Shown in pieces: positions 1 through 63,263 of a stretch of 63,263 bases of DNA; the stretch's first letter is position 1, and each line of letters begins with the position of its first letter. The translations under genes were made by a program, and so were the position numbers. Source of the DNA: a virus (Duplodnaviria; Caudoviricetes); IMG/VR virus record IMGVR_UViG_3300011334_000158, positions 1 through 63,263 of that record, one strand, 5' to 3'. The notes beneath the pieces are model-generated. The model had not been told where the DNA came from. It saw nothing but the letters and a program-made list of their open reading frames with translations, and made no database searches.

Positions 1-127
1 TTAGATTTCTGGTTCATAGCACGAGCAATATTGCGTCCATATTTTTTCATGGATTCGCTAGTAACACCACCCTTTGCCATGCCTTTGTGCATACGCTTTT
101 CGTGGGCTTTTACTTCTTTGTCAGCAA
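1..127. repeat. Terminal direct repeat, copy 1 (matches 63137-63263); circular-assembly overlap
   Basis: ttagatttctggttc...tctttgtcagcaa is present at both ends; a 127-nt overlap is typical of an assembler k-mer. Confidence 0.95.
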
Positions 128-152
128 TCTGCTTGACCTGCTTTGTGTCCAT
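1..152 (-). CDS. Small basic protein spanning the circular junction (ATG at 152, continues 63136..63121; 55 aa MDTKQVKQ...GMAKGG...SNGRGR)
   Basis: Translated by hand; SD TAGGAG upstream; frame stays open across the join; stop overlaps the next gene (TAATG); not in the ORF track. Confidence 0.8.
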   Translation of the reverse strand, partial: MDTKQVKQIADKEVKAHEKRMHKGMAKGGVTSESMKKYGRNIARAMNQKS

Positions 153-161
153 CTTGTACTC

Positions 162-584
162 CTAGTTTATGGTTACGTTTGAAACTGACGTACTAGCTAT
201 CAAGTTGTTCGGGGTCAGTCCACTATCAATGCTTCTTGCGCCACCTACTGGGTTCCAACTCCACTGAATTACTCGGCTACCACCACTAGGATAACCATTT
301 TCACTCACCAATGGACCAGATTGTATGTCCGTCTGTAAACCTGAATATCCAGATTGCCAGTAAGAAACATCAGGCCGTGGTTCACGTACTGCTTGCGCAT
401 CGTTCACGGGGTAGAGACCTAAACTAAGTTGTGGTTGGTCTGGTTCCCAGCAGGTACGGCACACTTTAATATTTACATTCTTCGTTTTAATCGTTAGTTT
501 TTTTAGCTCCTTAAGTAAATAACGAAAGCCGCACCTATCGCACTCAGCAATAGACTTTTTTCCGGCTGTATATTTACTCGGCAT
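162..584 (-). CDS. Conserved phage protein with CxxC...CxxC Zn-ribbon
   Basis: ECDRCGFRY and VCRTCWEPDQPQ motifs; lies in the morphogenesis operon. Confidence 0.75.
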   Translation of the reverse strand: MPSKYTAGKKSIAECDRCGFRYLLKELKKLTIKTKNVNIKVCRTCWEPDQPQLSLGLYPVNDAQAVREPRPDVSYWQSGYSGLQTDIQSGPLVSENGYPSGGSRVIQWSWNPVGGARSIDSGLTPNNLIASTSVSNVTIN

Positions 585-1077
585 AACGATTATTCTTTAA
601 TCTGTTCTCTGTTGCTAATATTACCTGCAAATTTTCTGGTACATGCAATCCAGAAACATTCTTTCCTCTAAGTGGAACAACATGATCCACTTCATAATTT
701 AACCCTGTGCGCTTCAAAGCATCCCTGTACAAATACACACAACCAATTTCAAACCAGTGGGCTTTATTTAACCATGCTGGGGTTGCTTGTAACTTAACTG
801 CGCGATACTTGGCTTTATTTGCCAACACCCTAGCAGCATGTTTTTGCCTAGTTTTTTTAGACGATTCAGCAGCTTTTTCTGGGTTTCTATTGCGCCATGC
901 TTGTACTTTTGCAACCGCTTTCTCTGGGTACTTCTTTGCGTATCTTTTGCTTTGTTCAGCCCATTTCTCAGGGTTTGCTGCGCGCCACTCTTTAATCTTT
1001 TCGTATGCTTTTTCCCTATTACGCTGGGCGTAAGATTTTTGGTACGCCTTTCTAGCCTCTGGGTCTTTGTGTGGCAT
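574..1077 (-). CDS. HNH homing endonuclease
   Basis: C-terminal VDHVVPLRG..VSGLHVPENLQ...EN..K.N HNH motif; basic helical repeats at the N-terminus. Confidence 0.85.
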   Translation of the reverse strand: MPHKDPEARKAYQKSYAQRNREKAYEKIKEWRAANPEKWAEQSKRYAKKYPEKAVAKVQAWRNRNPEKAAESSKKTRQKHAARVLANKAKYRAVKLQATPAWLNKAHWFEIGCVYLYRDALKRTGLNYEVDHVVPLRGKNVSGLHVPENLQVILATENRLKNNRYAE

Positions 1078-1080
1078 ACA

Positions 1081-1821
1081 TCACCTGTAAGTAATCATGC
1101 GAGGCACCAAACGATCTGGCGCTTTCTCGCGGTCTTCTCCTGCCGCCATTTCCCATGCCTCATCGTACTGAGCTTTTAGTAGCTGTATGCGCTCTAATCC
1201 GCCAGGTAGCTTCATAGCCAGCCTGTATGCTAGGCCGCAAATTAAACACTCTTGGAAACGGAATGGAATATCTTCTACATTCACACCGTTACCAGCATCA
1301 AACATACGGCGCAGGCGATAGTAAACAAAGTAATAGAACGGGGCGCTTACCGTACCCTGATCTGGCGTAGGCCATACAGTAATCTGCGGAACTTTTTGTG
1401 TAGCACCTACAGCATCCGATGTTTGACCAGAACGGCGATTTACCCACACCTGAATCGGGCGGCCTTGCGTCAACTTATTCGGTATCGTTGAATACGTAGA
1501 TACGCTTATGCGATTGATGTTGATATCGATTTGGTTCGCTTGGGAGCCTGGGTAATTACGAATAACATGCTCCAACAGATCAACAGTATCGTCAGGAAGG
1601 TCATACGTATTTACCCCTTGTATTAATGGAATAGTGCCAGTATCAATAGTCCATAAGTTGATGCCGCGATTAGCCCACTCTGTCAGCAACAAATTAAGAC
1701 TGCGGCGAGCTGTGCGGAAGTCGTAACCAGTACGTAACTCCAAACCCACGCGCTCAAACGCCTCCTCCACAATATCATTGAGAGTAGGATTAAACGCTGT
1801 GGTACTGGTTGTGTATGGCAT
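1081..1821 (-). CDS. Head-to-tail adaptor / tail tubular protein A-like
   Basis: DIVEEAFER..ARRSLN..EWANRG and VWPTPD..IPFRF..LAY.LA patterns typical of podoviral adaptors; position. Confidence 0.65.
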   Translation of the reverse strand: MPYTTSTTAFNPTLNDIVEEAFERVGLELRTGYDFRTARRSLNLLLTEWANRGINLWTIDTGTIPLIQGVNTYDLPDDTVDLLEHVIRNYPGSQANQIDININRISVSTYSTIPNKLTQGRPIQVWVNRRSGQTSDAVGATQKVPQITVWPTPDQGTVSAPFYYFVYYRLRRMFDAGNGVNVEDIPFRFQECLICGLAYRLAMKLPGGLERIQLLKAQYDEAWEMAAGEDREKAPDRLVPRMITYR

Positions 1822-2087
1822 TATTTCTTCCTAGCTGCGCGCATGTTATCAACCAAATTTGGATAAGGTCTGCCTGCTGCTTTAGCCATAGCTTTCGCAG
1901 AGGCTTTCTTTACCGCAGATAACACAGACGGTTTACCCAATTCCTTCGGACGCGGCTTATCCCACACAGGTTTTACTTTCCCTCCCTTCTTATACTGGGT
2001 GAAGTCTGTATCGTCCCTGCGGGCTTTCTTAGCGCCCTTAGGCATTTTAGAAGGGGCTACGTCACCCATGCCGCGTGAAGGTCTCAT
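1821..2087 (-). CDS. Small basic protein (YKKGG motif)
   Basis: Translationally coupled ORF; Lys/Arg-rich; AGRPYPNLVDN C-terminus. Confidence 0.7.
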   Translation of the reverse strand: MRPSRGMGDVAPSKMPKGAKKARRDDTDFTQYKKGGKVKPVWDKPRPKELGKPSVLSAVKKASAKAMAKAAGRPYPNLVDNMRAARKK

Positions 2088-2088
2088 A

Positions 2089-2508
2089 TCAGCAATACCC
2101 GCCTTTTTTCATCTTAGACATGCCGCCTTTATTCATACCTTTAGCGCCACCCATGATGCCTACAGTCTTACCTGAGTCACCAAGGTTCTTGCCTTTTGTT
2201 TTGCCCTTCTGAGCTACGCCATCACGGCTAGGAGCAGCAGTTTTAACAGCGCCCATTTTAGACGCAGCCATGCCGCCTTTTTTCATACCAGCTTCAGCCA
2301 TCTCATGTTTCATCATGGATTTAGGAGCGCCTTTAGCTTTCATGAACGATACTTCCTTTTTAACCATCTTCTTTGACTCAGCCATACCGCCTCCAGATTT
2401 AGTAAATTCTTTACCCACGGATTGTGGAACACCAGTCTTCTTTGCAAATGCAGGATTGTGGGCAACTGCCTGCATAAACCGTTCTTGCTTTTTAGATACA
2501 GCAGGCAT
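2089..2508 (-). CDS. Small basic protein (MKKGG repeats, RDGVAQKGKTKG)
   Basis: Coupled ORF; motifs shared with neighbouring genes. Confidence 0.75.
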   Translation of the reverse strand: MPAVSKKQERFMQAVAHNPAFAKKTGVPQSVGKEFTKSGGGMAESKKMVKKEVSFMKAKGAPKSMMKHEMAEAGMKKGGMAASKMGAVKTAAPSRDGVAQKGKTKGKNLGDSGKTVGIMGGAKGMNKGGMSKMKKGGYC

Positions 2509-3020
2509 TACACAAACCTACCTTTTGTCTTGCCACGTTGGGCAATACCATCTCCACGACTAGAGGCGGATGAAGATTTGACTTTACCGCCTTTTTTCAT
2601 GTATTGAGGTGGATTAGGATTTACTGGCACAGGCATATTACTAGCTTTAGGTTCATAAGCTATCCCATAATTAGGCTTGTCTGGTGCCATAGGACCGGGG
2701 TTTACCGTTTTAATTTTTCCCAATAGTGCTGCGGCAGCTGCCTGATCAGCCATATACTTTTGCTCGGGCGTAAATCCAGAACCGGGTATAGTTGTTGGCG
2801 GCATAGGCATAGGCTTAGGCGGCGCTGGATAGGTTGGTTTTAGTGGCATTGGCGGCATAGGCTTTGGCGGCATAGGCGGCGTAGGCTTTACCGGCGTAGG
2901 CTTTACCGGCTTAGGCGGCATAGGCTTAGGCGGCATAGGCGTAGGCATAGGCTTAGGCTCTGGCTGCATAGGCTTTGTCTGAAGCTGAGATATAGTTGGG
3001 TCTAGTGGCCCGTATTTCAT
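2508..3020 (-). CDS. Pro-rich protein with basic MKKGG...RGDGIAQRGKTKGR tail
   Basis: PKPMPP/KPTPV tandem repeats; shared C-terminal cassette. Confidence 0.75.
   Translation of the reverse strand: MKYGPLDPTISQLQTKPMQPEPKPMPTPMPPKPMPPKPVKPTPVKPTPPMPPKPMPPMPLKPTYPAPPKPMPMPPTTIPGSGFTPEQKYMADQAAAAALLGKIKTVNPGPMAPDKPNYGIAYEPKASNMPVPVNPNPPQYMKKGGKVKSSSASSRGDGIAQRGKTKGRFV
2800..2972. repeat. Coding tandem repeats (ggcataggc/ttaggc units) encoding PKPMP
   Basis: Visible in the sequence. Confidence 0.8.
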
Positions 3021-3022
3021 AA

Positions 3023-3283
3023 TTAAGCCCTTGTCTTTCCGCGAATGGCACAGCCGTCCGCACGTTTAGAGGCAGACGATACTTTGCCGCCTTTCTTAAA
3101 AGATTGCTGCATAGACTGCTGCTGCTGATCAGGCGCTCCAGCCGTAGCCTGCGGTTGAATATTAAACGTCTGATTCGTTCCGCCATTAGCTCCACCAGCT
3201 TGGGGCTGATTGCCATAAAAAGGATAAGTAGGCTGCTGCGTTTGATCTACTGATCCGCCGTCTGCGTATTTAGTCTTAGCCAT
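3023..3283 (-). CDS. Small Gln-rich protein (YADGG, FKKGG, RADGCAIRGKTR)
   Basis: Coupled ORF; shared motifs. Confidence 0.75.
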   Translation of the reverse strand: MAKTKYADGGSVDQTQQPTYPFYGNQPQAGGANGGTNQTFNIQPQATAGAPDQQQQSMQQSFKKGGKVSSASKRADGCAIRGKTRA

Positions 3284-4047
3284 TAACAGATCCTGCCTTT
3301 CGTTTTACCGCGCTGGGCTATGCCGTCACCACGGGAGGAGGCACTGCCACCGGAAGCCATTTTTTTAACAGCTCCGCCTTTTTTCATGCCGTAAACACCT
3401 TCATTTGTTTTTTGAAACATACCAGCGGCGCGACGACGAGTAGCGTCTAAATTTTCGCTATCACTCGATGTTTTATCTGTTTCTTTTTTCCCGCCTCCCA
3501 ACATTTTTGACCAATCGGAAAGAGATTTACCTTTTTCGTAAGGCGTTAATCCTTGCCCATATATTTTTTTATCTTGCTTTGTATCAATTTTAAAATCACC
3601 TTGGCTACCAATTTTTGCGCCAGTGTCTTCATATTTTTTCTTAACAACTATTTTTTTCTTTACTGCCGGAATTTTTTCTTCATTATCATTGCGCTCAAAC
3701 TTTGATTCGCTAGACTTAAATCCAGAAGCAATACCTTTAGGTGATTCTTTCTCAGTATCTTCTTTATTTGTATCTTCTTTGATTGACTCAGAAATGTATT
3801 CTTTAGGGCCAGAGAATGGAGATACCGCACTAGCGCGCTTACCCATAGTTGCGTAATCATCTACGCCACTAGACGTTGGGCGATCTTCTTTTGATGAAGA
3901 ACTGCTTTTTGTCTTTGGCATATATTTACCGTAGCCGCCAAATTTACTATCTTCATCAAATTCAGCATCGCTACGAGTACGTAAATTAGTGCTTCCTTTA
4001 ACTAAGCTGCCCTCATCACCAGCATATTTTTTAACTTTGCGTTTCAT
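3283..4047 (-). CDS. Lys/Ser-rich low-complexity protein with MKKGG, MASGG and RGDGIAQRGKTKGR tail
   Basis: ORF with SD; shared C-terminal cassette. Confidence 0.75.
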   Translation of the reverse strand: MKRKVKKYAGDEGSLVKGSTNLRTRSDAEFDEDSKFGGYGKYMPKTKSSSSSKEDRPTSSGVDDYATMGKRASAVSPFSGPKEYISESIKEDTNKEDTEKESPKGIASGFKSSESKFERNDNEEKIPAVKKKIVVKKKYEDTGAKIGSQGDFKIDTKQDKKIYGQGLTPYEKGKSLSDWSKMLGGGKKETDKTSSDSENLDATRRRAAGMFQKTNEGVYGMKKGGAVKKMASGGSASSRGDGIAQRGKTKGRIC

Positions 4048-4050
4048 AAT

Positions 4051-4299
4051 TTATCCTTTTTGCGCAAGAAGCTGGTCAATGCGCGCCTCAAGCTTGTCAA
4101 AACGTTGATCAATGTGGTCTGTAATCCGCTCAACTTCTGCATTAGTGACGTTATCACGGGCAATCTCCTCACGAGTCTTGTTCAACAAGATCGTAATACG
4201 CGCTAGTTCAGCAAACTTTTCGTGTGCTATATAAGCAAAAAGCCCAGTAAATAGACTTAACACAGTCATCCACAGGCCATTCATATCTAACATTTCCAT
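4051..4299 (-). CDS. Small membrane-anchored coiled-coil protein
   Basis: N-terminal hydrophobic helix followed by a heptad-like region. Confidence 0.65.
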   Translation of the reverse strand: MEMLDMNGLWMTVLSLFTGLFAYIAHEKFAELARITILLNKTREEIARDNVTNAEVERITDHIDQRFDKLEARIDQLLAQKG

Positions 4300-4540
4300 T
4301 TCCTCAAGGACTTATTAATACGGCTATCAGGATCTTTTGCCGTCTTTGGGGATGTTAACTTCTTCTTCGCCCCCTCCATCCGCGCACAGAATGATTTCTT
4401 CCGTGATCCACCTTCTGGTTGAGGGGCTTTCAAACCTGGCTTCCCCGGATTGGCTGCGTTGTAAGACGCCCGTCCTTTGGCGTTTAATCCGCCCGACGGA
4501 GCTTTGCCTTCTTTCCTTGTCCACGCCGGAGACTTAGCCA
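4287..4540 (-). CDS. Small basic protein (DUF6321-like); probable start MAKSPAW at about 4540
   Basis: GGLNAKGRA..RKKSFCARM..SRINKSLRKWKC motif. Confidence 0.7.
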
Positions 4541-4815
4541 TAGAAAATAGTGACGCTTGCAAGGTTAGTAAGAGTTGCAACAATATTTGCTGAACACAAA
4601 ATACCCTCGCCAGGAATAATCACATTAAATGAATTTGGATTAGAGTTAGCAGGTACATCTAACTCCAACACATTAGTAGTCCCATTATTTATAATAAGCC
4701 TACCACTAACGCTTGCGTTAGCGCACATAACCGCACTCTTAACTCTGGCGCGTCCTTCAAAGACTACGCCAGAAGTGTTTAAGTGCGTTGACTTAACGTC
4801 TGTTTGCATGGTCAT
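4534..4815 (-). CDS. Putative virion structural protein
   Basis: Beta-rich small ORF downstream of the capsid gene, ending TIFYG. Confidence 0.65.
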   Translation of the reverse strand: MTMQTDVKSTHLNTSGVVFEGRARVKSAVMCANASVSGRLIINNGTTNVLELDVPANSNPNSFNVIIPGEGILCSANIVATLTNLASVTIFYG

Positions 4816-4827
4816 AATGACCCCCTA

Positions 4828-5307
4828 TTAGACGTTCTGTTGACCAAACAAATAGTCAGTAACGTAGTAAGTAATGAAGCCACCAACAGAGCCATTACCG
4901 CCACTGCCTTGACCTTGCTCAATAGTTACAACTGAATTTACTGAAGCATTAGCTACGGTGCCAAGACCTGCGCCTGCGCCGGTAGCTCCAAGATCAATAG
5001 TGCGAGCTGTAGTAGCAGTTGAGTTGGCTACGTAAAAAGAAGAATTGGAAATACCGCCAGTAATGGTTGTATAACCAACATTAATAGTTCCAGATGTAAT
5101 CGGGCTAGTAATAGTCACGGACATAACAACAGCGTTAGCCGGAAGAATTACTTGAGCTGTTTGACCGGAAGCTACTACTGCATTGCTAGTAGACGCAACG
5201 TTGGCATCGTAGAAACCAGCAACCATGACGCCGGAGCCACAATAGGCTTGACGGGTCGTGTCGCCGCCGCCAGAACGCCAAATACTTTGGGTGGTAGAAA
5301 TAGGCAT
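4828..5307 (-). CDS. Putative capsid decoration / virion protein
   Basis: G/T/S/V-rich, ILPANAVV motif; follows the major capsid gene. Confidence 0.6.
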   Translation of the reverse strand: MPISTTQSIWRSGGGDTTRQAYCGSGVMVAGFYDANVASTSNAVVASGQTAQVILPANAVVMSVTITSPITSGTINVGYTTITGGISNSSFYVANSTATTARTIDLGATGAGAGLGTVANASVNSVVTIEQGQGSGGNGSVGGFITYYVTDYLFGQQNV

Positions 5308-5418
5308 TTTAAATTTTCCCTCATGCGGTTAGGTGTTGGCAGTCTGCATGAAGTCAGCCGGGACTGTCTGCCACACCGGGTATTCCCGGAATTTGAATCT
5401 TTATAGCATAAATCTATT

Positions 5419-5446
5419 GAAAAAGGGGACTTTCATCCCCTTTTTC
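5419..5446 (-). terminator. Rho-independent terminator after the major capsid gene (possibly bidirectional)
   Basis: aaaaaagggga-ctttca-tcccctttttt inverted repeat. Confidence 0.75.
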
Positions 5447-5456
5447 TATCGCCTAA

Positions 5457-6365
5457 TTAAGCGCCTTGCGAACCGAACATACCCAGTGGGTCTGACCAGC
5501 CAAAAGAATAACGCTCACGAGACTTATAACGCACGTTACCAGTATCGAAGTCACCGTCCATCGAATTCGACAAAGGTGTACGAACAAAATGCTTCATGCC
5601 GTTTGGAACGTCGGTAGTCAAATACCAGCCGTTGTTGTCGGTCAAGAAGTGGTTGATCGTATAGCCTTCTGGAATCGAACCATTGTTCTTCAATGCGTTG
5701 ATATCGTTATCGTTAGTTCCAACACGGAGGCTGGTTTCTAACAGACGAGTAGCAACGAACTGAAGAGCTGATGGAACAATCAGCTTACGTGGTTTAGCAG
5801 CGATCAACAGATCACGTTCGTCAGTCCAAGCTGCGATCTGAATAACTGCGTTTTCCAACGAAGTTTCATTCAGGTCAGATTGGGTTGCTGGCGTGTTGCT
5901 GTTAGTGCCGCCCGAGACCAAAGGATGCGCTGTAGAAAACAGGGCAACGCCATCGCCACCTGGATAGGTGTTGGAGAAGCCATTGTTAATAACAGCAGCA
6001 GCTTTAACCTGCTTGGTATAAGCCATAGCACGAGCCAAGCCCTTGGTGTAACGAGCCGACAAAGAGTCGTACAAGTTATCCTCGATGGCCTCTTCGGTCA
6101 GCGAGAAACCAAGTGCAATAGTTTCGTGGTTGTATCGTGCAGTCCAAGCTTCTTGACCGTTGTCATAACGAATGGCACTGCCCTCGTTTTTGACTGGCGC
6201 GGCTGAGAAACCAGACAGTTTTGTTTCTTCTTCAAACGAACGCTCGGAGGTCTCTGTTTCGTAGATCTCTTTGTGTTCTTCGCCGTAACGAGCATACTCC
6301 AAACCGAACAAAGCGTTCAGGCCAGGCAGCAGCTCTTTCAGTAGTTGTGCGCGTGAAATAGCCAT
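5457..6365 (-). CDS. Major capsid protein (HK97 fold inferred)
   Basis: MAISRAQLLKELLPGLNALFG..DGVALFSTAHP..DFDTGNVRYKSRERYSFG pattern; downstream of portal and scaffold. Confidence 0.9.
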   Translation of the reverse strand: MAISRAQLLKELLPGLNALFGLEYARYGEEHKEIYETETSERSFEEETKLSGFSAAPVKNEGSAIRYDNGQEAWTARYNHETIALGFSLTEEAIEDNLYDSLSARYTKGLARAMAYTKQVKAAAVINNGFSNTYPGGDGVALFSTAHPLVSGGTNSNTPATQSDLNETSLENAVIQIAAWTDERDLLIAAKPRKLIVPSALQFVATRLLETSLRVGTNDNDINALKNNGSIPEGYTINHFLTDNNGWYLTTDVPNGMKHFVRTPLSNSMDGDFDTGNVRYKSRERYSFGWSDPLGMFGSQGA

Positions 6366-6375
6366 GTCTTACTCC

Positions 6376-7032
6376 TTAAACGCCAGTCGGGTTGAGGTAC
6401 TGATGCCCGCCGGTAACGGTTGACGTAACAACGTTCGTAGCATTAGTAAATGTCGAAACGATGTACGGTGCATTAAACTTACAGATAAATTCGCAATAAC
6501 CGTTTGAGCTGTTGCCAGTATCTGGCACAAAATCAACGATACGAATTGGGAATGAAGCTGTAGTTGCTGTGTTGCCACCAAAAATACCAACGGCTGAATC
6601 GCCTGTGTTGTTTGATCCAGCGTTCTGAACTAGAACTGCATTCTCACCAACGATAGCTGGGCCGTAAAAAGCTACGGTAGTACCGCTAGATACAGTTGCT
6701 ACTTTAAACAAAACATCAGGATCATCAGCAACATACGCTTGCGCGTCAGAAGCTGTGGTACCAGCAGGCCAGTTCTGGAAGAACAGTTTCTGCTTAGTGC
6801 TTGGGTTAGTGTAAGTACAGCCCATAAAAATACCAACAGGCGTAGCTGTGCTAGTGCCGGTATCTTTCTGAATTGTGCCGTCTGATGCGCGCTTTACTAC
6901 ATCGCCAAAGAAGATGTCAGTGCCGTAACCACTAGCAATAGGCATCAGGCGAGTAGAACCGGCGAACACCTGTCCACCGATCAAATTGACCGGTAGCAAG
7001 CCATAAGGCTTGGATACAGTTGGATATGCCAT
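6376..7032 (-). CDS. Capsid cement / decoration protein (putative)
   Basis: Beta-rich protein directly upstream of the major capsid gene. Confidence 0.65.
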   Translation of the reverse strand: MAYPTVSKPYGLLPVNLIGGQVFAGSTRLMPIASGYGTDIFFGDVVKRASDGTIQKDTGTSTATPVGIFMGCTYTNPSTKQKLFFQNWPAGTTASDAQAYVADDPDVLFKVATVSSGTTVAFYGPAIVGENAVLVQNAGSNNTGDSAVGIFGGNTATTASFPIRIVDFVPDTGNSSNGYCEFICKFNAPYIVSTFTNATNVVTSTVTGGHQYLNPTGV

Positions 7033-7052
7033 TGTTTACTCCAAAAAATTAA

Positions 7053-7496
7053 CTAGCCACTTTTAGAGGTCGAAGATTTCGACTCTTTAAATAGCGGCAT
7101 ACGAGGGTCGTTTTGTCGCATTAAATTGTTATCTACAGACTTGATCTGATCTTCAGATTGCTTGAGATAGTGGTTGTTACGCTGATCCACAAACTCTAGC
7201 GGGGTCTTGCAAAGTAACAATCCGCCGACTTCGATGCCATCCTTAAAACGGCTACCTTCATCGACTAGCAGTTGAAATTGTGGCTGCTCTTCAATCTTGA
7301 CTGGCTCCCAACCTTCTCTGAGTTTGGCAGAGTAGTTACGTGGGTCGGCAGTTCCTTGAAGCGCAACACGAATCCATCTATACGCATATCCTGGGAGCTT
7401 ATCTGGTTCTGGCAGAAGCTCTGCGGGTTTCCACTGCTTAGGGCGTTCCGCTTGGACGCGAGTTTCAATATTTCGGGGTGTTCTATTCTCAGCCAT
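7053..7496 (-). CDS. Conserved head-module protein
   Basis: YRWIR..LREGWEPV..GGLLLCK motif; position. Confidence 0.7.
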   Translation of the reverse strand: MAENRTPRNIETRVQAERPKQWKPAELLPEPDKLPGYAYRWIRVALQGTADPRNYSAKLREGWEPVKIEEQPQFQLLVDEGSRFKDGIEVGGLLLCKTPLEFVDQRNNHYLKQSEDQIKSVDNNLMRQNDPRMPLFKESKSSTSKSG

Positions 7497-8439
7497 TTGA
7501 AGCCTCCAATTTCATCATTTCTCTGACGTACTGCTCCGGTGTTAATCCTAATTTCTTGGCAATCAGGACTTGCGACTGTTTCAACCTCACCTTTTTTGAC
7601 GGTGTGCTGCGATCAGCGGAGGCTACGACAGATGCAGGTCTAGTAGGTCGTTGCGATTTTTGTGTCGCTTCTTCCCCATCCCCATCCCCAAAATGCTCTG
7701 GGAATCGACGTTTCATCGTATCGTCGACTTTCTTCCAATACTCATCTGTGGACGGATATGACGTCCCATATTGAGCGACTAGCTTCTGATGTAATCCCAG
7801 CGCCAGGCTAGTCATCTCCTCATCCTTACCAAACCATTCATTGCGCTCTTGCCACGCAATCGCACGTTGGTCAGGGCGAGGAGCTGGATTTGTTGCGGGT
7901 TGTACATCAACTTCTTCCGGTTGTCTAGACGGAACAAACTCATTTGCTTTCTGAAGTTTGAACTGAGCCTGATTTAACTTCTCTTGTGCTTCCAGCAAAC
8001 GGTCAGAATCGCCTTGGTCATAGGCGTCCTTATAATCCCGTTTGGCGTTGTCTAGCTCCATCTCTACCGCAGATTTGTAGGTATTAATGAAGTGCTGTTC
8101 ACCCGTAGATAACCGTCCTTTTAACGCACGGTTCTCTTCCATTACCTGTTTGGCATAAGCGATAGCTTCTTGTTGTTCACGAAGAGCTGCGTCTTTCTCC
8201 CGACGCTCGTCATTCCAAACTTTTTTAAGCTGCTTTATCCGTTCCTTAACTCCGTCGCTATAGTCTTCAAGTTCATCTTCTTCAAGATCTTTGACCATCT
8301 CTTTGGGTAAAGGCTGTCGGTTTCGATCCTCTGGTGGAGTATCGTCCTCAATCTCTATCTCAAAATTATCCGTCTCGGCAGACGTTTCCTTTTCATCGGG
8401 AAATTTAAAATCATCCGAATCCATTTTGTTTGTAGCCAT
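7489..8439 (-). CDS. Capsid scaffolding protein (putative)
   Basis: Acidic coiled coil; C-terminal IAKKLGLTPEQY; between portal and capsid genes. Confidence 0.7.
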   Translation of the reverse strand: MATNKMDSDDFKFPDEKETSAETDNFEIEIEDDTPPEDRNRQPLPKEMVKDLEEDELEDYSDGVKERIKQLKKVWNDERREKDAALREQQEAIAYAKQVMEENRALKGRLSTGEQHFINTYKSAVEMELDNAKRDYKDAYDQGDSDRLLEAQEKLNQAQFKLQKANEFVPSRQPEEVDVQPATNPAPRPDQRAIAWQERNEWFGKDEEMTSLALGLHQKLVAQYGTSYPSTDEYWKKVDDTMKRRFPEHFGDGDGEEATQKSQRPTRPASVVASADRSTPSKKVRLKQSQVLIAKKLGLTPEQYVREMMKLEASNG

Positions 8440-8453
8440 TTGTTTCTCCTTTA

Positions 8454-8885
8454 TTAAGCCCTAGATATTCCACGAGGATCATCCACAACCGCTTCCACGC
8501 AATCATCATTTATCAGGCGGAATTCACGACCATGTATCTTTAAGCGGGTGCCAGTATTAGGACGGGCGAGAATAAAATCCCCTTCCTTACACCATGGGCC
8601 ATTTGGGAACCGTTTTGCGTCTTTGTAGCAATCTGGACCCATCTTGATTACGAAAAATACGGTAGCCAGAATCTGTTCGTGATTCATGGTTTGGTCTGCT
8701 TTTAACAGGCCGCTTTCGAATTTTTCCTCTTTGTCCGGCAGTCCTACTAGGATGTGATACCCAGTTGGATCCGGTAATTGTTTCGCTTTCTCCTCTGCTG
8801 TTTGTGGCAGAGTTGATACCTCGCCGTCTTCGGTGGCGATTGCGATTTCACTCATCAGATAACTCCATAGTTTTTGCAAGGTCAA
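8454..8885 (-). CDS. groES: GroES-like co-chaperonin
   Basis: PTGYHILV..SGLL..MGPDCY..KEGDFIL..GREFRLINDDCVEAVV Cpn10 pattern. Confidence 0.8.
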   Translation of the reverse strand: MTLQKLWSYLMSEIAIATEDGEVSTLPQTAEEKAKQLPDPTGYHILVGLPDKEEKFESGLLKADQTMNHEQILATVFFVIKMGPDCYKDAKRFPNGPWCKEGDFILARPNTGTRLKIHGREFRLINDDCVEAVVDDPRGISRA

Positions 8886-9039
8886 GAATAAAACCCTCCG
8901 CTATCGAGAGACCCCGAATCTCGCCGCAGAGTTTTTGATAATCAGAATAGTCTTTGGCAGCATTGTTTGAGACGGCCTCGACTATCTGCTGACGCTTATC
9001 TCTCACTTGTTGAATGAGAATTTCAAACGCCTTATCCAT
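8848..9039 (-). CDS. Small conserved protein after the portal gene
   Basis: Y..LCGEIRGL motif; coupled ORF. Confidence 0.7.
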   Translation of the reverse strand: MDKAFEILIQQVRDKRQQIVEAVSNNAAKDYSDYQKLCGEIRGLSIAEGFILDLAKTMELSDE

Positions 9040-9041
9040 GA

Positions 9042-11552
9042 TTATTTACCTTTCGGTGTTTGTGGTTGAGGAGGATTCAATGCCTTGTGAACATTAAGAT
9101 CGTGCTGCTTTCCTTGGTGTTCCATATCAAATTTTTGTTTTGCTATGGCGCTACCAAGTTCAACTCCTTTGAGTTCTAACTCACCATCCAAACGGGCTTT
9201 TTCTGCGGCAGCTCGTGCCCCAGCTTGCACCCCAGCTATGCGTTCTTGAGACTCAAGTCTTTGCTTCTCAAGCTCAATACGGTCAGCTTCAGCCGCCGCA
9301 TCCATAGCAAGTTTCTTCTCTTTGATTTCTACTTCTTTAGCTTTAAGTTGCAACTCTTGCTGCTGCATTTGCACTAGCGGGTCTTGAGCCGTTTGTTGTG
9401 CCTGCTGCTGCTGTGCTTCCGACTGATCTTTGCTCAACAGTTTTTGTGCCGCGAGCGCCATCATTCGGGATATTTCTACTTCCATATCTTTCGGCAATTC
9501 TTTATCCATATCCGGTAAAGGAATACCCAATTGTTTCTCTATCTCTTTGCGGTATTGGAATGCCACATGTTCATTTATATGTGCCATAGCAGAAGCTTGA
9601 ATCATCTGAGCTTTGGGGTTTTGACCAATCATCTGCATGATTTTTGGATCTTGCATAGCTGACTGATGCACCTGTATATGCGCTTCGTGGTCTTGATAAA
9701 TAAACGCCTTAACAGGTTTGCCATTAATAATTGACATATTTTCAAACACGGGATCTTTAGGTTTCTGGTCTTCTGCGTTCGGCACCAACTTGCCAATGTT
9801 CTTAATCCCCAAGACTTCTAACATCTGGCGGTTTAACTCTACCAAGTCATATATCTGTGGATTGGCCTGCGCCATCTGCATTACAGCCTGATACTGCACA
9901 ACCTTCTGTGCCATGGTTGCAGCGTTTGGATCAGATACTGGAATTACATCCACTAAGTCATAGTCGGATTTCTTAGCGCGGCGCGAACCCTGCACCGGCT
10001 CGTACTCATACTCCTCTGGCGTATAGTCACGAATAATGTCTTTGAGCAATTTTAATTCCTGCTTCATCGCGTAGTGGACACGCGCCTGTACGGCTGACAT
10101 TACTTTGAGCGTTCTCTCCAAAATAGCTAGTGTTGTACCAACCGGAGAGTTGGATGACATATCCGCAATCTTCAGATCTGCCGCTCCAGCAAATCGCCGA
10201 CCTTCGTCAACGATCTGATTCATCAACGCTAAAAGGACTTGGCTTGGTTCTTTGTAGGGGAGGGGGAGGATGTTGTCCCTAATCGTTCCTGCGGCAACGT
10301 CCACATCTCGGAACTCGCCGGGAGAAATTGGAGTGTCATCTCCCTTGACCCGCATTCCCTTAGTCTTAAGACCGCCAGGCAAGTTCGATAAAGTACCAGC
10401 ATCAACAAGCTGCCTAATAATAGAAGTACCAGACTTAGCAAAAGCACCGATAAGATGTATAAGGCCGAAGGCGTAGAAACCAAAGCCGGGTATATATGGG
10501 TAGTGAACAAAGTGATTCCTCTTCTGGCACGTTTCATCTTCAGGATGCCAGTTCCTTCTGATAGCTAAAATCTCTTGAGAAGTTTTTTCGATAGTTACAA
10601 TGTATGGCAGACCGATGCCAGTATCTTTGCCTTTCTCGTCTTTATCCTCATAGCCTGGCAGATCTAAATAAACCTGCATCTCCAACAACTTATATCTATC
10701 GTCCGACGTAGCGCGAAAACCCATACGTTCCGCAATCTTCTTCTCCACATCGTCTAATGTATTCTGCGGCTCCGGTAGGTCAACATCTTTATAAAAGCCA
10801 GCCACCATCAGCCTTCTTAACTCATTCTTAGTCTTACGCATTACATGGGTCATGCGGTTAGCCGTCTCTAAATTAGACGCACCGTAAGGAACCACTACAT
10901 CTTCGGCTGGAATAAACAGAGCTACCTGTCTATTTAAAGTAGGATCAAAGTAGACTTTCTTAAAAGCATTGCCAGACAGACCTAATCCCCATGCCATGCG
11001 TTCGTGTTCTGGACGATACTCCACCATAACTTCGGTGAGTTCATAATTCATGTCGTCTTGCACACGTTCAGCAGCGTCTTTCTTTTGAGGTGTTTCCTTA
11101 CCAATAATCTTAGTTTTAACTGGCCCCGCAGCTGGGAATGTCTCCATAACCGTTTCGGCTTGGAATTTGACAAGAGCCTCAGATAACAACGGATGATAAA
11201 CGCCACATGCACCTTCCCATGGTTCTGATCGTTCTTCAATTTTCATCCCCAATAGTTCTAAGCCATCGACGTACGTCTGCATCCAATCCTTGCGGGCGTC
11301 GATATCATCATCAAAGTCCGATAGCAAATCCCCAGCTAACTCCTGAAGTTCGCTCTCATCCATGTACTCAGCTATGTTTGCGTCAAAATCATCCGTCGAT
11401 TCCTTGTTCGGCTCGATATCAATCTCAAGATCACCTATACCTATAGTCATAGACTCAGGATCTTCCACCTCAATCTCTATCCCATCCATGTCATCTTCCG
11501 CTCCCATGCCAAGTGGTGCCTGATATAGAGCTTTGTCAAAATTTGTCGCCAT
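9042..11552 (-). CDS. Portal protein (P22-like, long C-terminal coiled coil)
   Basis: 836 aa; follows TerL; GNAFKKVY motif; Gln-rich helical tail. Confidence 0.85.
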   Translation of the reverse strand: MATNFDKALYQAPLGMGAEDDMDGIEIEVEDPESMTIGIGDLEIDIEPNKESTDDFDANIAEYMDESELQELAGDLLSDFDDDIDARKDWMQTYVDGLELLGMKIEERSEPWEGACGVYHPLLSEALVKFQAETVMETFPAAGPVKTKIIGKETPQKKDAAERVQDDMNYELTEVMVEYRPEHERMAWGLGLSGNAFKKVYFDPTLNRQVALFIPAEDVVVPYGASNLETANRMTHVMRKTKNELRRLMVAGFYKDVDLPEPQNTLDDVEKKIAERMGFRATSDDRYKLLEMQVYLDLPGYEDKDEKGKDTGIGLPYIVTIEKTSQEILAIRRNWHPEDETCQKRNHFVHYPYIPGFGFYAFGLIHLIGAFAKSGTSIIRQLVDAGTLSNLPGGLKTKGMRVKGDDTPISPGEFRDVDVAAGTIRDNILPLPYKEPSQVLLALMNQIVDEGRRFAGAADLKIADMSSNSPVGTTLAILERTLKVMSAVQARVHYAMKQELKLLKDIIRDYTPEEYEYEPVQGSRRAKKSDYDLVDVIPVSDPNAATMAQKVVQYQAVMQMAQANPQIYDLVELNRQMLEVLGIKNIGKLVPNAEDQKPKDPVFENMSIINGKPVKAFIYQDHEAHIQVHQSAMQDPKIMQMIGQNPKAQMIQASAMAHINEHVAFQYRKEIEKQLGIPLPDMDKELPKDMEVEISRMMALAAQKLLSKDQSEAQQQQAQQTAQDPLVQMQQQELQLKAKEVEIKEKKLAMDAAAEADRIELEKQRLESQERIAGVQAGARAAAEKARLDGELELKGVELGSAIAKQKFDMEHQGKQHDLNVHKALNPPQPQTPKGK

Positions 11553-11560
11553 GATAGTCC

Positions 11561-13036
11561 TTAGTAGTAAACGCGCTTGCGACGGAAGTCGATAGGTTCG
11601 TCCTCTTCGTCAGAATCAAGCCGCAAAAATCCGCCCTGCCGAAACCGCATCAATGCTTGTACTGTGCTATCGACCAAGTCATCGTGTTCTGCGTTCGGAA
11701 ACCTAGCCATTTCCTCGATAACCTCGTCAGCCCAGCGTGTTTCTGGTGCCCACACTTTACCGGATGAGAATAAATCGGTCACGCTGTTCAATCGCACGAA
11801 CTTATCGTTGCCTCTGGTAGGCGTATAGTCCTGTACATACACACCCATACGTCGTAATTCAAATATCAACGGCGCGCCAGCGGCTTTAGCCTCAATAATG
11901 CAGGAATCTGGCTCCCATTCGTCGTACATTTCCTTCGCTTTTTGCTTTAATTCTGGGAATTCCAGCTTATCCTTCCACGCATCTAGCAAAATGATGTTTA
12001 CATCGCTCTCATTCTCGTCTTTGTGGAACACACCCCATGTTGTACACGCAGAATAGTCAGCTCGCTGGCTTTTTGTGAACGCAGTATCCCAACTTTGGAT
12101 GATAAATTCACACGCAGGCGCTCTATTTCCGTCCCAACGCTGCCACCACTCCCGTTTTACTAGCGCACCCTCTTCTCCCGTAGGCTGTTGCTGGTACTGA
12201 GCGTTCCATTTGTACGGTGGTAACTCTTCTTTTAGTGCTTTTAGCTCTTCTAGAGGCCAGAATTCAGGCCATAGACTGTTTCCCGATGGCAAAATTGCCG
12301 GTAGTTCTATAACTTCCCAGTCTGTAGAGTCACTTTTCAACACTTTGCCGGTCAAATCTTTGTCTGACCAGCGCGTCATCACAATAATAATCGCCCCGCC
12401 AGGCTGTAAACGCTGCCTCGGACCCGACGTATACCATTCGTACACATTATCAAATACCCCAGGATCCCCTTGGGCTAGTTTTGCTTCTTGTTCTGAATGC
12501 GGATCGTCGATTATTAGTAGATCAGCGCCCTTACCAGTAACAGTACCGCCAACACCGATAGCGAAATAATCACCACCGTGGCTAGTAGCCCAACGCCCCG
12601 CCGCCTTGGAATCCGCACGGAGACCGACCCCCGGAAAGATCTTCGAATATTGGTCACTATCAACTAAGTTCCTAACCTTCCTACCAAACCCCACCGCCAA
12701 CTCCGCAGTATTGGACGTTTGGATAACCTTCTTATCTGGGTACTTCCCTAAGAACCAACTAGGCAACAAGTAACTAGCAAACTCTGATTTCGTGTGGCGC
12801 GGCGGCATGTTGATGATCAGTCTCTTCAACTTCCCCGCAGCTATTTCTTCAAACTTCTTAGCCATGAGAGCATGATGTCTGCCATGTATAAACCCAGGCC
12901 ACATTTCATTTACGAACGCCATAAACGACTTTTGAGCTTTCTCCCGCGTGACAGCATCCTTATACTGGCTCACTTGCTCCAGTAATTTCTCCTGCTCGTT
13001 CGCAGGCAGCTTGCTTATCAACTCACTTAAGTCCAC
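11561..13036 (-). CDS. terL: Terminase large subunit
   Basis: Walker A NMPPRHTKS, Walker B LLIIDDP, MTRW coupling motif, nuclease SWDTA and HDDLVDS. Confidence 0.95.
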   Translation of the reverse strand: MDLSELISKLPANEQEKLLEQVSQYKDAVTREKAQKSFMAFVNEMWPGFIHGRHHALMAKKFEEIAAGKLKRLIINMPPRHTKSEFASYLLPSWFLGKYPDKKVIQTSNTAELAVGFGRKVRNLVDSDQYSKIFPGVGLRADSKAAGRWATSHGGDYFAIGVGGTVTGKGADLLIIDDPHSEQEAKLAQGDPGVFDNVYEWYTSGPRQRLQPGGAIIIVMTRWSDKDLTGKVLKSDSTDWEVIELPAILPSGNSLWPEFWPLEELKALKEELPPYKWNAQYQQQPTGEEGALVKREWWQRWDGNRAPACEFIIQSWDTAFTKSQRADYSACTTWGVFHKDENESDVNIILLDAWKDKLEFPELKQKAKEMYDEWEPDSCIIEAKAAGAPLIFELRRMGVYVQDYTPTRGNDKFVRLNSVTDLFSSGKVWAPETRWADEVIEEMARFPNAEHDDLVDSTVQALMRFRQGGFLRLDSDEEDEPIDFRRKRVYY

Positions 13037-13196
13037 ATCTCTCCCGCGCGATAGTTTCTTCTAATCGGTTCTTAATCTTCGATAGCGTAGGATAAATACT
13101 AACAGGCCGGTAGTATCTCCTACCACCATGCTGATCCTTATACATGGTGTAGAGCAAAGTAAAAGCCTCTAGTAATAACTCTTCGTCTTTACTCAT
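13023..13196 (-). CDS. Hypothetical 57-aa protein (MSKDEELLL...)
   Basis: Translated by hand; fills the gap and overlaps both neighbours. Confidence 0.55.
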   Translation of the reverse strand: MSKDEELLLEAFTLLYTMYKDQHGGRRYYRPVSIYPTLSKIKNRLEETIARERCGLK

Positions 13197-13495
13197 TCTA
13201 ACGTGCGAAAGTTTATATACACCGGACGAACACTCCTGCCCGCTCCCTTCACCTTCTTCAGAACACCAATCTTTACAAGCCGGTTGATAATCTCCGCCGT
13301 ATTCCCCATACCAGCCTTACCCCTAACTTCACATATATCCCGTATAGACGGACCAAACCCATACTGCTTCCACCACTCATCTATACATATAAACACTTCC
13401 TTCTGCGCAGGCGTCATATCCTTCCTCACACATTCCTCATACGACAACTCACCCCTCTTTGTTGTCATCGCCCTATTTATCAACACAGTTGTCAT
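13193..13495 (-). CDS. LexA-like winged-helix DNA-binding protein (no peptidase domain)
   Basis: MTPAQKEV..I..WWKQYGFGPSIRDI...LVKIGVL..RS matches the LexA N-terminal domain pattern. Confidence 0.75.
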   Translation of the reverse strand: MTTVLINRAMTTKRGELSYEECVRKDMTPAQKEVFICIDEWWKQYGFGPSIRDICEVRGKAGMGNTAEIINRLVKIGVLKKVKGAGRSVRPVYINFRTLE

Positions 13496-13500
13496 AACGT

Positions 13501-13550
13501 AAATGTTGTCAACTGCTTACTGGTAAATTTACCAGTAACCACTTGATAAC
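13501..13550. promoter_or_regulatory. 50-bp imperfect palindrome, copy 1
   Basis: gttgtcaa-ctgc-ttactggt-aaattt-accagtaa-ccac-ttgataac. Confidence 0.75.
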
Positions 13551-14338
13551 TATTTTCCTTTTTCCAAAAATATATCCCCCTGGGGGGTGGGCGATTCTAA
13601 AGGCAAGGGGGGGTCTTCCAAAAAATCACCGGATTGTTCGAGTGGAATAGTATGTACATCGAGAGTCGGAGTCCCGTTATCAAAATGGCATGGTGGGGGT
13701 GTAGTGGGGTCGGAATCCGGCTGTTTTTCGTCTCCTGCAAGCTCAGATAATAGGTCGTTCGCATCGACTGTTACCGCATTGTCCGCGCCTATCATCATTG
13801 CTTTCAGTTGCTGCATGATCTGGCTCTTGATCTCGTCGCTGTCTTTCACCGTCTCTATGCGCTTAGTCTCGCGGAACATATCCACGCCGGATATCACGCC
13901 AAGAGTCTTAACCGCGCTGACTCTAACGGCGTCGCGGTCGCTGTTAGTAGCGATATCGGTTAGCGTTGAAACGATCAAAGCCTTGATTGAATCGACAGAA
14001 TATTGTGCTGCCCTTTGTTTGTGTAGTTCCAGCCGTTCCATTTCCAGTTTTATTCCAGAGTGCTGTTTTAGCAAGCTGGCAGCATTTCCAACTGTCTTAG
14101 GTTTACCCTTCGATTTATACGCTTGCCTGTAACTGTCAGCCCCAGACAGACCGTCTAATATCAGCCCTTCAGCATATTTCCTCTGTTTAGCTGTTAGTCC
14201 GGTTTTACCTAAGTGAAGCGCGCCTTCTAGCCCTTTGGACTGTATCGCTTCTCTTGCCTGCTTTCTGTTGATTGTTTTCATGATGATCTGATTCCCTTCG
14301 GGATTCCTGCGCGCGCCGCGCTCAAATAATGCCGCCAA
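13550..14338 (-). CDS. terS: Terminase small subunit (putative; true start may be MKTINRK)
   Basis: LTAKQRKY....G.SGADSYRQAY HTH pattern; RVSAVKTLG; upstream of terL. Confidence 0.65.
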   Translation of the reverse strand: MAALFERGARRNPEGNQIIMKTINRKQAREAIQSKGLEGALHLGKTGLTAKQRKYAEGLILDGLSGADSYRQAYKSKGKPKTVGNAASLLKQHSGIKLEMERLELHKQRAAQYSVDSIKALIVSTLTDIATNSDRDAVRVSAVKTLGVISGVDMFRETKRIETVKDSDEIKSQIMQQLKAMMIGADNAVTVDANDLLSELAGDEKQPDSDPTTPPPCHFDNGTPTLDVHTIPLEQSGDFLEDPPLPLESPTPQGDIFLEKGK

Positions 14339-14426
14339 TATACAGGAACACCGCCGGAATAGTCAAAACCTATTAAAACCTGGCTATCGATTAAAATATA
14401 TCATTGGATAAAGTATATTGCACCGC

Positions 14427-14454
14427 TTGACATATTGCATCAGCATGCTAATGT
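14427..14454 (+). promoter_or_regulatory. Sigma70 early promoter
   Basis: TTGACA-16-TAATGT with extended TG. Confidence 0.65.
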
Positions 14455-14503
14455 TCAGTCCATGCACTTCATTCAATGGTGCATCACTTATAGGAGATTA
14501 CGC

Positions 14504-14669
14504 AATGAACGATTACACCGCCAATGGATTTAAAGACCGCCGCGATTATCTCGAATCACTATGCGAGGAGTACGACCGCGAGGCTGTTTACGCGCTGGCA
14601 TCAATACTCGGTAGCTCTGAAGATTTCGACGGGCTAATCACCAGCCTGGAAGATGAATTTAATTATTGA
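14504..14669 (+). CDS. Small acidic early protein (MNDYTANG...)
   Basis: SD TAGGAG before an internal ATG of ORF 14418..14669. Confidence 0.65.
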
Positions 14670-14746
14670 GTGCTACCTGTTAGCCGATTGCATGCAGTTG
14701 GCTAACGGATTATCACTCGATAATCACACTTTTAGGAGAGTGAACA

Positions 14747-14821
14747 ATGAATGAAATTATGGCAGGTATAGCTGGGTTCTTTATTTTTTGGCTTTTCTTG
14801 TTTTTACTTTTATCTATCTGA
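14747..14821 (+). CDS. 24-aa hydrophobic peptide (MNEIMAGIAGFFIFWLFLFLLLSI)
   Basis: Translated by hand; SD TAGGAG. Confidence 0.5.
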   Translation: MNEIMAGIAGFFIFWLFLFLLLSI

Positions 14822-14833
14822 GGAGATTACACC

Positions 14834-15259
14834 ATGACCAAAACCGAAGCCTTACGCCGCGCACATCAAGAAAATAGCCTTGTACAACTCGGATTTACCG
14901 CCGAGCAGGTTAATAGCTTGCGCCGTATCAGCCTGACCCTGCACCGTTGGCACGAACTGTCGTGCGGTATCGATAGCGGATGCGTAGAGCGTGACGAGCA
15001 AACAGAGAAAACATACTGGCGCAATGCTAATACTGGCAAGCTATCGCCCTTCCCTGATCGTGAAACTGGCGCATTAAAACGACTTGCCGCCATTGTTCAC
15101 GACCGCAATATCCGCCAACCCTTTGCAGAATCGCCGCTTTTGGATACCTACATTCAAACCGACCCACGCGGAGCCGCGCTCTACATTTTACGCCCTAATG
15201 ACATACCAGAAGGAAAAGACCCCGCCGCCTACTATTCACGCGGTATCTGCGTTTATTAA
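14834..15259 (+). CDS. Hypothetical early protein
   Basis: SD GAGGAG; YIQTDPRGAALYI motif. Confidence 0.7.
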   Translation: MTKTEALRRAHQENSLVQLGFTAEQVNSLRRISLTLHRWHELSCGIDSGCVERDEQTEKTYWRNANTGKLSPFPDRETGALKRLAAIVHDRNIRQPFAESPLLDTYIQTDPRGAALYILRPNDIPEGKDPAAYYSRGICVY

Positions 15260-15274
15260 TCAGGAGTTAATAAA

Positions 15275-15475
15275 ATGAAAATAACTATCCGCATCGAGAA
15301 AAATTACGGCATCGAAACCGCATACCCTAGTTGTGACCAGAGCCGCCTACTTGCGAAGCTGGCAGGCACTAAGACGCTGACACGCCACGCGCTCGACACT
15401 ATCGCCGCGCTTGGTTATGCAATCGAGATCGAGCAAACCGCGCCCAAAATGTTCGCCCACCTAGCAGGAGCCTAG
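15275..15475 (+). CDS. Hypothetical early protein
   Basis: SD AGGAG; LAGTKTLT motif. Confidence 0.7.
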   Translation: MKITIRIEKNYGIETAYPSCDQSRLLAKLAGTKTLTRHALDTIAALGYAIEIEQTAPKMFAHLAGA

Positions 15476-15477
15476 AC

Positions 15478-15666
15478 ATGAAAATTTATCACGACTATAA
15501 CGACCTGCCACCGACCGCCTCATACATTGGCGGAACCTGCCCGGATGGCAGCATGGACGAATCGACCGCCGATGCCATTGGCGATGCACTCGACCTGGCT
15601 TGCTTACATGATGATGATGGAACCCGCCACTACTTCGACCTGGCAGAGGAGACTACAAAATGCTGA
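15478..15666 (+). CDS. Hypothetical early protein
   Basis: SD AGGAG. Confidence 0.55.
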   Translation: MKIYHDYNDLPPTASYIGGTCPDGSMDESTADAIGDALDLACLHDDDGTRHYFDLAEETTKC

Positions 15667-15926
15667 TTAATTACCACGCGAAAAACGAAAAACAAGGCTG
15701 GCACCTGGTTTGCAGCTTCCCGATTGATTCCGATCAATGGGGCAAAACCGACAGATCATTCATTGACGAAATGCTGAAACAAGGCCACCAGGTTATTACT
15801 TGCGGATGGAATATGTGGGAAATCGCGCCCGATGGACTGAGCCAGGAACCGCACCGGGAACCGACCACCACCGCGCCGCGCAAGCCGACCAGGCCGCTAC
15901 AGCAAACCGCCTTAGACCTTGATTGA
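15660..15926 (+). CDS. Hypothetical early protein
   Basis: SD GAGGAG; coupled to the previous ORF. Confidence 0.55.
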   Translation: MLINYHAKNEKQGWHLVCSFPIDSDQWGKTDRSFIDEMLKQGHQVITCGWNMWEIAPDGLSQEPHREPTTTAPRKPTRPLQQTALDLD

Positions 15927-15934
15927 AAAACCGC

Positions 15935-15963
15935 TTGCACTTGACCTGGTCAGGCTTTATGAT
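15935..15963 (+). promoter_or_regulatory. Sigma70 promoter with a TGACC-T-GGTCA palindrome in the spacer
   Basis: TTGCAC-17-TATGAT. Confidence 0.6.
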
Positions 15964-16012
15964 GCAATACATAGGAGCGTGACCAGGCAATACTTTTATA
16001 GGAGATCAGACA

Positions 16013-16663
16013 ATGCAAACCATGTTATTCGCAGTACCCGAATCACGCTGGACTGTACGCCTAGCCGAATCGATAGCAGGAACCCTCGGGAACCCGAGCA
16101 AGTTACCAGGCAAGGCTTACGGAATCAGCGCAAAGCTTTGCAATATAGGAGCGAAGCTCGCCCTTATACCCGGTTCGATTTGCGCCGAATGCTACGCGAT
16201 GCGCGATAACTACAATTATCCGAGTGTAAAAATTGGACACGACCGCCGCGCCGCTGGTTTGAGTTCTATTTCCTGGCGGGATGCAATGATTAAACTGATC
16301 AGCAGATTAGACGAACCGCACTTCCGCTGGTTTGATAGTGGAGACATTCAGTCTTTTCAAATGCTGCTAGATATTGTCTATATCGCAGAGAAATTGCCAG
16401 AGTTCCGATTTTGGCTGCCGACCAGAGAAAAAAAGTTAGTCCTACAGTATCAGACGAATTTTGGAAGCTTCCCGAAAAACCTGGTAGTCAGATTATCCGC
16501 CGCAATGATTGACGGAAACGCACCCGACTATTCTGGCAACACCAGCACCGTAGTTACCACCACCGCCTACACTTGCGCCGCGCCTGATCAAGATGGTAAA
16601 TGCAAAGATTGCCGCGACTGCTGGGATCCTGAAATTAAAAATGTAGCGTACTTAAAACACTAG
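16013..16663 (+). CDS. Gp88-like Cys-rich (radical-SAM-related) phage protein
   Basis: PSKLPG..C..G..L...GSICAECYA, FRWFDSGD, FWLPTRE, C..C..CW motifs. Confidence 0.75.
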   Translation: MQTMLFAVPESRWTVRLAESIAGTLGNPSKLPGKAYGISAKLCNIGAKLALIPGSICAECYAMRDNYNYPSVKIGHDRRAAGLSSISWRDAMIKLISRLDEPHFRWFDSGDIQSFQMLLDIVYIAEKLPEFRFWLPTREKKLVLQYQTNFGSFPKNLVVRLSAAMIDGNAPDYSGNTSTVVTTTAYTCAAPDQDGKCKDCRDCWDPEIKNVAYLKH

Positions 16664-16674
16664 GAGATCAGACG

Positions 16675-16872
16675 ATGAAAACATTAGCCGAAATTAAAGC
16701 ACGCGCACACGCCATTGCATCAATGCACTATTACGCATGCGTTGACGACCTTACCGCATGGGAACCGTTCGAGGGTTATTCAGACGAATGGATACAAGAG
16801 GAAATAGAAAACATGACGGAAATGCTAGTCGGACAAATGCTGTGGGCGCAATCAGATACACTAGACAAATGA
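16675..16872 (+). CDS. Hypothetical protein
   Basis: SD TAGGAG. Confidence 0.6.
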   Translation: MKTLAEIKARAHAIASMHYYACVDDLTAWEPFEGYSDEWIQEEIENMTEMLVGQMLWAQSDTLDK

Positions 16873-17072
16873 ATAACCACCCCGCCACGTTTTCTATTCA
16901 TCTGCTTGAAGATGAAGAAGGAAACGTGCGCGTAGTTTCCGACTGGTCTGGAGAGGGTGAGCGATGCCTGAATCTAGGTATCGAGATCATGCAATCCCTC
17001 TCTCAGATCATCCCCTACACAGACGGTGCGCTAACGATGGGCGCTGCTTTCCGTACTACGACCGAGCATTGA
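16869..17072 (+). CDS. Hypothetical protein (start MNNHPATF)
   Basis: ATGA overlap with the previous stop codon. Confidence 0.5.
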   Translation: MNNHPATFSIHLLEDEEGNVRVVSDWSGEGERCLNLGIEIMQSLSQIIPYTDGALTMGAAFRTTTEH

Positions 17073-17882
17073 GCGGGTCAGGCTTTGAGTAAACTGAAAC
17101 AAACCGATCCGACGGTGCGTGTCGTTGGCATCTTCGCCGACACGATCAGACAGCCAGTATTTCCAACCGCTTTCCTCTGCCACACGCTGCCCTGTACCAC
17201 TAGCATCGTTGTCTGCGATCAGAAGCCCAGGTTCCAACCCCGCCGCCACCTTCCCCATGTTCCCCGCGCTGAAACATACATGCAGCGTGTACCGTTGCTT
17301 CATCTGCTTAAATGCCAGACGAACAGACAGAGCCGTAGCGTAGCCCTCGCACAAAACATTCAAACCCTTGTTATCGAATGTAAAGGTGGCATTACTTGTA
17401 CGCTGTCCGTACAAAAACTTCTTCCCGCCGTCCTGATCTATTTGCTGAAGGCCGACAAGATTACCACCTACCCGCATTGGGATCAGAAGCACAGGTTTGC
17501 CGTCCTGCCACAGTACATTTCCCTGCTCATCAGGAAAGCCCTTGCTCTCAAGGTACGGGTGAGTGCTAAGACCACTACCGTTAAGCATTCCGACCGCCCT
17601 TTGCATAGCCTGATGTTGCTTCTTCTTCTGCTCGTCCTCGGCATTACGGATAGACGCGAGGTAGGTTGACTTAACTTTAGTTGTAATGGGAGAGTCAGGC
17701 TTCCATATACTGACGACAGTAGCTGTCGCATGATTCTGTACGAACCCTACTTCCCCCATGAACTTCACCGCGCCGTTGCGAGAACGTGGATGATCCTCTG
17801 TCGGGAACCGTTTCCATACACCGAGCGGCGGGAGATCATGGATGATGATGCCATGCGAGCGAGCAAATTCTATAAAGTCCAT
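17031..17882 (-). CDS. Toprim-domain primase-like protein
   Basis: HPYLESKG, LQQIDQDGGKKF, CEGYATALS, IADND...G motifs. Confidence 0.85.
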   Translation of the reverse strand: MDFIEFARSHGIIIHDLPPLGVWKRFPTEDHPRSRNGAVKFMGEVGFVQNHATATVVSIWKPDSPITTKVKSTYLASIRNAEDEQKKKQHQAMQRAVGMLNGSGLSTHPYLESKGFPDEQGNVLWQDGKPVLLIPMRVGGNLVGLQQIDQDGGKKFLYGQRTSNATFTFDNKGLNVLCEGYATALSVRLAFKQMKQRYTLHVCFSAGNMGKVAAGLEPGLLIADNDASGTGQRVAEESGWKYWLSDRVGEDANDTHRRIGLFQFTQSLTRSMLGRSTESSAHR

Positions 17883-19357
17883 TATCTTTTCCCCACGCTA
17901 CGCAAGAACTGCTTTAACTTCTTATCTACGAACCGCCTTGTATCATCCGACGGTAGAGCTGGCATATCATCCCGCAGCGCACGAGGCCAGACGCCAAATT
18001 TTTCCCGATACGTATTAGCCGCCCTGCCTTTAGACCAACCCTGCACACGCATATACCAGATCATCTGGTTCCAGAACTGCTGCTTACCATCTTTGGATAC
18101 GGTTCCTGTCAGCTCGACCATCTCACCATCAAGCGAGAACACCTTATTCTTTTTCTCTTTCACATGACCGCAGTTGTAGCAAGTATCAGACCCACTAGGC
18201 CACAATGCAGAACATTGAGGGCACTTACTGTCGGCTTTCACTCTCTCCGTTGGTTCCTTCTTGGCCTTTTCTCTGCCATCATCCAGAACTTCTACGCCTT
18301 CTTCAAAGACTTGATCCCAATCATCTCTGAACCGCAGATAGTTACCGCTGTGATCCAACCACACCGCAAACTCTTTGCCCTCATGCCCGCGCATCACCCG
18401 ACCCATCTGTTGTATGTGCGAGGACAAGGATTTACTAAAAGGCCTGGCTGATACGCCAATCATCACATCGCTGACATCAAACCCTTTGGTCAAAATATCG
18501 GTGGCAATTAGTCCAACGATCTCTGTATCGGGCTTGCTGAAGTCTTCGATTACCTGCTTCTTCCACTCGTCATCATCCTTGTAGCTGATACAGATGAAGT
18601 TATGCCCCTGCTCTTGGAACTTGCGGGCGAGATCCACGCCATGTTCCACACCTGACGCAAACACAATTGTCTTGCGAGGCCGACCAAATATCTCATTCGT
18701 TTTATTTATCCACTCCGCTACCACATCGCCAGTAATGACCATCCCGCGCTTGGTTGTCTCCTGTGTTGACCACTCGCCGCCAATCTTCTTGGCACCTTCC
18801 ATGTCAATCTCTTTGGCAATGAATACTCTTAGCGGTACGAGTACCTTGTCCTGCACCAGTTGCTTGGTGGTAACTGTGCTGACTACGTTGTCGTATATTT
18901 TGCCAAGCCCCTTGGTAAACGGAGTAGCAGTCAACCCGATTACACGCACATGGGGATTAGCTTTGATGAACTCGACTGTTTGCTCGCGGGTTTGATGACA
19001 CTCGTCCACAATCAAAAGATTCAAACCTGGAAATGATCCTCTGCGCTCTAGTGTTTGAGCCGAGCATACTTGGATGTTTTCGTAAGGTCTGTAACGCCAA
19101 TGCCCTGCCTGCATAACACCATGCGCTATGTCGTACTTCTCTAATCGTTTACTGGTCTGGTCGCAAAGAACCACGCGGTCTAATAACATCGCCGCTTTGT
19201 TTCCTTTGGTTTGTGTCGCAGCCATCAGAGCGATAGCCATCTCAGTTTTGCCAGCTCCCGTGGGGGCGTACAGTATCTGTGCTTTCCTGCCCTTTGCAAA
19301 TCCTTCACGCAAAGCGGCTAGTGTTTGCTCTTGATAAGAGCGTAGATTTAATCCCAT
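17882..19357 (-). CDS. Superfamily II DExH helicase with C-terminal Zn finger
   Basis: LRSYQ, APTGAGKT, IVDECH, GLTATP, QQMGRVMR, CPQC..CYNC. Confidence 0.92.
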   Translation of the reverse strand: MGLNLRSYQEQTLAALREGFAKGRKAQILYAPTGAGKTEMAIALMAATQTKGNKAAMLLDRVVLCDQTSKRLEKYDIAHGVMQAGHWRYRPYENIQVCSAQTLERRGSFPGLNLLIVDECHQTREQTVEFIKANPHVRVIGLTATPFTKGLGKIYDNVVSTVTTKQLVQDKVLVPLRVFIAKEIDMEGAKKIGGEWSTQETTKRGMVITGDVVAEWINKTNEIFGRPRKTIVFASGVEHGVDLARKFQEQGHNFICISYKDDDEWKKQVIEDFSKPDTEIVGLIATDILTKGFDVSDVMIGVSARPFSKSLSSHIQQMGRVMRGHEGKEFAVWLDHSGNYLRFRDDWDQVFEEGVEVLDDGREKAKKEPTERVKADSKCPQCSALWPSGSDTCYNCGHVKEKKNKVFSLDGEMVELTGTVSKDGKQQFWNQMIWYMRVQGWSKGRAANTYREKFGVWPRALRDDMPALPSDDTRRFVDKKLKQFLRSVGKR

Positions 19358-19397
19358 GGTTACCTCTGACTACCAGCACTTACCCGCTGGCTTGGGT

Positions 19398-20195
19398 TTA
19401 CTTATTTAATTTTTTTTGTAACATGGCTACTTGCTTCATGAGTTGCGCATTTTCTCGTTGGAATTGATCACGCGAAGTAGTAACGGCTTTTAAGTCTATC
19501 TCAAGTAAACGAATTTGTGCGCGCAAATCTTTAATAATTGATTGTGCTTTTTCTTTTTCAATATCATCAGAACTTGCGGCAAGTGCAACTGTTAGTTGAT
19601 CTTTTAAGTCTTCATTTTCTTTCTGTAAATTATCTGTTGCTGCTTTCTGCATCTCTGCATCTACTGCTGCTTTATCGAACGGCTCTTCTTGATATGCTTT
19701 GCTATCGGCTTTGGGCTTCATGGTCTGCTGCTTACCATCGCGGTGATACTTTGTATCTACCTTGGTCGCACTCATTTCTTTGCGAACCGTAGCAACTAAC
19801 CCGTGGCTTACATCGCAGATGCGCGCTATCTCTCTATCACTAAACTCTTGCCATTCAATATCATTCAACATCGTAGTGACTGCTTTGCGGCGATCCGCAG
19901 AATTCGGGCGGCGACCGTGCTTACTGTTAGCAGAAAAGCTAAATAGAATTGCATCCCGTAATGTTCCTTCTACTACCTTTGCATTGATATTGGGAGAGCC
20001 AGCCTTGCGATTAGCAAAGTATCTGTGAAATCCATCTGCCAAGAAATACTCTGCGCCGTCATAGAAAAGCGTGACCGGATCAAATACTGTTCCTTGTTTT
20101 AATAGGTCTGTGTACTCTGCTACCAGTTCTTGATCAATCTTCGCTCGTGCTTGAGTACCTGCGTCAATTACAATGTTATCTAAATTTATATTCAT
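19398..20195 (-). CDS. ParB/Srx-like nuclease domain + HTH + coiled coil
   Basis: YFLADGFHRY, SANSKHG, SDREIARICDVSH. Confidence 0.8.
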   Translation of the reverse strand: MNINLDNIVIDAGTQARAKIDQELVAEYTDLLKQGTVFDPVTLFYDGAEYFLADGFHRYFANRKAGSPNINAKVVEGTLRDAILFSFSANSKHGRRPNSADRRKAVTTMLNDIEWQEFSDREIARICDVSHGLVATVRKEMSATKVDTKYHRDGKQQTMKPKADSKAYQEEPFDKAAVDAEMQKAATDNLQKENEDLKDQLTVALAASSDDIEKEKAQSIIKDLRAQIRLLEIDLKAVTTSRDQFQRENAQLMKQVAMLQKKLNK

Positions 20196-20302
20196 TCTAT
20201 TTCCTCAAGTAAATATGCAACGCAAGCTGCAATTATTAACAACAAAGTACCCATGCCAATCATGATCCCGCCCAACAAAGTTAATAGTTCAAATGTCTCC
20301 AT
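20192..20302 (-). CDS. 36-aa membrane peptide (METFELLTLLGG...)
   Basis: Translated by hand; overlaps both neighbours. Confidence 0.5.
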   Translation of the reverse strand: METFELLTLLGGIMIGMGTLLLIIAACVAYLLEEIE

Positions 20303-21425
20303 GTTGATCTCCGTACATCGTGATTATGTTTCCATCGTACCCATCTAATGATTTGATAATGTGATCTGCAAAGTTATGAGCCAAGATGATTAGGTTGTCT
20401 GGCTTCTCATACCGCAGAACATCTCTTGCTACTACCTGCAACCCAGTGCCTGGCATCCACTTGCCCTCTTTAGCAGGCGTATCGTCTACGATGTATAGAT
20501 ACTTATCGCTTGCTTGTAGATCCAACGCATTCAGATATACACAACCCTTTGCTGCTGCTCCGAAGAACGCTACCGTGCCGTCCAAGTTCTCAATGATTTC
20601 CTTGTCTCTCTTAATCTTGTCGGCAACTCTGTCATTCCAACCCTGATAATCAAAATCAATTTCTTTTTCTACATACTTGGCGTAGTCAAACTTGTACCAA
20701 CTATCTTTATCTTTTCTTATGAGTAACCTCAGACTGCCGCCGTGAATGTAGTGCTCTTCTACATGCACCACTTCTAAGTGATACATGCTGAGGAGTTTGA
20801 TAAGCGGAGTCATCAACCAATAGAAATAATGCTCGTGATAAAACTGGTCGAACTGCAAAGTCTTGAGTGTGTTTAGTGTGTACGGAAACTCTAACAGCCA
20901 GATGCCGTCATCATGTAGATGTTTAACTATCGCGGATAAGAATTTATGTACGTCACTTGTATGTTGGAACACGTTAGTGCTAGTGATAATGTCTGCGGTA
21001 GGCAGATCCATGTCAGGACTGAAGTACCCCTCTACGTATTTGATGCCCGCAGATTCATTGTCTTCCCTCATGCTACTACTGGCGTCCACGTTGATAAGAT
21101 TCTGTATGCCCATCGTGCGGCGAAATGATTTCAGCAACGTCCCGTCATTACCACCTACATCAATCACCGTACCCCTGCGGCTGCCAACAAATAGCTCTGC
21201 CATGTCGTCACAATGTTTTACATACGGTATGTTGACACCCGACCTATACAGGTAGTGACCGTACAACTCATCCGGCGTTACGGTAGATTCTTCATCTAAG
21301 TTGATAAGCATATCGTCTGCCATCTCAGCTCGCAGGCGATACCTTTTTACAGATAGAGAATCTTCTTTCGTCTCACATAAATTGTTGACGAGTGGCTGCG
21401 TACCTAGATCGAGTAATGTCTTCAT
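20289..21425 (-). CDS. NDP-sugar C-methyltransferase (TylCIII/EryBIII/TcaB9-like)
   Basis: LDLGTQPLVN, VIDVGGNDGTLL, FDQFYHEH, HGGSLR, FGAAAKG, VDDTPAKEG, ILAHNF. Confidence 0.85.
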   Translation of the reverse strand: MKTLLDLGTQPLVNNLCETKEDSLSVKRYRLRAEMADDMLINLDEESTVTPDELYGHYLYRSGVNIPYVKHCDDMAELFVGSRRGTVIDVGGNDGTLLKSFRRTMGIQNLINVDASSSMREDNESAGIKYVEGYFSPDMDLPTADIITSTNVFQHTSDVHKFLSAIVKHLHDDGIWLLEFPYTLNTLKTLQFDQFYHEHYFYWLMTPLIKLLSMYHLEVVHVEEHYIHGGSLRLLIRKDKDSWYKFDYAKYVEKEIDFDYQGWNDRVADKIKRDKEIIENLDGTVAFFGAAAKGCVYLNALDLQASDKYLYIVDDTPAKEGKWMPGTGLQVVARDVLRYEKPDNLIILAHNFADHIIKSLDGYDGNIITMYGDQHGDI

Positions 21426-22543
21426 AGAAATATATATCGGTGAACGGGGCTAACGGTGGAATAACTTACATCATCACGGTTCCACATTACTGCGTTGATG
21501 AAGTTAGTAGATGGACAGGCAACCAACTCTGTCGCATTACACATCATGTAAAAATTATCATAGACAACCTGCGCATCTACGATTTGTTTCCAGTCATGGT
21601 AATAACCATTTTGTGTGCGCTTAGTTATGTTCTTAACTCCGGCGTCCATCTGCGCATACTTCTCTGCCAACGCCCATTCATCTGACAGCACTACCCGACT
21701 CTGCACCCTGCGCTTTAGATCAATCAGGTTTCTTTTCAGTAGATCCGTGGGTTGATGAATAGTCTCAACCATTAACTTATCCCCGCCGCGCAGATAGAAG
21801 ATGCCGTTGTTTAAATCAAAGTTGACTACCTTCTGCTGCCTGAACATGCACTTATAAATCTTTTGGTACATGTGTATTTTGAAAACCATGAACTCATTTA
21901 TTACGTTAATTCTTTGCTCATTCAAAATCTCGCTGCGCATCTTAGCAAAGTCAATCTCGTACTCAGACCTAACCTCATTCGTTGTTTCCCATACGTCACC
22001 AAATACATCTTCAAACTTAGGACTGTAAGCCCACCAAAAAAGGGTAGTGCTAACAAGTAACTTCTTGCCTGACCTGTGCGCTATCCAACTGGCGTTAATT
22101 AAGTTCTCTATGTTAGAAAAGAATCCGCTGTGCGGCGGCTTATACAAAAGATAGTCATCATAATTCTCAGAGAACTCCCTTTCTCCCATGGGCTTGCCCT
22201 GATAAAGCTCGTAAATGTTGTAGTCCACACCCCATAGATTCCATGAATGCTCCAACCCCATGCAGCCAGTCAGCTCCTGCCGTTCAAAGAAATTAGTTGG
22301 CAATACTTTGGGTAGGTACTTCTTGGTAAAGTTAAAATCCACCTTACCCCAAAAATATAGCCTGGCTACAAACAACGGCAGCCTGGTACTAAGCGGAAAG
22401 GTTGCTGCTATGCGCATGAACCTGCCTATAGTCTGCGGGCAGTCTCCGTCTATCTCTTGAGCCAATGCAACTACAAGCTCAGAGTAATACTTGTGAAACT
22501 CCAGTGATTCGTCTGGCGCTCTATATCTGTTGAACTGGATCAT
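21422..22543 (-). CDS. Putative fucosyltransferase-superfamily glycosyltransferase (GT11/GT23/NodZ-like)
   Basis: SGFFSN, YLRGGDK (motif I), VLSD (motif II), D..MM...ACPSTNF (motif III). Confidence 0.55.
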   Translation of the reverse strand: MIQFNRYRAPDESLEFHKYYSELVVALAQEIDGDCPQTIGRFMRIAATFPLSTRLPLFVARLYFWGKVDFNFTKKYLPKVLPTNFFERQELTGCMGLEHSWNLWGVDYNIYELYQGKPMGEREFSENYDDYLLYKPPHSGFFSNIENLINASWIAHRSGKKLLVSTTLFWWAYSPKFEDVFGDVWETTNEVRSEYEIDFAKMRSEILNEQRINVINEFMVFKIHMYQKIYKCMFRQQKVVNFDLNNGIFYLRGGDKLMVETIHQPTDLLKRNLIDLKRRVQSRVVLSDEWALAEKYAQMDAGVKNITKRTQNGYYHDWKQIVDAQVVYDNFYMMCNATELVACPSTNFINAVMWNRDDVSYSTVSPVHRYIFL

Positions 22544-23022
22544 GCGTTAACCCCTTCACGCCGATCACTTACGCGACGGGTGATGACCCGCTCCAAACGA
22601 TCAAGGATTTCTTCTGTTTCTGTGTCCAACAAATTTACTTGCTTCTTCCACTTCAGCAATGTGAGGTGCATGTCATGGAGTAACTGACCTTTCTGCTGGT
22701 CATCTGACAGAACATTAGCCGTTAAGCGATAGCCACCGCCCTCGTATTGATCAGTAGATAAACTGACGAACGCACGAATAGGAACGTCTGGCGCTTTCTC
22801 AATAGTCACTACGCACTTCTGGATAAGCTGCCTTGCCTGCATCTTACGATACGCTTCTGCGGCCTTGTCATCATCCCACTGAAAATGTTTATGAAGAATT
22901 GACTTAGGATTTCTAGCCTCATCCAGTACATCATCAACCATCAACAGACCGCCATTCTTGTTGGCAATCTTTTCCAATAGCTTGCGCTCTTCTGCTAGTG
23001 CTTCTGCTTTCATTACTTCCAT
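22540..23022 (-). CDS. 160-aa protein downstream of the pentamer array; candidate partner of the RAMP protein
   Basis: SD AAGGAG; NGGLL..DVLDEARNPKSILHKHFQWDD..AA..YR..QARQLI. Confidence 0.8.
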   Translation of the reverse strand: MEVMKAEALAEERKLLEKIANKNGGLLMVDDVLDEARNPKSILHKHFQWDDDKAAEAYRKMQARQLIQKCVVTIEKAPDVPIRAFVSLSTDQYEGGGYRLTANVLSDDQQKGQLLHDMHLTLLKWKKQVNLLDTETEEILDRLERVITRRVSDRREGVNA

Positions 23023-23040
23023 GTTGATCTCCTTTAAGTT

Positions 23041-23440
23041 TGCCTGCTATACCTTACCCCGCCTCACCGCACCATTCCACAACAAACCTCGCCATACCTG
23101 CCGCACCACTCCTAACGCCACCTTGCGCCGCCTAACCCCACCTGCCTTACCTCACCGTGCCCAACCTTATCCCGCCTCACCTGCCATCCATACCAAACGA
23201 TGCCCGAACACACCCCGCCCAGCCATGCCGTACCCCACCTGCCTTAACTCACCAAACCGCTCCTCGCTTTACCAGGCCATTCCCCGCCTGCCATAACGAA
23301 CCGCACCGTGCCCCGCCCAGCCGGAACTTGCCTGCCTTAACGAACCAATCCGCGCAGCGCCGCACCATACCCCAACAAACCTCGCCTGACCTGCCTTGCC
23401 CAACCGGGCCGGATCGCAACTCACCACGACGGGCCTGCCT
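23041..23440 (-). ncRNA. Array of 8 units of GGY-NN pentamers separated by GGCA; putative guide-RNA array
   Basis: Parsed by hand: GGCAGG delimiters at 23434, 23390, 23331, 23287, 23238, 23180, 23141, 23097 and AGCAGG at 23043; 71 pentamers, 50 exactly GGY-NN and the rest one mismatch away. Confidence 0.85.
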
Positions 23441-23443
23441 TAA

Positions 23444-24115
23444 TTACTTAATGCCGAATTTCTTTACGACTTCTTTTTCTTTGTCGTTAGGCACAATTTC
23501 AAACGTACCGAAACCACAGCCAGCCGAAGCCTTAGAGTCAGGACGTCCTGCCCCTATACCCACCTGCAACCCAACGCGGCTGACTAAGTTGTAGACATCT
23601 TGTGCCGTGAACTGATCCGAATCAAAACGTATACGCAAACGTGCTGCCCACTCGCGGTACATGGGACGGCTGCGGACATCAACCACGCCCGTAGCGTTGC
23701 GTGTATGAGCGGTATAGGTTTCGCTAGTGCCGTAGATACGGATAAGCGGAATGCCATCTTGTAAATCGAAGCCGTCAGCCACAACAAATGTTGATAGCTT
23801 GGCGAGTGTCATCTTGAAACCCACTAAACGACATGCACTGATCATACCGGCGCGGAAAGCAGCAGCGTTCATACCCTCCCAGTTTTCTTCCGAGCGGTAA
23901 CGTGCAGCCTGTGCTTCTTTGTCATAGTCCCTAGCATCACGAACCTTTTTGCTACCGGCAGACTTACCCTCTGCCATCTTAGCCATGAGTTCTGCCTTCT
24001 TGCTAAACCGTTCCACAACTAGCGGCGCGGTACCCTGTAGCAGAACATCAACCGCCTGAAAATTGGGTGCTGAAATAACTACCGATGTTTCTTTGACTTT
24101 CATATCCATCTTCAC
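23444..24115 (-). CDS. RAMP/Cas7-like RNA-binding protein (putative effector for the array)
   Basis: N-terminal strand VDVLLQGTAPLVV; MNAAAFRAGMISA helix (compare RAMP IPGSSLKG); C-terminal Gly-rich loop GLQVGIGAGRPDSKASAGCGFGTF. Confidence 0.7.
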   Translation of the reverse strand: MKMDMKVKETSVVISAPNFQAVDVLLQGTAPLVVERFSKKAELMAKMAEGKSAGSKKVRDARDYDKEAQAARYRSEENWEGMNAAAFRAGMISACRLVGFKMTLAKLSTFVVADGFDLQDGIPLIRIYGTSETYTAHTRNATGVVDVRSRPMYREWAARLRIRFDSDQFTAQDVYNLVSRVGLQVGIGAGRPDSKASAGCGFGTFEIVPNDKEKEVVKKFGIK

Positions 24116-24282
24116 TCTCCTTTTAATATAGCCGTAGCTATAGCTTCAGCAGGGTTATCCTGCCAATCCCTGTAATAGTGGCAAATGATTGCCGCTCTCT
24201 CCCTTTCCCGCTCTACTACCGACTGCTCTAGCCGATCCGCAAACTCCCGCAGATGTTCTTTGATCCACTCTCCTTCTTTCAT
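24112..24282 (-). CDS. 56-aa hypothetical protein (MKEGEWIKEH...ERERAAIIC)
   Basis: Translated by hand; SD AAGGAGG; GTGA overlap with the RAMP gene start. Confidence 0.65.
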   Translation of the reverse strand: MKEGEWIKEHLREFADRLEQSVVERERERAAIICHYYRDWQDNPAEAIATAILKGE

Positions 24283-24303
24283 ATCACCCCTCCTTTAAGG
24301 CAA

Positions 24304-24332
24304 ACATTACTACCAGAATTATTCCATGTCAA
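24304..24332 (-). promoter_or_regulatory. Sigma70 promoter of the RAMP-array-replication operon
   Basis: TTGACA-17-TAATGT. Confidence 0.75.
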
Positions 24333-24667
24333 CAGTTAGTTCCTGCCTGCTCACATCTATTGCATCATCAGCTTCTAGGTTCCCCATGGGTGATAGCCCA
24401 CCCCTAAGTGCGAAGCACGCGATTAGGGAACTATCACTCCATGCCCATATCCGTACTGCTGGATACTAGCAACCCTGTAAGGCAGCGATTATCTCGATGG
24501 AAGGTATGTCTCACCACTGGCCCTTCCCTCTTGTGCCATCCCTCACTGACAGGTGGCGTGGTTAGCAGGCGGGTTAGACCTCTACCAGTGTATTCTGCCC
24601 GGCAGCCCATGCAGGCTCACAAACTATCGTGGGACGGGACGCCCGGTTAACTGCCGGGACAGGTAAC

Positions 24668-24934
24668 TTACTTCAACGGCTCATCAACAATCTTCCCGCG
24701 CTCAATACCTACACGGTGTTTGATCTCAACGGCGTAATACGTGTAATCCAAATGACCATTAGACACTCTGTTTGCGGCATATTTGCGGCAGCATTCTATG
24801 GCTGACTCAAGTGAATCGTGCAGGAATTTAAAATTGGCGCGAAGACCAGATGGAGACCGAGTAAATACGGCGTACTTTGGAGATGTTGCTTCGTGCAATT
24901 GCAGCACGGCTTGTCTTCTGGTTGGCTCTTCCAC
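24668..24934 (-). CDS. Hypothetical protein
   Basis: SD-like AAGGGA before GTG; follows the structured leader. Confidence 0.55.
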   Translation of the reverse strand: MEEPTRRQAVLQLHEATSPKYAVFTRSPSGLRANFKFLHDSLESAIECCRKYAANRVSNGHLDYTYYAVEIKHRVGIERGKIVDEPLK

Positions 24935-24961
24935 GTTCCCATCCCTTAGTTATGGTTGCGG

Positions 24962-25072
24962 AGGCCGTAAAAAAACCCTTAAATCTTGGCTCTCCGTGTG
25001 CATGCACGTTCCCTTTCGGGTGAGAACCAATACTTAAAGGTTTTGGTTTTTATCGCCGCATGCACAGTAACG
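24962..25072 (-). ncRNA. Structured leader / c4-antisense-like RNA with a terminator-like end
   Basis: Long stem aaaacctttaag..ttggttctc / gagagccaa..ttaagggtttt with an internal CCC-GAAA-GGG hairpin; alternative pairing tgtgcatgc/gcatgcaca; U-run. Confidence 0.5.
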
Positions 25073-25078
25073 GAGAGA

Positions 25079-25107
25079 ATAATAGGACAAGTCCCAGTTT
25101 TTTGCAA
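25079..25107 (-). promoter_or_regulatory. Sigma70 promoter
   Basis: TTGCAA-17-TATTAT. Confidence 0.65.
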
Positions 25108-25113
25108 GCGTAC

Positions 25114-25146
25114 AAAAAAAGAACCCCGCCGAAGGGTAAGCGGGGC
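25114..25146 (-). terminator. Rho-independent terminator
   Basis: ccccgc-10nt-gcgggg followed by ttcttttttt on the minus strand. Confidence 0.55.
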
Positions 25147-25268
25147 GAAAGACCGTCCCTACGGCCTCATGAAAAGGTACTAGCCCACCGACAAGGAGAT
25201 CACAGCATAGGGGAGTAAAGGTCGGCGGGCTTTCCCAATACAACAATACCACAACGCTACTTAAAAAC

Positions 25269-25320
25269 AAATGTTGTCAAGTGGTTACTGGTCGATTTAC
25301 CAGTAACCGTTTGATAACAT
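25269..25320. promoter_or_regulatory. 50-bp imperfect palindrome, copy 2
   Basis: atgttgtcaa-gt-ggttactggt-cgattt-accagtaacc-gt-ttgataacat. Confidence 0.75.
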
Positions 25321-25350
25321 ACAATACTTATAATCATGTGCAAATACCTG

Positions 25351-25379
25351 TTGACCTGTCCTAAATGTAGGTTTATTAT
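25351..25379 (+). promoter_or_regulatory. Sigma70 promoter of the rightward operon
   Basis: TTGACC-17-TATTAT. Confidence 0.7.
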
Positions 25380-25404
25380 AGCACTACATCTAGGGAGGGT
25401 GTAT

Positions 25405-25740
25405 ATGGGACAACGAATTATTTCTATTAAAGGCGGCCTGATTCATAAGGAAGTAAGTAAATCTGGTCGGTTGGAACTATGTATTTGTTTATGGAATGAC
25501 GGCTCTGAAATACCCAGAGATTGGCATGAACATGATGCTGATCACATGGAGTTGAAGCTAGATTTTTCGATTATGCAAATTGTTAATGACATGGTTGAAA
25601 TGCACACTGTCTATGGCAAAGGTAAGAACGTATTAGATATAGAAGACAAAGGATTGGTTGACCTTTACAAGAAAGAACTACAAGAGGCAATCGACAGGTT
25701 AAACACCATCAAGTTTGTGGAGCCTGGCGATGACCAATAA
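25405..25740 (+). CDS. Hypothetical protein (start MGQRII)
   Basis: SD GGGAGG before the ATG at 25405; downstream of the promoter. Confidence 0.6.
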
Positions 25741-26053
25741 AGAGGTTATGCAGATGGCATTGGATGCTATTTACTTGTGGCATTGGACAGGAGAAACACA
25801 TTTACTTATGCCAGCCCACGACGTACTGCGCGCAGCACTAGCGCAGCCTGAACCGGATTACGAGGCTGAGTTTATAAAAGATTGGAACGAAGGCAAAGTA
25901 AAGCGTGTAAGTGATGGGAAAAGAATGGTTCCAAAGCGCGAATGGGTAGGGCTGACGGATGAGGAATTATTGGACTTAGCAGATATGGCTTATGCAAACG
26001 ATTTAGAACTGCTACAAACCTTACAAGCCAAGTTAAAGGAGAAGAACACATGA
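25730..26053 (+). CDS. Small protein, [17 protein letters not shown] family
   Basis: Shares cassettes with neighbouring genes. Confidence 0.7.
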
Positions 26054-26253
26054 ACGCATGTCCAAAATGCGGGTTGATTACTGGAGTACATAGCAGCACA
26101 TTGCCGGGCTGTATGTGCTTGCTAACACCACAGCGCAAAGAATGGGTTAGGCTGACGGATGATGACAAGGATGAAATACGAGAGCTTGCGTACTATGAGT
26201 TTGATGATATTTCCAAGGCCATCGAAGCCAAGCTAAAGGAGAAGAACGCATGA
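26050..26253 (+). CDS. Small protein, same family, with CxxC
   Basis: ATGA coupling; [18 protein letters not shown]. Confidence 0.7.
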
Positions 26254-26846
26254 CTGATAAAGAAGTAATACAGATGGCGTTAGATGCGCTTAATAACTTT
26301 GACAAAGGCAATCACGGGATGAGATGGCAAGCCCCAGTTATTAAAGCACTACGCGCAGCACTAGCGCAGCCTAAACCCGCAGAATGTGACGGGGGACAGT
26401 GCGGCATTGGCGGGTATTGTAAGCAATGCCCAAAGACGCAACCTGAACATCCAGACGCACAAGGTTCGCCATGTCCAGAGTTTTGGAATTGGCTACCAAA
26501 AGCATACGGACAAACCGAATCGTTCTCGAAATACAACATGGAGGTTGCGTATTTAGCGGGTAAACAATCGCAGCCTGAACCGGAGCCGGTGGCGGTTGTT
26601 GGATTGGACATGTCAGAAGTTAATGTGTATTACGGCAGTCAATATTGCGGTAAAAAACAAGAAACAAAAATTGCCGTATTTTTGAAAGATGTTTTGATAG
26701 GGACTAGACTCTACACCGCCCCACCACAGCGCGAATGGGTAGGGCTGACGGATGAGGAGATTGAAAGCATTTACGCAGCGTCCAAAGATGTTAATTACGA
26801 ATATGAACGCTCCATAGAAGCAAAGCTAAAGGAGAAGAACACATGA
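26250..26846 (+). CDS. Mosaic protein, same family
   Basis: [44 protein letters not shown]. Confidence 0.7.
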   Translation: MTDKEVIQMALDALNNFDKGNHGMRWQAPVIKALRAALAQPKPAECDGGQCGIGGYCKQCPKTQPEHPDAQGSPCPEFWNWLPKAYGQTESFSKYNMEVAYLAGKQSQPEPEPVAVVGLDMSEVNVYYGSQYCGKKQETKIAVFLKDVLIGTRLYTAPPQREWVGLTDEEIESIYAASKDVNYEYERSIEAKLKEKNT

Positions 26847-27043
26847 CGTGGCAAGTATGGACAAACATAATGCAGAAGAACGGGGTTTCGACTCATGTAG
26901 TTCCATTGAATGATTTACGGGAGCATGTAGAAGACGCAACGTGTTGGTGCAACCCAAGAGTTGATGAGGAGTTGAATTTAGTTACGCACAATAGTGCAGA
27001 CAATAGAGAGGCGTTTGAAACAGGGGAAAGGAAGCCGACATGA
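26843..27043 (+). CDS. Small His/Cys protein
   Basis: HVVP.ND.REH....CWCNP....HNS.D.RE; ATGA coupling. Confidence 0.7.
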   Translation: MTWQVWTNIMQKNGVSTHVVPLNDLREHVEDATCWCNPRVDEELNLVTHNSADNREAFETGERKPT

Positions 27044-27363
27044 CAATAAACATGACAAAAACTTGGTTTGTAGACGGAAAAATTATTGAGGAACAAATAC
27101 CTGAAGAAGCTATTTACGATCCAAGCTGGTGTATTGAATACTGCAAATCATACGCCGAGCAACTTAGAGATAAGACACGCGCAAACCGAGCGGTACACGC
27201 CGCAGAGTGCATTGAGTATTTATTAAGTTTAGTAGACCGCAAGTGGGTAAGTTTGACAGCAGAAGAAATTGCAGAAATATCAGAGTTTCATTTTCATGGC
27301 GCATTTTCTGGAAGGGAAGTTTATGAAGATATTGAAACTAGGTTAAAGGAAAAAAACTTATGA
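27040..27363 (+). CDS. Hypothetical protein with WVSLTAEE..IETRLKEKN tail
   Basis: Coupled ORF. Confidence 0.65.
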   Translation: MTINMTKTWFVDGKIIEEQIPEEAIYDPSWCIEYCKSYAEQLRDKTRANRAVHAAECIEYLLSLVDRKWVSLTAEEIAEISEFHFHGAFSGREVYEDIETRLKEKNL

Positions 27364-27545
27364 TCGACGCAAAAAAACTACAGTACTACACGATGGCATA
27401 CAGGATGCGCGGTTACGCCGAAGGACTAGATGAAGACCGACAGGAAGCGTTGATACACATGCTAATGAAAGCGGCGATGTTGTTAGAAGAAGCATGGGAT
27501 GACTACCAGCTAACTCTACCAGAAGATAAACGAGTGGGAAGCTAA
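27360..27545 (+). CDS. Hypothetical protein
   Basis: Coupled ORF. Confidence 0.6.
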   Translation: MIDAKKLQYYTMAYRMRGYAEGLDEDRQEALIHMLMKAAMLLEEAWDDYQLTLPEDKRVGS

Positions 27546-27546
27546 C

Positions 27547-28419
27547 ATGAAACTTACCAATAAATTTAATCTGCCGGACACGTTTGTTAACGTTATAAAA
27601 CGGCCTCAATACAGTAAAGGTAGCAGCGAGATCAGCGTTACAGAGATCCTGTCACCGCCGCAGTTAGTTCTACTCCGCCGTCAACACACAGATGATATTG
27701 AGCAAGACGCTGCTGATATGGTCTGGTCGTTGTTTGGATCCGCTGTCCACAATATATTAGAGCATGGCAAAGACGATAACCACATCGTAGAAGAGCGCCT
27801 GTTTACTACGTTTGAGGGATGGTCTATTTCTGGTGCTATAGATTTACAGAAATTGATAGATGGCAAGGTACTTATTGCCGACTATAAAGTGACCTCCGCC
27901 TGGGCAGTTCAGCAGGAGAAGCAAGAGTGGATAGATCAACTTAACCTTTACGCATGGCTAGTCGAGCGCGTGAAGGGTGACACAGTATCTGGCATACAAA
28001 TCATTGGCATTGTTCGTGACTGGTCGCGCAGGGAAGCAGCTCTGAAAGATACCTACCCGCAGGCACCTATCGTCACATTAGATATACCGCTTTGGTCGTT
28101 TGAAGACAGAGAAGAGTTTGTGCGCCGCCGACTTACTATGCACAACGAGGCTAACTTTGCGGCAGTCTCCGGCGATATGCCTGAGTGTACGTCAGAGGAA
28201 ATGTGGGAGAAGAAGACAACGTATGCCGTCATGAAAGAAGGTGGCAAGCGGGCGAAGAAGGTATTCGATGTTAAGGATGATGCGATAACATTTTTAGTGC
28301 AGCAAAAGGATGTGCATTACGTAGAAACCAGAGAGGGCGGCAGGACAAGATGCGAAAGCTTTTGCCAGGTTGCACCTTTCTGTAAGCAGAATCAGAAATA
28401 TCTTAAGGAGAAGGCATGA
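27547..28419 (+). CDS. PD-(D/E)XK exonuclease (Cas4/RecB-like), recombination
   Basis: GSAVH, EERL, SGAIDL, DYK, QLNLY; C-terminal RC..FC....FC. Confidence 0.8.
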   Translation: MKLTNKFNLPDTFVNVIKRPQYSKGSSEISVTEILSPPQLVLLRRQHTDDIEQDAADMVWSLFGSAVHNILEHGKDDNHIVEERLFTTFEGWSISGAIDLQKLIDGKVLIADYKVTSAWAVQQEKQEWIDQLNLYAWLVERVKGDTVSGIQIIGIVRDWSRREAALKDTYPQAPIVTLDIPLWSFEDREEFVRRRLTMHNEANFAAVSGDMPECTSEEMWEKKTTYAVMKEGGKRAKKVFDVKDDAITFLVQQKDVHYVETREGGRTRCESFCQVAPFCKQNQKYLKEKA

Positions 28420-29120
28420 AAGCAATAGCATCGGCGCTAGTAAAAGCGCAGCGGGAATTTGGACCGGCTTTAAAGTCCAGCACCAACCCGCATTTCCGCA
28501 GCAAGTATGCGGATCTGTCGGCGTGTATCGAGGCGGTGATTACTGCGCTAAACAACAACGGCATCTATCTCATGCAACTGACAGATGAGCATGATGGTGG
28601 TGTGAAGGTATCTACTACTTTTATTCACGAGTCAGGTGAGCAACTGTCGGCTGGCAGTTTGTTCATGCCAGCGATCAAGCATGACGCGCAGGGCTACGGG
28701 AGTGCTTTGAGCTATGCAAGAAGGTATTCGCTGATGGCAGCCTGCTCCCTTGCAACGGAGGATGACGATGGTAACCAAGCAACAAAGACTGCGCCTCCAC
28801 AGGCGATACCAAAAGCTGCACCGAAACAGCTTGAAGCACAACATAAATTACCTAGCAAGATTGAAGGTAAAGATGCTCAGTGGCAAATCAAGGTATCAGC
28901 AGATCCTGGAACTGATTGGAATGATTGGCTTGCAGTCGTGGTGGAGCAAACAGTTTTCGCGTTAGACATGGCTCAGAACAAAGAAGATGTGATGACTGTC
29001 TGGCGCACGAACGCAAACATCTACAAGATTATTGAGCAGCGTGACAGCGTGGCTTATCCAGAACTGACAAAAACATTTAAAACTTACAAGGAATCTTTTG
29101 ATGAACAAGTATCCAAATAG
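28416..29120 (+). CDS. erf: ERF-family ssDNA annealing protein
   Basis: NPHFRSKYADL, HESGE, QGYGSALSYARRYSL, EDDDG. Confidence 0.9.
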   Translation: MKAIASALVKAQREFGPALKSSTNPHFRSKYADLSACIEAVITALNNNGIYLMQLTDEHDGGVKVSTTFIHESGEQLSAGSLFMPAIKHDAQGYGSALSYARRYSLMAACSLATEDDDGNQATKTAPPQAIPKAAPKQLEAQHKLPSKIEGKDAQWQIKVSADPGTDWNDWLAVVVEQTVFALDMAQNKEDVMTVWRTNANIYKIIEQRDSVAYPELTKTFKTYKESFDEQVSK

Positions 29121-29397
29121 TGGTCGCTTGAACTACGCCAAAAACAAGGTCAATCCTAACAGTGCTGACATTTATGGCGAGATTGTGTTCGACCGCCAGT
29201 ATCTGCGTGATCTGTTAAACGAAACGGATCAGGATGATATACCTGTGAAGTTATCCGGCTGGCAGAAAGAAGGTAACTACGGTCCGTGGTTTGCTATCCG
29301 CGTGAACACGTACAAGAAAGAAAATCCTTACGCGCCGCAGAAAGCAGAGCCGCGCCAAGATGCAATTTCTATTGATGATGGCGACGTACCCTTCTGA
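29101..29397 (+). CDS. Putative ssDNA-binding protein
   Basis: LSGW..G; acidic tail DDGDVPF. Confidence 0.65.
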   Translation: MNKYPNSGRLNYAKNKVNPNSADIYGEIVFDRQYLRDLLNETDQDDIPVKLSGWQKEGNYGPWFAIRVNTYKKENPYAPQKAEPRQDAISIDDGDVPF

Positions 29398-29717
29398 TGG
29401 CAGCCAGTCGATCACCAACGCAGCGTAGTCTTGAATACCTTCGGGAGCAGGGCTACCACTGTGAGGTAGTAGAGAAGTGGAATAGCTTTACCAAACAGAG
29501 AAAGGATCTCTGGGGTTGGTGCGACATCCTGGCTATTAAGAAAGATGAAGTGCTGGCTGTACAGGTGACGGCGGCAGGCGTAGCTAACAGGATAAAAAAG
29601 ATTCAAGACTCAGACACAGTGGCGCTGGTGCGGGATGCAGGAATAAGAATTGAGGTACATGGACATAGAAAGAATTCTAAGGGAAGATACGTTATGCGTA
29701 TTGAAGACATCTCTTAG
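29397..29717 (+). CDS. PD-(D/E)XK nuclease / Holliday-junction-resolvase-like
   Basis: LREQGY..EVVE, DLWGWCDILA, AVQVT. Confidence 0.65.
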   Translation: MAASRSPTQRSLEYLREQGYHCEVVEKWNSFTKQRKDLWGWCDILAIKKDEVLAVQVTAAGVANRIKKIQDSDTVALVRDAGIRIEVHGHRKNSKGRYVMRIEDIS

Positions 29718-29725
29718 GAGGAACT

Positions 29726-30160
29726 ATGGAAACTTGGGTGCCAGTTTATGGATTTGCAAACTATGAAGTATCAAACATGGGGAATGTTAGACGCACATCT
29801 CACATTGCAAAACATGCAAGATATGGTGATAGGAAATTACCAGAAAGAATGCTTAATCCAAAAAGAAATGGCGATGGCTATTGGCGCGTAAAAATAGGCA
29901 AGCAACTTAAGTTTGTCCATGTACTTGTTCTTGAGTCTTTTGTGTGCCCTAGACCAGATGGAATGCAGGTGTGTCACAACAATGGGAAACCTGATGACAA
30001 TAGATTAGAGAACCTTCGATGGGATACACCAAGAAACAATGTGCTTGATAGAAAATCTCACGGCACATATCAATGGGGAGCAAACAATCCAATGAGTAAA
30101 TCTTGGCAAGAAAAGCGCGCTAACGGCAGGTATGCAATTAGGGTGGAGGATATATCGTGA
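29726..30160 (+). CDS. NUMOD4-HNH homing endonuclease
   Basis: ETWVPV.GF..YEVSNMGNVR; VHVLV..F..VCHNNG...DNRLENLRW. Confidence 0.9.
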   Translation: METWVPVYGFANYEVSNMGNVRRTSHIAKHARYGDRKLPERMLNPKRNGDGYWRVKIGKQLKFVHVLVLESFVCPRPDGMQVCHNNGKPDDNRLENLRWDTPRNNVLDRKSHGTYQWGANNPMSKSWQEKRANGRYAIRVEDIS

Positions 30161-30393
30161 CTAAAAACGAAATGATGAGATTGGCTTCTGAGGCTGGCCT
30201 GTGGGTGACCAGTGTTGAACGATTAAAAGCAGTAGAAAAGTTTGCAGAGTTAGTTGCAGCAGCAGAACGGGATAAGAAAGAATGGGTAGGGTTTACACAG
30301 GAAGAACATCAATCTGCAATTTGGACAGACGGTTCTTACGGCGCAGGCTTTTTGTATGCAGAGAAACTGTTAAAGGAGAAGAATGGAAACTAG
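30157..30393 (+). CDS. Hypothetical protein (FAELVAAAER, EWVG..LKEKN)
   Basis: Coupled ORF; shared cassettes. Confidence 0.6.
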   Translation: MTKNEMMRLASEAGLWVTSVERLKAVEKFAELVAAAERDKKEWVGFTQEEHQSAIWTDGSYGAGFLYAEKLLKEKNGN

Positions 30394-30802
30394 CCAGTTT
30401 GAAGCCGTGAAGGTAGGGCTAAAGCAGGATAACTCCGGCTATATCCTGACTCTGCGCATACACCCAGATGAGATTCCAGAAGAGATTGCTCGTGATTATG
30501 TTGGCGCTAGGTACGTGACTGTGATGGTGCGGTTGAATGAAGAAGAGCGCCCGATGAATCGTGAAGCAGAGTTAGCTAAAGACATGGTGCGCATCTCTGG
30601 GATGTTATGCCGCGACCCTAAGTTCTGGGAGTTCTTATCCGAGGCTGGCGGGATTATTGAAAAATCAGAAAAGGAGGCAACAGAATGGCTCAAGGATTAT
30701 CTAAAAGTAGAAAGCCGCAGCGACATAGCGAAGAGTCCGGCGGCGACGGAAAAGATGCTGGGCGTAAAACAGGAGTTTACGGCGTGGAAACAAAAAGATT
30801 AA
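30383..30802 (+). CDS. Hypothetical protein
   Basis: SD AAGGAG; GMLCRDPKFW motif. Confidence 0.7.
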   Translation: METSQFEAVKVGLKQDNSGYILTLRIHPDEIPEEIARDYVGARYVTVMVRLNEEERPMNREAELAKDMVRISGMLCRDPKFWEFLSEAGGIIEKSEKEATEWLKDYLKVESRSDIAKSPAATEKMLGVKQEFTAWKQKD

Positions 30803-31065
30803 TACCTTACTCAGTCCATCTGTCCGAGGAAGTCTATCTCGCGCTGAAGGAAAAGGCGAAAGCTCGCCAGGCATCTAGCCTAGTACGGGACGCTATCACC
30901 ATGATTCTGGAAGGCAACGACAGCTTTAACTCTGGCTACAACAAAGGTATTAGAGATGCTATGGATGTAATTCATAAAGATCCTCACGCATCAATTATTA
31001 GCATTGAAGACCAAAGACTAGCCGACCGTTTGATAGACCAACTACAGGGTTTGTTAGATAACTAA
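30783..31065 (+). CDS. Ribbon-helix-helix-like regulator (putative; GTG start)
   Basis: YSVHLSEEVY..LK....ASSLVRDAI; SD AGGAG. Confidence 0.55.
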
Positions 31066-31075
31066 GGAGGGTGCC

Positions 31076-31318
31076 ATGTTAAGAGACGGCAAATTTATAA
31101 AAGAAGATCCGCCCAAGATTGGTTCTCATTACGTGCCGCAGTTCTATACGTCTGTTGCTAGTAGCGAACCAACGGTGGAATACCAAAGCCGCTGGCAGAA
31201 CGTGCATGAGAAGTACCTGTCATCTATAGACGTAGGTGCGTGGGTCATCATGTTCTATGCCGCTATAGGCGTAGCTTTGACGATTGTGCGGGCGATGTTT
31301 GACTGGCTTATGAGATGA
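31076..31318 (+). CDS. Small membrane protein
   Basis: SD AAGGAGG; C-terminal TM helix. Confidence 0.6.
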   Translation: MLRDGKFIKEDPPKIGSHYVPQFYTSVASSEPTVEYQSRWQNVHEKYLSSIDVGAWVIMFYAAIGVALTIVRAMFDWLMR

Positions 31319-31509
31319 GTCGGAAGCTGTTTGAAGCAGTAAACAAGGAAGCGGAGGAACTGGATCTTATATATGCACCGGACTCCGCTGCTTGGGATTT
31401 GATGCGTAGCCTTGCAAAAGTAATAGAGAAACAAGAACGAGAAAGATGCGCGGTTATTTGCGAAAAAATGGGATTGCCGGAAGCAGCGGCAAAGATAAGG
31501 GGAGAATAG
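31315..31509 (+). CDS. Hypothetical protein (ERERCA..C)
   Basis: Coupled ORF. Confidence 0.6.
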   Translation: MSRKLFEAVNKEAEELDLIYAPDSAAWDLMRSLAKVIEKQERERCAVICEKMGLPEAAAKIRGE

Positions 31510-32456
31510 TGAAGGTCGTAATCCAAAACCACTACGAGTTCATCACAAAAGATGGATACTTGTTTAAGAATGAGAACAGCGACGTAGGCCACAACCTGCT
31601 ACGTTCGTGGGTGCAGCTCTATCAAATCGGCATGGACATGGGCATCCAGTTCTACACGCCGGATCAGGTAGATCTATACACCGTTGACTTGGCTATCTTT
31701 ATGGACAGGCCAAAAGTCGAGCCAGATATTCCAGGGGCCAGCAAGATATTGATCTTGTACGAGCCAGAGATAGTTATTCCAGACAACTGGGATGTGGCTT
31801 ATCACGACAGATTCGATAAGGTACTGACTTGGGATGACAAGATCGTCAACCGTCAGAACTATATCAAGCACAACTTCACAGTAGACTGGACTGACAGGCT
31901 GCCATGTAGCGTCACCGAGTCCGAGTTTAACGACCGCAAGCTTCTGTGCATGATGCAGACAGCTAAGAACAGCAATCATCCCAATAGCTTATATCCCCGC
32001 CGGATAGAGGCTATCCAATGGTTCCAGAAGAACGCTATGTTTGAGTTTGATCTCTGGGGCAGGGGCTGGCCTGTTCAGCAATTCTACTCATGCAGAGGAC
32101 TGGCACAGAATAAGTTAACTACGTGCAGCAAGTACAAGTTTGCACTGACGTTTGAGAACTGCGACAACGCTACAGGCTACATCTCAGAGAAGATACTGGA
32201 TGCCTTCATGGCAGGTACTGTCCCTATTTACTGGGGCGCACCTAACATTACCAGCCACATTCCGGCTGAATGCTTTATAGACATGCGGGATTTTGAAAAC
32301 TACGAAGACTTGTACAAGTATTTAAAGGGCGTGAGTTATCAGCGGTACTGCGAATATTTAGAAGCCATAGACAGTTTCATCCGGTCGGACAAGGCCAACC
32401 AGTTTGACAGCAATGAAGAGGTTAAGGATCTCCTCCGATTGATAGAGAGTTATTGA
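31509..32456 (+). CDS. GT10 (alpha-1,3-fucosyltransferase-like) glycosyltransferase
   Basis: FDLWGRGW; KYKFALTFEN...GYISEKILDAF.AGTVPIYWGAPNI. Confidence 0.85.
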   Translation: MKVVIQNHYEFITKDGYLFKNENSDVGHNLLRSWVQLYQIGMDMGIQFYTPDQVDLYTVDLAIFMDRPKVEPDIPGASKILILYEPEIVIPDNWDVAYHDRFDKVLTWDDKIVNRQNYIKHNFTVDWTDRLPCSVTESEFNDRKLLCMMQTAKNSNHPNSLYPRRIEAIQWFQKNAMFEFDLWGRGWPVQQFYSCRGLAQNKLTTCSKYKFALTFENCDNATGYISEKILDAFMAGTVPIYWGAPNITSHIPAECFIDMRDFENYEDLYKYLKGVSYQRYCEYLEAIDSFIRSDKANQFDSNEEVKDLLRLIESY

Positions 32457-32457
32457 T

Positions 32458-32700
32458 ATGAAACCCAGGTTACTTACTGAAACATTTGTATGCACCATGT
32501 GCAAAAAAGAAAAGCCTTATCAAGAATTTAAAAAGAACAGGGCTAGGTTTTCTGGTTATGCAAGTTATTGCCTTCAATGTAATCGGGAACATACCGCAAA
32601 AAAAAGAGCAAAAAATATTCAAGCAAAACCAATTCATACAAAAGACGCCATGAATAATTTGTTTTCATTATGGAATTCTTCTAAAGGAAATTACGGATGA
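32458..32700 (+). CDS. Small Zn-finger protein
   Basis: CTMC..CLQC. Confidence 0.6.
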   Translation: MKPRLLTETFVCTMCKKEKPYQEFKKNRARFSGYASYCLQCNREHTAKKRAKNIQAKPIHTKDAMNNLFSLWNSSKGNYG

Positions 32701-33428
32701 CTTTATCTGTAGCAGTAGTTACATCTACCCGTGGCAGGGAAACAATTAAACAGGCTCATGAATCAGTCATGAACCAAACATACCCAGCTACCCATTATGT
32801 TTTTGCGCATGGCAAAGACTGTTGGAATGAAGTGGAAGACCATTTAGACGCTATGCAGGAGATTGAAAATGTACAAATGGTTTATCTTCCTCGCGCTAAC
32901 GGCAGCGGTGGTCTTGCAATGGCTCCCGTTTTTGCTATGGCTCCATACGCTATAAAAGAAGACATCATCTGCTACCTTGATGACGACAACTGGTACGAGC
33001 CAGACCACGTAGAAACAATGGTGAAGATGATAGAGGAGCATGATCTTGGCTGGGCATACAGCCTTAGAAAGATAGTAGACAACGAAGGTAACTTTATTTG
33101 TGACGATAACTGTGAGTCTCTGGGCTGCGTAAAAAATACGTCAGGCCACTATCTTGTGGATAACTCCTGCTATGTAGTTAGGTCAGAGGTTGCCCGCAAG
33201 TACAGCCATGCTTGGTATGTCCCATTTGTATCCGACCGTTCGTTCCAAGCGGCGCTGATGGTGGCAAAGATTAAAACAGGAACTACAGGAAAGCATACCG
33301 TCAACTACCGCCTGTCAACAGATGGCAGCGGCAGCATGACATCAGAAAAATTCATTGGTAATAACGAGTGGATGAAACAAAACCGTCCGGATTTTTCTTG
33401 GACAAAAAAACAAATCTTTAACTTCTAG
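32697..33428 (+). CDS. GT2-family glycosyltransferase
   Basis: SVMNQTY; YLDDDNWYEPDH DxD motif. Confidence 0.8.
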   Translation: MTLSVAVVTSTRGRETIKQAHESVMNQTYPATHYVFAHGKDCWNEVEDHLDAMQEIENVQMVYLPRANGSGGLAMAPVFAMAPYAIKEDIICYLDDDNWYEPDHVETMVKMIEEHDLGWAYSLRKIVDNEGNFICDDNCESLGCVKNTSGHYLVDNSCYVVRSEVARKYSHAWYVPFVSDRSFQAALMVAKIKTGTTGKHTVNYRLSTDGSGSMTSEKFIGNNEWMKQNRPDFSWTKKQIFNF

Positions 33429-33437
33429 GAGAAATGT

Positions 33438-34208
33438 ATGGCTAAATTATTCGTTGCTACACCAATGTACGGTGGCCTTTGCTATGGCTACTACGCACAA
33501 TCACTGTTGTCTTTGCAGCACGCCATGCGCGATATGCGTATCGATATAGCGTGTAGCTTTTTATTCAACGAGTCTTTAATTCAACGGGCGCGTAATTCCC
33601 TGGCGCACTCTTTTTTGAAGACTGACTTTACGCATCTAATGTTTATCGATGCCGATATCCACTTCAATCCCAAAGATGTGCTGCCCATGCTTTTGGCAGA
33701 CAAGCCAATCATCTGCGGTGTTTATCCCAAGAAAGAAATTAATTGGGGACAGGTTCACAACGCAGCAGTAAACGGCGTTCCAGCAAACGAGTTAAGCAAA
33801 TACAGCGGTTCTTTCGTGGTTAACTTGGTTGGCTACAAAGAAGAAGAGCGAGTAGATACCGGCTCCCCTATCGAAATTTGGAATGGTGGCACTGGTTTTA
33901 TGTTAATCAAGCGCGAAGTCTTTGAGCAGCTACGAGACAAGGTGCCTAGCTACATCAACGACACCCATGACCTTGGTGGCAACATAGGTCACGAAAGAAT
34001 CTCTGAGTTCTTTGCTACCAGTATTGAGCCATTGGGAGAGCGCCTTCTCTCCGAGGACTATCACTTCTGCAAGATATGGCGCGAGAAATGTGGCGGATCC
34101 GTATGGGCTGCACCGTGGGCACAGCTATCCCATATAGGTACACACATGTTCAACGGTATCTTGACTGAAAAACCAACCCACATAGAACCCAAACCACAGG
34201 AAGTCTAA
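33438..34208 (+). CDS. GT-A fold glycosyltransferase-like phage protein
   Basis: ATPMYGG, ESLIQRARN, FIDADI, GTGFMLIKR, SEDYHFC, HIG. Confidence 0.75.
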   Translation: MAKLFVATPMYGGLCYGYYAQSLLSLQHAMRDMRIDIACSFLFNESLIQRARNSLAHSFLKTDFTHLMFIDADIHFNPKDVLPMLLADKPIICGVYPKKEINWGQVHNAAVNGVPANELSKYSGSFVVNLVGYKEEERVDTGSPIEIWNGGTGFMLIKREVFEQLRDKVPSYINDTHDLGGNIGHERISEFFATSIEPLGERLLSEDYHFCKIWREKCGGSVWAAPWAQLSHIGTHMFNGILTEKPTHIEPKPQEV

Positions 34209-35440
34209 TGTTTATTCTTGGCAAAAATTACATCCATGCTTCTGGACAAGTAATCGGGGAGCGTGAAAAGCAGTTGATGCACGAAGCGGTGGATAAAGGC
34301 TGGCTTACTGCTGGTCCTTTTAACCGCCAGTTTGAGGACACGCTCACCCGCTGGATTGGTGCCAAAGCTATCCGCACGGTTAACTCTGGGAGCTCTGCCA
34401 ATCTGGTTGCCTTCTCTGCCCTGACTTCCCCGAAGCTGGGGAACAGGGCTATTAAGAAAGGTGATGAGGTTATCAGCGTGGCCTGCGGGTTTCCCACTAC
34501 CATTAATCCAATTATTCAATTTGGTGCGGTGCCCGTGTTCTTGGATGTAAATACAACCTTAAACATTGATATCAACGACATTGAATCTTCAATTACAGAT
34601 AAGACCAAAGCTATCTTTATTGCTCACACGCTAGGTAATCCATTCAACGTGGATGAAATAGTCTCGTTGGCAAAGAAGCATAACCTCTGGCTGATTGAAG
34701 ATTGCTGCGATGCCTTGGGCGCGGAATGGCGTGGGCAGAAGGTCGGTACGTTTGGCGACTTAGCTACCCTGTCTTTCTTCCCAGCTCACCATATCACGAT
34801 GGGCGAAGGTGGCGCGGTCATCATCAACAACACTAGCCTGACCAGACTGGTCGAGTCTTTCCGTGACTGGGGTAGAGATTGCTGGTGCGAGCCAGGCAAA
34901 GACAATACTTGTAAGCAGCGGTTCTGCCACAAGTTTGACGGCCTGCCAGAAGGCTATGACCACAAGTATGTGTTTACTCACGTAGGCTACAACTTAAAGA
35001 TCACTGAGATGCAGGCGGCTTGCGGCGTGGCACAGTTGGAAAAGCTAGACTTGTTCATACAAAAGCGCAAAGAGAACTATCAGTATTTGAAAGAACGCCT
35101 GTCTAAGTATGAGCAATTCTGGCTACCGACAGTCTATCCAGACGCTAACCCTAGCTGGTTTGGGTTTCCTATTACCTTGTCTACTACGACTAAATTCACG
35201 CGCAGTGAGTTGGTTCAGTACCTTGAGAAGCACATGATTGGATGCCGCCTAGTCTTTGCTGGCAACGCAACCAAGCAGCCGTTCTTGAAAGATCAGAACT
35301 ACCGCATTCATGGCTCGTTGGAACAAACAGACTTGGTGATGCACAACACATTCTGGGTAGGTGTGCAGCCCGCTCTCACCCGCGAGATGTTGACCTACGT
35401 AGCAGACACCTTTGATAAATTTATGAAGGAATTTTTATGA
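34208..35440 (+). CDS. rfbH: CDP-4-keto-6-deoxy-D-glucose 3-dehydrase E1 (PMP/[2Fe-2S])
   Basis: VNSGSSANL, AHTLGNPF, EDCCD, SFFPAHHITMGEGG (His in place of the Schiff-base Lys), RDCWC.....NTC. Confidence 0.88.
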   Translation: MFILGKNYIHASGQVIGEREKQLMHEAVDKGWLTAGPFNRQFEDTLTRWIGAKAIRTVNSGSSANLVAFSALTSPKLGNRAIKKGDEVISVACGFPTTINPIIQFGAVPVFLDVNTTLNIDINDIESSITDKTKAIFIAHTLGNPFNVDEIVSLAKKHNLWLIEDCCDALGAEWRGQKVGTFGDLATLSFFPAHHITMGEGGAVIINNTSLTRLVESFRDWGRDCWCEPGKDNTCKQRFCHKFDGLPEGYDHKYVFTHVGYNLKITEMQAACGVAQLEKLDLFIQKRKENYQYLKERLSKYEQFWLPTVYPDANPSWFGFPITLSTTTKFTRSELVQYLEKHMIGCRLVFAGNATKQPFLKDQNYRIHGSLEQTDLVMHNTFWVGVQPALTREMLTYVADTFDKFMKEFL

Positions 35441-37221
35441 AGGCATCTGATTACATCTGCTCTAGGATTAAGGATCTGACAGGAACAGATACCGTATTCC
35501 TGCTATCCGGCGGGGGCATGATGCACCTATTGGATAGCGTTGGCAAAACAGAAGGACTGAACTACATGCACTTGCATCATGAGCAGTCTTGCGGGTTTGC
35601 TGCGTATGCTTACGGCAGGGCTATCAACTCTGTCGGCGTAGCTTTCGTTACCTCTGGACCTGGTGGAACTAATGCCATCACAGCGGTAGCCTCTGCCTTT
35701 GCCGACAGCGTTCCACTGCTAATTATCTCTGGCAACATTACTCAGACTTTTTCTGCCCATGGCTTGGGGCTGCGGATACGTGGCTTCCAAGAGCTGGACA
35801 TCATAGAAGTAGTTAAGCCGATTACGAAGTATGCCAAGTTCATCAACAGACCAGAAGATGTTAGGCACGAGCTGGAAAAGGCTGTGTTCATGGCTAAGGA
35901 CGGGCGGCCTGGACCCGTATGGCTAGACATCCCGCTAGACGTACAGTGTGCAGATATAGTGCCAGACTCTCTGTACCCATTTAATGGATTTAGTTCTAAC
36001 GCTGCACCGAAAGATGAGCTAGTCGATTCTATTCTGGAGAAGTTACGTAGCGCCGAGCGCCCGTTGATTTTGTTTGGCAACGGTGTGTATACCAGCGGCG
36101 CTAAGTGGGCAGCTAGAGACTTGGCTCAGATGATGAACATCCCAGTACAGACTACATGGGGCGCAGTAGATCTGATCCCTGAGAGCTACGACAATTACTT
36201 TGGTAGGTCTAACTCTTTTGGGCCACGATACCCCAACATCATTATCCAGAATGCAGATTACATCCTGTCTCTGGGTGCAAGACTAGGCGTTCAACATACC
36301 AGCCACAACATAGAAACATTTGCCAGAGAGTCATTCATAGACATGGTTGACCTTGATCCGGCAGAAGCACACAAGCCAGGATTAAAGGTAGGCAGGTTCT
36401 CACGAGTATGTGCCAATAAATTAATTAACAAACTGTTAGAAACAGAGCAGAAGATACAAGCGCCTAAACGATGGCTGACTTATTGCGGGGCGGTCAAGAA
36501 CAGATTCCCCGTGGCTCCTAAATATGATGAAGTTAAGAACAACAAATATGTTGATCCTTATTATTTCTATGCAGAGTTAGGCCGTCAATTACCAGAAAAT
36601 GCTGTATTAACTCCTACCGGATCAGGCCAAGCATTTATCGTCGGGCATCAGGTATTGGAGATAAAAGAATCAACAAGGATGTTTGGCGCTAAGAATCTAG
36701 CCATGATGGGTTCCTGTTTACCGTCAGCTATCGGGGCATACATGGCTACTAGAAAACCTATCATCTGCGTGACCGGCGATGGCGGCATCCAACTTAACAT
36801 CCAAGAGTTGGCAATCATCCAGCACCACAGACTGCCTATAAAAATCTTTGTCTTTAATAACGGTGGGTATCACGCTATCCGTATCACACAGGAAAAGTAT
36901 TTCAACAGCAGATACGTTGGCTCGACAGAAGATACAGGTGTACATATTCCAAGCTTTGAGAAGTTAGCGTTTGCTTACGATATTAAACATTCTGTAATTA
37001 ATAAAAACATTTGGGTTACACCTACGATTAGAAACTGTTTATCCAGCATGGAGCCAGAGATTATTGAGGTGATGCTTGACCCGCACAAACCACTAACTCC
37101 AAGTATTGGTTCATACATGCGCGAAGATGGATCGATGTCTTCGAGACCGCTAGAGGATATGGCTCCCCTGCTAGACAGAGAGGAGCTGCGCGGCATGATG
37201 TATATAGACTTGGTTGAATAA
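35437..37221 (+). CDS. ThDP-dependent acetolactate-synthase-like enzyme, YerE-like
   Basis: HHEQ, TSGPGGTN, GRPGPVWLDIPLD, GDGG..NN; adjacent to rfbH. Confidence 0.8.
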   Translation: MKASDYICSRIKDLTGTDTVFLLSGGGMMHLLDSVGKTEGLNYMHLHHEQSCGFAAYAYGRAINSVGVAFVTSGPGGTNAITAVASAFADSVPLLIISGNITQTFSAHGLGLRIRGFQELDIIEVVKPITKYAKFINRPEDVRHELEKAVFMAKDGRPGPVWLDIPLDVQCADIVPDSLYPFNGFSSNAAPKDELVDSILEKLRSAERPLILFGNGVYTSGAKWAARDLAQMMNIPVQTTWGAVDLIPESYDNYFGRSNSFGPRYPNIIIQNADYILSLGARLGVQHTSHNIETFARESFIDMVDLDPAEAHKPGLKVGRFSRVCANKLINKLLETEQKIQAPKRWLTYCGAVKNRFPVAPKYDEVKNNKYVDPYYFYAELGRQLPENAVLTPTGSGQAFIVGHQVLEIKESTRMFGAKNLAMMGSCLPSAIGAYMATRKPIICVTGDGGIQLNIQELAIIQHHRLPIKIFVFNNGGYHAIRITQEKYFNSRYVGSTEDTGVHIPSFEKLAFAYDIKHSVINKNIWVTPTIRNCLSSMEPEIIEVMLDPHKPLTPSIGSYMREDGSMSSRPLEDMAPLLDREELRGMMYIDLVE

Positions 37222-37229
37222 GGACAACT

Positions 37230-38141
37230 ATGAAAATTGCCATACTAGGGGCTACCAGTCAGATAGCTAAAGATTTGATTCTGTCGTTTAGTGACGAACA
37301 TCATCTGTCTTTATTCTCCCGCAAGATTAGTGACGTCACAGTTTGGATGCTAGAAAACAACCTGCGGAACTTTACGTCTAACAGTTACTTTGAGTTTAAA
37401 AATCTCAAGGATGTAGATGTCATTATTAACTTTGTTGGCGCAGGTAGCCCAGAACTAATAATGAAATTGGGTGAGAGGATATTTGATATCACCGAGTCAT
37501 TCGACAAGATGGCAATGGATTACGTAGAAAGAAACCATGACTGTAAATACATCTTTATCTCAAGCGGTGCTGTCTTTGGAGACAATTTCCACACACCGGC
37601 GGACGCAGAAAAAAACTCCGTATTTCCTATCAATAACCTTCAGCCACACCACTACTACGGTTATGCCAAGGCCATGGCTGAAGTGCGGCACAGGATATCC
37701 CCCCGCACCATCTTTGACCTTCGCGTGTTCAGTTACTTCAGCCCTACGGTAAACATAAACAAACGGTTCATGCTTAACGATATGATCCGCGCTATCAAAG
37801 ATAAGTCTGTATTTAAGATAGACCGAACGCAAGTAATCAGGGATTACATTGGCCCGCTAGATTTCTATCAGATGATTAACGTACTTATGCGTCAAGACAA
37901 AATGAATACTGCTGTAGATATATACAGCCGCCAGCCAATCTCCAAAGATAGCCTAGTAAGCGCCATGGTAGAACGCTATGGGTTGCAGTATGAAACTATT
38001 AACTCACCGATAGGTATACATTCTACAGGCATGAAACCTAAATACTATTCTGTAAATACGGCTGCTTACGCCTTGGGATATAAGCCAACCTTATCTTCCC
38101 TTGAGAATATTTATTTGGGCGTTGATAAAATACTTAAATGA
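37230..38141 (+). CDS. NAD-dependent epimerase/reductase (extended SDR)
   Basis: ILGATSQIA, FISSGAV, YGYAK (YxxxK), RDYI. Confidence 0.85.
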   Translation: MKIAILGATSQIAKDLILSFSDEHHLSLFSRKISDVTVWMLENNLRNFTSNSYFEFKNLKDVDVIINFVGAGSPELIMKLGERIFDITESFDKMAMDYVERNHDCKYIFISSGAVFGDNFHTPADAEKNSVFPINNLQPHHYYGYAKAMAEVRHRISPRTIFDLRVFSYFSPTVNINKRFMLNDMIRAIKDKSVFKIDRTQVIRDYIGPLDFYQMINVLMRQDKMNTAVDIYSRQPISKDSLVSAMVERYGLQYETINSPIGIHSTGMKPKYYSVNTAAYALGYKPTLSSLENIYLGVDKILK

Positions 38142-38320
38142 GCTTGTGGCGAAAACGAATGAACTATGACCGCAAATACTGCGCGCACTGCAATACTTTT
38201 AAACCACCAGATGGTGGAGGTATGAAGCAGACTAGAGGCAGCCCACGCTGGGTTTGTAAAGAATGTTTAGCCAGAATAGAAGCGAGGAAGAAAAATAATG
38301 TGGTGTCCATCGTGCGATAG
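38138..38320 (+). CDS. Small Zn-finger protein
   Basis: CAHC..WVCKEC. Confidence 0.55.
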   Translation: MSLWRKRMNYDRKYCAHCNTFKPPDGGGMKQTRGSPRWVCKECLARIEARKKNNVVSIVR

Positions 38321-38495
38321 TCTTACCAAGGTTACAGACACGCGCAAATACAGAGATATAACAAATACGTTTGACTTTGTTCAACGACAGCGTGTGTGCA
38401 AGGAATGTAATCACAAGTTTTCATCTATAGAAATCCCACAAGAAGTTTGGGATAAAACTTACAAACTGCCAAAAAGATACCGTGAAGAAAGTTAA
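38298..38495 (+). CDS. NrdR-like Zn-ribbon protein
   Basis: MWCPSC...KVTDTR...RQRVCKECNHKFSSIE. Confidence 0.7.
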   Translation: MWCPSCDSLTKVTDTRKYRDITNTFDFVQRQRVCKECNHKFSSIEIPQEVWDKTYKLPKRYREES

Positions 38496-38772
38496 AGAGT
38501 ATATGAACGAAGTAGCCGGCATAGGGTGCGTGATGTGTCACCACCTTGGGAACGGGTACTCGCCTGCCGTTCTCCACCATCCCCGCGACGCAGTGGGTGG
38601 GGCGCAGCGGGCGTCAGATTGGCTGGTGATTCCCCTCTGTCCTGAACACCATGTTGGAAAGTCAGGTTACCATGGGTTAGGTAGCAGAGGGTTTTATACA
38701 AGGTATAAGCTAACAGAATGGGACTTGATGGCAATGACCATAGAGATTCTCCATAACACTAGCGTTGACTGA
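38482..38772 (+). CDS. Ref/DUF968-like HNH nuclease
   Basis: GCVMC..LHH..IPLCPEHH..GYH. Confidence 0.7.
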   Translation: MKKVKEYMNEVAGIGCVMCHHLGNGYSPAVLHHPRDAVGGAQRASDWLVIPLCPEHHVGKSGYHGLGSRGFYTRYKLTEWDLMAMTIEILHNTSVD

Positions 38773-41700
38773 GCGCCTTGCGGGCGTCTTCCATTTGTTC
38801 TGCAATCTGACCGATCAATATCTTTAGTCGGTCAATCTCTTCTTTCTTTTGAGCGCCAGACATATTTTCATCTGCACGAATATGCAAGATTACTTGCCGC
38901 ACTTTTGACATGTCCTTTGACGCCTTGTCGTAGAACTTAGCCATAGCAATCTGGTCACCCTTTTCCTGCATTATCTTCTGGGCTTTTTCCGTCTCGCCTA
39001 TTTCTGCGTAGTGGCGCATGTCAGCATAAGCCTGGCTAATCTCTTTGTTGTTCTCGTAGAACGCTGTTACGTATTTAGACTGAGAAGTCGGGAGTGATTT
39101 AACAAACCCTAACGACATAGTTTCTGCCCAGTTTTGGTCTGGGTAAGCAGACTTAGAAAACGGCATGACAGCATAGTGAGACGTAGCAGAAGCAGTACCG
39201 CCTAGCCATCCAAAGTAGGACTTGATAGCGTAGTCTGTCTGTACAGGAGATACTTCTGCGCTCTCAGGTAAGAACACATTTGTTACTTTTGATAGGGCTA
39301 TAGCCAGCGGGCTAGTTTTCTCTGCTATACGTTGCTCTTTCGATAGACGTTCCATACCTGCTGTCTCGATAGGCGCACCAGTAAAGCTGTCCTTGTTGGC
39401 GTACAAATCTATCAAAGGTCGAATCATTTGTGGCACAGGATTAATAGCAAACGTATCTGTCAACATACGCTTTAAGCTTTTCTCAAAAGTCTTTCCTTCT
39501 GCGCTCTTGTCCATAATCTGCTCGGCAGTTCTTTCTGCTATGGTGCCAAACGCGCCAATCTCAAACGGCTTAGGAACGCGGATAGCAGTCTCCATGCCCG
39601 GCAGCCTGAACCACCAGAAGTTATCCCTATCCCACTCTTCACGTTTCTTAAACTCTTCATCATCTTTAAATGCCATGTACAGCATCAAAGAAGCTAAAGC
39701 TACAGCAGTCATAACAGTAGAGAACTGTTGAGCTTTCTGTTTGTCGGTTAGTTCAATAGGTTTGCCTGTTACTGAGTTATAGATAACACGAACGGTAGGA
39801 TTAAGACCGTCTCTACCCAGTTTGTACAGACCTTGTACGCGTGCGTTTAAGAACGGCACCACTTGAGTAACCATACGCATAGCAGGCCACGAACCCTGCA
39901 TAGAGAAGTCCAACATGTCTCTGGCATAGAAAGATGCCTGTAGATGATTCATGTTTTTTTCGCGTAGCTGGGTGTACAACGCCATGCGGTTAGCAGATTC
40001 AGACTTGTTACCAAACTCTTGGTAGGCATCCCACATCTTTGCTAATCCAGCTTTAATCTTCTCTGGTGTATCAAGAATGTCGCCTTCTTTTACGCCCATT
40101 TTGATTAATCGACGGATCATCTTTGCCTGGTCGCCTTCGTAGGCAGAGCCAAAGTTAAAGATAGCGCCGCCAGCAAGAGCAGATATGTGCGCAGGATTAT
40201 TGCGGTCAGATTCAGCCCAACCTTTGACCACGTTAGCCCATGGCTGTTTCTTTAAGTCACTCACAGCCATAGCAGCTATAGAGTCACGGAACAAGTTACG
40301 CACCTTAAACGCTGGACTGATAGTCACGCCAAATTGAAGCATGTTCTTAAAGTCACGAGCAACGTCCAAGAACTTAGACTTTGGCCCCATGTACCCGATA
40401 GATGCAATAGCTTCCATCAGCAGTTGATCTTCTACTTTGAAGTACGTAGGTTGACCGCCAATCATAATCTTGGATATACCTTTACCCTCGGATGTAGTCA
40501 TCTCTGGGATAAGTTTGCCATCGCCGTTAGCTAGGCCTTCGTACAAACCTTCTATCAGTCTGTCTTTCTCTGAGTTGCTTATGTCTGTGCGCTCTTTAAC
40601 AGCATCAACATACGGCTTCATCAAGCGGAATATCTTTGCTTTTTTCTGCGACTCATTTAATTCATCGTTGTCGTTAATCCTATCTATGATGCCCATACGT
40701 CTGGTGGCATATACCTTGCCGTCTTGCCAGCCGAGATCGGATTTTAGATTGGGATACGCACCGCCTTGTTCTACGGCAGCCTGCATAGTCGCGCCAGCAG
40801 CGGCGTTCTTTTGCGATGCGGATAGGATATGGCTCCAGTTGCGTAGCGTGTTCTCCATCAGATCGCCAAACGGTTTCTCACCACCCTTCAAAGCTTTTGA
40901 CATGTACTGATTTACCAGACCAGACTTGGTAGCCGCAGCCTGGACGTCGCCATTCTCTTCCATCACCTTGTAAAACGGGATGTAATTAATGTCGCGCGAG
41001 AATATAGCAAACGCTTTCTTGTCTATCAGACCTTGCCTGTAAGCAATACGCAATACAGAACGGTTAAGTAAATTTAATTCTTTCTGAACTTTTTCGTATT
41101 CTTCTAAACGGTTTTTTCCGTTAGGCATAGTGCCGTCAGACAGCACTTTGCGTTGAGCAACCAGACCTTGAGAAATAGATGGAGCGCGGTTTTTTGCCGC
41201 TAACTCTGCATCACGGCTCATAGCCTGCCAGATCATGAAGGTATCAACCTCTTCACCTAACGGCTTAAATATATCTAACAGACCTTTGCTGTTTGGTTTG
41301 ATGTTGAGAGCGCCGTTGTCTAGCGTAACCTGACCAAAAAACATCAATCCTTCTAGCGCGCCATCCACCGTCTTAGACATACGTGCAAGCATGTAAGCTT
41401 CTTCACTGTAGTCTTTGATAGAACGATACTGGTCTGCGATACCCTGGGCTAACCGCTTCCAGAAAGTTGGACGCATGTCATCTATCTTCTTAAAGATATT
41501 TTTACCCTGCGGATAGAAGATAGGGTTGATGCCATCCCAGAAATTATCTGGTACGTGTTCAAATCCTTTAGGTTTAGTCTTCGGTGGACCGTCTACTAGG
41601 CGCTGCCATTTCTCTTCAAGGAATGTATTGATATTGCTGTCTTTGCCAACTTCTTCTTTTGATGTAAATGCCTGCGCCGGACTCATCATTTTTTCCGGCG

Positions 41701-44700
41701 AACGACTACCAAGAATTGTTCCTGCTGTTTGAGCAAGTTCTTCTGTTTTTTCTATAGGCTCAGTTATTAATTGTTCTGTTGTATATGCAACGCTTTCAAG
41801 AGCAGTTTGATATTGTTCTTTCATTCCCAATAATTTGCGAAGTACGTCAACAAATTTTGAAAATACATTTTGATCGCCAACTTTTATAGTTGACAAATAG
41901 TTTTGATAATCTTCATCTGTTAATCCCCAGCTTACTATTTCTTTAATGTTCTTTCTTGGACCCCAAATTTTGTATGATCTTGGTGCATTAAATTTAACAT
42001 CAGTCATTCTTCTTATAAATGGATGATCTTTACCAGCTTTGATGTCTTTTTCTATTTGATCATTAACAATATCTAAAATGCGCTGTAATTCTTTTACTCG
42101 CGTATCTGATTCTGGCAACAAATTTAATTGTACTTGAGTAACAACATGCAATAATTCGTGCATGATTGTTCTGTAATTTGTTCCAGCTTCTTGAGGATTA
42201 TCATTATTTTTTTCTAGTACGCCCCTTGTTCCTATTGGCGAATTAAGACTTACAACAAAAGAAATGCCATTGTCGGCTGGAATTATTCTTGAAGAACCAA
42301 ACTCTCCTTTTTTTCTTGCAGTTCCTTTTTTTATTTCCAAAGTCATGCTGACATTGCGGTCGGAATATTCGTTAATGCGAGTTGTTATGGCTTCTGCTAT
42401 AGCTTTAGCTGCACTGTTAGGTGCGTTATTAATTAACCATTGAGATAATTGTGGAATACTAAAACCAGTTATTTCTCTAGTTATTTCAGATGGTTTTTTA
42501 TCTATAGCAAAAGAAATTTTTTCTGGTATTTCTGGTTTTTCTTCTACGATAGGAGCTTTGGTAGTTGGCTCTAATCGAAGAACAGCAAACACATCTTCTA
42601 GTGGGCGACTAACGGCAACATTGCCAAACATATCTGGCTCTGCGGTTGCTTGTTCTGATGCCTTGGTTGCTTCTGCCGCCAATGTTGTCAACGAATCACC
42701 TATCCTGCGAGGTGCATTTTTGTTGGCAGCAAACATGCTGACTATTTCACGAGTCAAAGGATCTAACTCAATATCACCCTGCTCTATAAACTCAGCCAAA
42801 TCTTTGTTTTGACGACGAGCATTTACAGCCATCTCAGCAGCTTTAGTAACATAGCTGCGGATATCGTAATCACCAGCCTCACTTAAGTTGGACATAGCAG
42901 GTGCAGCTATAGCCATTCCTTTTAGAATCTGTTGTGCTTCTGGATCAGTTGTCTCAGCAAACAAATCTATCAACGCATCATTTTCATAAGCGCGGGCAAA
43001 TAGCGCGTTTGATAAACGAATTTTAGCTGCCGGATTAGGTTGTCCTGATTTATTGATAAGTTCTGCCTGCTCTTCTTTAGGCATAGTTGCAACAAATTGC
43101 CGCAACGAACGGATACTTGGGGATCCATCTGCCAAAAACTCAATGCCTTGTAGATCAAATCTTCCCATATCAACTTTAGCTTGCTCGGTCGGAGACATGC
43201 CTAGTTGTTGTCGAACATTACTAATGTCTGCAATGTTTGGCACTAATGAAGACTTGGGCATAATGCGCACAAGCACCGGTTGTTCAATAGATGAAATAAC
43301 GCTTGCATCAATACCATGTTCAGTATCTTGTAAAAGCGGATTAACATAGTCGCTATATGGGCCAATAGCGTACAGTTTTTGTAAACCAGCTACACGACCG
43401 TTGCCAGCCACAGGTCGAATACCTTCAAATGTAGGGTCTGCATATTCCACAACAGTGCTGCCATCTGCTCGATTGCTAGGCGTAATTTCACGAGCATCTA
43501 CCACGGCGTATTGAATTGGAAATTTACTACCATCGGATGCTGATACTGTATCTATTCTGCCTAATGCTTCTTCTGGAATTTGTACATCACTGATGACTAC
43601 GGGTGCGCCAGCTCCAAACTCTCTAGATACAGACAATTTATTGTAATCAGGCCTGTTGGCAATATCATTCATTTGCCCAATTGAATTAGGCCTTGACCTA
43701 TCACGGTTTTGTATATCCGCAAAAGACAAACCAAAATCTTCTGGTTTGCCCTCATAATAATTTTGCATAGCAACCACAGCCTCTTCTGGTGGCTTTGGCG
43801 CTTCTGATAATTTTGGTACTGGAGCAACAGGAGGAGTCTCAACGCTAATTGGTTTTTCAAGTGGTTTCTCTGGTGGTGCTTCCGGTGGGGCAGCTTGCTC
43901 ACCCCTTTGCAGCGCGCCAGATATACCGCCCATGCCTACACCGCCTACCGCAGCCATACCAGCAGTCTGACCCAAGCCAGTAGTTAAATCATAGTCTGGG
44001 CGCTCTTGTGCCATGGCTACGTTCTGTAGCAACTTACCGCCAGTCTCTTCTGTTATCTCACTACCAGCTTCACCAGCAGCGCCGGTAGCAGCACGACCTA
44101 ACCTGCCTGCTTTAGCAAGTATTCCTGTGGCAGCCTTGCCTTCTACGCCAGCCATAGCTTCTTCAATAGCACGAGCGCCCGGCAGTCTTTGTGCCAGTAC
44201 AGAGATAACCGCAGCACCAGCACCAGTAGCACGAGCATAGCCTAGTGCCCTACCAGCAGCCTCGCCATCTGACATGCCTTTATCTTTTAGCTCTTTGTAT
44301 AGCTCTTCGTATGACTGGGCACCGATATCCGCGCCTTGTTGGACAGCGCCCGTACCAATAGCACCTCTAACAGCCTGCGCTCCCATACCGGCAGCTTTAA
44401 GGCCGCGAGCAACACCAAGACCAGGAATAAGATTAGGCGCTTGTTCTGCTATAAAATTGGTGAGGAGAGCTGGATCTTTAATAGTCTCCATAAATGCAGT
44501 AACACCAGCAGATATCTGACCTTCTTTTTCTGCGGCTGAAATCTTAGCTGAACGCTCTACTTCCCTGCGTTTCAACTCTTCTGACTTCATAGACTCGCCG
44601 TATTCGCGCATCTCGCGCCCGACTTTAGTCAATCCAGTATCAGAGAAGTCACCAGTAGCTAGGCCATATATTTGACCTGGCAATTGCGTAAGGGCGCCAA

Positions 44701-44899
44701 CGCCAGATACCACGCCAGCGCCAACATCTTTGGCTGCCTCGCCCATGGTGCGTTCTTTAGTAGCGGCAGGAGCGGTAGGGGCTGCTGGCTGCGAAACCAT
44801 AGCAGACTTGAGAGCATCAGCCAAAGCCTGAGCGGCCTGTTTATCTCCCGCGTTATGCGCGTTTAGGAAGGCGCGTTCAAGCTCCTGTACTGTTGCCAT
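38759..44899 (-). CDS. Large polyvalent / ejection protein (ddrB-ParB-like, HExxH zincin, LPD38-like C-terminus)
   Basis: 2046 aa; QNRDR..YAVVDA..AGNGR; HELLH; FWWFR..RVPKPFEIG..NKDSFTGAPI. Confidence 0.7.
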   Translation of the reverse strand: MATVQELERAFLNAHNAGDKQAAQALADALKSAMVSQPAAPTAPAATKERTMGEAAKDVGAGVVSGVGALTQLPGQIYGLATGDFSDTGLTKVGREMREYGESMKSEELKRREVERSAKISAAEKEGQISAGVTAFMETIKDPALLTNFIAEQAPNLIPGLGVARGLKAAGMGAQAVRGAIGTGAVQQGADIGAQSYEELYKELKDKGMSDGEAAGRALGYARATGAGAAVISVLAQRLPGARAIEEAMAGVEGKAATGILAKAGRLGRAATGAAGEAGSEITEETGGKLLQNVAMAQERPDYDLTTGLGQTAGMAAVGGVGMGGISGALQRGEQAAPPEAPPEKPLEKPISVETPPVAPVPKLSEAPKPPEEAVVAMQNYYEGKPEDFGLSFADIQNRDRSRPNSIGQMNDIANRPDYNKLSVSREFGAGAPVVISDVQIPEEALGRIDTVSASDGSKFPIQYAVVDAREITPSNRADGSTVVEYADPTFEGIRPVAGNGRVAGLQKLYAIGPYSDYVNPLLQDTEHGIDASVISSIEQPVLVRIMPKSSLVPNIADISNVRQQLGMSPTEQAKVDMGRFDLQGIEFLADGSPSIRSLRQFVATMPKEEQAELINKSGQPNPAAKIRLSNALFARAYENDALIDLFAETTDPEAQQILKGMAIAAPAMSNLSEAGDYDIRSYVTKAAEMAVNARRQNKDLAEFIEQGDIELDPLTREIVSMFAANKNAPRRIGDSLTTLAAEATKASEQATAEPDMFGNVAVSRPLEDVFAVLRLEPTTKAPIVEEKPEIPEKISFAIDKKPSEITREITGFSIPQLSQWLINNAPNSAAKAIAEAITTRINEYSDRNVSMTLEIKKGTARKKGEFGSSRIIPADNGISFVVSLNSPIGTRGVLEKNNDNPQEAGTNYRTIMHELLHVVTQVQLNLLPESDTRVKELQRILDIVNDQIEKDIKAGKDHPFIRRMTDVKFNAPRSYKIWGPRKNIKEIVSWGLTDEDYQNYLSTIKVGDQNVFSKFVDVLRKLLGMKEQYQTALESVAYTTEQLITEPIEKTEELAQTAGTILGSRSPEKMMSPAQAFTSKEEVGKDSNINTFLEEKWQRLVDGPPKTKPKGFEHVPDNFWDGINPIFYPQGKNIFKKIDDMRPTFWKRLAQGIADQYRSIKDYSEEAYMLARMSKTVDGALEGLMFFGQVTLDNGALNIKPNSKGLLDIFKPLGEEVDTFMIWQAMSRDAELAAKNRAPSISQGLVAQRKVLSDGTMPNGKNRLEEYEKVQKELNLLNRSVLRIAYRQGLIDKKAFAIFSRDINYIPFYKVMEENGDVQAAATKSGLVNQYMSKALKGGEKPFGDLMENTLRNWSHILSASQKNAAAGATMQAAVEQGGAYPNLKSDLGWQDGKVYATRRMGIIDRINDNDELNESQKKAKIFRLMKPYVDAVKERTDISNSEKDRLIEGLYEGLANGDGKLIPEMTTSEGKGISKIMIGGQPTYFKVEDQLLMEAIASIGYMGPKSKFLDVARDFKNMLQFGVTISPAFKVRNLFRDSIAAMAVSDLKKQPWANVVKGWAESDRNNPAHISALAGGAIFNFGSAYEGDQAKMIRRLIKMGVKEGDILDTPEKIKAGLAKMWDAYQEFGNKSESANRMALYTQLREKNMNHLQASFYARDMLDFSMQGSWPAMRMVTQVVPFLNARVQGLYKLGRDGLNPTVRVIYNSVTGKPIELTDKQKAQQFSTVMTAVALASLMLYMAFKDDEEFKKREEWDRDNFWWFRLPGMETAIRVPKPFEIGAFGTIAERTAEQIMDKSAEGKTFEKSLKRMLTDTFAINPVPQMIRPLIDLYANKDSFTGAPIETAGMERLSKEQRIAEKTSPLAIALSKVTNVFLPESAEVSPVQTDYAIKSYFGWLGGTASATSHYAVMPFSKSAYPDQNWAETMSLGFVKSLPTSQSKYVTAFYENNKEISQAYADMRHYAEIGETEKAQKIMQEKGDQIAMAKFYDKASKDMSKVRQVILHIRADENMSGAQKKEEIDRLKILIGQIAEQMEDARKALSQR

Positions 44900-46315
44900 T
44901 TATTGTCCACCATATTGTTTCAATGCTGCCGCAGCTTCGGGACTAAGTTTAAATGGATTTGGAGTAGAAGATTGACCAGTCATACCGCTTCTCATCGGGT
45001 CTGATTGCATCATCTCTATAGCCATTCTTTTCTTCTCTTCTATAGACTTACTAGCGTTCATCACATCCGCGTTAACTATCTTCATAGCCTCTTCATACGA
45101 CATGATGTTCTGCGGTTTACCAGCACCACGTACACGCTCAACATCTCCCATAAACTTGTTAGCAGCTTCTGGGCCTTCTTTAGCAAGGATGTTATGATAT
45201 CTATTAAGTAAACGCTCAGTCTCGCCTGGTTTTCCAGCAGTAGCAGCATGGATCTGCGCAACCTTAATTGCATAGTCGCCGCTAGTTTTAGCAACTTCAA
45301 GAGATTTCTTGGCGTTCTCGTCAATACCGTATTGAGTAACAAATAGATCTGATGCTTTTTCGGATACTTTATTGTATTGCTCTGTTTGACGAATTTGTAA
45401 ATCATCCAATTTATCTTGTTTAGCTTGAACTCTACCAAGAGCCTTGCCTGACATATCGCGTTTGCTGCGATCTTCAGCCATCATAAGTTCGCGTTGAGTC
45501 TTCTTAATGTCTCTTTCTGTGTCACGTATTTCTTTTAAGCTTGCTCCATACTGGCTTAATGCTTGCTGCCCAGCCTCAGAAGCCACTTTAAATTCTTCCC
45601 CTCTGCGAGCGCCAAACAATTTAGTGCCGAATTGCATAATAGCCATAGCCTTTGCTTCTTCTCTTTGCTTGGCTAAGTCATCTTTGCGAGCGCCCTCTTC
45701 TTCGCTCATACGTTTGTACATGTTTGGATCAATGCCGGCTTCGCGTTCTGCTTCTCGCTGTAGCGCCATCTCAGATTTAATATCTGTTGGCTGTTGCTGC
45801 GCATACTCACGGAACTTAAATCCACCTGGTAAAGTTAGACTAGGGTTAGATGACATACCAGCAAGTGCCGCATCGGCAGAACGACTTGCCTGCATATATT
45901 CTTCTGGTGAGCCGCCATCTGCAAACGCAACTATCCCGCCGCCTGCCATATTTTGCAGGCCAGAATGTAACGATGCCACGCCATGGCTTTGCGGCAACAT
46001 ACCCATAAGACCGCCGCCCGCAGCCATCTGTGGAGGAGGCATTGGACCTGGAGGCATACCACCTGGTGGCATCTGACCTTGCGGCGGCATTGGTCCTTGA
46101 GCCATTTGTGGAGGGGCTAGTACATCTTCAGCTACGGTGGTCTGTGGTGGCTGCATGGCGGACTTGGCTATGCGGTCAATCATCATCCCAGCCATCACGG
46201 CTTTCTGAGGCTCTATTAACCCCATTTGTGCCATGCGCTGCAATTCTGTTTTGCTATGCTCAGTTGCAAGCTTACGGATTTCGTCTATCCGCATCCCCAA
46301 ATCATCGCGCTTCAT
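44900..46315 (-). CDS. Internal virion / ejection protein (putative)
   Basis: Helical, Q/M-rich; MAGGGIVAFADGG. Confidence 0.6.
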   Translation of the reverse strand: MKRDDLGMRIDEIRKLATEHSKTELQRMAQMGLIEPQKAVMAGMMIDRIAKSAMQPPQTTVAEDVLAPPQMAQGPMPPQGQMPPGGMPPGPMPPPQMAAGGGLMGMLPQSHGVASLHSGLQNMAGGGIVAFADGGSPEEYMQASRSADAALAGMSSNPSLTLPGGFKFREYAQQQPTDIKSEMALQREAEREAGIDPNMYKRMSEEEGARKDDLAKQREEAKAMAIMQFGTKLFGARRGEEFKVASEAGQQALSQYGASLKEIRDTERDIKKTQRELMMAEDRSKRDMSGKALGRVQAKQDKLDDLQIRQTEQYNKVSEKASDLFVTQYGIDENAKKSLEVAKTSGDYAIKVAQIHAATAGKPGETERLLNRYHNILAKEGPEAANKFMGDVERVRGAGKPQNIMSYEEAMKIVNADVMNASKSIEEKKRMAIEMMQSDPMRSGMTGQSSTPNPFKLSPEAAAALKQYGGQ

Positions 46316-46317
46316 GA

Positions 46318-47328
46318 TTATCCCCTGCCCAAATTATAGATTCCAAGATCAGCAAGACCGCCGCCAGCAAACATTCTACTTGCACCATATATGCTCGCAG
46401 CACCGCCAGCTAATTGAGCAAAAGGCGAAGCTGCCTGTTGGTACATAGTTTGTGTACTCTGTGTAGGAACGCCTTTTATTGCTGCCAAAGCATAATCAAG
46501 TTGCTCATACGGATACCGTTTTTGATTTAAGAAATCTTGATAATCCTGCGTTAATTGTTGCTGTTGCATAGATTGACGTTGCTGACCAACCGAATTCAAC
46601 GCATTGATAATATCTTTCTGCTGACCAAATTGCGTTTGTCCTAAAGTGCCAAGTTGACCTGCCGCTTGAAGTTGAGCCTGCAAACCTTGCAAGCCCATGC
46701 CAGCACCGTACTGACGAGATTGTTCTGTTTGTTGTTGCGCTTGTAGTGCGCGCTGCTGCTCGTTTGCATACAGATTTTGCGCTTGCTCATACGCAGCTTG
46801 AGACCCACGAGCTTGGATATCGCCTATCTGTTGATTAAGATTTCGTTGCGCTTCTGCTTGCAAAATTGCTTGACGAGATCCGCCGTAAGCACCTTGTCCT
46901 ACAGCTTGAGCCTGCTCTTTTTGGCCTGCAATATCACCCTGTCTACGTGCCTCACGCGCTTGAATATCAACTACATTCTGGTAGTAGGGAGACATGTATG
47001 TACCAGCTACTCCCGGCTGGGTAAATGACCCAGTTTGAAATTGAGTAGGCGTGTAGTTAATATCCCCAGCTTTCATGCCAGCAGCACCAGCCATTTGCGT
47101 AGCTGCACCTAATTGCTGTGATGGGCCAAGGTTAGCTACACTTTGCTGGGCAGTTAATTGATAAGGATCAAACCCTGCAATTCTATCTCTGTTGTAAGTT
47201 TGATAGCCTTGATCACCAGCAGCAATTGCTTTCTTCGCCATATTTATCACATCGCCTTGCAACTCCGGCGGATATGATAATTGCGTATTGGTGGTTGACG
47301 TAGGTGTAGAAGCCGATTGACCGCTCAT
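46318..47328 (-). CDS. DNA ejection (pilot) protein (putative)
   Basis: Q/A/G-rich; YMSPY, GAYGGSRQ motifs. Confidence 0.65.
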   Translation of the reverse strand: MSGQSASTPTSTTNTQLSYPPELQGDVINMAKKAIAAGDQGYQTYNRDRIAGFDPYQLTAQQSVANLGPSQQLGAATQMAGAAGMKAGDINYTPTQFQTGSFTQPGVAGTYMSPYYQNVVDIQAREARRQGDIAGQKEQAQAVGQGAYGGSRQAILQAEAQRNLNQQIGDIQARGSQAAYEQAQNLYANEQQRALQAQQQTEQSRQYGAGMGLQGLQAQLQAAGQLGTLGQTQFGQQKDIINALNSVGQQRQSMQQQQLTQDYQDFLNQKRYPYEQLDYALAAIKGVPTQSTQTMYQQAASPFAQLAGGAASIYGASRMFAGGGLADLGIYNLGRG

Positions 47329-47330
47329 AA

Positions 47331-47789
47331 TTACCTCTGCAAAATTTTTGTATACGTTTTGTCGGTGTTTTTATATCCAAGATACTCAAAAAGTTTTGAG
47401 TTATCTAAATGCACTTTTGTATGATAAATAATTCTATGTACGCCTATTTCTTTCATTACTTCTTCTGCATACTTAAACATCTTTATCCCCGTGCGACCTT
47501 TACGATACTCAGGTTTTAAATAATAAATGTCTTCAAACGCAGTAATACATGTGCTGTAGTGCAAGTGTGGCTGGATAATAAATACAATATACCCAATTAA
47601 ATTATCATCATCCATGCAATTAATACAAACCAGCCAACCCAAGTTAGCCATATCAAAATACCGTTTGTAATCTGGAGATAAAGGAAAATCTTTAGTTACG
47701 CATACTTCCTCATAATGAGCTGGAAATATATCTTCCATCTCCTTTAAAAAATTAAAAGGATTTACTGCCTTGTATGTAATGTTACTCAT
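47331..47789 (-). CDS. GNAT acetyltransferase-like virion assembly protein
   Basis: YYLKPEYRKGRTG acetyl-CoA motif; LFEYLGY. Confidence 0.75.
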   Translation of the reverse strand: MSNITYKAVNPFNFLKEMEDIFPAHYEEVCVTKDFPLSPDYKRYFDMANLGWLVCINCMDDDNLIGYIVFIIQPHLHYSTCITAFEDIYYLKPEYRKGRTGIKMFKYAEEVMKEIGVHRIIYHTKVHLDNSKLFEYLGYKNTDKTYTKILQR

Positions 47790-50700
47790 GCGGGCAACAT
47801 ACGATCTGCACCACTCTTAACAGCTACCTTTCCCTGACCAACTGTTTTATTGCGAGCCTGCTGAATTCTATTCATCATCGCATACAGCTTACGGGCACCA
47901 GCATCTGTAGATCCATTTCCAATCTCAGAGACTATGCGAGCTGGAATTACAAACTCACCATCAGCAAGACGGGCAGGCTGCTTGTTGCCAATAGAAGCAG
48001 GAATAGAATCGCTAACTCCATCTCCAGGTCCCTTCAATAAACGACCGCCATCTGAATAATCACCTAGATGATATCCGCCATTAGCATAACCACCTTCAGC
48101 CATATTTCTAGGTTGAGACTGTGCAGAAGAAAGATAAACCTGCTGTGCCGGAGTAAGCGACGCTATGTTTGTGTGCGTGCCAGGAATAATTGGTTGAGCC
48201 TGTGCATATCCTAAAAGAGCCTGCTCTTCAGGCGTAAGCAAAGAACCATAAGACTGCGCGCTTGGCGGTGCAATAGACTGCAAACTAACCATGCCTGGAT
48301 TTGTATTGGCAAATGGCGATGCCTGAGCCACCGCTTGGTTAGGTGTAAAGTTCATGCCGCTTTGTATTGACGGCGTTGCCCTTGCCATCTGCTCATAAAG
48401 ACCAGTCAATCCAAGTTGTTTATTCACATCCTGATATGGCATAGCTCCTTCAATAGAAGCCTGTGGATTAGGCGTAACTTGTGGAGTATATAAGCCAGGA
48501 GAGGATGGCGTAAATGATGAATATTGTCTTCCATAATCTTCCATTTGCTGGCGAGTCATTGTCACCGGAGGAGGAAGAATATCGTTACGACCAACCGTTG
48601 TTACAACAGAAGGAGGCAAAGGAGTTAAAGGCGACGTCTGGCTAGTAAATAAATTAGTAACTTGTTGAGAAGTTAAATTTTGTATTTGAGTAGTGGTTAA
48701 TGCTCCAATACCCGTTGTGTTAATTGCTTGTACTTGATTGGTCGCTAATGTCGAAAGGCCAGTAGTAGCAATTGTTTGCACTTGAGTAGTATCTAATCCT
48801 CCGATACCAGTTGTGCTGATTGCCTGTATTTGATCAGTAGCTAATGTTCCAATACCTGTTGTAGCAATAACTGCTATTTGGTTGCTAGTTAATTGATTGA
48901 TTACTTGCGAAGTTAAATTCTGTACCTGATTTGTGTTTAATGTTGAAATATTAGTCGTAGTAATAGCTTGCAATTGATTGCTATTCAATTGATTAATTAC
49001 TTGCGAGCTTAAATTTTGTACTTGATTAGTAGTTAGTGCTGCAATATTGGTTGTACTAATTGCGTTTACTTGACTACTGTTCAATCCATTAATAACTTGC
49101 GAGCTTAAATTCTGTATCTGCGTAGAGGCCAATGCAGCAATAGCAGATGTTAAGTTTTTAGGATCAGAAACCAAACGTCCAATATATTCGTTGGATGCTT
49201 TCAATTCTGTTTTTAAGTCATTTATAGAAATCTTTTTAGATAAATAATTTTGCAATTCAGCAGCAGTTGGTTTTCTTTGTAAGATATCGCTGTACGTTGA
49301 AGAGATATCATTTGGATTTGCTCCAATTGGAGCTGGAGTATTTTCTTTTGTAAATTGTTCTTTATTTAATTTATTCAAATAATCAACATAAGTATTGGTT
49401 GAAGTAAGAGCATCGCGCAACTTTCCAAAATTAGCGTAATTAGCTTTTTTGTAGTTAGCCAACTCACCAGCAGTCATCTCACGACCCCAGTAGTATTTAG
49501 CTTGCGCCTGCAATTCTTTTTCGGTAAACGGATCTTTTGTGCCGCGAGCTATAGATATATCAGGCGACTTATTAACCTTATTTGCCAAATCTTGAATAGT
49601 TCCTTTGGTACCAACATACGCATCCAACTCATCTTTGGTGGCTTTGCGACCAACAACTTCTTGGAAAACTTGTTGTACATCTTCTGGCTCGTATGGTTTG
49701 GTAGTTTTACTATCCCATCCAGTAAGAGCATTTACTTTACCGTATTCAAGTTTTTGATATTCTGGCAGTTTTTGTTCTGGCGCCCATGTCCCATTAGGTT
49801 GAATTACATACTTTACTGAACCTGATGAAGTGGGAACAGTAACAGTTTGTGGATTGTTACTAGTGCTGCCTAAACCACCGGTAGTTGTTGATGTTGTAGT
49901 AGTAGTAGCATTGCTTGTAGCTTTAGGAATAGCTGAAATGCCGCGAGTACCAATACTTTCACCGCGAGCAGTTGCTGTAGAGAAATCTTGTAATGCTTTT
50001 CCTTGTGCGTCGGTTGCTTGGGTAACTTCATCCTGTTGTTTTTGTAAAGCTGATTTAGCAAGATTTGTTAAACCTGAATATTGATTTGCGGCAATCGTGA
50101 AGTTGCCTTTACTATCCATCAAGCCAGCATCAGTAAGAGCTTGTTTCAATGCAACAACATCCTTAGATTGGCGACTTGCTTCTGCGTTCCACCCTGAAGT
50201 TAATCCTGACAAACCACCAGTAATGTCTTTCCCTGTGGAATCTTTACCTGTGTATTCAGCAAGTTTGGCAAGCGCAGGAGCAATTTTATCTGCGTACAAA
50301 GTGCTTTCTGCTTGCTGAGCATTTTCCGCCGATACTTTATTCATAAAAGCAGCAGCGTAATCTGTAGCTTTTAAAGAAGTATTATTAACGTAATCAGTTA
50401 ATAATTTATTTACTGCGTTGTATTCATTTGTTTGATTTGTTTTTTGTGCCGTAGCTTTTTTTGGGTCAGATAAATCAACATCTGTTTTAGGTATTTTTTG
50501 ATAAACAACATTAAGTCCATCATTAAGATTTTTTTGTTGATCTTTAACTAAGCCTTGTAAATAGTTATAAGCCTCTTCATACCCTGGCTTTACAGCCTTG
50601 GTTTTTGGATCAATATATGTTTTTAATCTACTTTCAACACTTTCTAATTGTTCTTTTTGTTGCTTTAAAGTTGGAGCATAAGTTGACACTGTATTTTCAG

Positions 50701-52354
50701 CAGTAAATCCTTTGTCGGGCGCTTTAACACCAGACAAATCAATACTTTTAATACCTGTCTTAGCCCAATTTTGTTCTGCTATTAACGCATTTTTAGCAGC
50801 AGTTTGTTGCGGAGTAAGAGTTGCAATTCCAGTTGTTGCAGCGTTGCTTGTAGCGGTATTAGTTGTACCAGCAGTTATGGTTGCAGCATTGCTTGTCGCT
50901 GTATTGGCTCCACCAGCAGTTATCGTTGCTGGTGCAGCTTTGGCGGCTGTATCAATAGCGTTGTATAGAGCAATCAAATCCTTAGTATAGACCTTGTTAG
51001 TTACGCCCCAATTAGTTTCTGTAGTTGTTCTTATAAACTTGGAAGGATCAATGCCTAATTGATTTGCAACTTTTACAAGATCAGCCCAACTAGAACCAGT
51101 ACCAGGAATAGATGTTTGACTTAAACCGTTAATTGAAGTTTTTTTTAATCCATAACTAGCAGCGCTATTTGTAGTAGAACCACCAGCAGCCATAGACCTC
51201 TCTTGTCCGTTATACGGATTGGTATTGTCATCCGTAGCTGGATAAACTACGTTTTGAGGAATTGGGTTCTGTCTGTGAGTAGAATACTGCGGCGTATTTT
51301 GATATGCCATTGGATAGCTAGGATTATCCATTAACGAATTCTGTTGCGACATCTGCTCTACCGGCAAAGATGTTGATCCACCGTCAGCAAAATACGAACG
51401 CTCCGCCGAGCTTCCAGGCTCCCTAGAGGATGGATTAAATTCTCTGTTCCAATCATATTGATTAACTTTGTAATGCGGTCTGCTAGGTGCTTTTGGCTCT
51501 TCTCTAGACATAGCAAGCGTACCAAGACCACCAGCCAAAAGATAATTCTTGTTCTGTTTTAAAAACTCGTCACGCGCTTTTTCTGCTTCTGGCCCAGACC
51601 CAGATAAAAGATCGTATGCTTTGCCAGGCATACTTTTTAATTTATCAAAAGCTGTAGCAGACTCAACAGATTGCGCTCCAGCAGGCATTCCTGTTGTTGG
51701 ATTTACAGAACTTGAAGCAACTACGGGTGCAGCTGGTTGTGCAGTCCCACCAAAAACAGTCGGCTGTGGTGGTGGCTGTCCTGGCAATTGCGCGCCAGGA
51801 GCATAAGCACCAGTACCAGTAGCCGCTTGTAATCCAATAGGAACTTGACTTGCAGCCGCGCCAGTAGCAGCGCCAGCTCCTCCAGCCATACCTGCCCCCA
51901 TTGTGTTACCAAGAGTAGAAGTTGCTTGCGCTCCCATATTTGCCGCATTTTGTGCAGCAATTGTATTTGCCGAACCAAGCGCGCCAGCAGTAGCAGCTTC
52001 AGCACCGCCCATCAATCCAGCACCTAAGCCTGCGCCACCATAAGCGCCCAAGCCCATCATCAAACCTTTGCTCAAACTACCAGTCATAGCAGCACCAGCG
52101 CCACCAACCATCATAGCCGCCATAGGAGCGCCAACGCCTGTAGCCGCTAATGCAGCTCCAGCTACCATAGGAAGAATAGCCGACAGGAAGCCAGCCTCTG
52201 GCAAGCCAGTATGTGGGTTGATAGTCAAGGATCCACCGTGCGCCATGGCTAAGGATTGCAGTCCGTTAACCTCACCTGGGGTCATGTGGACAAGTACCTT
52301 ATCCTCACCGCGACCAGCGGTTTGAAGATGGTTAGCTAGGGTATGCAGGCTCAT
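47786..52354 (-). CDS. Large internal virion protein with repeats and a tape-measure-like C-terminal motif
   Basis: GRGEDKVLVHM..INPHTGLPE N-terminus; GPGDGVSDSIPA..LADGEFVIPA C-terminus. Confidence 0.7.
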   Translation of the reverse strand: MSLHTLANHLQTAGRGEDKVLVHMTPGEVNGLQSLAMAHGGSLTINPHTGLPEAGFLSAILPMVAGAALAATGVGAPMAAMMVGGAGAAMTGSLSKGLMMGLGAYGGAGLGAGLMGGAEAATAGALGSANTIAAQNAANMGAQATSTLGNTMGAGMAGGAGAATGAAASQVPIGLQAATGTGAYAPGAQLPGQPPPQPTVFGGTAQPAAPVVASSSVNPTTGMPAGAQSVESATAFDKLKSMPGKAYDLLSGSGPEAEKARDEFLKQNKNYLLAGGLGTLAMSREEPKAPSRPHYKVNQYDWNREFNPSSREPGSSAERSYFADGGSTSLPVEQMSQQNSLMDNPSYPMAYQNTPQYSTHRQNPIPQNVVYPATDDNTNPYNGQERSMAAGGSTTNSAASYGLKKTSINGLSQTSIPGTGSSWADLVKVANQLGIDPSKFIRTTTETNWGVTNKVYTKDLIALYNAIDTAAKAAPATITAGGANTATSNAATITAGTTNTATSNAATTGIATLTPQQTAAKNALIAEQNWAKTGIKSIDLSGVKAPDKGFTAENTVSTYAPTLKQQKEQLESVESRLKTYIDPKTKAVKPGYEEAYNYLQGLVKDQQKNLNDGLNVVYQKIPKTDVDLSDPKKATAQKTNQTNEYNAVNKLLTDYVNNTSLKATDYAAAFMNKVSAENAQQAESTLYADKIAPALAKLAEYTGKDSTGKDITGGLSGLTSGWNAEASRQSKDVVALKQALTDAGLMDSKGNFTIAANQYSGLTNLAKSALQKQQDEVTQATDAQGKALQDFSTATARGESIGTRGISAIPKATSNATTTTTSTTTGGLGSTSNNPQTVTVPTSSGSVKYVIQPNGTWAPEQKLPEYQKLEYGKVNALTGWDSKTTKPYEPEDVQQVFQEVVGRKATKDELDAYVGTKGTIQDLANKVNKSPDISIARGTKDPFTEKELQAQAKYYWGREMTAGELANYKKANYANFGKLRDALTSTNTYVDYLNKLNKEQFTKENTPAPIGANPNDISSTYSDILQRKPTAAELQNYLSKKISINDLKTELKASNEYIGRLVSDPKNLTSAIAALASTQIQNLSSQVINGLNSSQVNAISTTNIAALTTNQVQNLSSQVINQLNSNQLQAITTTNISTLNTNQVQNLTSQVINQLTSNQIAVIATTGIGTLATDQIQAISTTGIGGLDTTQVQTIATTGLSTLATNQVQAINTTGIGALTTTQIQNLTSQQVTNLFTSQTSPLTPLPPSVVTTVGRNDILPPPVTMTRQQMEDYGRQYSSFTPSSPGLYTPQVTPNPQASIEGAMPYQDVNKQLGLTGLYEQMARATPSIQSGMNFTPNQAVAQASPFANTNPGMVSLQSIAPPSAQSYGSLLTPEEQALLGYAQAQPIIPGTHTNIASLTPAQQVYLSSAQSQPRNMAEGGYANGGYHLGDYSDGGRLLKGPGDGVSDSIPASIGNKQPARLADGEFVIPARIVSEIGNGSTDAGARKLYAMMNRIQQARNKTVGQGKVAVKSGADRMLPA

Positions 52355-52355
52355 G

Positions 52356-52670
52356 TTAAGACACCTTTATCTTTAATACATTAGTGGCAACGTCATAATA
52401 AACATCACCGATTCGTAATCTTCCGGCGGCTTCGTCTGTGCTAGTGGCAAAACTAACGCTGGTGTTTCCTGTTTTGCCATCAAAAACGCTAAAATTTAAT
52501 GCAGCAACAACAGTATTTCCAAATCGTTGCACAGACCCAGCACTTACCCCAGGGTTGTCAAGTTGCGCAAAATATAGGCGCAAAATGTTGTTCAATTGAT
52601 CTTGATAATCTCGGCTATATTCTATCGGAGCAACTGGCAGAGCGGGAGATTTTGTGGTACCAGTTGACAT
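52356..52670 (-). CDS. Putative tail protein
   Basis: LRLYFAQLD; position after the nozzle gene. Confidence 0.55.
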   Translation of the reverse strand: MSTGTTKSPALPVAPIEYSRDYQDQLNNILRLYFAQLDNPGVSAGSVQRFGNTVVAALNFSVFDGKTGNTSVSFATSTDEAAGRLRIGDVYYDVATNVLKIKVS

Positions 52671-52672
52671 GA

Positions 52673-54808
52673 TTATCTCCTGCCGTCTGATCTTAAATCA
52701 ATACGTGGTACGCCAAGCTGCCATTGGCATCCTAGTTGATCCGAGCTAACCTTTAAAGCCATTTGCCTACCGCGAAGTCTTGTATACACAATCTGAGTAA
52801 ACTCCTGAACCGTATAGTTTCTTTGGTACTCGTAAGACTGTGTGGATGTAACTGTCGGCGTATCAGAAGTTCCGTAAGGAGCGCCAGGGTTTTGTCTAGG
52901 TCTAACCGTGAATGTTGTTTGCGGTTTATCTACTCCGTTAGATCCGTCAAACGTAATGTCAGGAATAATCCGCCATACAAACCCGTAGTTATGTCCATCG
53001 CCTATATCAAAGTCTGATGATTGGATGTACGCATTAATAGGCAAAGATGTTCCGGTAACTTCAACATTGTCATTTCCATTCTCATGGTAGACAAGAGTAT
53101 GCTGATAACTGGCGCCAATAGGATAATCGCGCAGCGGGCTATCTAGCCATGCCGACCTGCCTAGCGATCCGTAATACCAAACTTTATCAAGATAGTTGAA
53201 GATTACGTATCTATCTACAACGGTAGAATTTGCCGAACAATAAAACCACCAAATCTCACTGTATCCCTCATTAGATCCGCATATCGTTTGGTAGCTTTGC
53301 TCTAAATTTATATCGCCAAAAACATATTGCCTTAAGGAGCATGGTAGTGTTTCAACCCTACCTGTATAAGCGTAGAACTTATCTTTACCCATCCAGTAAA
53401 CAATATTGTTTGCTGCGCCAATAGCATTAGGTCCAATAATAGAAATATTGTTGGACATAATATTAAAGCCCCAAACATACGGCGGGCCCAAATACTGCAT
53501 GGAATACACAGCAGCATCAGTTAAAACAAGTATCTCTTGCCTTGTCTGTATTGCAGTAACAATGGTAGACCCAGAGGAAAGACGGTAACTACCAGCTTGA
53601 TTAGTAATACTAGGCGTCCATACCGCATAGTTTTCTTGATCTGACCAGCGTATCAATAAAGGATCTTGAATGCTTGATCCATAATCGTTGGCTCCAAACG
53701 CAATCACAAATCGTGACGCATCAGATACCATAACTTGCGCAACAACTACGGGACAGTCAGCATCAGTTTGGTATATGCCAGAACTACCAGACGAAAGTAA
53801 CACCGCCCTATTTCCAAATGTAAGAACATTAGCCCCAGAGTAAGTTGGAACCCACATGTACATAGGCCCATTACGAGGATTAATAATTAAATACTCACCA
53901 AAGGTTGCTTGCGACCACAGCCGCAATTGAAAGCCTAAACTTTCAGTAGAAGATACTCCCCAGCCAGTATATGTTGTTGCGTTAGATACTATCGAGGCAT
54001 TTGCATGACTGGTGGCTATGGTGCCGTTTGCGCCGCGAGAAGATCCAGTAAATATGGTTGCCGTGTTGCCTGTGTATCGAATTAATTCTTGGTCTATTAA
54101 AATAGATCCATTGCCAGAAGCAAATCCGGTAGTAGAAACTACGGTTACATTGGTATTAGATGAATTTAATGCGGCAGATAAAGTTGTCTGCTGAACGCCA
54201 GGGATAACACCGCCCCACAATCCAGCTCCCCATCCCGTTGCATAACTAAATGTAGCAAGACCTACGTTTATTTGAAATGCCGCCACCACAGCAGCGCCGC
54301 CGCCTGACGTACTTGCATTTGCAGCAGAACCTGCTTGGATGGTAAATGTATTTGTATTAACATAAGTAATCTCATATTCACCATTGAGATCCAAACCAGC
54401 TACCGCCGTTGCACCTGAAAAAGTTACGAAGTCGTTAGTAATTCCACCAAATGCCGGTGCGTTAACAGTAACAGTTGTACTTCCGTTTACCGTTGTAAAT
54501 GGATTGTTTGGCAAAGAAATAGTGGTTCTTATTGGCGTAATGTCGTAATACGCCCCACCATTTTCTACATAATATTTAAGATTGGTGCCGACACCTAGCA
54601 AGTTATAGCCTTGCAGAGTCACCCAATTTATAAGCGCCCTACATGTACCCTCAAATGTATTAGAAGATATAGGAGCCCATCCACCTAGTTTTTGTGGATA
54701 TCCAGAACGAAACCGAATCTTGTCGCACTCGTACCAACCGCCTTCGTTGGCAAGTGTTGTGCCCTCGCGGTTAATACCTGGACGAAATTGTAAGAGCTGT
54801 AATGGCAT
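52673..54808 (-). CDS. Tail nozzle / packaged-DNA stabilisation protein (P22 gp10-like)
   Basis: Beta-propeller-like; IRWSDQE, YWMG..KFY.Y.G, SEIWWFY motifs. Confidence 0.75.
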   Translation of the reverse strand: MPLQLLQFRPGINREGTTLANEGGWYECDKIRFRSGYPQKLGGWAPISSNTFEGTCRALINWVTLQGYNLLGVGTNLKYYVENGGAYYDITPIRTTISLPNNPFTTVNGSTTVTVNAPAFGGITNDFVTFSGATAVAGLDLNGEYEITYVNTNTFTIQAGSAANASTSGGGAAVVAAFQINVGLATFSYATGWGAGLWGGVIPGVQQTTLSAALNSSNTNVTVVSTTGFASGNGSILIDQELIRYTGNTATIFTGSSRGANGTIATSHANASIVSNATTYTGWGVSSTESLGFQLRLWSQATFGEYLIINPRNGPMYMWVPTYSGANVLTFGNRAVLLSSGSSGIYQTDADCPVVVAQVMVSDASRFVIAFGANDYGSSIQDPLLIRWSDQENYAVWTPSITNQAGSYRLSSGSTIVTAIQTRQEILVLTDAAVYSMQYLGPPYVWGFNIMSNNISIIGPNAIGAANNIVYWMGKDKFYAYTGRVETLPCSLRQYVFGDINLEQSYQTICGSNEGYSEIWWFYCSANSTVVDRYVIFNYLDKVWYYGSLGRSAWLDSPLRDYPIGASYQHTLVYHENGNDNVEVTGTSLPINAYIQSSDFDIGDGHNYGFVWRIIPDITFDGSNGVDKPQTTFTVRPRQNPGAPYGTSDTPTVTSTQSYEYQRNYTVQEFTQIVYTRLRGRQMALKVSSDQLGCQWQLGVPRIDLRSDGRR

Positions 54809-54810
54809 TT

Positions 54811-55290
54811 TTACCCACCCAAATACAAAGCACGTTCGTCTTTGCGGCGGTTCTCAAGTCCTTTTAAGACTTTGCCACCGGCTTTGCAATACTTTAGAAG
54901 TTCATCAGCAGCGCCCTCAACATCACCGCGATTATGCTTTTGTCGCAGAGTGCTGCGCTGAAGCGTTCCCAAACCTACATTAAAGCTGAAGCTAACCAGA
55001 GCGTCCATCCAGCCTTGGCGAGAGCCAGCATTAGGACAATATTTAAGAACTCCGCGCTCGAACTTCTCAAGGTCTTTTGCAAGTATGGCATCGACTTCTT
55101 CCATTGTAAATACACGATTCCAGCCTTCTGGGCAAGGCAAACTTAGTCTGTCTTCAAACGGCACTTTTGCATGATTAGCTTCAATTACATGGCCCACGCC
55201 GACAGTCCAAAGTCGGGCAGGGCACCGGTACGGTTTTACTCGCACACCCTCGTGGTGCTTAATCATATTAAGTGCTTTTGCGCTAATCAT
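54811..55290 (-). CDS. Endolysin, GH24 lysozyme
   Basis: HEG...PYRCPA.LWTVGVGH, ALVSFSFNVG, GLENRR..E. Confidence 0.9.
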   Translation of the reverse strand: MISAKALNMIKHHEGVRVKPYRCPARLWTVGVGHVIEANHAKVPFEDRLSLPCPEGWNRVFTMEEVDAILAKDLEKFERGVLKYCPNAGSRQGWMDALVSFSFNVGLGTLQRSTLRQKHNRGDVEGAADELLKYCKAGGKVLKGLENRRKDERALYLGG

Positions 55291-55429
55291 TATTTTGTTT
55301 TGCTTCTAGTTCGCGCAGGTCGTTAGCTACGTCAGAAACCCCGTGCCAATCCTGCAAAGCAACCATGACTTGTAGGTAGTCTAGAAGTATTTCTTTCTGC
55401 GTATCAAAATCAGAATAGTCTTTCATCAT
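55283..55429 (-). CDS. 48-aa hypothetical protein (..QDWHGVSDVANDLRELE..)
   Basis: Translated by hand; ATGA coupling. Confidence 0.55.
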   Translation of the reverse strand: MMKDYSDFDTQKEILLDYLQVMVALQDWHGVSDVANDLRELEAKQNND

Positions 55430-55941
55430 TTTCCAAATGCCCTTCCACCGAAATGAAATGCAATTATTGAAGCAAACAATGCTTGCGTTTCATTATCCCA
55501 AAGCTGATCTGCCAATACATTAAATTCAACGCCGCTTGTAATTCCTTTATAAGCTAGTGTGGCGTCTATCGCTACAAGCAAAAAAAAGAATCCATAAGTA
55601 ATGACTGGTCGAACAGAGGCGCGGAGGTCTTTCATCCACTGCGAAGTACCTTCGTTTAGGCTAGTGTCGTGCGCGTAGATTGCTTGCATCTCTGCCTGTT
55701 GTGCGTCGATTAGCGAGACTTTTTCCGTAGATTGTGTCTGAGTTTTAATTTCATCTAGCTTAATTTCTTCTATGTGTTGTTGCGCAACATACCCTGCGGC
55801 GGCTAGTTGTAGTTCCCGTTCGGTCTGCATCTGAGCCAGTTTTAGCTCATGGGACTTATCTGCGCGGTCTTGGAAAAAATCTAGTACCTTGGGTAATCCA
55901 CCCATTAAAAACGATACAAGCGTCGAAAAGATTGTAAGCAT
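55426..55941 (-). CDS. Holin-like membrane protein
   Basis: RASVRPVITY + TM helices + FHFGGR; upstream of the endolysin. Confidence 0.65.
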   Translation of the reverse strand: MLTIFSTLVSFLMGGLPKVLDFFQDRADKSHELKLAQMQTERELQLAAAGYVAQQHIEEIKLDEIKTQTQSTEKVSLIDAQQAEMQAIYAHDTSLNEGTSQWMKDLRASVRPVITYGFFFLLVAIDATLAYKGITSGVEFNVLADQLWDNETQALFASIIAFHFGGRAFGK

Positions 55942-56234
55942 TATGGCTCCTGCATTTCTAATAAAATTTTGGCGCGTAGTTCACGCATTTTCTTTATTTC
56001 TTCCATCGCTACGGCTGTTGCGTTGTTCATATCCATATACATAATTCCCATGATTGGCAGAGCAATCACTAACACAAAACACAAGACCACCACGGCGATG
56101 AGTAGTGACCACGGTACGTCTGACTCGTTCTTATTAGTATCATCACCCATACGAACCACAACATTATGAACAGAACCGCGATTATTGACGTTAGTTGTTC
56201 CTTGAGCTTTCTTTTTATATTTGCCCGTCGCCAT
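55941..56234 (-). CDS. Single-TM membrane protein (lysis region)
   Basis: Hydrophobic helix; true start probably internal (MGDDT). Confidence 0.55.
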   Translation of the reverse strand: MATGKYKKKAQGTTNVNNRGSVHNVVVRMGDDTNKNESDVPWSLLIAVVVLCFVLVIALPIMGIMYMDMNNATAVAMEEIKKMRELRAKILLEMQEP

Positions 56235-56779
56235 TTTGCAATCTGATCCTGCTTAAGCTCTTCGACATGTGCTGCCTCCTGCTCGGCAACAATACGCTCC
56301 CACATCGTCTCAAACTTACCCCACAATGCACCTAATTCTTTAGGTGCTTGATAGACCATTGTTTCGCGTATTTCCACAAGCATCGCATCTAGTCTAGCTG
56401 TGATAATGATTCTACGCAAAGCACGACGACCAATACTTTCTTCGCCTTTATAAACTTTCCTGCCTGATAGCTCTTCCTGCAATAGCGCTTTACTTAAGGC
56501 ATCATACGCATCCATCAGAGCGCCTAACTGGTTACCAATCTCAGTGTAAACGTCGTTGGGATCTGCCTTTGCTATCTCCTGTACTCGCTGAACTTCTGCG
56601 TTGTACTGCATCTTTTGTGCGGGAGTTGGATCTACTACTTTGTGAAACTGTGCCTTTAAATCATCTAATACTTCACGTACATCGCCCGCTGCGTTTTTAA
56701 CGTCTTTGTATAGTTGTGTGGCTTTCTTTACCGCCACCACCGCCGCATTTGCAGCGGCTAACAAAGTTAACGGGTCAAT
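56069..56779 (-). CDS. Coiled-coil membrane protein (lysis region); possible ATT start
   Basis: C-terminal TM helix; SD GAGG 5 nt before an in-frame ATT GAC CCG. Confidence 0.6.
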   Translation of the reverse strand: MDPLTLLAAANAAVVAVKKATQLYKDVKNAAGDVREVLDDLKAQFHKVVDPTPAQKMQYNAEVQRVQEIAKADPNDVYTEIGNQLGALMDAYDALSKALLQEELSGRKVYKGEESIGRRALRRIIITARLDAMLVEIRETMVYQAPKELGALWGKFETMWERIVAEQEAAHVEELKQDQIAKWRRANIKRKLKEQLTSIIAVLFIMLWFVWVMILIRTSQTYRGHYSSPWWSCVLC

Positions 56780-56788
56780 TTTTTCCTC

Positions 56789-58885
56789 TTATATAAACAG
56801 CATAAAAAAGTTTCCGCTACTTGGGGAGAAAAGCCACCCAAGATTATTTCCTGAGTTTACATTTCCGTTGACTGTATAAGCTTGCCAAGATGCCCCGCCT
56901 GTAGCGTTACTATCTTGAATATCTAAAAAGGATACAGATACTATTCCAGAAGCATCGGATAACGTATAGCGACTACCAGGTGTAGAACTACGTAAAGAAG
57001 TTAAATTCCCAGCCGTTCCACCTAAAGAAAAATTAGTAAACGTGCTTGTTGTTCCGGCTGTAAAAATAATTTGGCTAGGCTGTACCGTATCTGCAATATT
57101 GGTAAACGTGTTTGACCCAGTAATTGTTAAATTACCAGTGCCGCCTTGATTTAATGTGCAATTGTATGTTGACCCACCACCAACAAATGTTTTAGCACTA
57201 GCTGAAGTCATTGAAATAGTGCCCGTACCCGTGCCTGCTGTAGTTGAAAAATTGGTAGGTTGAGCGTTATTCCAAGCAGTAGTTGACGTTCCTGAAATTG
57301 CAAATGTGCCGCCATTAAACGTAATGTTCTTAGTACCTGTAGCAGTCGAAAACAAACCTGATGTAAGCGTTCTTCCGTTTAAGTCTAACGTACCATTAGT
57401 TAATGTAAATCTTTCCGTAACCGGAATTGTCAAATCATTTGTAACAAGTTGTATGCCGCCACTAGGAGCATTAATTGTTATTGCTTGGGTAAAAGCTACA
57501 TTTCCTGAATTAAATGTTTTTGTTGACCTATTTGAAAAAGTTAATGTTCCAGTTCCTGTTGTGGTTGTATTAGATCCAAAAGTAACATTCCCATAAATTA
57601 TAGGAGTGCCCGCAGCTGTTGCAAAAGTCATTGCATTAGTTCGACCAGAAGCATCCAATCCTGGAAAATTTCTTATGCTCGATGGAACAGTTATTGTTGC
57701 GCTTACGTTTAATCCTGTATTTTCAATAATTGCAGTGTCTTGTGGTATTGGAAAATTAGTATTAGATACAGCGCCATTTGAGCTTGTTGCCCATGCTAAT
57801 GCGCCCCAGTTTCCACCGCCCGTTAAATTCCAATATTTGTTTGAGCCAGCAGCAAAAGTAATATTAGTATTGCCACCACAGTTGCCAAGCCTAGTTCCAG
57901 ATAGAGTTCCAACTGCCCCAGCTATCGTAATGTCACCAAAATCCGTATCGCTTGTTGCGGCAATAGCAGCGCAATTTAGTGTGCGAGATGTTCCAATTAC
58001 ATCAGAGCTTAAAAACAATCTTTGATTTCCATTGCTGCCAGTGGCTGTTAGTGTTCCAGTAACGGTTTGATTAGCAGAAAAAGTTACTTGATTACTACAG
58101 GCAGCAGAAGGAGTGGAAACATTAAAATTAACAAATGTATTTACACCAGTTATAGTTCTTATAGAAGAAGAGGCAGTTACGCTTGTAAAAGATACATTTG
58201 AAAAAGTTAAGTTATTATTTCCATTAAGTTGACTGGATGCTGATGACAATAAAATTGAAGAATTTCCTGCGTTTAAAGCAAAAGAACCACTAGCTATAGT
58301 AAGTCCAGCACTACCACTTATAGTAACCGTTGAATTATTAAGAATTAATGTTCCAACTCCAGTAGTATTAAGAAGCTCACCAACAGTAATAGAGTAATTA
58401 CTGGCAGATGTATTTAATGTACCTTGATTAAAAGTAAATGTGCTTCCGCCGTTATCAAAAGCTGAACCCAAAGTCCAACCACCGCCAACACCGTTAAACA
58501 CAGTAGAACCATTAAAAGCAACGCCATTAGTAGTTATAGTCTTACCAGTAGTAGTAGCATTAAAGGTTGTTATACCTGTATAACTGCGAGTAAAGTTAGT
58601 CGCTTGAAAAGTTAAGTTGCCACTAACGGTCAAACCAATATTTGTACCTGCTAAGGTCATTGTTCCATCAAGACCAGACGCAACAAAGTCATTACATAAA
58701 CGAGGAGTATTTGCCATCGTTACTGTAAATGCAGTGTTACCTGTATTACTATTTGCATCAAAAATTACACTATCCGCCGCAGTGGGAACCGACGCACCAC
58801 TTCCTCCGCCGCTAGAAGTAGACCAGTTAGTTGTGCTAGTTGAATCCCAAGTCCCAGTCCCGCCAATCCAATAACGATCTGCCAT
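56789..58885 (-). CDS. Tail fibre / spike, beta-rich, with a duplicated YW..G.G.W module
   Basis: G/T/S/N-rich 698 aa; RYWIGGTGTW and KYWNLTGGGNW. Confidence 0.7.
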   Translation of the reverse strand: MADRYWIGGTGTWDSTSTTNWSTSSGGGSGASVPTAADSVIFDANSNTGNTAFTVTMANTPRLCNDFVASGLDGTMTLAGTNIGLTVSGNLTFQATNFTRSYTGITTFNATTTGKTITTNGVAFNGSTVFNGVGGGWTLGSAFDNGGSTFTFNQGTLNTSASNYSITVGELLNTTGVGTLILNNSTVTISGSAGLTIASGSFALNAGNSSILLSSASSQLNGNNNLTFSNVSFTSVTASSSIRTITGVNTFVNFNVSTPSAACSNQVTFSANQTVTGTLTATGSNGNQRLFLSSDVIGTSRTLNCAAIAATSDTDFGDITIAGAVGTLSGTRLGNCGGNTNITFAAGSNKYWNLTGGGNWGALAWATSSNGAVSNTNFPIPQDTAIIENTGLNVSATITVPSSIRNFPGLDASGRTNAMTFATAAGTPIIYGNVTFGSNTTTTGTGTLTFSNRSTKTFNSGNVAFTQAITINAPSGGIQLVTNDLTIPVTERFTLTNGTLDLNGRTLTSGLFSTATGTKNITFNGGTFAISGTSTTAWNNAQPTNFSTTAGTGTGTISMTSASAKTFVGGGSTYNCTLNQGGTGNLTITGSNTFTNIADTVQPSQIIFTAGTTSTFTNFSLGGTAGNLTSLRSSTPGSRYTLSDASGIVSVSFLDIQDSNATGGASWQAYTVNGNVNSGNNLGWLFSPSSGNFFMLFI

Positions 58886-58888
58886 TTT

Positions 58889-59044
58889 TTATTCCTCTAC
58901 TTGAGTCACAGCAGTAATCCAATCATTCAAACGCTGCTGTTTCATTGCTTCAATCTCATCGTCAGTGAAGCCGTGGTCGTCTGGCAAAACAATTGCATCG
59001 GAAAACATTCCGTATGAGGTTTCAAAAGAAAAATCTATTTTCAT
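58889..59044 (-). CDS. Small acidic tail-associated protein (MKIDFSF...)
   Basis: SD AGGTG before an internal ATG. Confidence 0.55.
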   Translation of the reverse strand: MKIDFSFETSYGMFSDAIVLPDDHGFTDDEIEAMKQQRLNDWITAVTQVEE

Positions 59045-59055
59045 ATAGTCACCTA

Positions 59056-60054
59056 TTACGATTGCGTTGTTACAGCTACTACATCCCATCGGGTATTGGA
59101 TGAGTTATAAATACATCCAACATAAACCATCTTGCTTGCCGTTGTATTTGTTGGTAACGTGGTTCCAATTGTTACGTAAGTTGCATTCCAAGATATGCTT
59201 TGTGTTGTGCCATTATCTAAAAATCTAAATATCAATTTATTGCCGTCAACTGGTGTACCCGTTGGCGCGTTTACTGTTAAAGCTGCCGCCTGCGCGGTCA
59301 AAACATATTGATCAAATGTCGCTATGTTTGGCGTCAAAGATGCCGTAGATGTATTTGAAGAGACTCGTGGGTCGATACGTTTGTTGCTTAATGTTACGGT
59401 ACCGTTGCCAGTAGTAAAGCCGCCCGCTGTATTTACATTACTACCAAGCGCAGTGATTACGCCATTGCCTGTAGTTGTGGTAAATGGAGTCAAATTCGCG
59501 CCGCCACCAACGACTAAAGCACTTGCCGTCAATACGTTTGAACTTGCAACATTTCCTGATGCAGAGAAATATAAAATACCACCAGAAGTACCAGATGTTA
59601 ATCCAGTGCCGCCAGACGCAACAGGAAGAGCGTTACCTAATGTTAGTGATGATAGGTATGTAGTTACATCAAGAATGCTAGTAGCATTATTAAAGACAAT
59701 CATTGTTCTGCCAGAAGGAACAGCTATGCCCGTTCCCGTAGAATTTTTAACAGTGATTGTGTCTGCCAAACCGTTGTTGACAATGTATTGTTTCTCAATA
59801 GCGGATACGATTAGATTCCTCGCGCCGCCAGAAGTGCCTGTTAAATTTAAACGAAGGTTACGTCCTGTCTGAGAAGCATTGGTATCTGTTAGGGTTAACG
59901 TAACATCAGCACTAGAAAATGCCACATCGGCACTACCTGTAATGGCCTCTTCAATAGCCGTTCCAAGATTGGTGTTTGTCGTATTACCCCAAGTGCCTGC
60001 CTGGTCACCCGTCCCAATCAGCTCAATCTTAAGGGCGCTATATGTACTTGCCAT
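59056..60054 (-). CDS. Tail fibre protein
   Basis: MASTYS.LKIELIGTG.QAGTWG.TTN, LPVASGGTG, YN....WDVVA. Confidence 0.75.
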   Translation of the reverse strand: MASTYSALKIELIGTGDQAGTWGNTTNTNLGTAIEEAITGSADVAFSSADVTLTLTDTNASQTGRNLRLNLTGTSGGARNLIVSAIEKQYIVNNGLADTITVKNSTGTGIAVPSGRTMIVFNNATSILDVTTYLSSLTLGNALPVASGGTGLTSGTSGGILYFSASGNVASSNVLTASALVVGGGANLTPFTTTTGNGVITALGSNVNTAGGFTTGNGTVTLSNKRIDPRVSSNTSTASLTPNIATFDQYVLTAQAAALTVNAPTGTPVDGNKLIFRFLDNGTTQSISWNATYVTIGTTLPTNTTASKMVYVGCIYNSSNTRWDVVAVTTQS

Positions 60055-60063
60055 GATCTTTCC

Positions 60064-60984
60064 TTACGTAAAAGTAACTATCTCTTGCCAGCTTGCATTT
60101 TCAGTATTGTTTATCAATGCCCAACTGCCAGAAACATTACTGTTAATCTGTGACCAACTTACGTTTTGCGTAGTATTAATTACACTCCATAAATTACCAG
60201 AGGCATCATCAGTAATTAATGACCAGCTTGCATTTTGAGAATCATTAATTAAATTCCATAAAAACTGTGCAAACCAGTAATTATCTATTGCAACGCTTTC
60301 TTCTATGTTTGCATTAAAAATAGCAGTTGTTTCAAATGACTCTGATGCACTTACAAATTCTTCTGTTGATGTTTGGAAAATAGCTTGCGAGCTAAACAAA
60401 TCATCACTCGCCACATTCTCTTCCACAGAACCAACGGTGATGCGTTCTACATTTATGCTATCACTAATTGATATTGATTCAGCTACATTATTGAAACTAC
60501 CAGACGCACCAACTACAGTCTCTGATGTATTCGCTGTTTCTGTTACATTCACAGCAAAAATTAAACCAGAAGATACTGTTTCGCTTGTGTTTGCAGTGTC
60601 ACTTACATTTCTAGAGTAGGTAGTAAATACCGAAATATTATCTTGGGCATTTGCGCTCTCTAACACGGATGCGCCAAGCACGACAGTCGAACTAACAACA
60701 TCGGAAGCATTCGCAGTATCACGTACCGAGCTGCTAAATATTACCGTGCTAGAAATAGAATCAGAAACATTTGCAGTATCGCTTACAACTATCCCAAAAC
60801 TAACGCCAGCACTGGTTGAGTCAGAAACATTTGCTGTATCTCTAACTGTTACATTTGCTAAAAATACGCTTACAATTCTTTCAGATACATTTGATGTTTC
60901 AGATATGTTTGGATAATAAACTGATAGCCCCCAACCAGCTTGGCTCCAATCGCCGCTGCTGAATCCGCCATCAACAATTGCCAC
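60064..60984 (-). CDS. Virion protein with about 20-aa V.DTAN.SD repeats and W-repeat tail
   Basis: Repeats visible in the translation. Confidence 0.65.
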   Translation of the reverse strand: MAIVDGGFSSGDWSQAGWGLSVYYPNISETSNVSERIVSVFLANVTVRDTANVSDSTSAGVSFGIVVSDTANVSDSISSTVIFSSSVRDTANASDVVSSTVVLGASVLESANAQDNISVFTTYSRNVSDTANTSETVSSGLIFAVNVTETANTSETVVGASGSFNNVAESISISDSINVERITVGSVEENVASDDLFSSQAIFQTSTEEFVSASESFETTAIFNANIEESVAIDNYWFAQFLWNLINDSQNASWSLITDDASGNLWSVINTTQNVSWSQINSNVSGSWALINNTENASWQEIVTFT

Positions 60985-60987
60985 ACA

Positions 60988-61164
60988 TTACTCCACAGCA
61001 ACAATCTGGTCTTCCGTAAACCAACGCTCATGATCTACGTTATCCGAAGACCAAGTCACTAAATAATAAATAGTGCCGTCTTCATCCATGCGCATTTTGG
61101 TAATTGGACCTTCTGGCGTGACGGCCTTAACTTTGACCACATCACCTTTTTTAAATGTTGACAT
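60988..61164 (-). CDS. 58-aa small beta protein (MSTFKKGDVV...)
   Basis: Translated by hand; SD AGGGG. Confidence 0.6.
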   Translation of the reverse strand: MSTFKKGDVVKVKAVTPEGPITKMRMDEDGTIYYLVTWSSDNVDHERWFTEDQIVAVE

Positions 61165-61176
61165 GCTTATCCCCTA

Positions 61177-61752
61177 TTAAACAGCATCAAGATTGAACGA
61201 ATAAGTCACGTTCAATACGTCACCGCTGACCACTGTGCGGTCGCCAGGCGATTGAAAGTCTGCCGCAGAAAAAAGCAATCCAGTTGTGCCAGTAGCCACA
61301 TTTGCCAAAAACGCACCAGCAACAGTTGCATTCGCATTCATAGTAAAAGAAGCAGATGAAGCTGAGTTATTAATGTTTGATGGATCCGCTAATGTAGCTG
61401 CACTAAATGAAGCTGCCTTGCGGTTACCTGTATAGCTACTGTTCTCTGTCCAGCCAGCATGAGAAGCCAATGTATCGCCGCCAGAAAAAGTAGTGGATGC
61501 CGCAGTTCCGTTTACTAGACCCACATACCAAGCTGCTGTATAAGCAGAGCCTGTAAAAAACTGGGTATTCATAGACTGAAGACCTACGTTGGTCACCAGG
61601 TTAGGAGCAATATCTACCCACTTTGTTTCGCCATTTTGGTCGTAACAAGTAACGGTAAATGTGCCCCCAGCAGACAGGCCCTCTATAAAACCTGTTTTAC
61701 GCTCCACATCACCTGAGACAAACTCGCTAGATTTGGATTTTTCAATAGACAT
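61177..61752 (-). CDS. Putative tail structural protein
   Basis: NLVTNVGL, WYVGL, GDVLNVTY motifs. Confidence 0.65.
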   Translation of the reverse strand: MSIEKSKSSEFVSGDVERKTGFIEGLSAGGTFTVTCYDQNGETKWVDIAPNLVTNVGLQSMNTQFFTGSAYTAAWYVGLVNGTAASTTFSGGDTLASHAGWTENSSYTGNRKAASFSAATLADPSNINNSASSASFTMNANATVAGAFLANVATGTTGLLFSAADFQSPGDRTVVSGDVLNVTYSFNLDAV

Positions 61753-61761
61753 GATTATTCC

Positions 61762-62184
61762 TTACGTTATACGAATAAGCGCACTGGACGCTGTGTCCGG
61801 CGGGAAAACTACAGTAAATGTATTGTTGCCCGCTTGAATCTTATCTGACCCAAAATCCAAAACAGCTATTGAAGCATTTGATTTTGTTGCGTTATAAATC
61901 AAAGCGCCCCTAGTTGTAAATTCAGCAGGGTTCCAAGTTAGATTATCAAAACTTACAAATACCGTATTGCTACCGCTTTGAATAGTTACATTTGATAATT
62001 GATTGCCGCCAACCGTATATCCAGTGCCGGTAATTTCATTGTCTGATACATACGCCGTTGTATCTTCATTAAGCGTGGCATAAGCTGTGTACAGCGACAT
62101 CTTTAAAGTATCGGATGCAATGTTCTGGCGTCCATTTAATATGTCCACCTTGAAGCTTGTAGTCAATCCTTGATAGATTGTCAT
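61762..62184 (-). CDS. Putative tail structural protein
   Basis: SFK..L, GTGYTVGG, RGALIYN, VLDFGSDK. Confidence 0.65.
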   Translation of the reverse strand: MTIYQGLTTSFKVDILNGRQNIASDTLKMSLYTAYATLNEDTTAYVSDNEITGTGYTVGGNQLSNVTIQSGSNTVFVSFDNLTWNPAEFTTRGALIYNATKSNASIAVLDFGSDKIQAGNNTFTVVFPPDTASSALIRIT

Positions 62185-62858
62185 GTGACTCTCACTCTAA
62201 CCTGACCGCTACGGTACGCATCCTGACGCTCTAGGCCATCACCCAGACGTTTAAGTTCACCAACAGCCTCTGCATACTTAGCTTCTACGTTGGCGATCAA
62301 ATCCTGCTCACCCTTCATAAACAAGTAAGCCTCGCGCAAGGAACCATACAACAATACTGGGTCATAGTTATCGCCCAGCCAGCTCGTGCCAGCGTCAACT
62401 ATTGATGTTGGGTAGTAGTTGTAGTGGAGTTCTACTGTGTAGCTGTTATCCGGCGTTGGGCCAAGAATAAGAGATAACTCAGTTGTGATTACGTTGCTAG
62501 TGACTGTTGGGCCAAAGATAGCGTAATACGCTGGCAGGCCAGTATCGTTCGGCGTTGGATATGCCTCGCGGATATAGTTCACATCTTTGTTTAACAAATA
62601 ACTTGATCTCTCATTTGCCGTTCCAAAATTTTCAATAACCGCCATTGAATAGACAGAAAGAAAATCAGAAGGCGTAGATAAATACTTGTTATTGGCACTT
62701 AATGTACCGTATTGATTCTTACGTAATGGCGGAATCTGCACAGAGTTATAAACGCGAGTCTCCGTCTGCCGAACAAACGTCGGGACAGCAGCTTCAAACT
62801 CAGCAGAAAAGTTCTCTGTGTAAGAGAGAATTGCGTTGTATAACTCGGTGTAGGTCAT
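62181..62858 (-). CDS. Second adaptor-like head-closure protein
   Basis: MTYTEL..I, LGPTPD..Y, LLYGSL.EA..FMK. Confidence 0.6.
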   Translation of the reverse strand: MTYTELYNAILSYTENFSAEFEAAVPTFVRQTETRVYNSVQIPPLRKNQYGTLSANNKYLSTPSDFLSVYSMAVIENFGTANERSSYLLNKDVNYIREAYPTPNDTGLPAYYAIFGPTVTSNVITTELSLILGPTPDNSYTVELHYNYYPTSIVDAGTSWLGDNYDPVLLYGSLREAYLFMKGEQDLIANVEAKYAEAVGELKRLGDGLERQDAYRSGQVRVRVT

Positions 62859-63121
62859 TATGCCATCGGTCCTCGGCACATAATGCCTTTAGTAGCCGCG
62901 CCAGCGCCGCGCATTTTAATGCCATCAGTCTTGACTGGTTTGGTATTGCCCTTACTAATACCAGCTACGGAGATGTTCATGTCATCCATAACTTTAGCGC
63001 CAGTAGTGTAAGCAGAATCAGCCTGGATGGTAGAAGCTTTACCCTTCATGTCATGCGGGGCGGCATACACATCAGCTTGACCTATTTCTTTACCTTTAAC
63101 CTTTTGCGAGAACTTAGCCAT
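62858..63121 (-). CDS. Small basic protein (RGAGAATKG..RGPMA)
   Basis: Coupled ORF. Confidence 0.7.
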   Translation of the reverse strand: MAKFSQKVKGKEIGQADVYAAPHDMKGKASTIQADSAYTTGAKVMDDMNISVAGISKGNTKPVKTDGIKMRGAGAATKGIMCRGPMA

Positions 63122-63136
63122 TATCGACCTCTTCCA

Positions 63137-63263
63137 TTAGATTTCTGGTTCATAGCACGAGCAATATTGCGTCCATATTTTTTCATGGATTCGCTAGTAA
63201 CACCACCCTTTGCCATGCCTTTGTGCATACGCTTTTCGTGGGCTTTTACTTCTTTGTCAGCAA
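63137..63263. repeat. Terminal direct repeat, copy 2 (matches 1-127)
   Basis: Direct comparison of the two ends. Confidence 0.95.

Follow-up and report, generated by a model that had tools for sequence, protein, structure and literature searches.

A probable staggered-array VIPR system in a freshwater phage, with guides matching genes of resident elements

Introduction

A stand-alone RAMP gene beside a G-rich array of GGY-NN pentamers, in the genome of a freshwater phage, raises the question of which RNA-guided system it belongs to and what its guides read. The genome (IMG/VR record IMGVR_UViG_3300011334_000158; 63,263 nt, analysed whole and called the window below) looks lytic. An initial annotation, made from the letters alone, had suggested the name VIPR for this architecture. 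VIPR, first described in 2026 (10.64898/2026.04.26.720920), silences DNA under RNA guidance and is related to CRISPR; as far as the text of that paper goes, its staggered arrays come with neither target prediction nor experiment. Here, we argue that the locus is very probably a VIPR system of the staggered-array kind, which would silence integrases, island genes and the Sak4/DUF669 genes of resident elements.

Results

Organisation of the locus

The VIPR locus lies entirely on the minus strand, where the 223-aa gene, the array of about 400 nt and the 160-aa gene with its SD are all present as first described, with the array between vipr and vap (Table 1). A TTGACA-17-TAATGT promoter had also been proposed. 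Its −35 element and 17-nt spacer stand, but the −10 candidate TAATGT (24309-24304) agrees with TATAAT at only 3/6 positions, and a consensus promoter scan returned 0 promoter-like sites at the locus. The 56-aa ORF, formerly counted as part of the system, drops out of it, being present in just 6 of 66 related loci; profile searches gave it no family above the cut-off.

Table 1 Features of the VIPR locus, with positions in the window
Feature	Position	Strand	Reading and basis
Promoter-like site	24304..24332	-	Perfect TTGACA −35 (24332-24327), 17-nt spacer, weak −10
56-aa ORF	24112..24282	-	Passenger, outside the VIPR core
vipr	23444..24115	-	Stand-alone RAMP, 221-223 aa; fold and homology
vrRNA array	23045..23443	-	Staggered, 8 units; periodicity and unit parsing
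Unit 1	23392..23435	-	Guide antisense to HGGxSTG-domain genes (terminase-small-subunit-like)
Unit 2	23333..23391	-	Guide in sense to family-A DNA polymerase motif A, small integrative elements
Unit 3	23289..23332	-	Candidate guide antisense to tyrosine-integrase AVPHGFRS box
Unit 4	23240..23288	-	Candidate guide in sense to Sak4-like/AAA_24 gene (one subfamily)
Unit 5	23182..23239	-	Guide antisense to P4-type tyrosine-integrase motif MKMRTPHIVP
Unit 6	23143..23181	-	No target found
Unit 7	23099..23142	-	Guide in sense to GYGKGYVA motif, second Sak4-like subfamily
Unit 8	23045..23098	-	No target in local searches; apparent chimera
vap	22540..23022	-	160-aa partner gene with SD; 65/66 related loci

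The 5-nt periodicity of the array is well beyond that of its composition: at a lag of 5 it has 32 GGY pairs, compared with 3.9 ± 1.9 (maximum 11) in 2000 dinucleotide shuffles, and every 300-nt window elsewhere in the genome holds at most 4. The array parses into eight in-register units spanning about 390 nt (44, 59, 44, 49, 58, 39, 44 and 54 nt), each composed of (GGY-NN)n followed by GGCA and shifted by 1 nt at each GGCA/GG junction. This register shift, which divides the guides, and the 1-nt skip in the target had both been overlooked in the initial annotation. Across the window and its relatives, unit length is 4 mod 5 in 531 of 558 parsed units; the scaffold is conserved over 353 units (G 0.90, G 0.87, Y 0.88) and NN is variable. 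A pentamer array adjoins the gene in 65 of the 66 viral relatives collected, as does vap.

The units abut directly, without a tail between them, and the final NN before a junction is rich in A, which makes up 66% of its first bases. Array folding is no better than that of shuffles (z 0.04) and Rfam gave 0 matches at the locus. As had been claimed, no canonical CRISPR repeat or core cas gene was found: there is no CRISPR tandem array at the locus, and PHROG scans of 63 + 7 ORFs returned no cas1, cas2, cas5 or cas6. The nearest thing to one in these scans is a PD-(D/E)XK exonuclease with a weak Cas-associated hit, encoded 3 kb away. In one metatranscriptome, vipr, array and vap of a related strain are all covered by contigs, though these may stem from DNA carry-over.

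Vipr and Vap

The 223-aa ORF begins at GTG, and its close homologues are mostly 221 aa long, which would fit initiation from the ATG located two codons downstream. The protein carries the GTAPL, AAAFRAG and GIGAGR..SAGCGFG motifs from which a RAMP had been suggested, and structure prediction bears the fold out: the AF2 model has a pLDDT of 90, and its best Foldseek matches are Csm/Cmr/Cas7-type RAMPs (39 at E ≤ 1e-3). The suggested name is likewise supported, the sole PDB sequence match being SUSP1 Vipr (36pp_D; E 7.7e-4 with the single sequence, 5.3e-7 with a profile), and the phage HK3 homologue aligning over its full length in hhalign (probability 95.7, E 1e-8). The G-loop glycines are invariant across 88 sequences. 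The SUSP1 RNA-contact residues R138 and R179 correspond to R150 (86/88) and R191 (88/88) here; H17, D177 and W178 align with E35, A189 and G190 and are not conserved.

Pfam and NCBIfam recognise neither Vipr nor Vap. Vap matches phrog_15946, and is homologous to gp46 of mycobacteriophage Brocalys (E 7e-20); H, D and R are among its conserved residues. It is not alignable to SUSP1-type Vap1 (probability against HK3 Vap1 only 0.9). Foldseek with the Vap model returned nothing at E ≤ 1e-3; the weak, non-significant matches are winged-helix DNA-binding domains, with no nuclease among them. VIA-align gave generic helical-hairpin matches only, and an Atlas search gave only viral clusters without names. 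Vap is predicted to bind DNA.

Targets of the guides

Under the published 1-nt-skip rule, four guides point firmly, by sequence matching, to a tyrosine-integrase motif, motif A of a family-A DNA polymerase, an HGGxSTG motif and a Sak4-like gene; they address both strands, and the skip falls on the codon wobble position. The targeted motifs are conserved and shared by many unrelated organisms.

Unit 2 has at least 120 exact 20-base matches in metagenomes, and all 80 of the 80 retrieved fall in motif A of a PF00476 polymerase. In 79 of these 80 the upstream dinucleotide is the 5′ extension of guides in relatives L005 and L006. The unit gave 0 matches in 48 related records and 0 exact 18-base matches in IMG/VR, and, of 401 genomes from a family guessed to contain the host, only 2 were found to carry the polymerase. 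Unit 5 also has at least 120 exact 20-base matches, in GTDB, where about one chance match is expected for a 20-base pattern (596 Gb, two strands), with 76 of the 80 retrieved lying in the MKMRTPHIVP motif, as do 20 of its 25 matches in IMG/VR; four further bases outside the search pattern pair in 13 of those 25, and the 401 genomes yielded 35 matches against 1 in the control. A reading of this unit as a capsid-motif guide was rejected, the sequence being antisense to an integrase. At least 80 exact 16-base matches of unit 1 were found in IMG/VR, 72 of 80 inside CxxHGGASTG; the domain is profile-confirmed as NF041373, and the contigs are mostly of low GC (about 0.35, vs about 0.45 for the phage). 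For unit 7, 74 of the 80 retrieved from at least 120 exact 16-base matches lie in the GYGKGYVA motif.

The other units are less clear. Unit 4 probably aims at a Sak4-like/AAA_24 gene, since the biggest cluster among its 92 matches (22 of 80 retrieved) is phrog_124/PF13479, the remaining 58 being mixed. In the targeted proviruses AAA_24 is followed by DUF669, and one guide of relative L004 matches a DUF669 gene. Unit 3 is probably, on weak grounds, directed at the integrase AVPHGFRS box: integrases account for 1 of 13 IMG/VR matches and 2 of 18 genome matches, and 18 matches against 8 in the reversed control is near chance. A longer version of unit 6 from L004 gave 10 mixed matches only. Unit 8 looks chimeric in sequence, its 5′ part polymerase-guide-like (28/30 nt identical to the polymerase guide of L063) and its 3′ part like unit 6 (14/15 identical to the start of that unit).

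Specificity of the skip rule and guide evolution

Among guides of other phages, searched against a set derived from the window's own guides, 18 of 188 (14 of 116 families) reach E<0.01 with skip 1, compared with 0 for skip 0, 0 for skip 2 and 1 for reversed order. These guides independently match the same gene families as those of the window and include matches of 22/22 and 23/24 to integrases adjoining the target polymerase; among the 14 significant families, one matches AT-rich non-coding DNA, and 102 of the 116 families are without an assigned target. Enrichment is seen with skip 1 only, across several tests, although one skip-0 control match reached E 1.4e-3. The earlier proposal of one subunit per GGY-NN, with NN read out, is supported by homology to SUSP1 together with the skip test.

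When 270 guides were compared with 1.6 Mb of related VIPR phages, skip 1 and skip 0 each yielded a single match at E<0.01, the skip-1 match being that of an L007 guide to a ParB-like gene (22/24), so that related VIPR phages are mostly not targets. The best self matches cover 0.68-0.79 of NN in all eight units, none reaching 80%, and the window holds no Sak4, integrase, HGGxSTG or target polymerase gene.

Relative to diversity, NN changes about four times less than the scaffold (0.06 vs 0.21-0.25), and by this sequence measure the NN positions are under purifying selection. Close relatives (Vipr identity 96-99%) have only 0-2 identical units in common. Six-fold codon switches account for 10 of 61, against 6-10% expected (p 0.003-0.09), an enrichment that is only suggestive; a target can escape wobble skipping synonymously only through Leu/Arg/Ser switches.

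Islands carrying the target polymerase

The unit-2 polymerase is about 590 aa long, has by eye a leucine at the Phe/Tyr position of motif B (B3), and returned only distant family-A matches in a sequence search. Its long loci carry a recombinase in 20 of 29 cases and a partner gene in 29 of 29; an HGG-type gene occurs in 8 of 80 polymerase loci, and 4 of 10 have a tRNA close by. A search for att repeats at two loci, L393 and L377, detected none. These small integrase islands look like a satellite family.

A wider reading is that the guides reveal undescribed satellites, namely islands of about 5-6 kb (integrase, 200-aa partner, CHEAP-like polymerase, small downstream protein and sometimes an HGGxSTG packaging gene) that would parasitise this group of lytic freshwater phages, and that the arrays would adapt without Cas1-Cas2, by unit recombination and point changes tracking target alleles, including the Leu/Arg/Ser switches. 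We put this forward tentatively, rating it somewhat below an even chance. If it is true, ‘auxiliary’ family-A polymerases gain a role as satellite replicases. Our literature search found nothing on HGGxSTG or on CHEAP/PolA with integrase and satellite, and no report of such polymerase islands or of VIPR against Sak4.

Discussion

Proposed mechanism and alternatives

In the mechanism we propose, vipr, array and vap would be transcribed as one operon, and the array would give eight guides whose bounds, visible in the sequence at GGCA/GG, would be those of processing. Vipr would coat each guide with one subunit per pentamer, hiding GGY and exposing NN, which would pair with double-stranded DNA while skipping every third base, as in print for SUSP1 and as homology and the skip test suggest here. 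The skipped base would be the wobble position in codons of conserved motifs. Together with Vap, the complex may then prevent transcription of the genes on which resident elements depend for waking during infection: integrases, the island polymerase and HGGxSTG gene, and, in temperate phages, the Sak4/DUF669 recombination module. The SUSP1 precedent and the lack of a nuclease signal in Vap suggest silencing, not cleavage. Of the programmable effector first envisaged, a role against competing elements stands; host-gene targets are without support.

The guides need not be cut apart, as Vipr could form filaments on one long RNA, each ended by the GGCA/GG register break alone. We regard this as unlikely, yet as a serious prospect. 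It is favoured by the lack of a Cas6, ribozyme or structured tail (with the Rfam and folding results above) and by the sRNA-seq confirmation in the discovery paper, which, in the part available, is limited to ribozyme and single-guide types and does not extend to staggered ones; the legend of its fig. S18, however, mentions ‘individual processed vrRNAs’ with 1-nt overlaps, and the A-richness of the NN that precedes each junction would suit a recognition site. The complex might also act by a route other than silencing, with Vap an unrecognised nuclease, the complex a roadblock to replication, or mRNA as the ligand. In its favour, Vap shows no sequence relationship to SUSP1 Vap1 and contains conserved H, D and R; most integrase guides, being antisense, could base-pair with mRNA; and SUSP1 Vipr is able to hold an RNA target. 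We nevertheless think such a route improbable: sense-strand polymerase and Sak4 guides, together with matches to HGGxSTG on both strands, point to DNA as the target, and the weak fold matches of Vap, none significant, are to winged helices and not to nucleases.

It is scarcely credible that the array is a low-complexity repeat and its targets chance matches of codon-like patterns in huge databases. Short patterns do match mixed genes (12/13 unrelated for unit 3, 58/80 for unit 4), and the skip-0 control and the family on AT-rich non-coding DNA speak the same way; the enrichment of skip 1 alone, the constraint on NN and the excess of 20-base matches speak against it. This reading has already been largely refuted, and a silencing VIPR system is the one we retain.

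Significance

The class of mechanism and an anti-satellite role are already in print; what is new is the target set and the signs of guide evolution. VIPR is only months old, and this locus supplies a natural set of eight guides, of which four have firm motif targets; it opens to direct study how guides could be processed with neither Cas6 nor tail nor ribozyme, and what a partner other than Vap1 does. Reading guides backwards becomes a discovery tool, here bringing out polymerase-bearing integrative islands and Sak4/DUF669 modules as phage adversaries, and near-identical Viprs with so few units in common are material on how vrRNAs are gained and updated.

Comparison with known systems

The locus resembles staggered-array VIPR, in the available part of its description (10.64898/2026.04.26.720920), in pairing a stand-alone RAMP with one vap in a phage, in its GGY/NN pentamers, in the 1-nt guide overlap and 1-nt wobble skip, and in addressing both strands without a self target; its units are slightly shorter, with 7-11 full repeats vs 9-16 in print. 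SUSP1 (type II) VIPR, which immobilises a satellite via its recombinase (10.64898/2026.10.15.759431), is likewise used by a lytic phage, against F5 satellites, with guides on catalytic-motif codons of a resident recombinase (10.64898/2026.04.26.720927; 10.64898/2026.10.15.759431). Unlike that system, the present Vipr is only about 24% identical to its closest Felixounavirus homologues, the array lies between vipr and vap, Vap is unrelated, and among the predicted targets are a family-A polymerase, HGGxSTG genes and Sak4/DUF669 modules. Neither the structured 3′ tail per vrRNA nor the Vap1 that characterise type II is found at the locus.

With the Cas7/Csm3 backbone of class 1 CRISPR the system shares a RAMP fold with a G-loop and, as proposed, a filament on guide RNA, but not cas1, cas2, cas6 or CRISPR repeats, and it has a 5-nt step with gapped pairing in place of contiguous 6-nt steps. 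On the target side, the unit-2 polymerase is likened by description to the CHEAP polymerases (PMC10201439, cluster 15), being accessory, of about 590 aa and with the motif-B leucine, read by eye; CHEAPs are described in the part of that paper available as cellular auxiliary enzymes, whereas the genes matched here lie in integrase-bearing islands. The genes matched by units 4 and 7 recall Healer, a phage DNA-repair module of DUF669 and a Sak4-like AAA protein that acts against CRISPR (PMC13687109), in that the targeted proviruses carry AAA_24 followed by DUF669; here the Healer-like module is a predicted target and not a component of the locus.

Locus architecture and array register

Division of the array at GGCA|GG yields eight units of 39–59 nt, seven of which have a length of 4 mod 5 (unit 5 is shorter by one base), and GGY pairs at lag 5 number 32, against 3.9 ± 1.9 in shuffles. 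When the window is pooled with 66 relatives, a length of 4 mod 5 holds for 531 of the 558 parsed units. The initial annotation had proposed looking for pentamer arrays in homologues, and 65 of 66 IMG/VR loci have such a tract next to vipr. The partner gene is likewise adjacent in 65/66, the sole miss being a truncated contig, and the 56-aa ORF is present in 6/66. The promoter claimed at first stands in its −35 element, which is perfect; the −10 element matches at only 3/6 positions, and the promoter is absent from the promoter scan output. Three relatives are rearranged (L043, L065 and L066), with the array upstream of vipr and, in L043 and L066, vap upstream as well; in another relative (L061) the array is reduced to a stub.

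Features of the window and of related or targeted loci
Feature	Record	Position (strand)	Remarks
56-aa ORF	window	(−)	
vipr	window	24115-23444 (−)	223-aa ORF
vrRNA array	window	23443-23045 (−)	~400 nt, G-rich, non-coding
vap	window	23022-22540 (−)	160-aa ORF
373-aa ORF	window	within 20289-22543 (−)	no family; start overlapped by vap stop
ParB-like gene	window	19398-20195	
Erf-like annealing protein, PD-(D/E)XK exonuclease	window	27547-29117 (+)	
Aminotransferase, nucleotide-sugar epimerase	window	31446-38138 (+)	clustered amid unknown genes; a role in modifying sugar or DNA is possible
Candidate origin or control region	window	25100-25400	GC-skew sign change between divergent gene blocks; hairpins, further TTGAC-type element
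Coding tandem repeats	window	48679-49120	48/96-nt period, within 1522-aa ORF; no relation to VIPR
Coding tandem repeats	window	2845-2987	15/24/39-nt, proline-rich; no relation to VIPR
Brocalys array	L069	1620-1850	
Match of L007 guide	L020	3503-3537	ParB-like gene
Polymerase island	L393	3412-8896	
Polymerase island	L377	3427-8963	
Polymerase island	L750	9518-13538	
Polymerase island	L412		

The Vipr protein and its family

The AlphaFold2 model of Vipr, built on an alignment of 88 sequences, reached a pLDDT of 90. It has the RAMP fold anticipated from its motifs: the Foldseek matches are Csm, Cmr and type VII RAMP chains, 39 of them at E ≤ 1e-3, with TM-scores of ~0.4 in a structure library older than the Vipr structures. 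The sole PDB sequence match is the Vipr of SUSP1 (E = 7.7e-4 with the single sequence, 5.3e-7 with the profile), which bears out the name VIPR given in the initial annotation. The profile also aligns with the Felixounavirus HK3 homologue over 174 columns (probability 95.7). SUSP1 residues R138 and R179 are conserved in the window's protein; H17, D177 and W178 are not.

The family comprises 2170 clusters at 50% identity, and further members occur in mycobacteriophages, Gordonia phages and a cyanophage. Mycobacteriophage Brocalys has the identical GGCA|GG junction in a staggered array upstream of its vipr (gp45), and its gp46 is homologous to vap. Cultured M. smegmatis mycobacteriophages with staggered array, vipr and vap offer a ready experimental model.

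Decoding of the guides

Guides were decoded by the published rule, in which NN is retained and one wildcard is placed between successive dinucleotides. Unit 5 matched 25 sites in IMG/VR. At 20 of these it reads antisense to KMRTPHIVPL, an integrase motif, and at 13 four extra bases outside the search pattern also agree. In GTDB, exact matches to its 20-base form number at least 120 (~1 expected at even base use), and 76 of 80 fetched read MKMRTPHIVP. In 401 genomes, a set centred on Burkholderiaceae by a guess at the host and including two genomes selected because they hold a match, unit 5 matched 35 times and its reversed control once. Unit 2 has at least 120 metagenome matches, with 80/80 fetched lying in sense within polymerase motif A; unit 1 has at least 80, 72 of 80 being antisense to CxxHGGASTG genes. 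At least 120 matches were found for unit 7 (74/80 fetched in a Sak4-like gene) and 92 for unit 4, whose largest cluster, 22/80 fetched, lies in a second Sak4-like subfamily. In every firm case the skip coincides with the wobble position of the codon. The targeted integrases are termed P4-type, and the targeted integrase and polymerase motifs have catalytic roles.

Unit 3 can be fitted to an integrase box, at a level near chance (1/13 and 2/18 matches on the box; 18 matches against 8 in controls). No target was found for unit 6 with 1-nt-skip decoding, or for unit 8 within the local sequence set.

Test with guides of other phages

Guides from other phages, which played no part in the choice of loci, were compared with 458 target loci. 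At E < 0.01, by rough binomial estimates, skip 1 matched 18 of 188 guides (14/116 families); skip 0 and skip 2 gave 0 each and reversed order gave 1. The matched families comprise five on integrases, seven on Sak4 genes or their neighbours, one on an HGGxSTG gene and one on non-coding AT-rich DNA, the last probably by chance. Integrase motifs adjoining polymerase genes are matched at 22/22 and 23/24 bases, and an HGGxSTG gene adjoining a polymerase at 19/20 and, on the opposite strand, 16/16. The other 102 of 116 families have no assigned target in these loci, which were chosen by the window's guides, so the share of all guides aimed at these genes is not derivable. Separately, a guide of the relative L007 matches a related VIPR phage (L020) at 22/24 bases, with the wobble skipped.

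Nature of the targets

Among 29 polymerase loci of ≥6 kb, a 200-aa partner gene lies upstream in all 29, a small gene downstream in 24 and a tyrosine or serine recombinase nearby in 20. An HGG-type gene is near the polymerase in 8/80 loci, and a tRNA gene near the block in 4/10 examined. The block measures ~5.5 kb in both L393 and L377, with host genes on both sides. Some of these small integrative islands hold one or two HGG-type genes. They look like satellites, possibly of an undescribed family, and would depend on a helper. To go by its length and the leucine that it carries in motif B, the polymerase may be a CHEAP (PMC10201439).

Five of ten Sak4 records are classed as proviruses, and three of five searched hold a tyrosine integrase. 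The next gene after Sak4 encodes DUF669, and is itself matched by a guide of L004, another VIPR record. In PMC13687109, a Sak4-like and DUF669 pair constitutes Healer.

Guide evolution

The window and five relatives (Vipr identity 96–99%) have 2, 1, 0, 0 and 1 identical units in common, in changed order. In 93 close unit pairs, differences relative to diversity are 0.06 at NN against 0.21–0.25 at the scaffold, and unit 2 variants in relatives track natural alleles of the polymerase motif. Ten of the 61 single changes are six-fold codon switches, an excess that is only suggestive. Unit 8 appears from its sequence to be recombinant, and the last unit varies in other samples.

The phage

The window is an entire 63-kb phage record, with 127 bases identical between its ends and genes for terminase, portal, capsid, primase, helicase and an Erf-like annealing protein; the associated metagenome runs are riverine or freshwater. 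No integrase turned up among 63 ORFs scanned with PHROG. The target genes (polymerase, HGGxSTG, Sak4/DUF669 and integrase) were not found in the window, where the best matches of the units reach only 0.68–0.79. As recombination here relies on the Erf-like protein and exonuclease, the phage's own system is spared by Sak4-directed guides. Downstream of the 373-aa ORF lie a C-methyltransferase-like gene, then the ParB-like, helicase and primase genes; these may share a transcript with vap and the 373-aa ORF.

Mechanism and comparison with known systems

The present analysis establishes the fold, family, array register, target code, strand use and absence of self targets. The locus would be transcribed and the array RNA cut at the junctions; Vap would take part in the system, and the guides' action would benefit the phage. 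In one metatranscriptome, related-strain contigs run across vipr, array and vap, a weak signal as DNA may be present. In CRISPR systems, Cas7 forms the filament on the guide RNA, Cas6 acts in guide processing and Cas1–Cas2 in adaptation.

The VIPR papers describe a filament on the guide, a gapped R-loop and silencing (10.64898/2026.04.26.720920; 10.64898/2026.04.26.720927; 10.64898/2026.10.15.759431), and a Vap1-dependent block on satellite excision (10.64898/2026.10.15.759431). No paper found in our literature search names polymerase islands or Sak4 among the targets of VIPR; such targets, or the VIPR type of this clade, may be listed in the discovery paper's tables S1-S3 and data S1-S4 or in the October preprint supplements. 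Since staggered arrays are already described in the discovery paper (10.64898/2026.04.26.720920), the window's system belongs to a known kind. It is not type II. It would work in the same way as the VIPR of SUSP1, and it shares all testable VIPR features except three contact residues.
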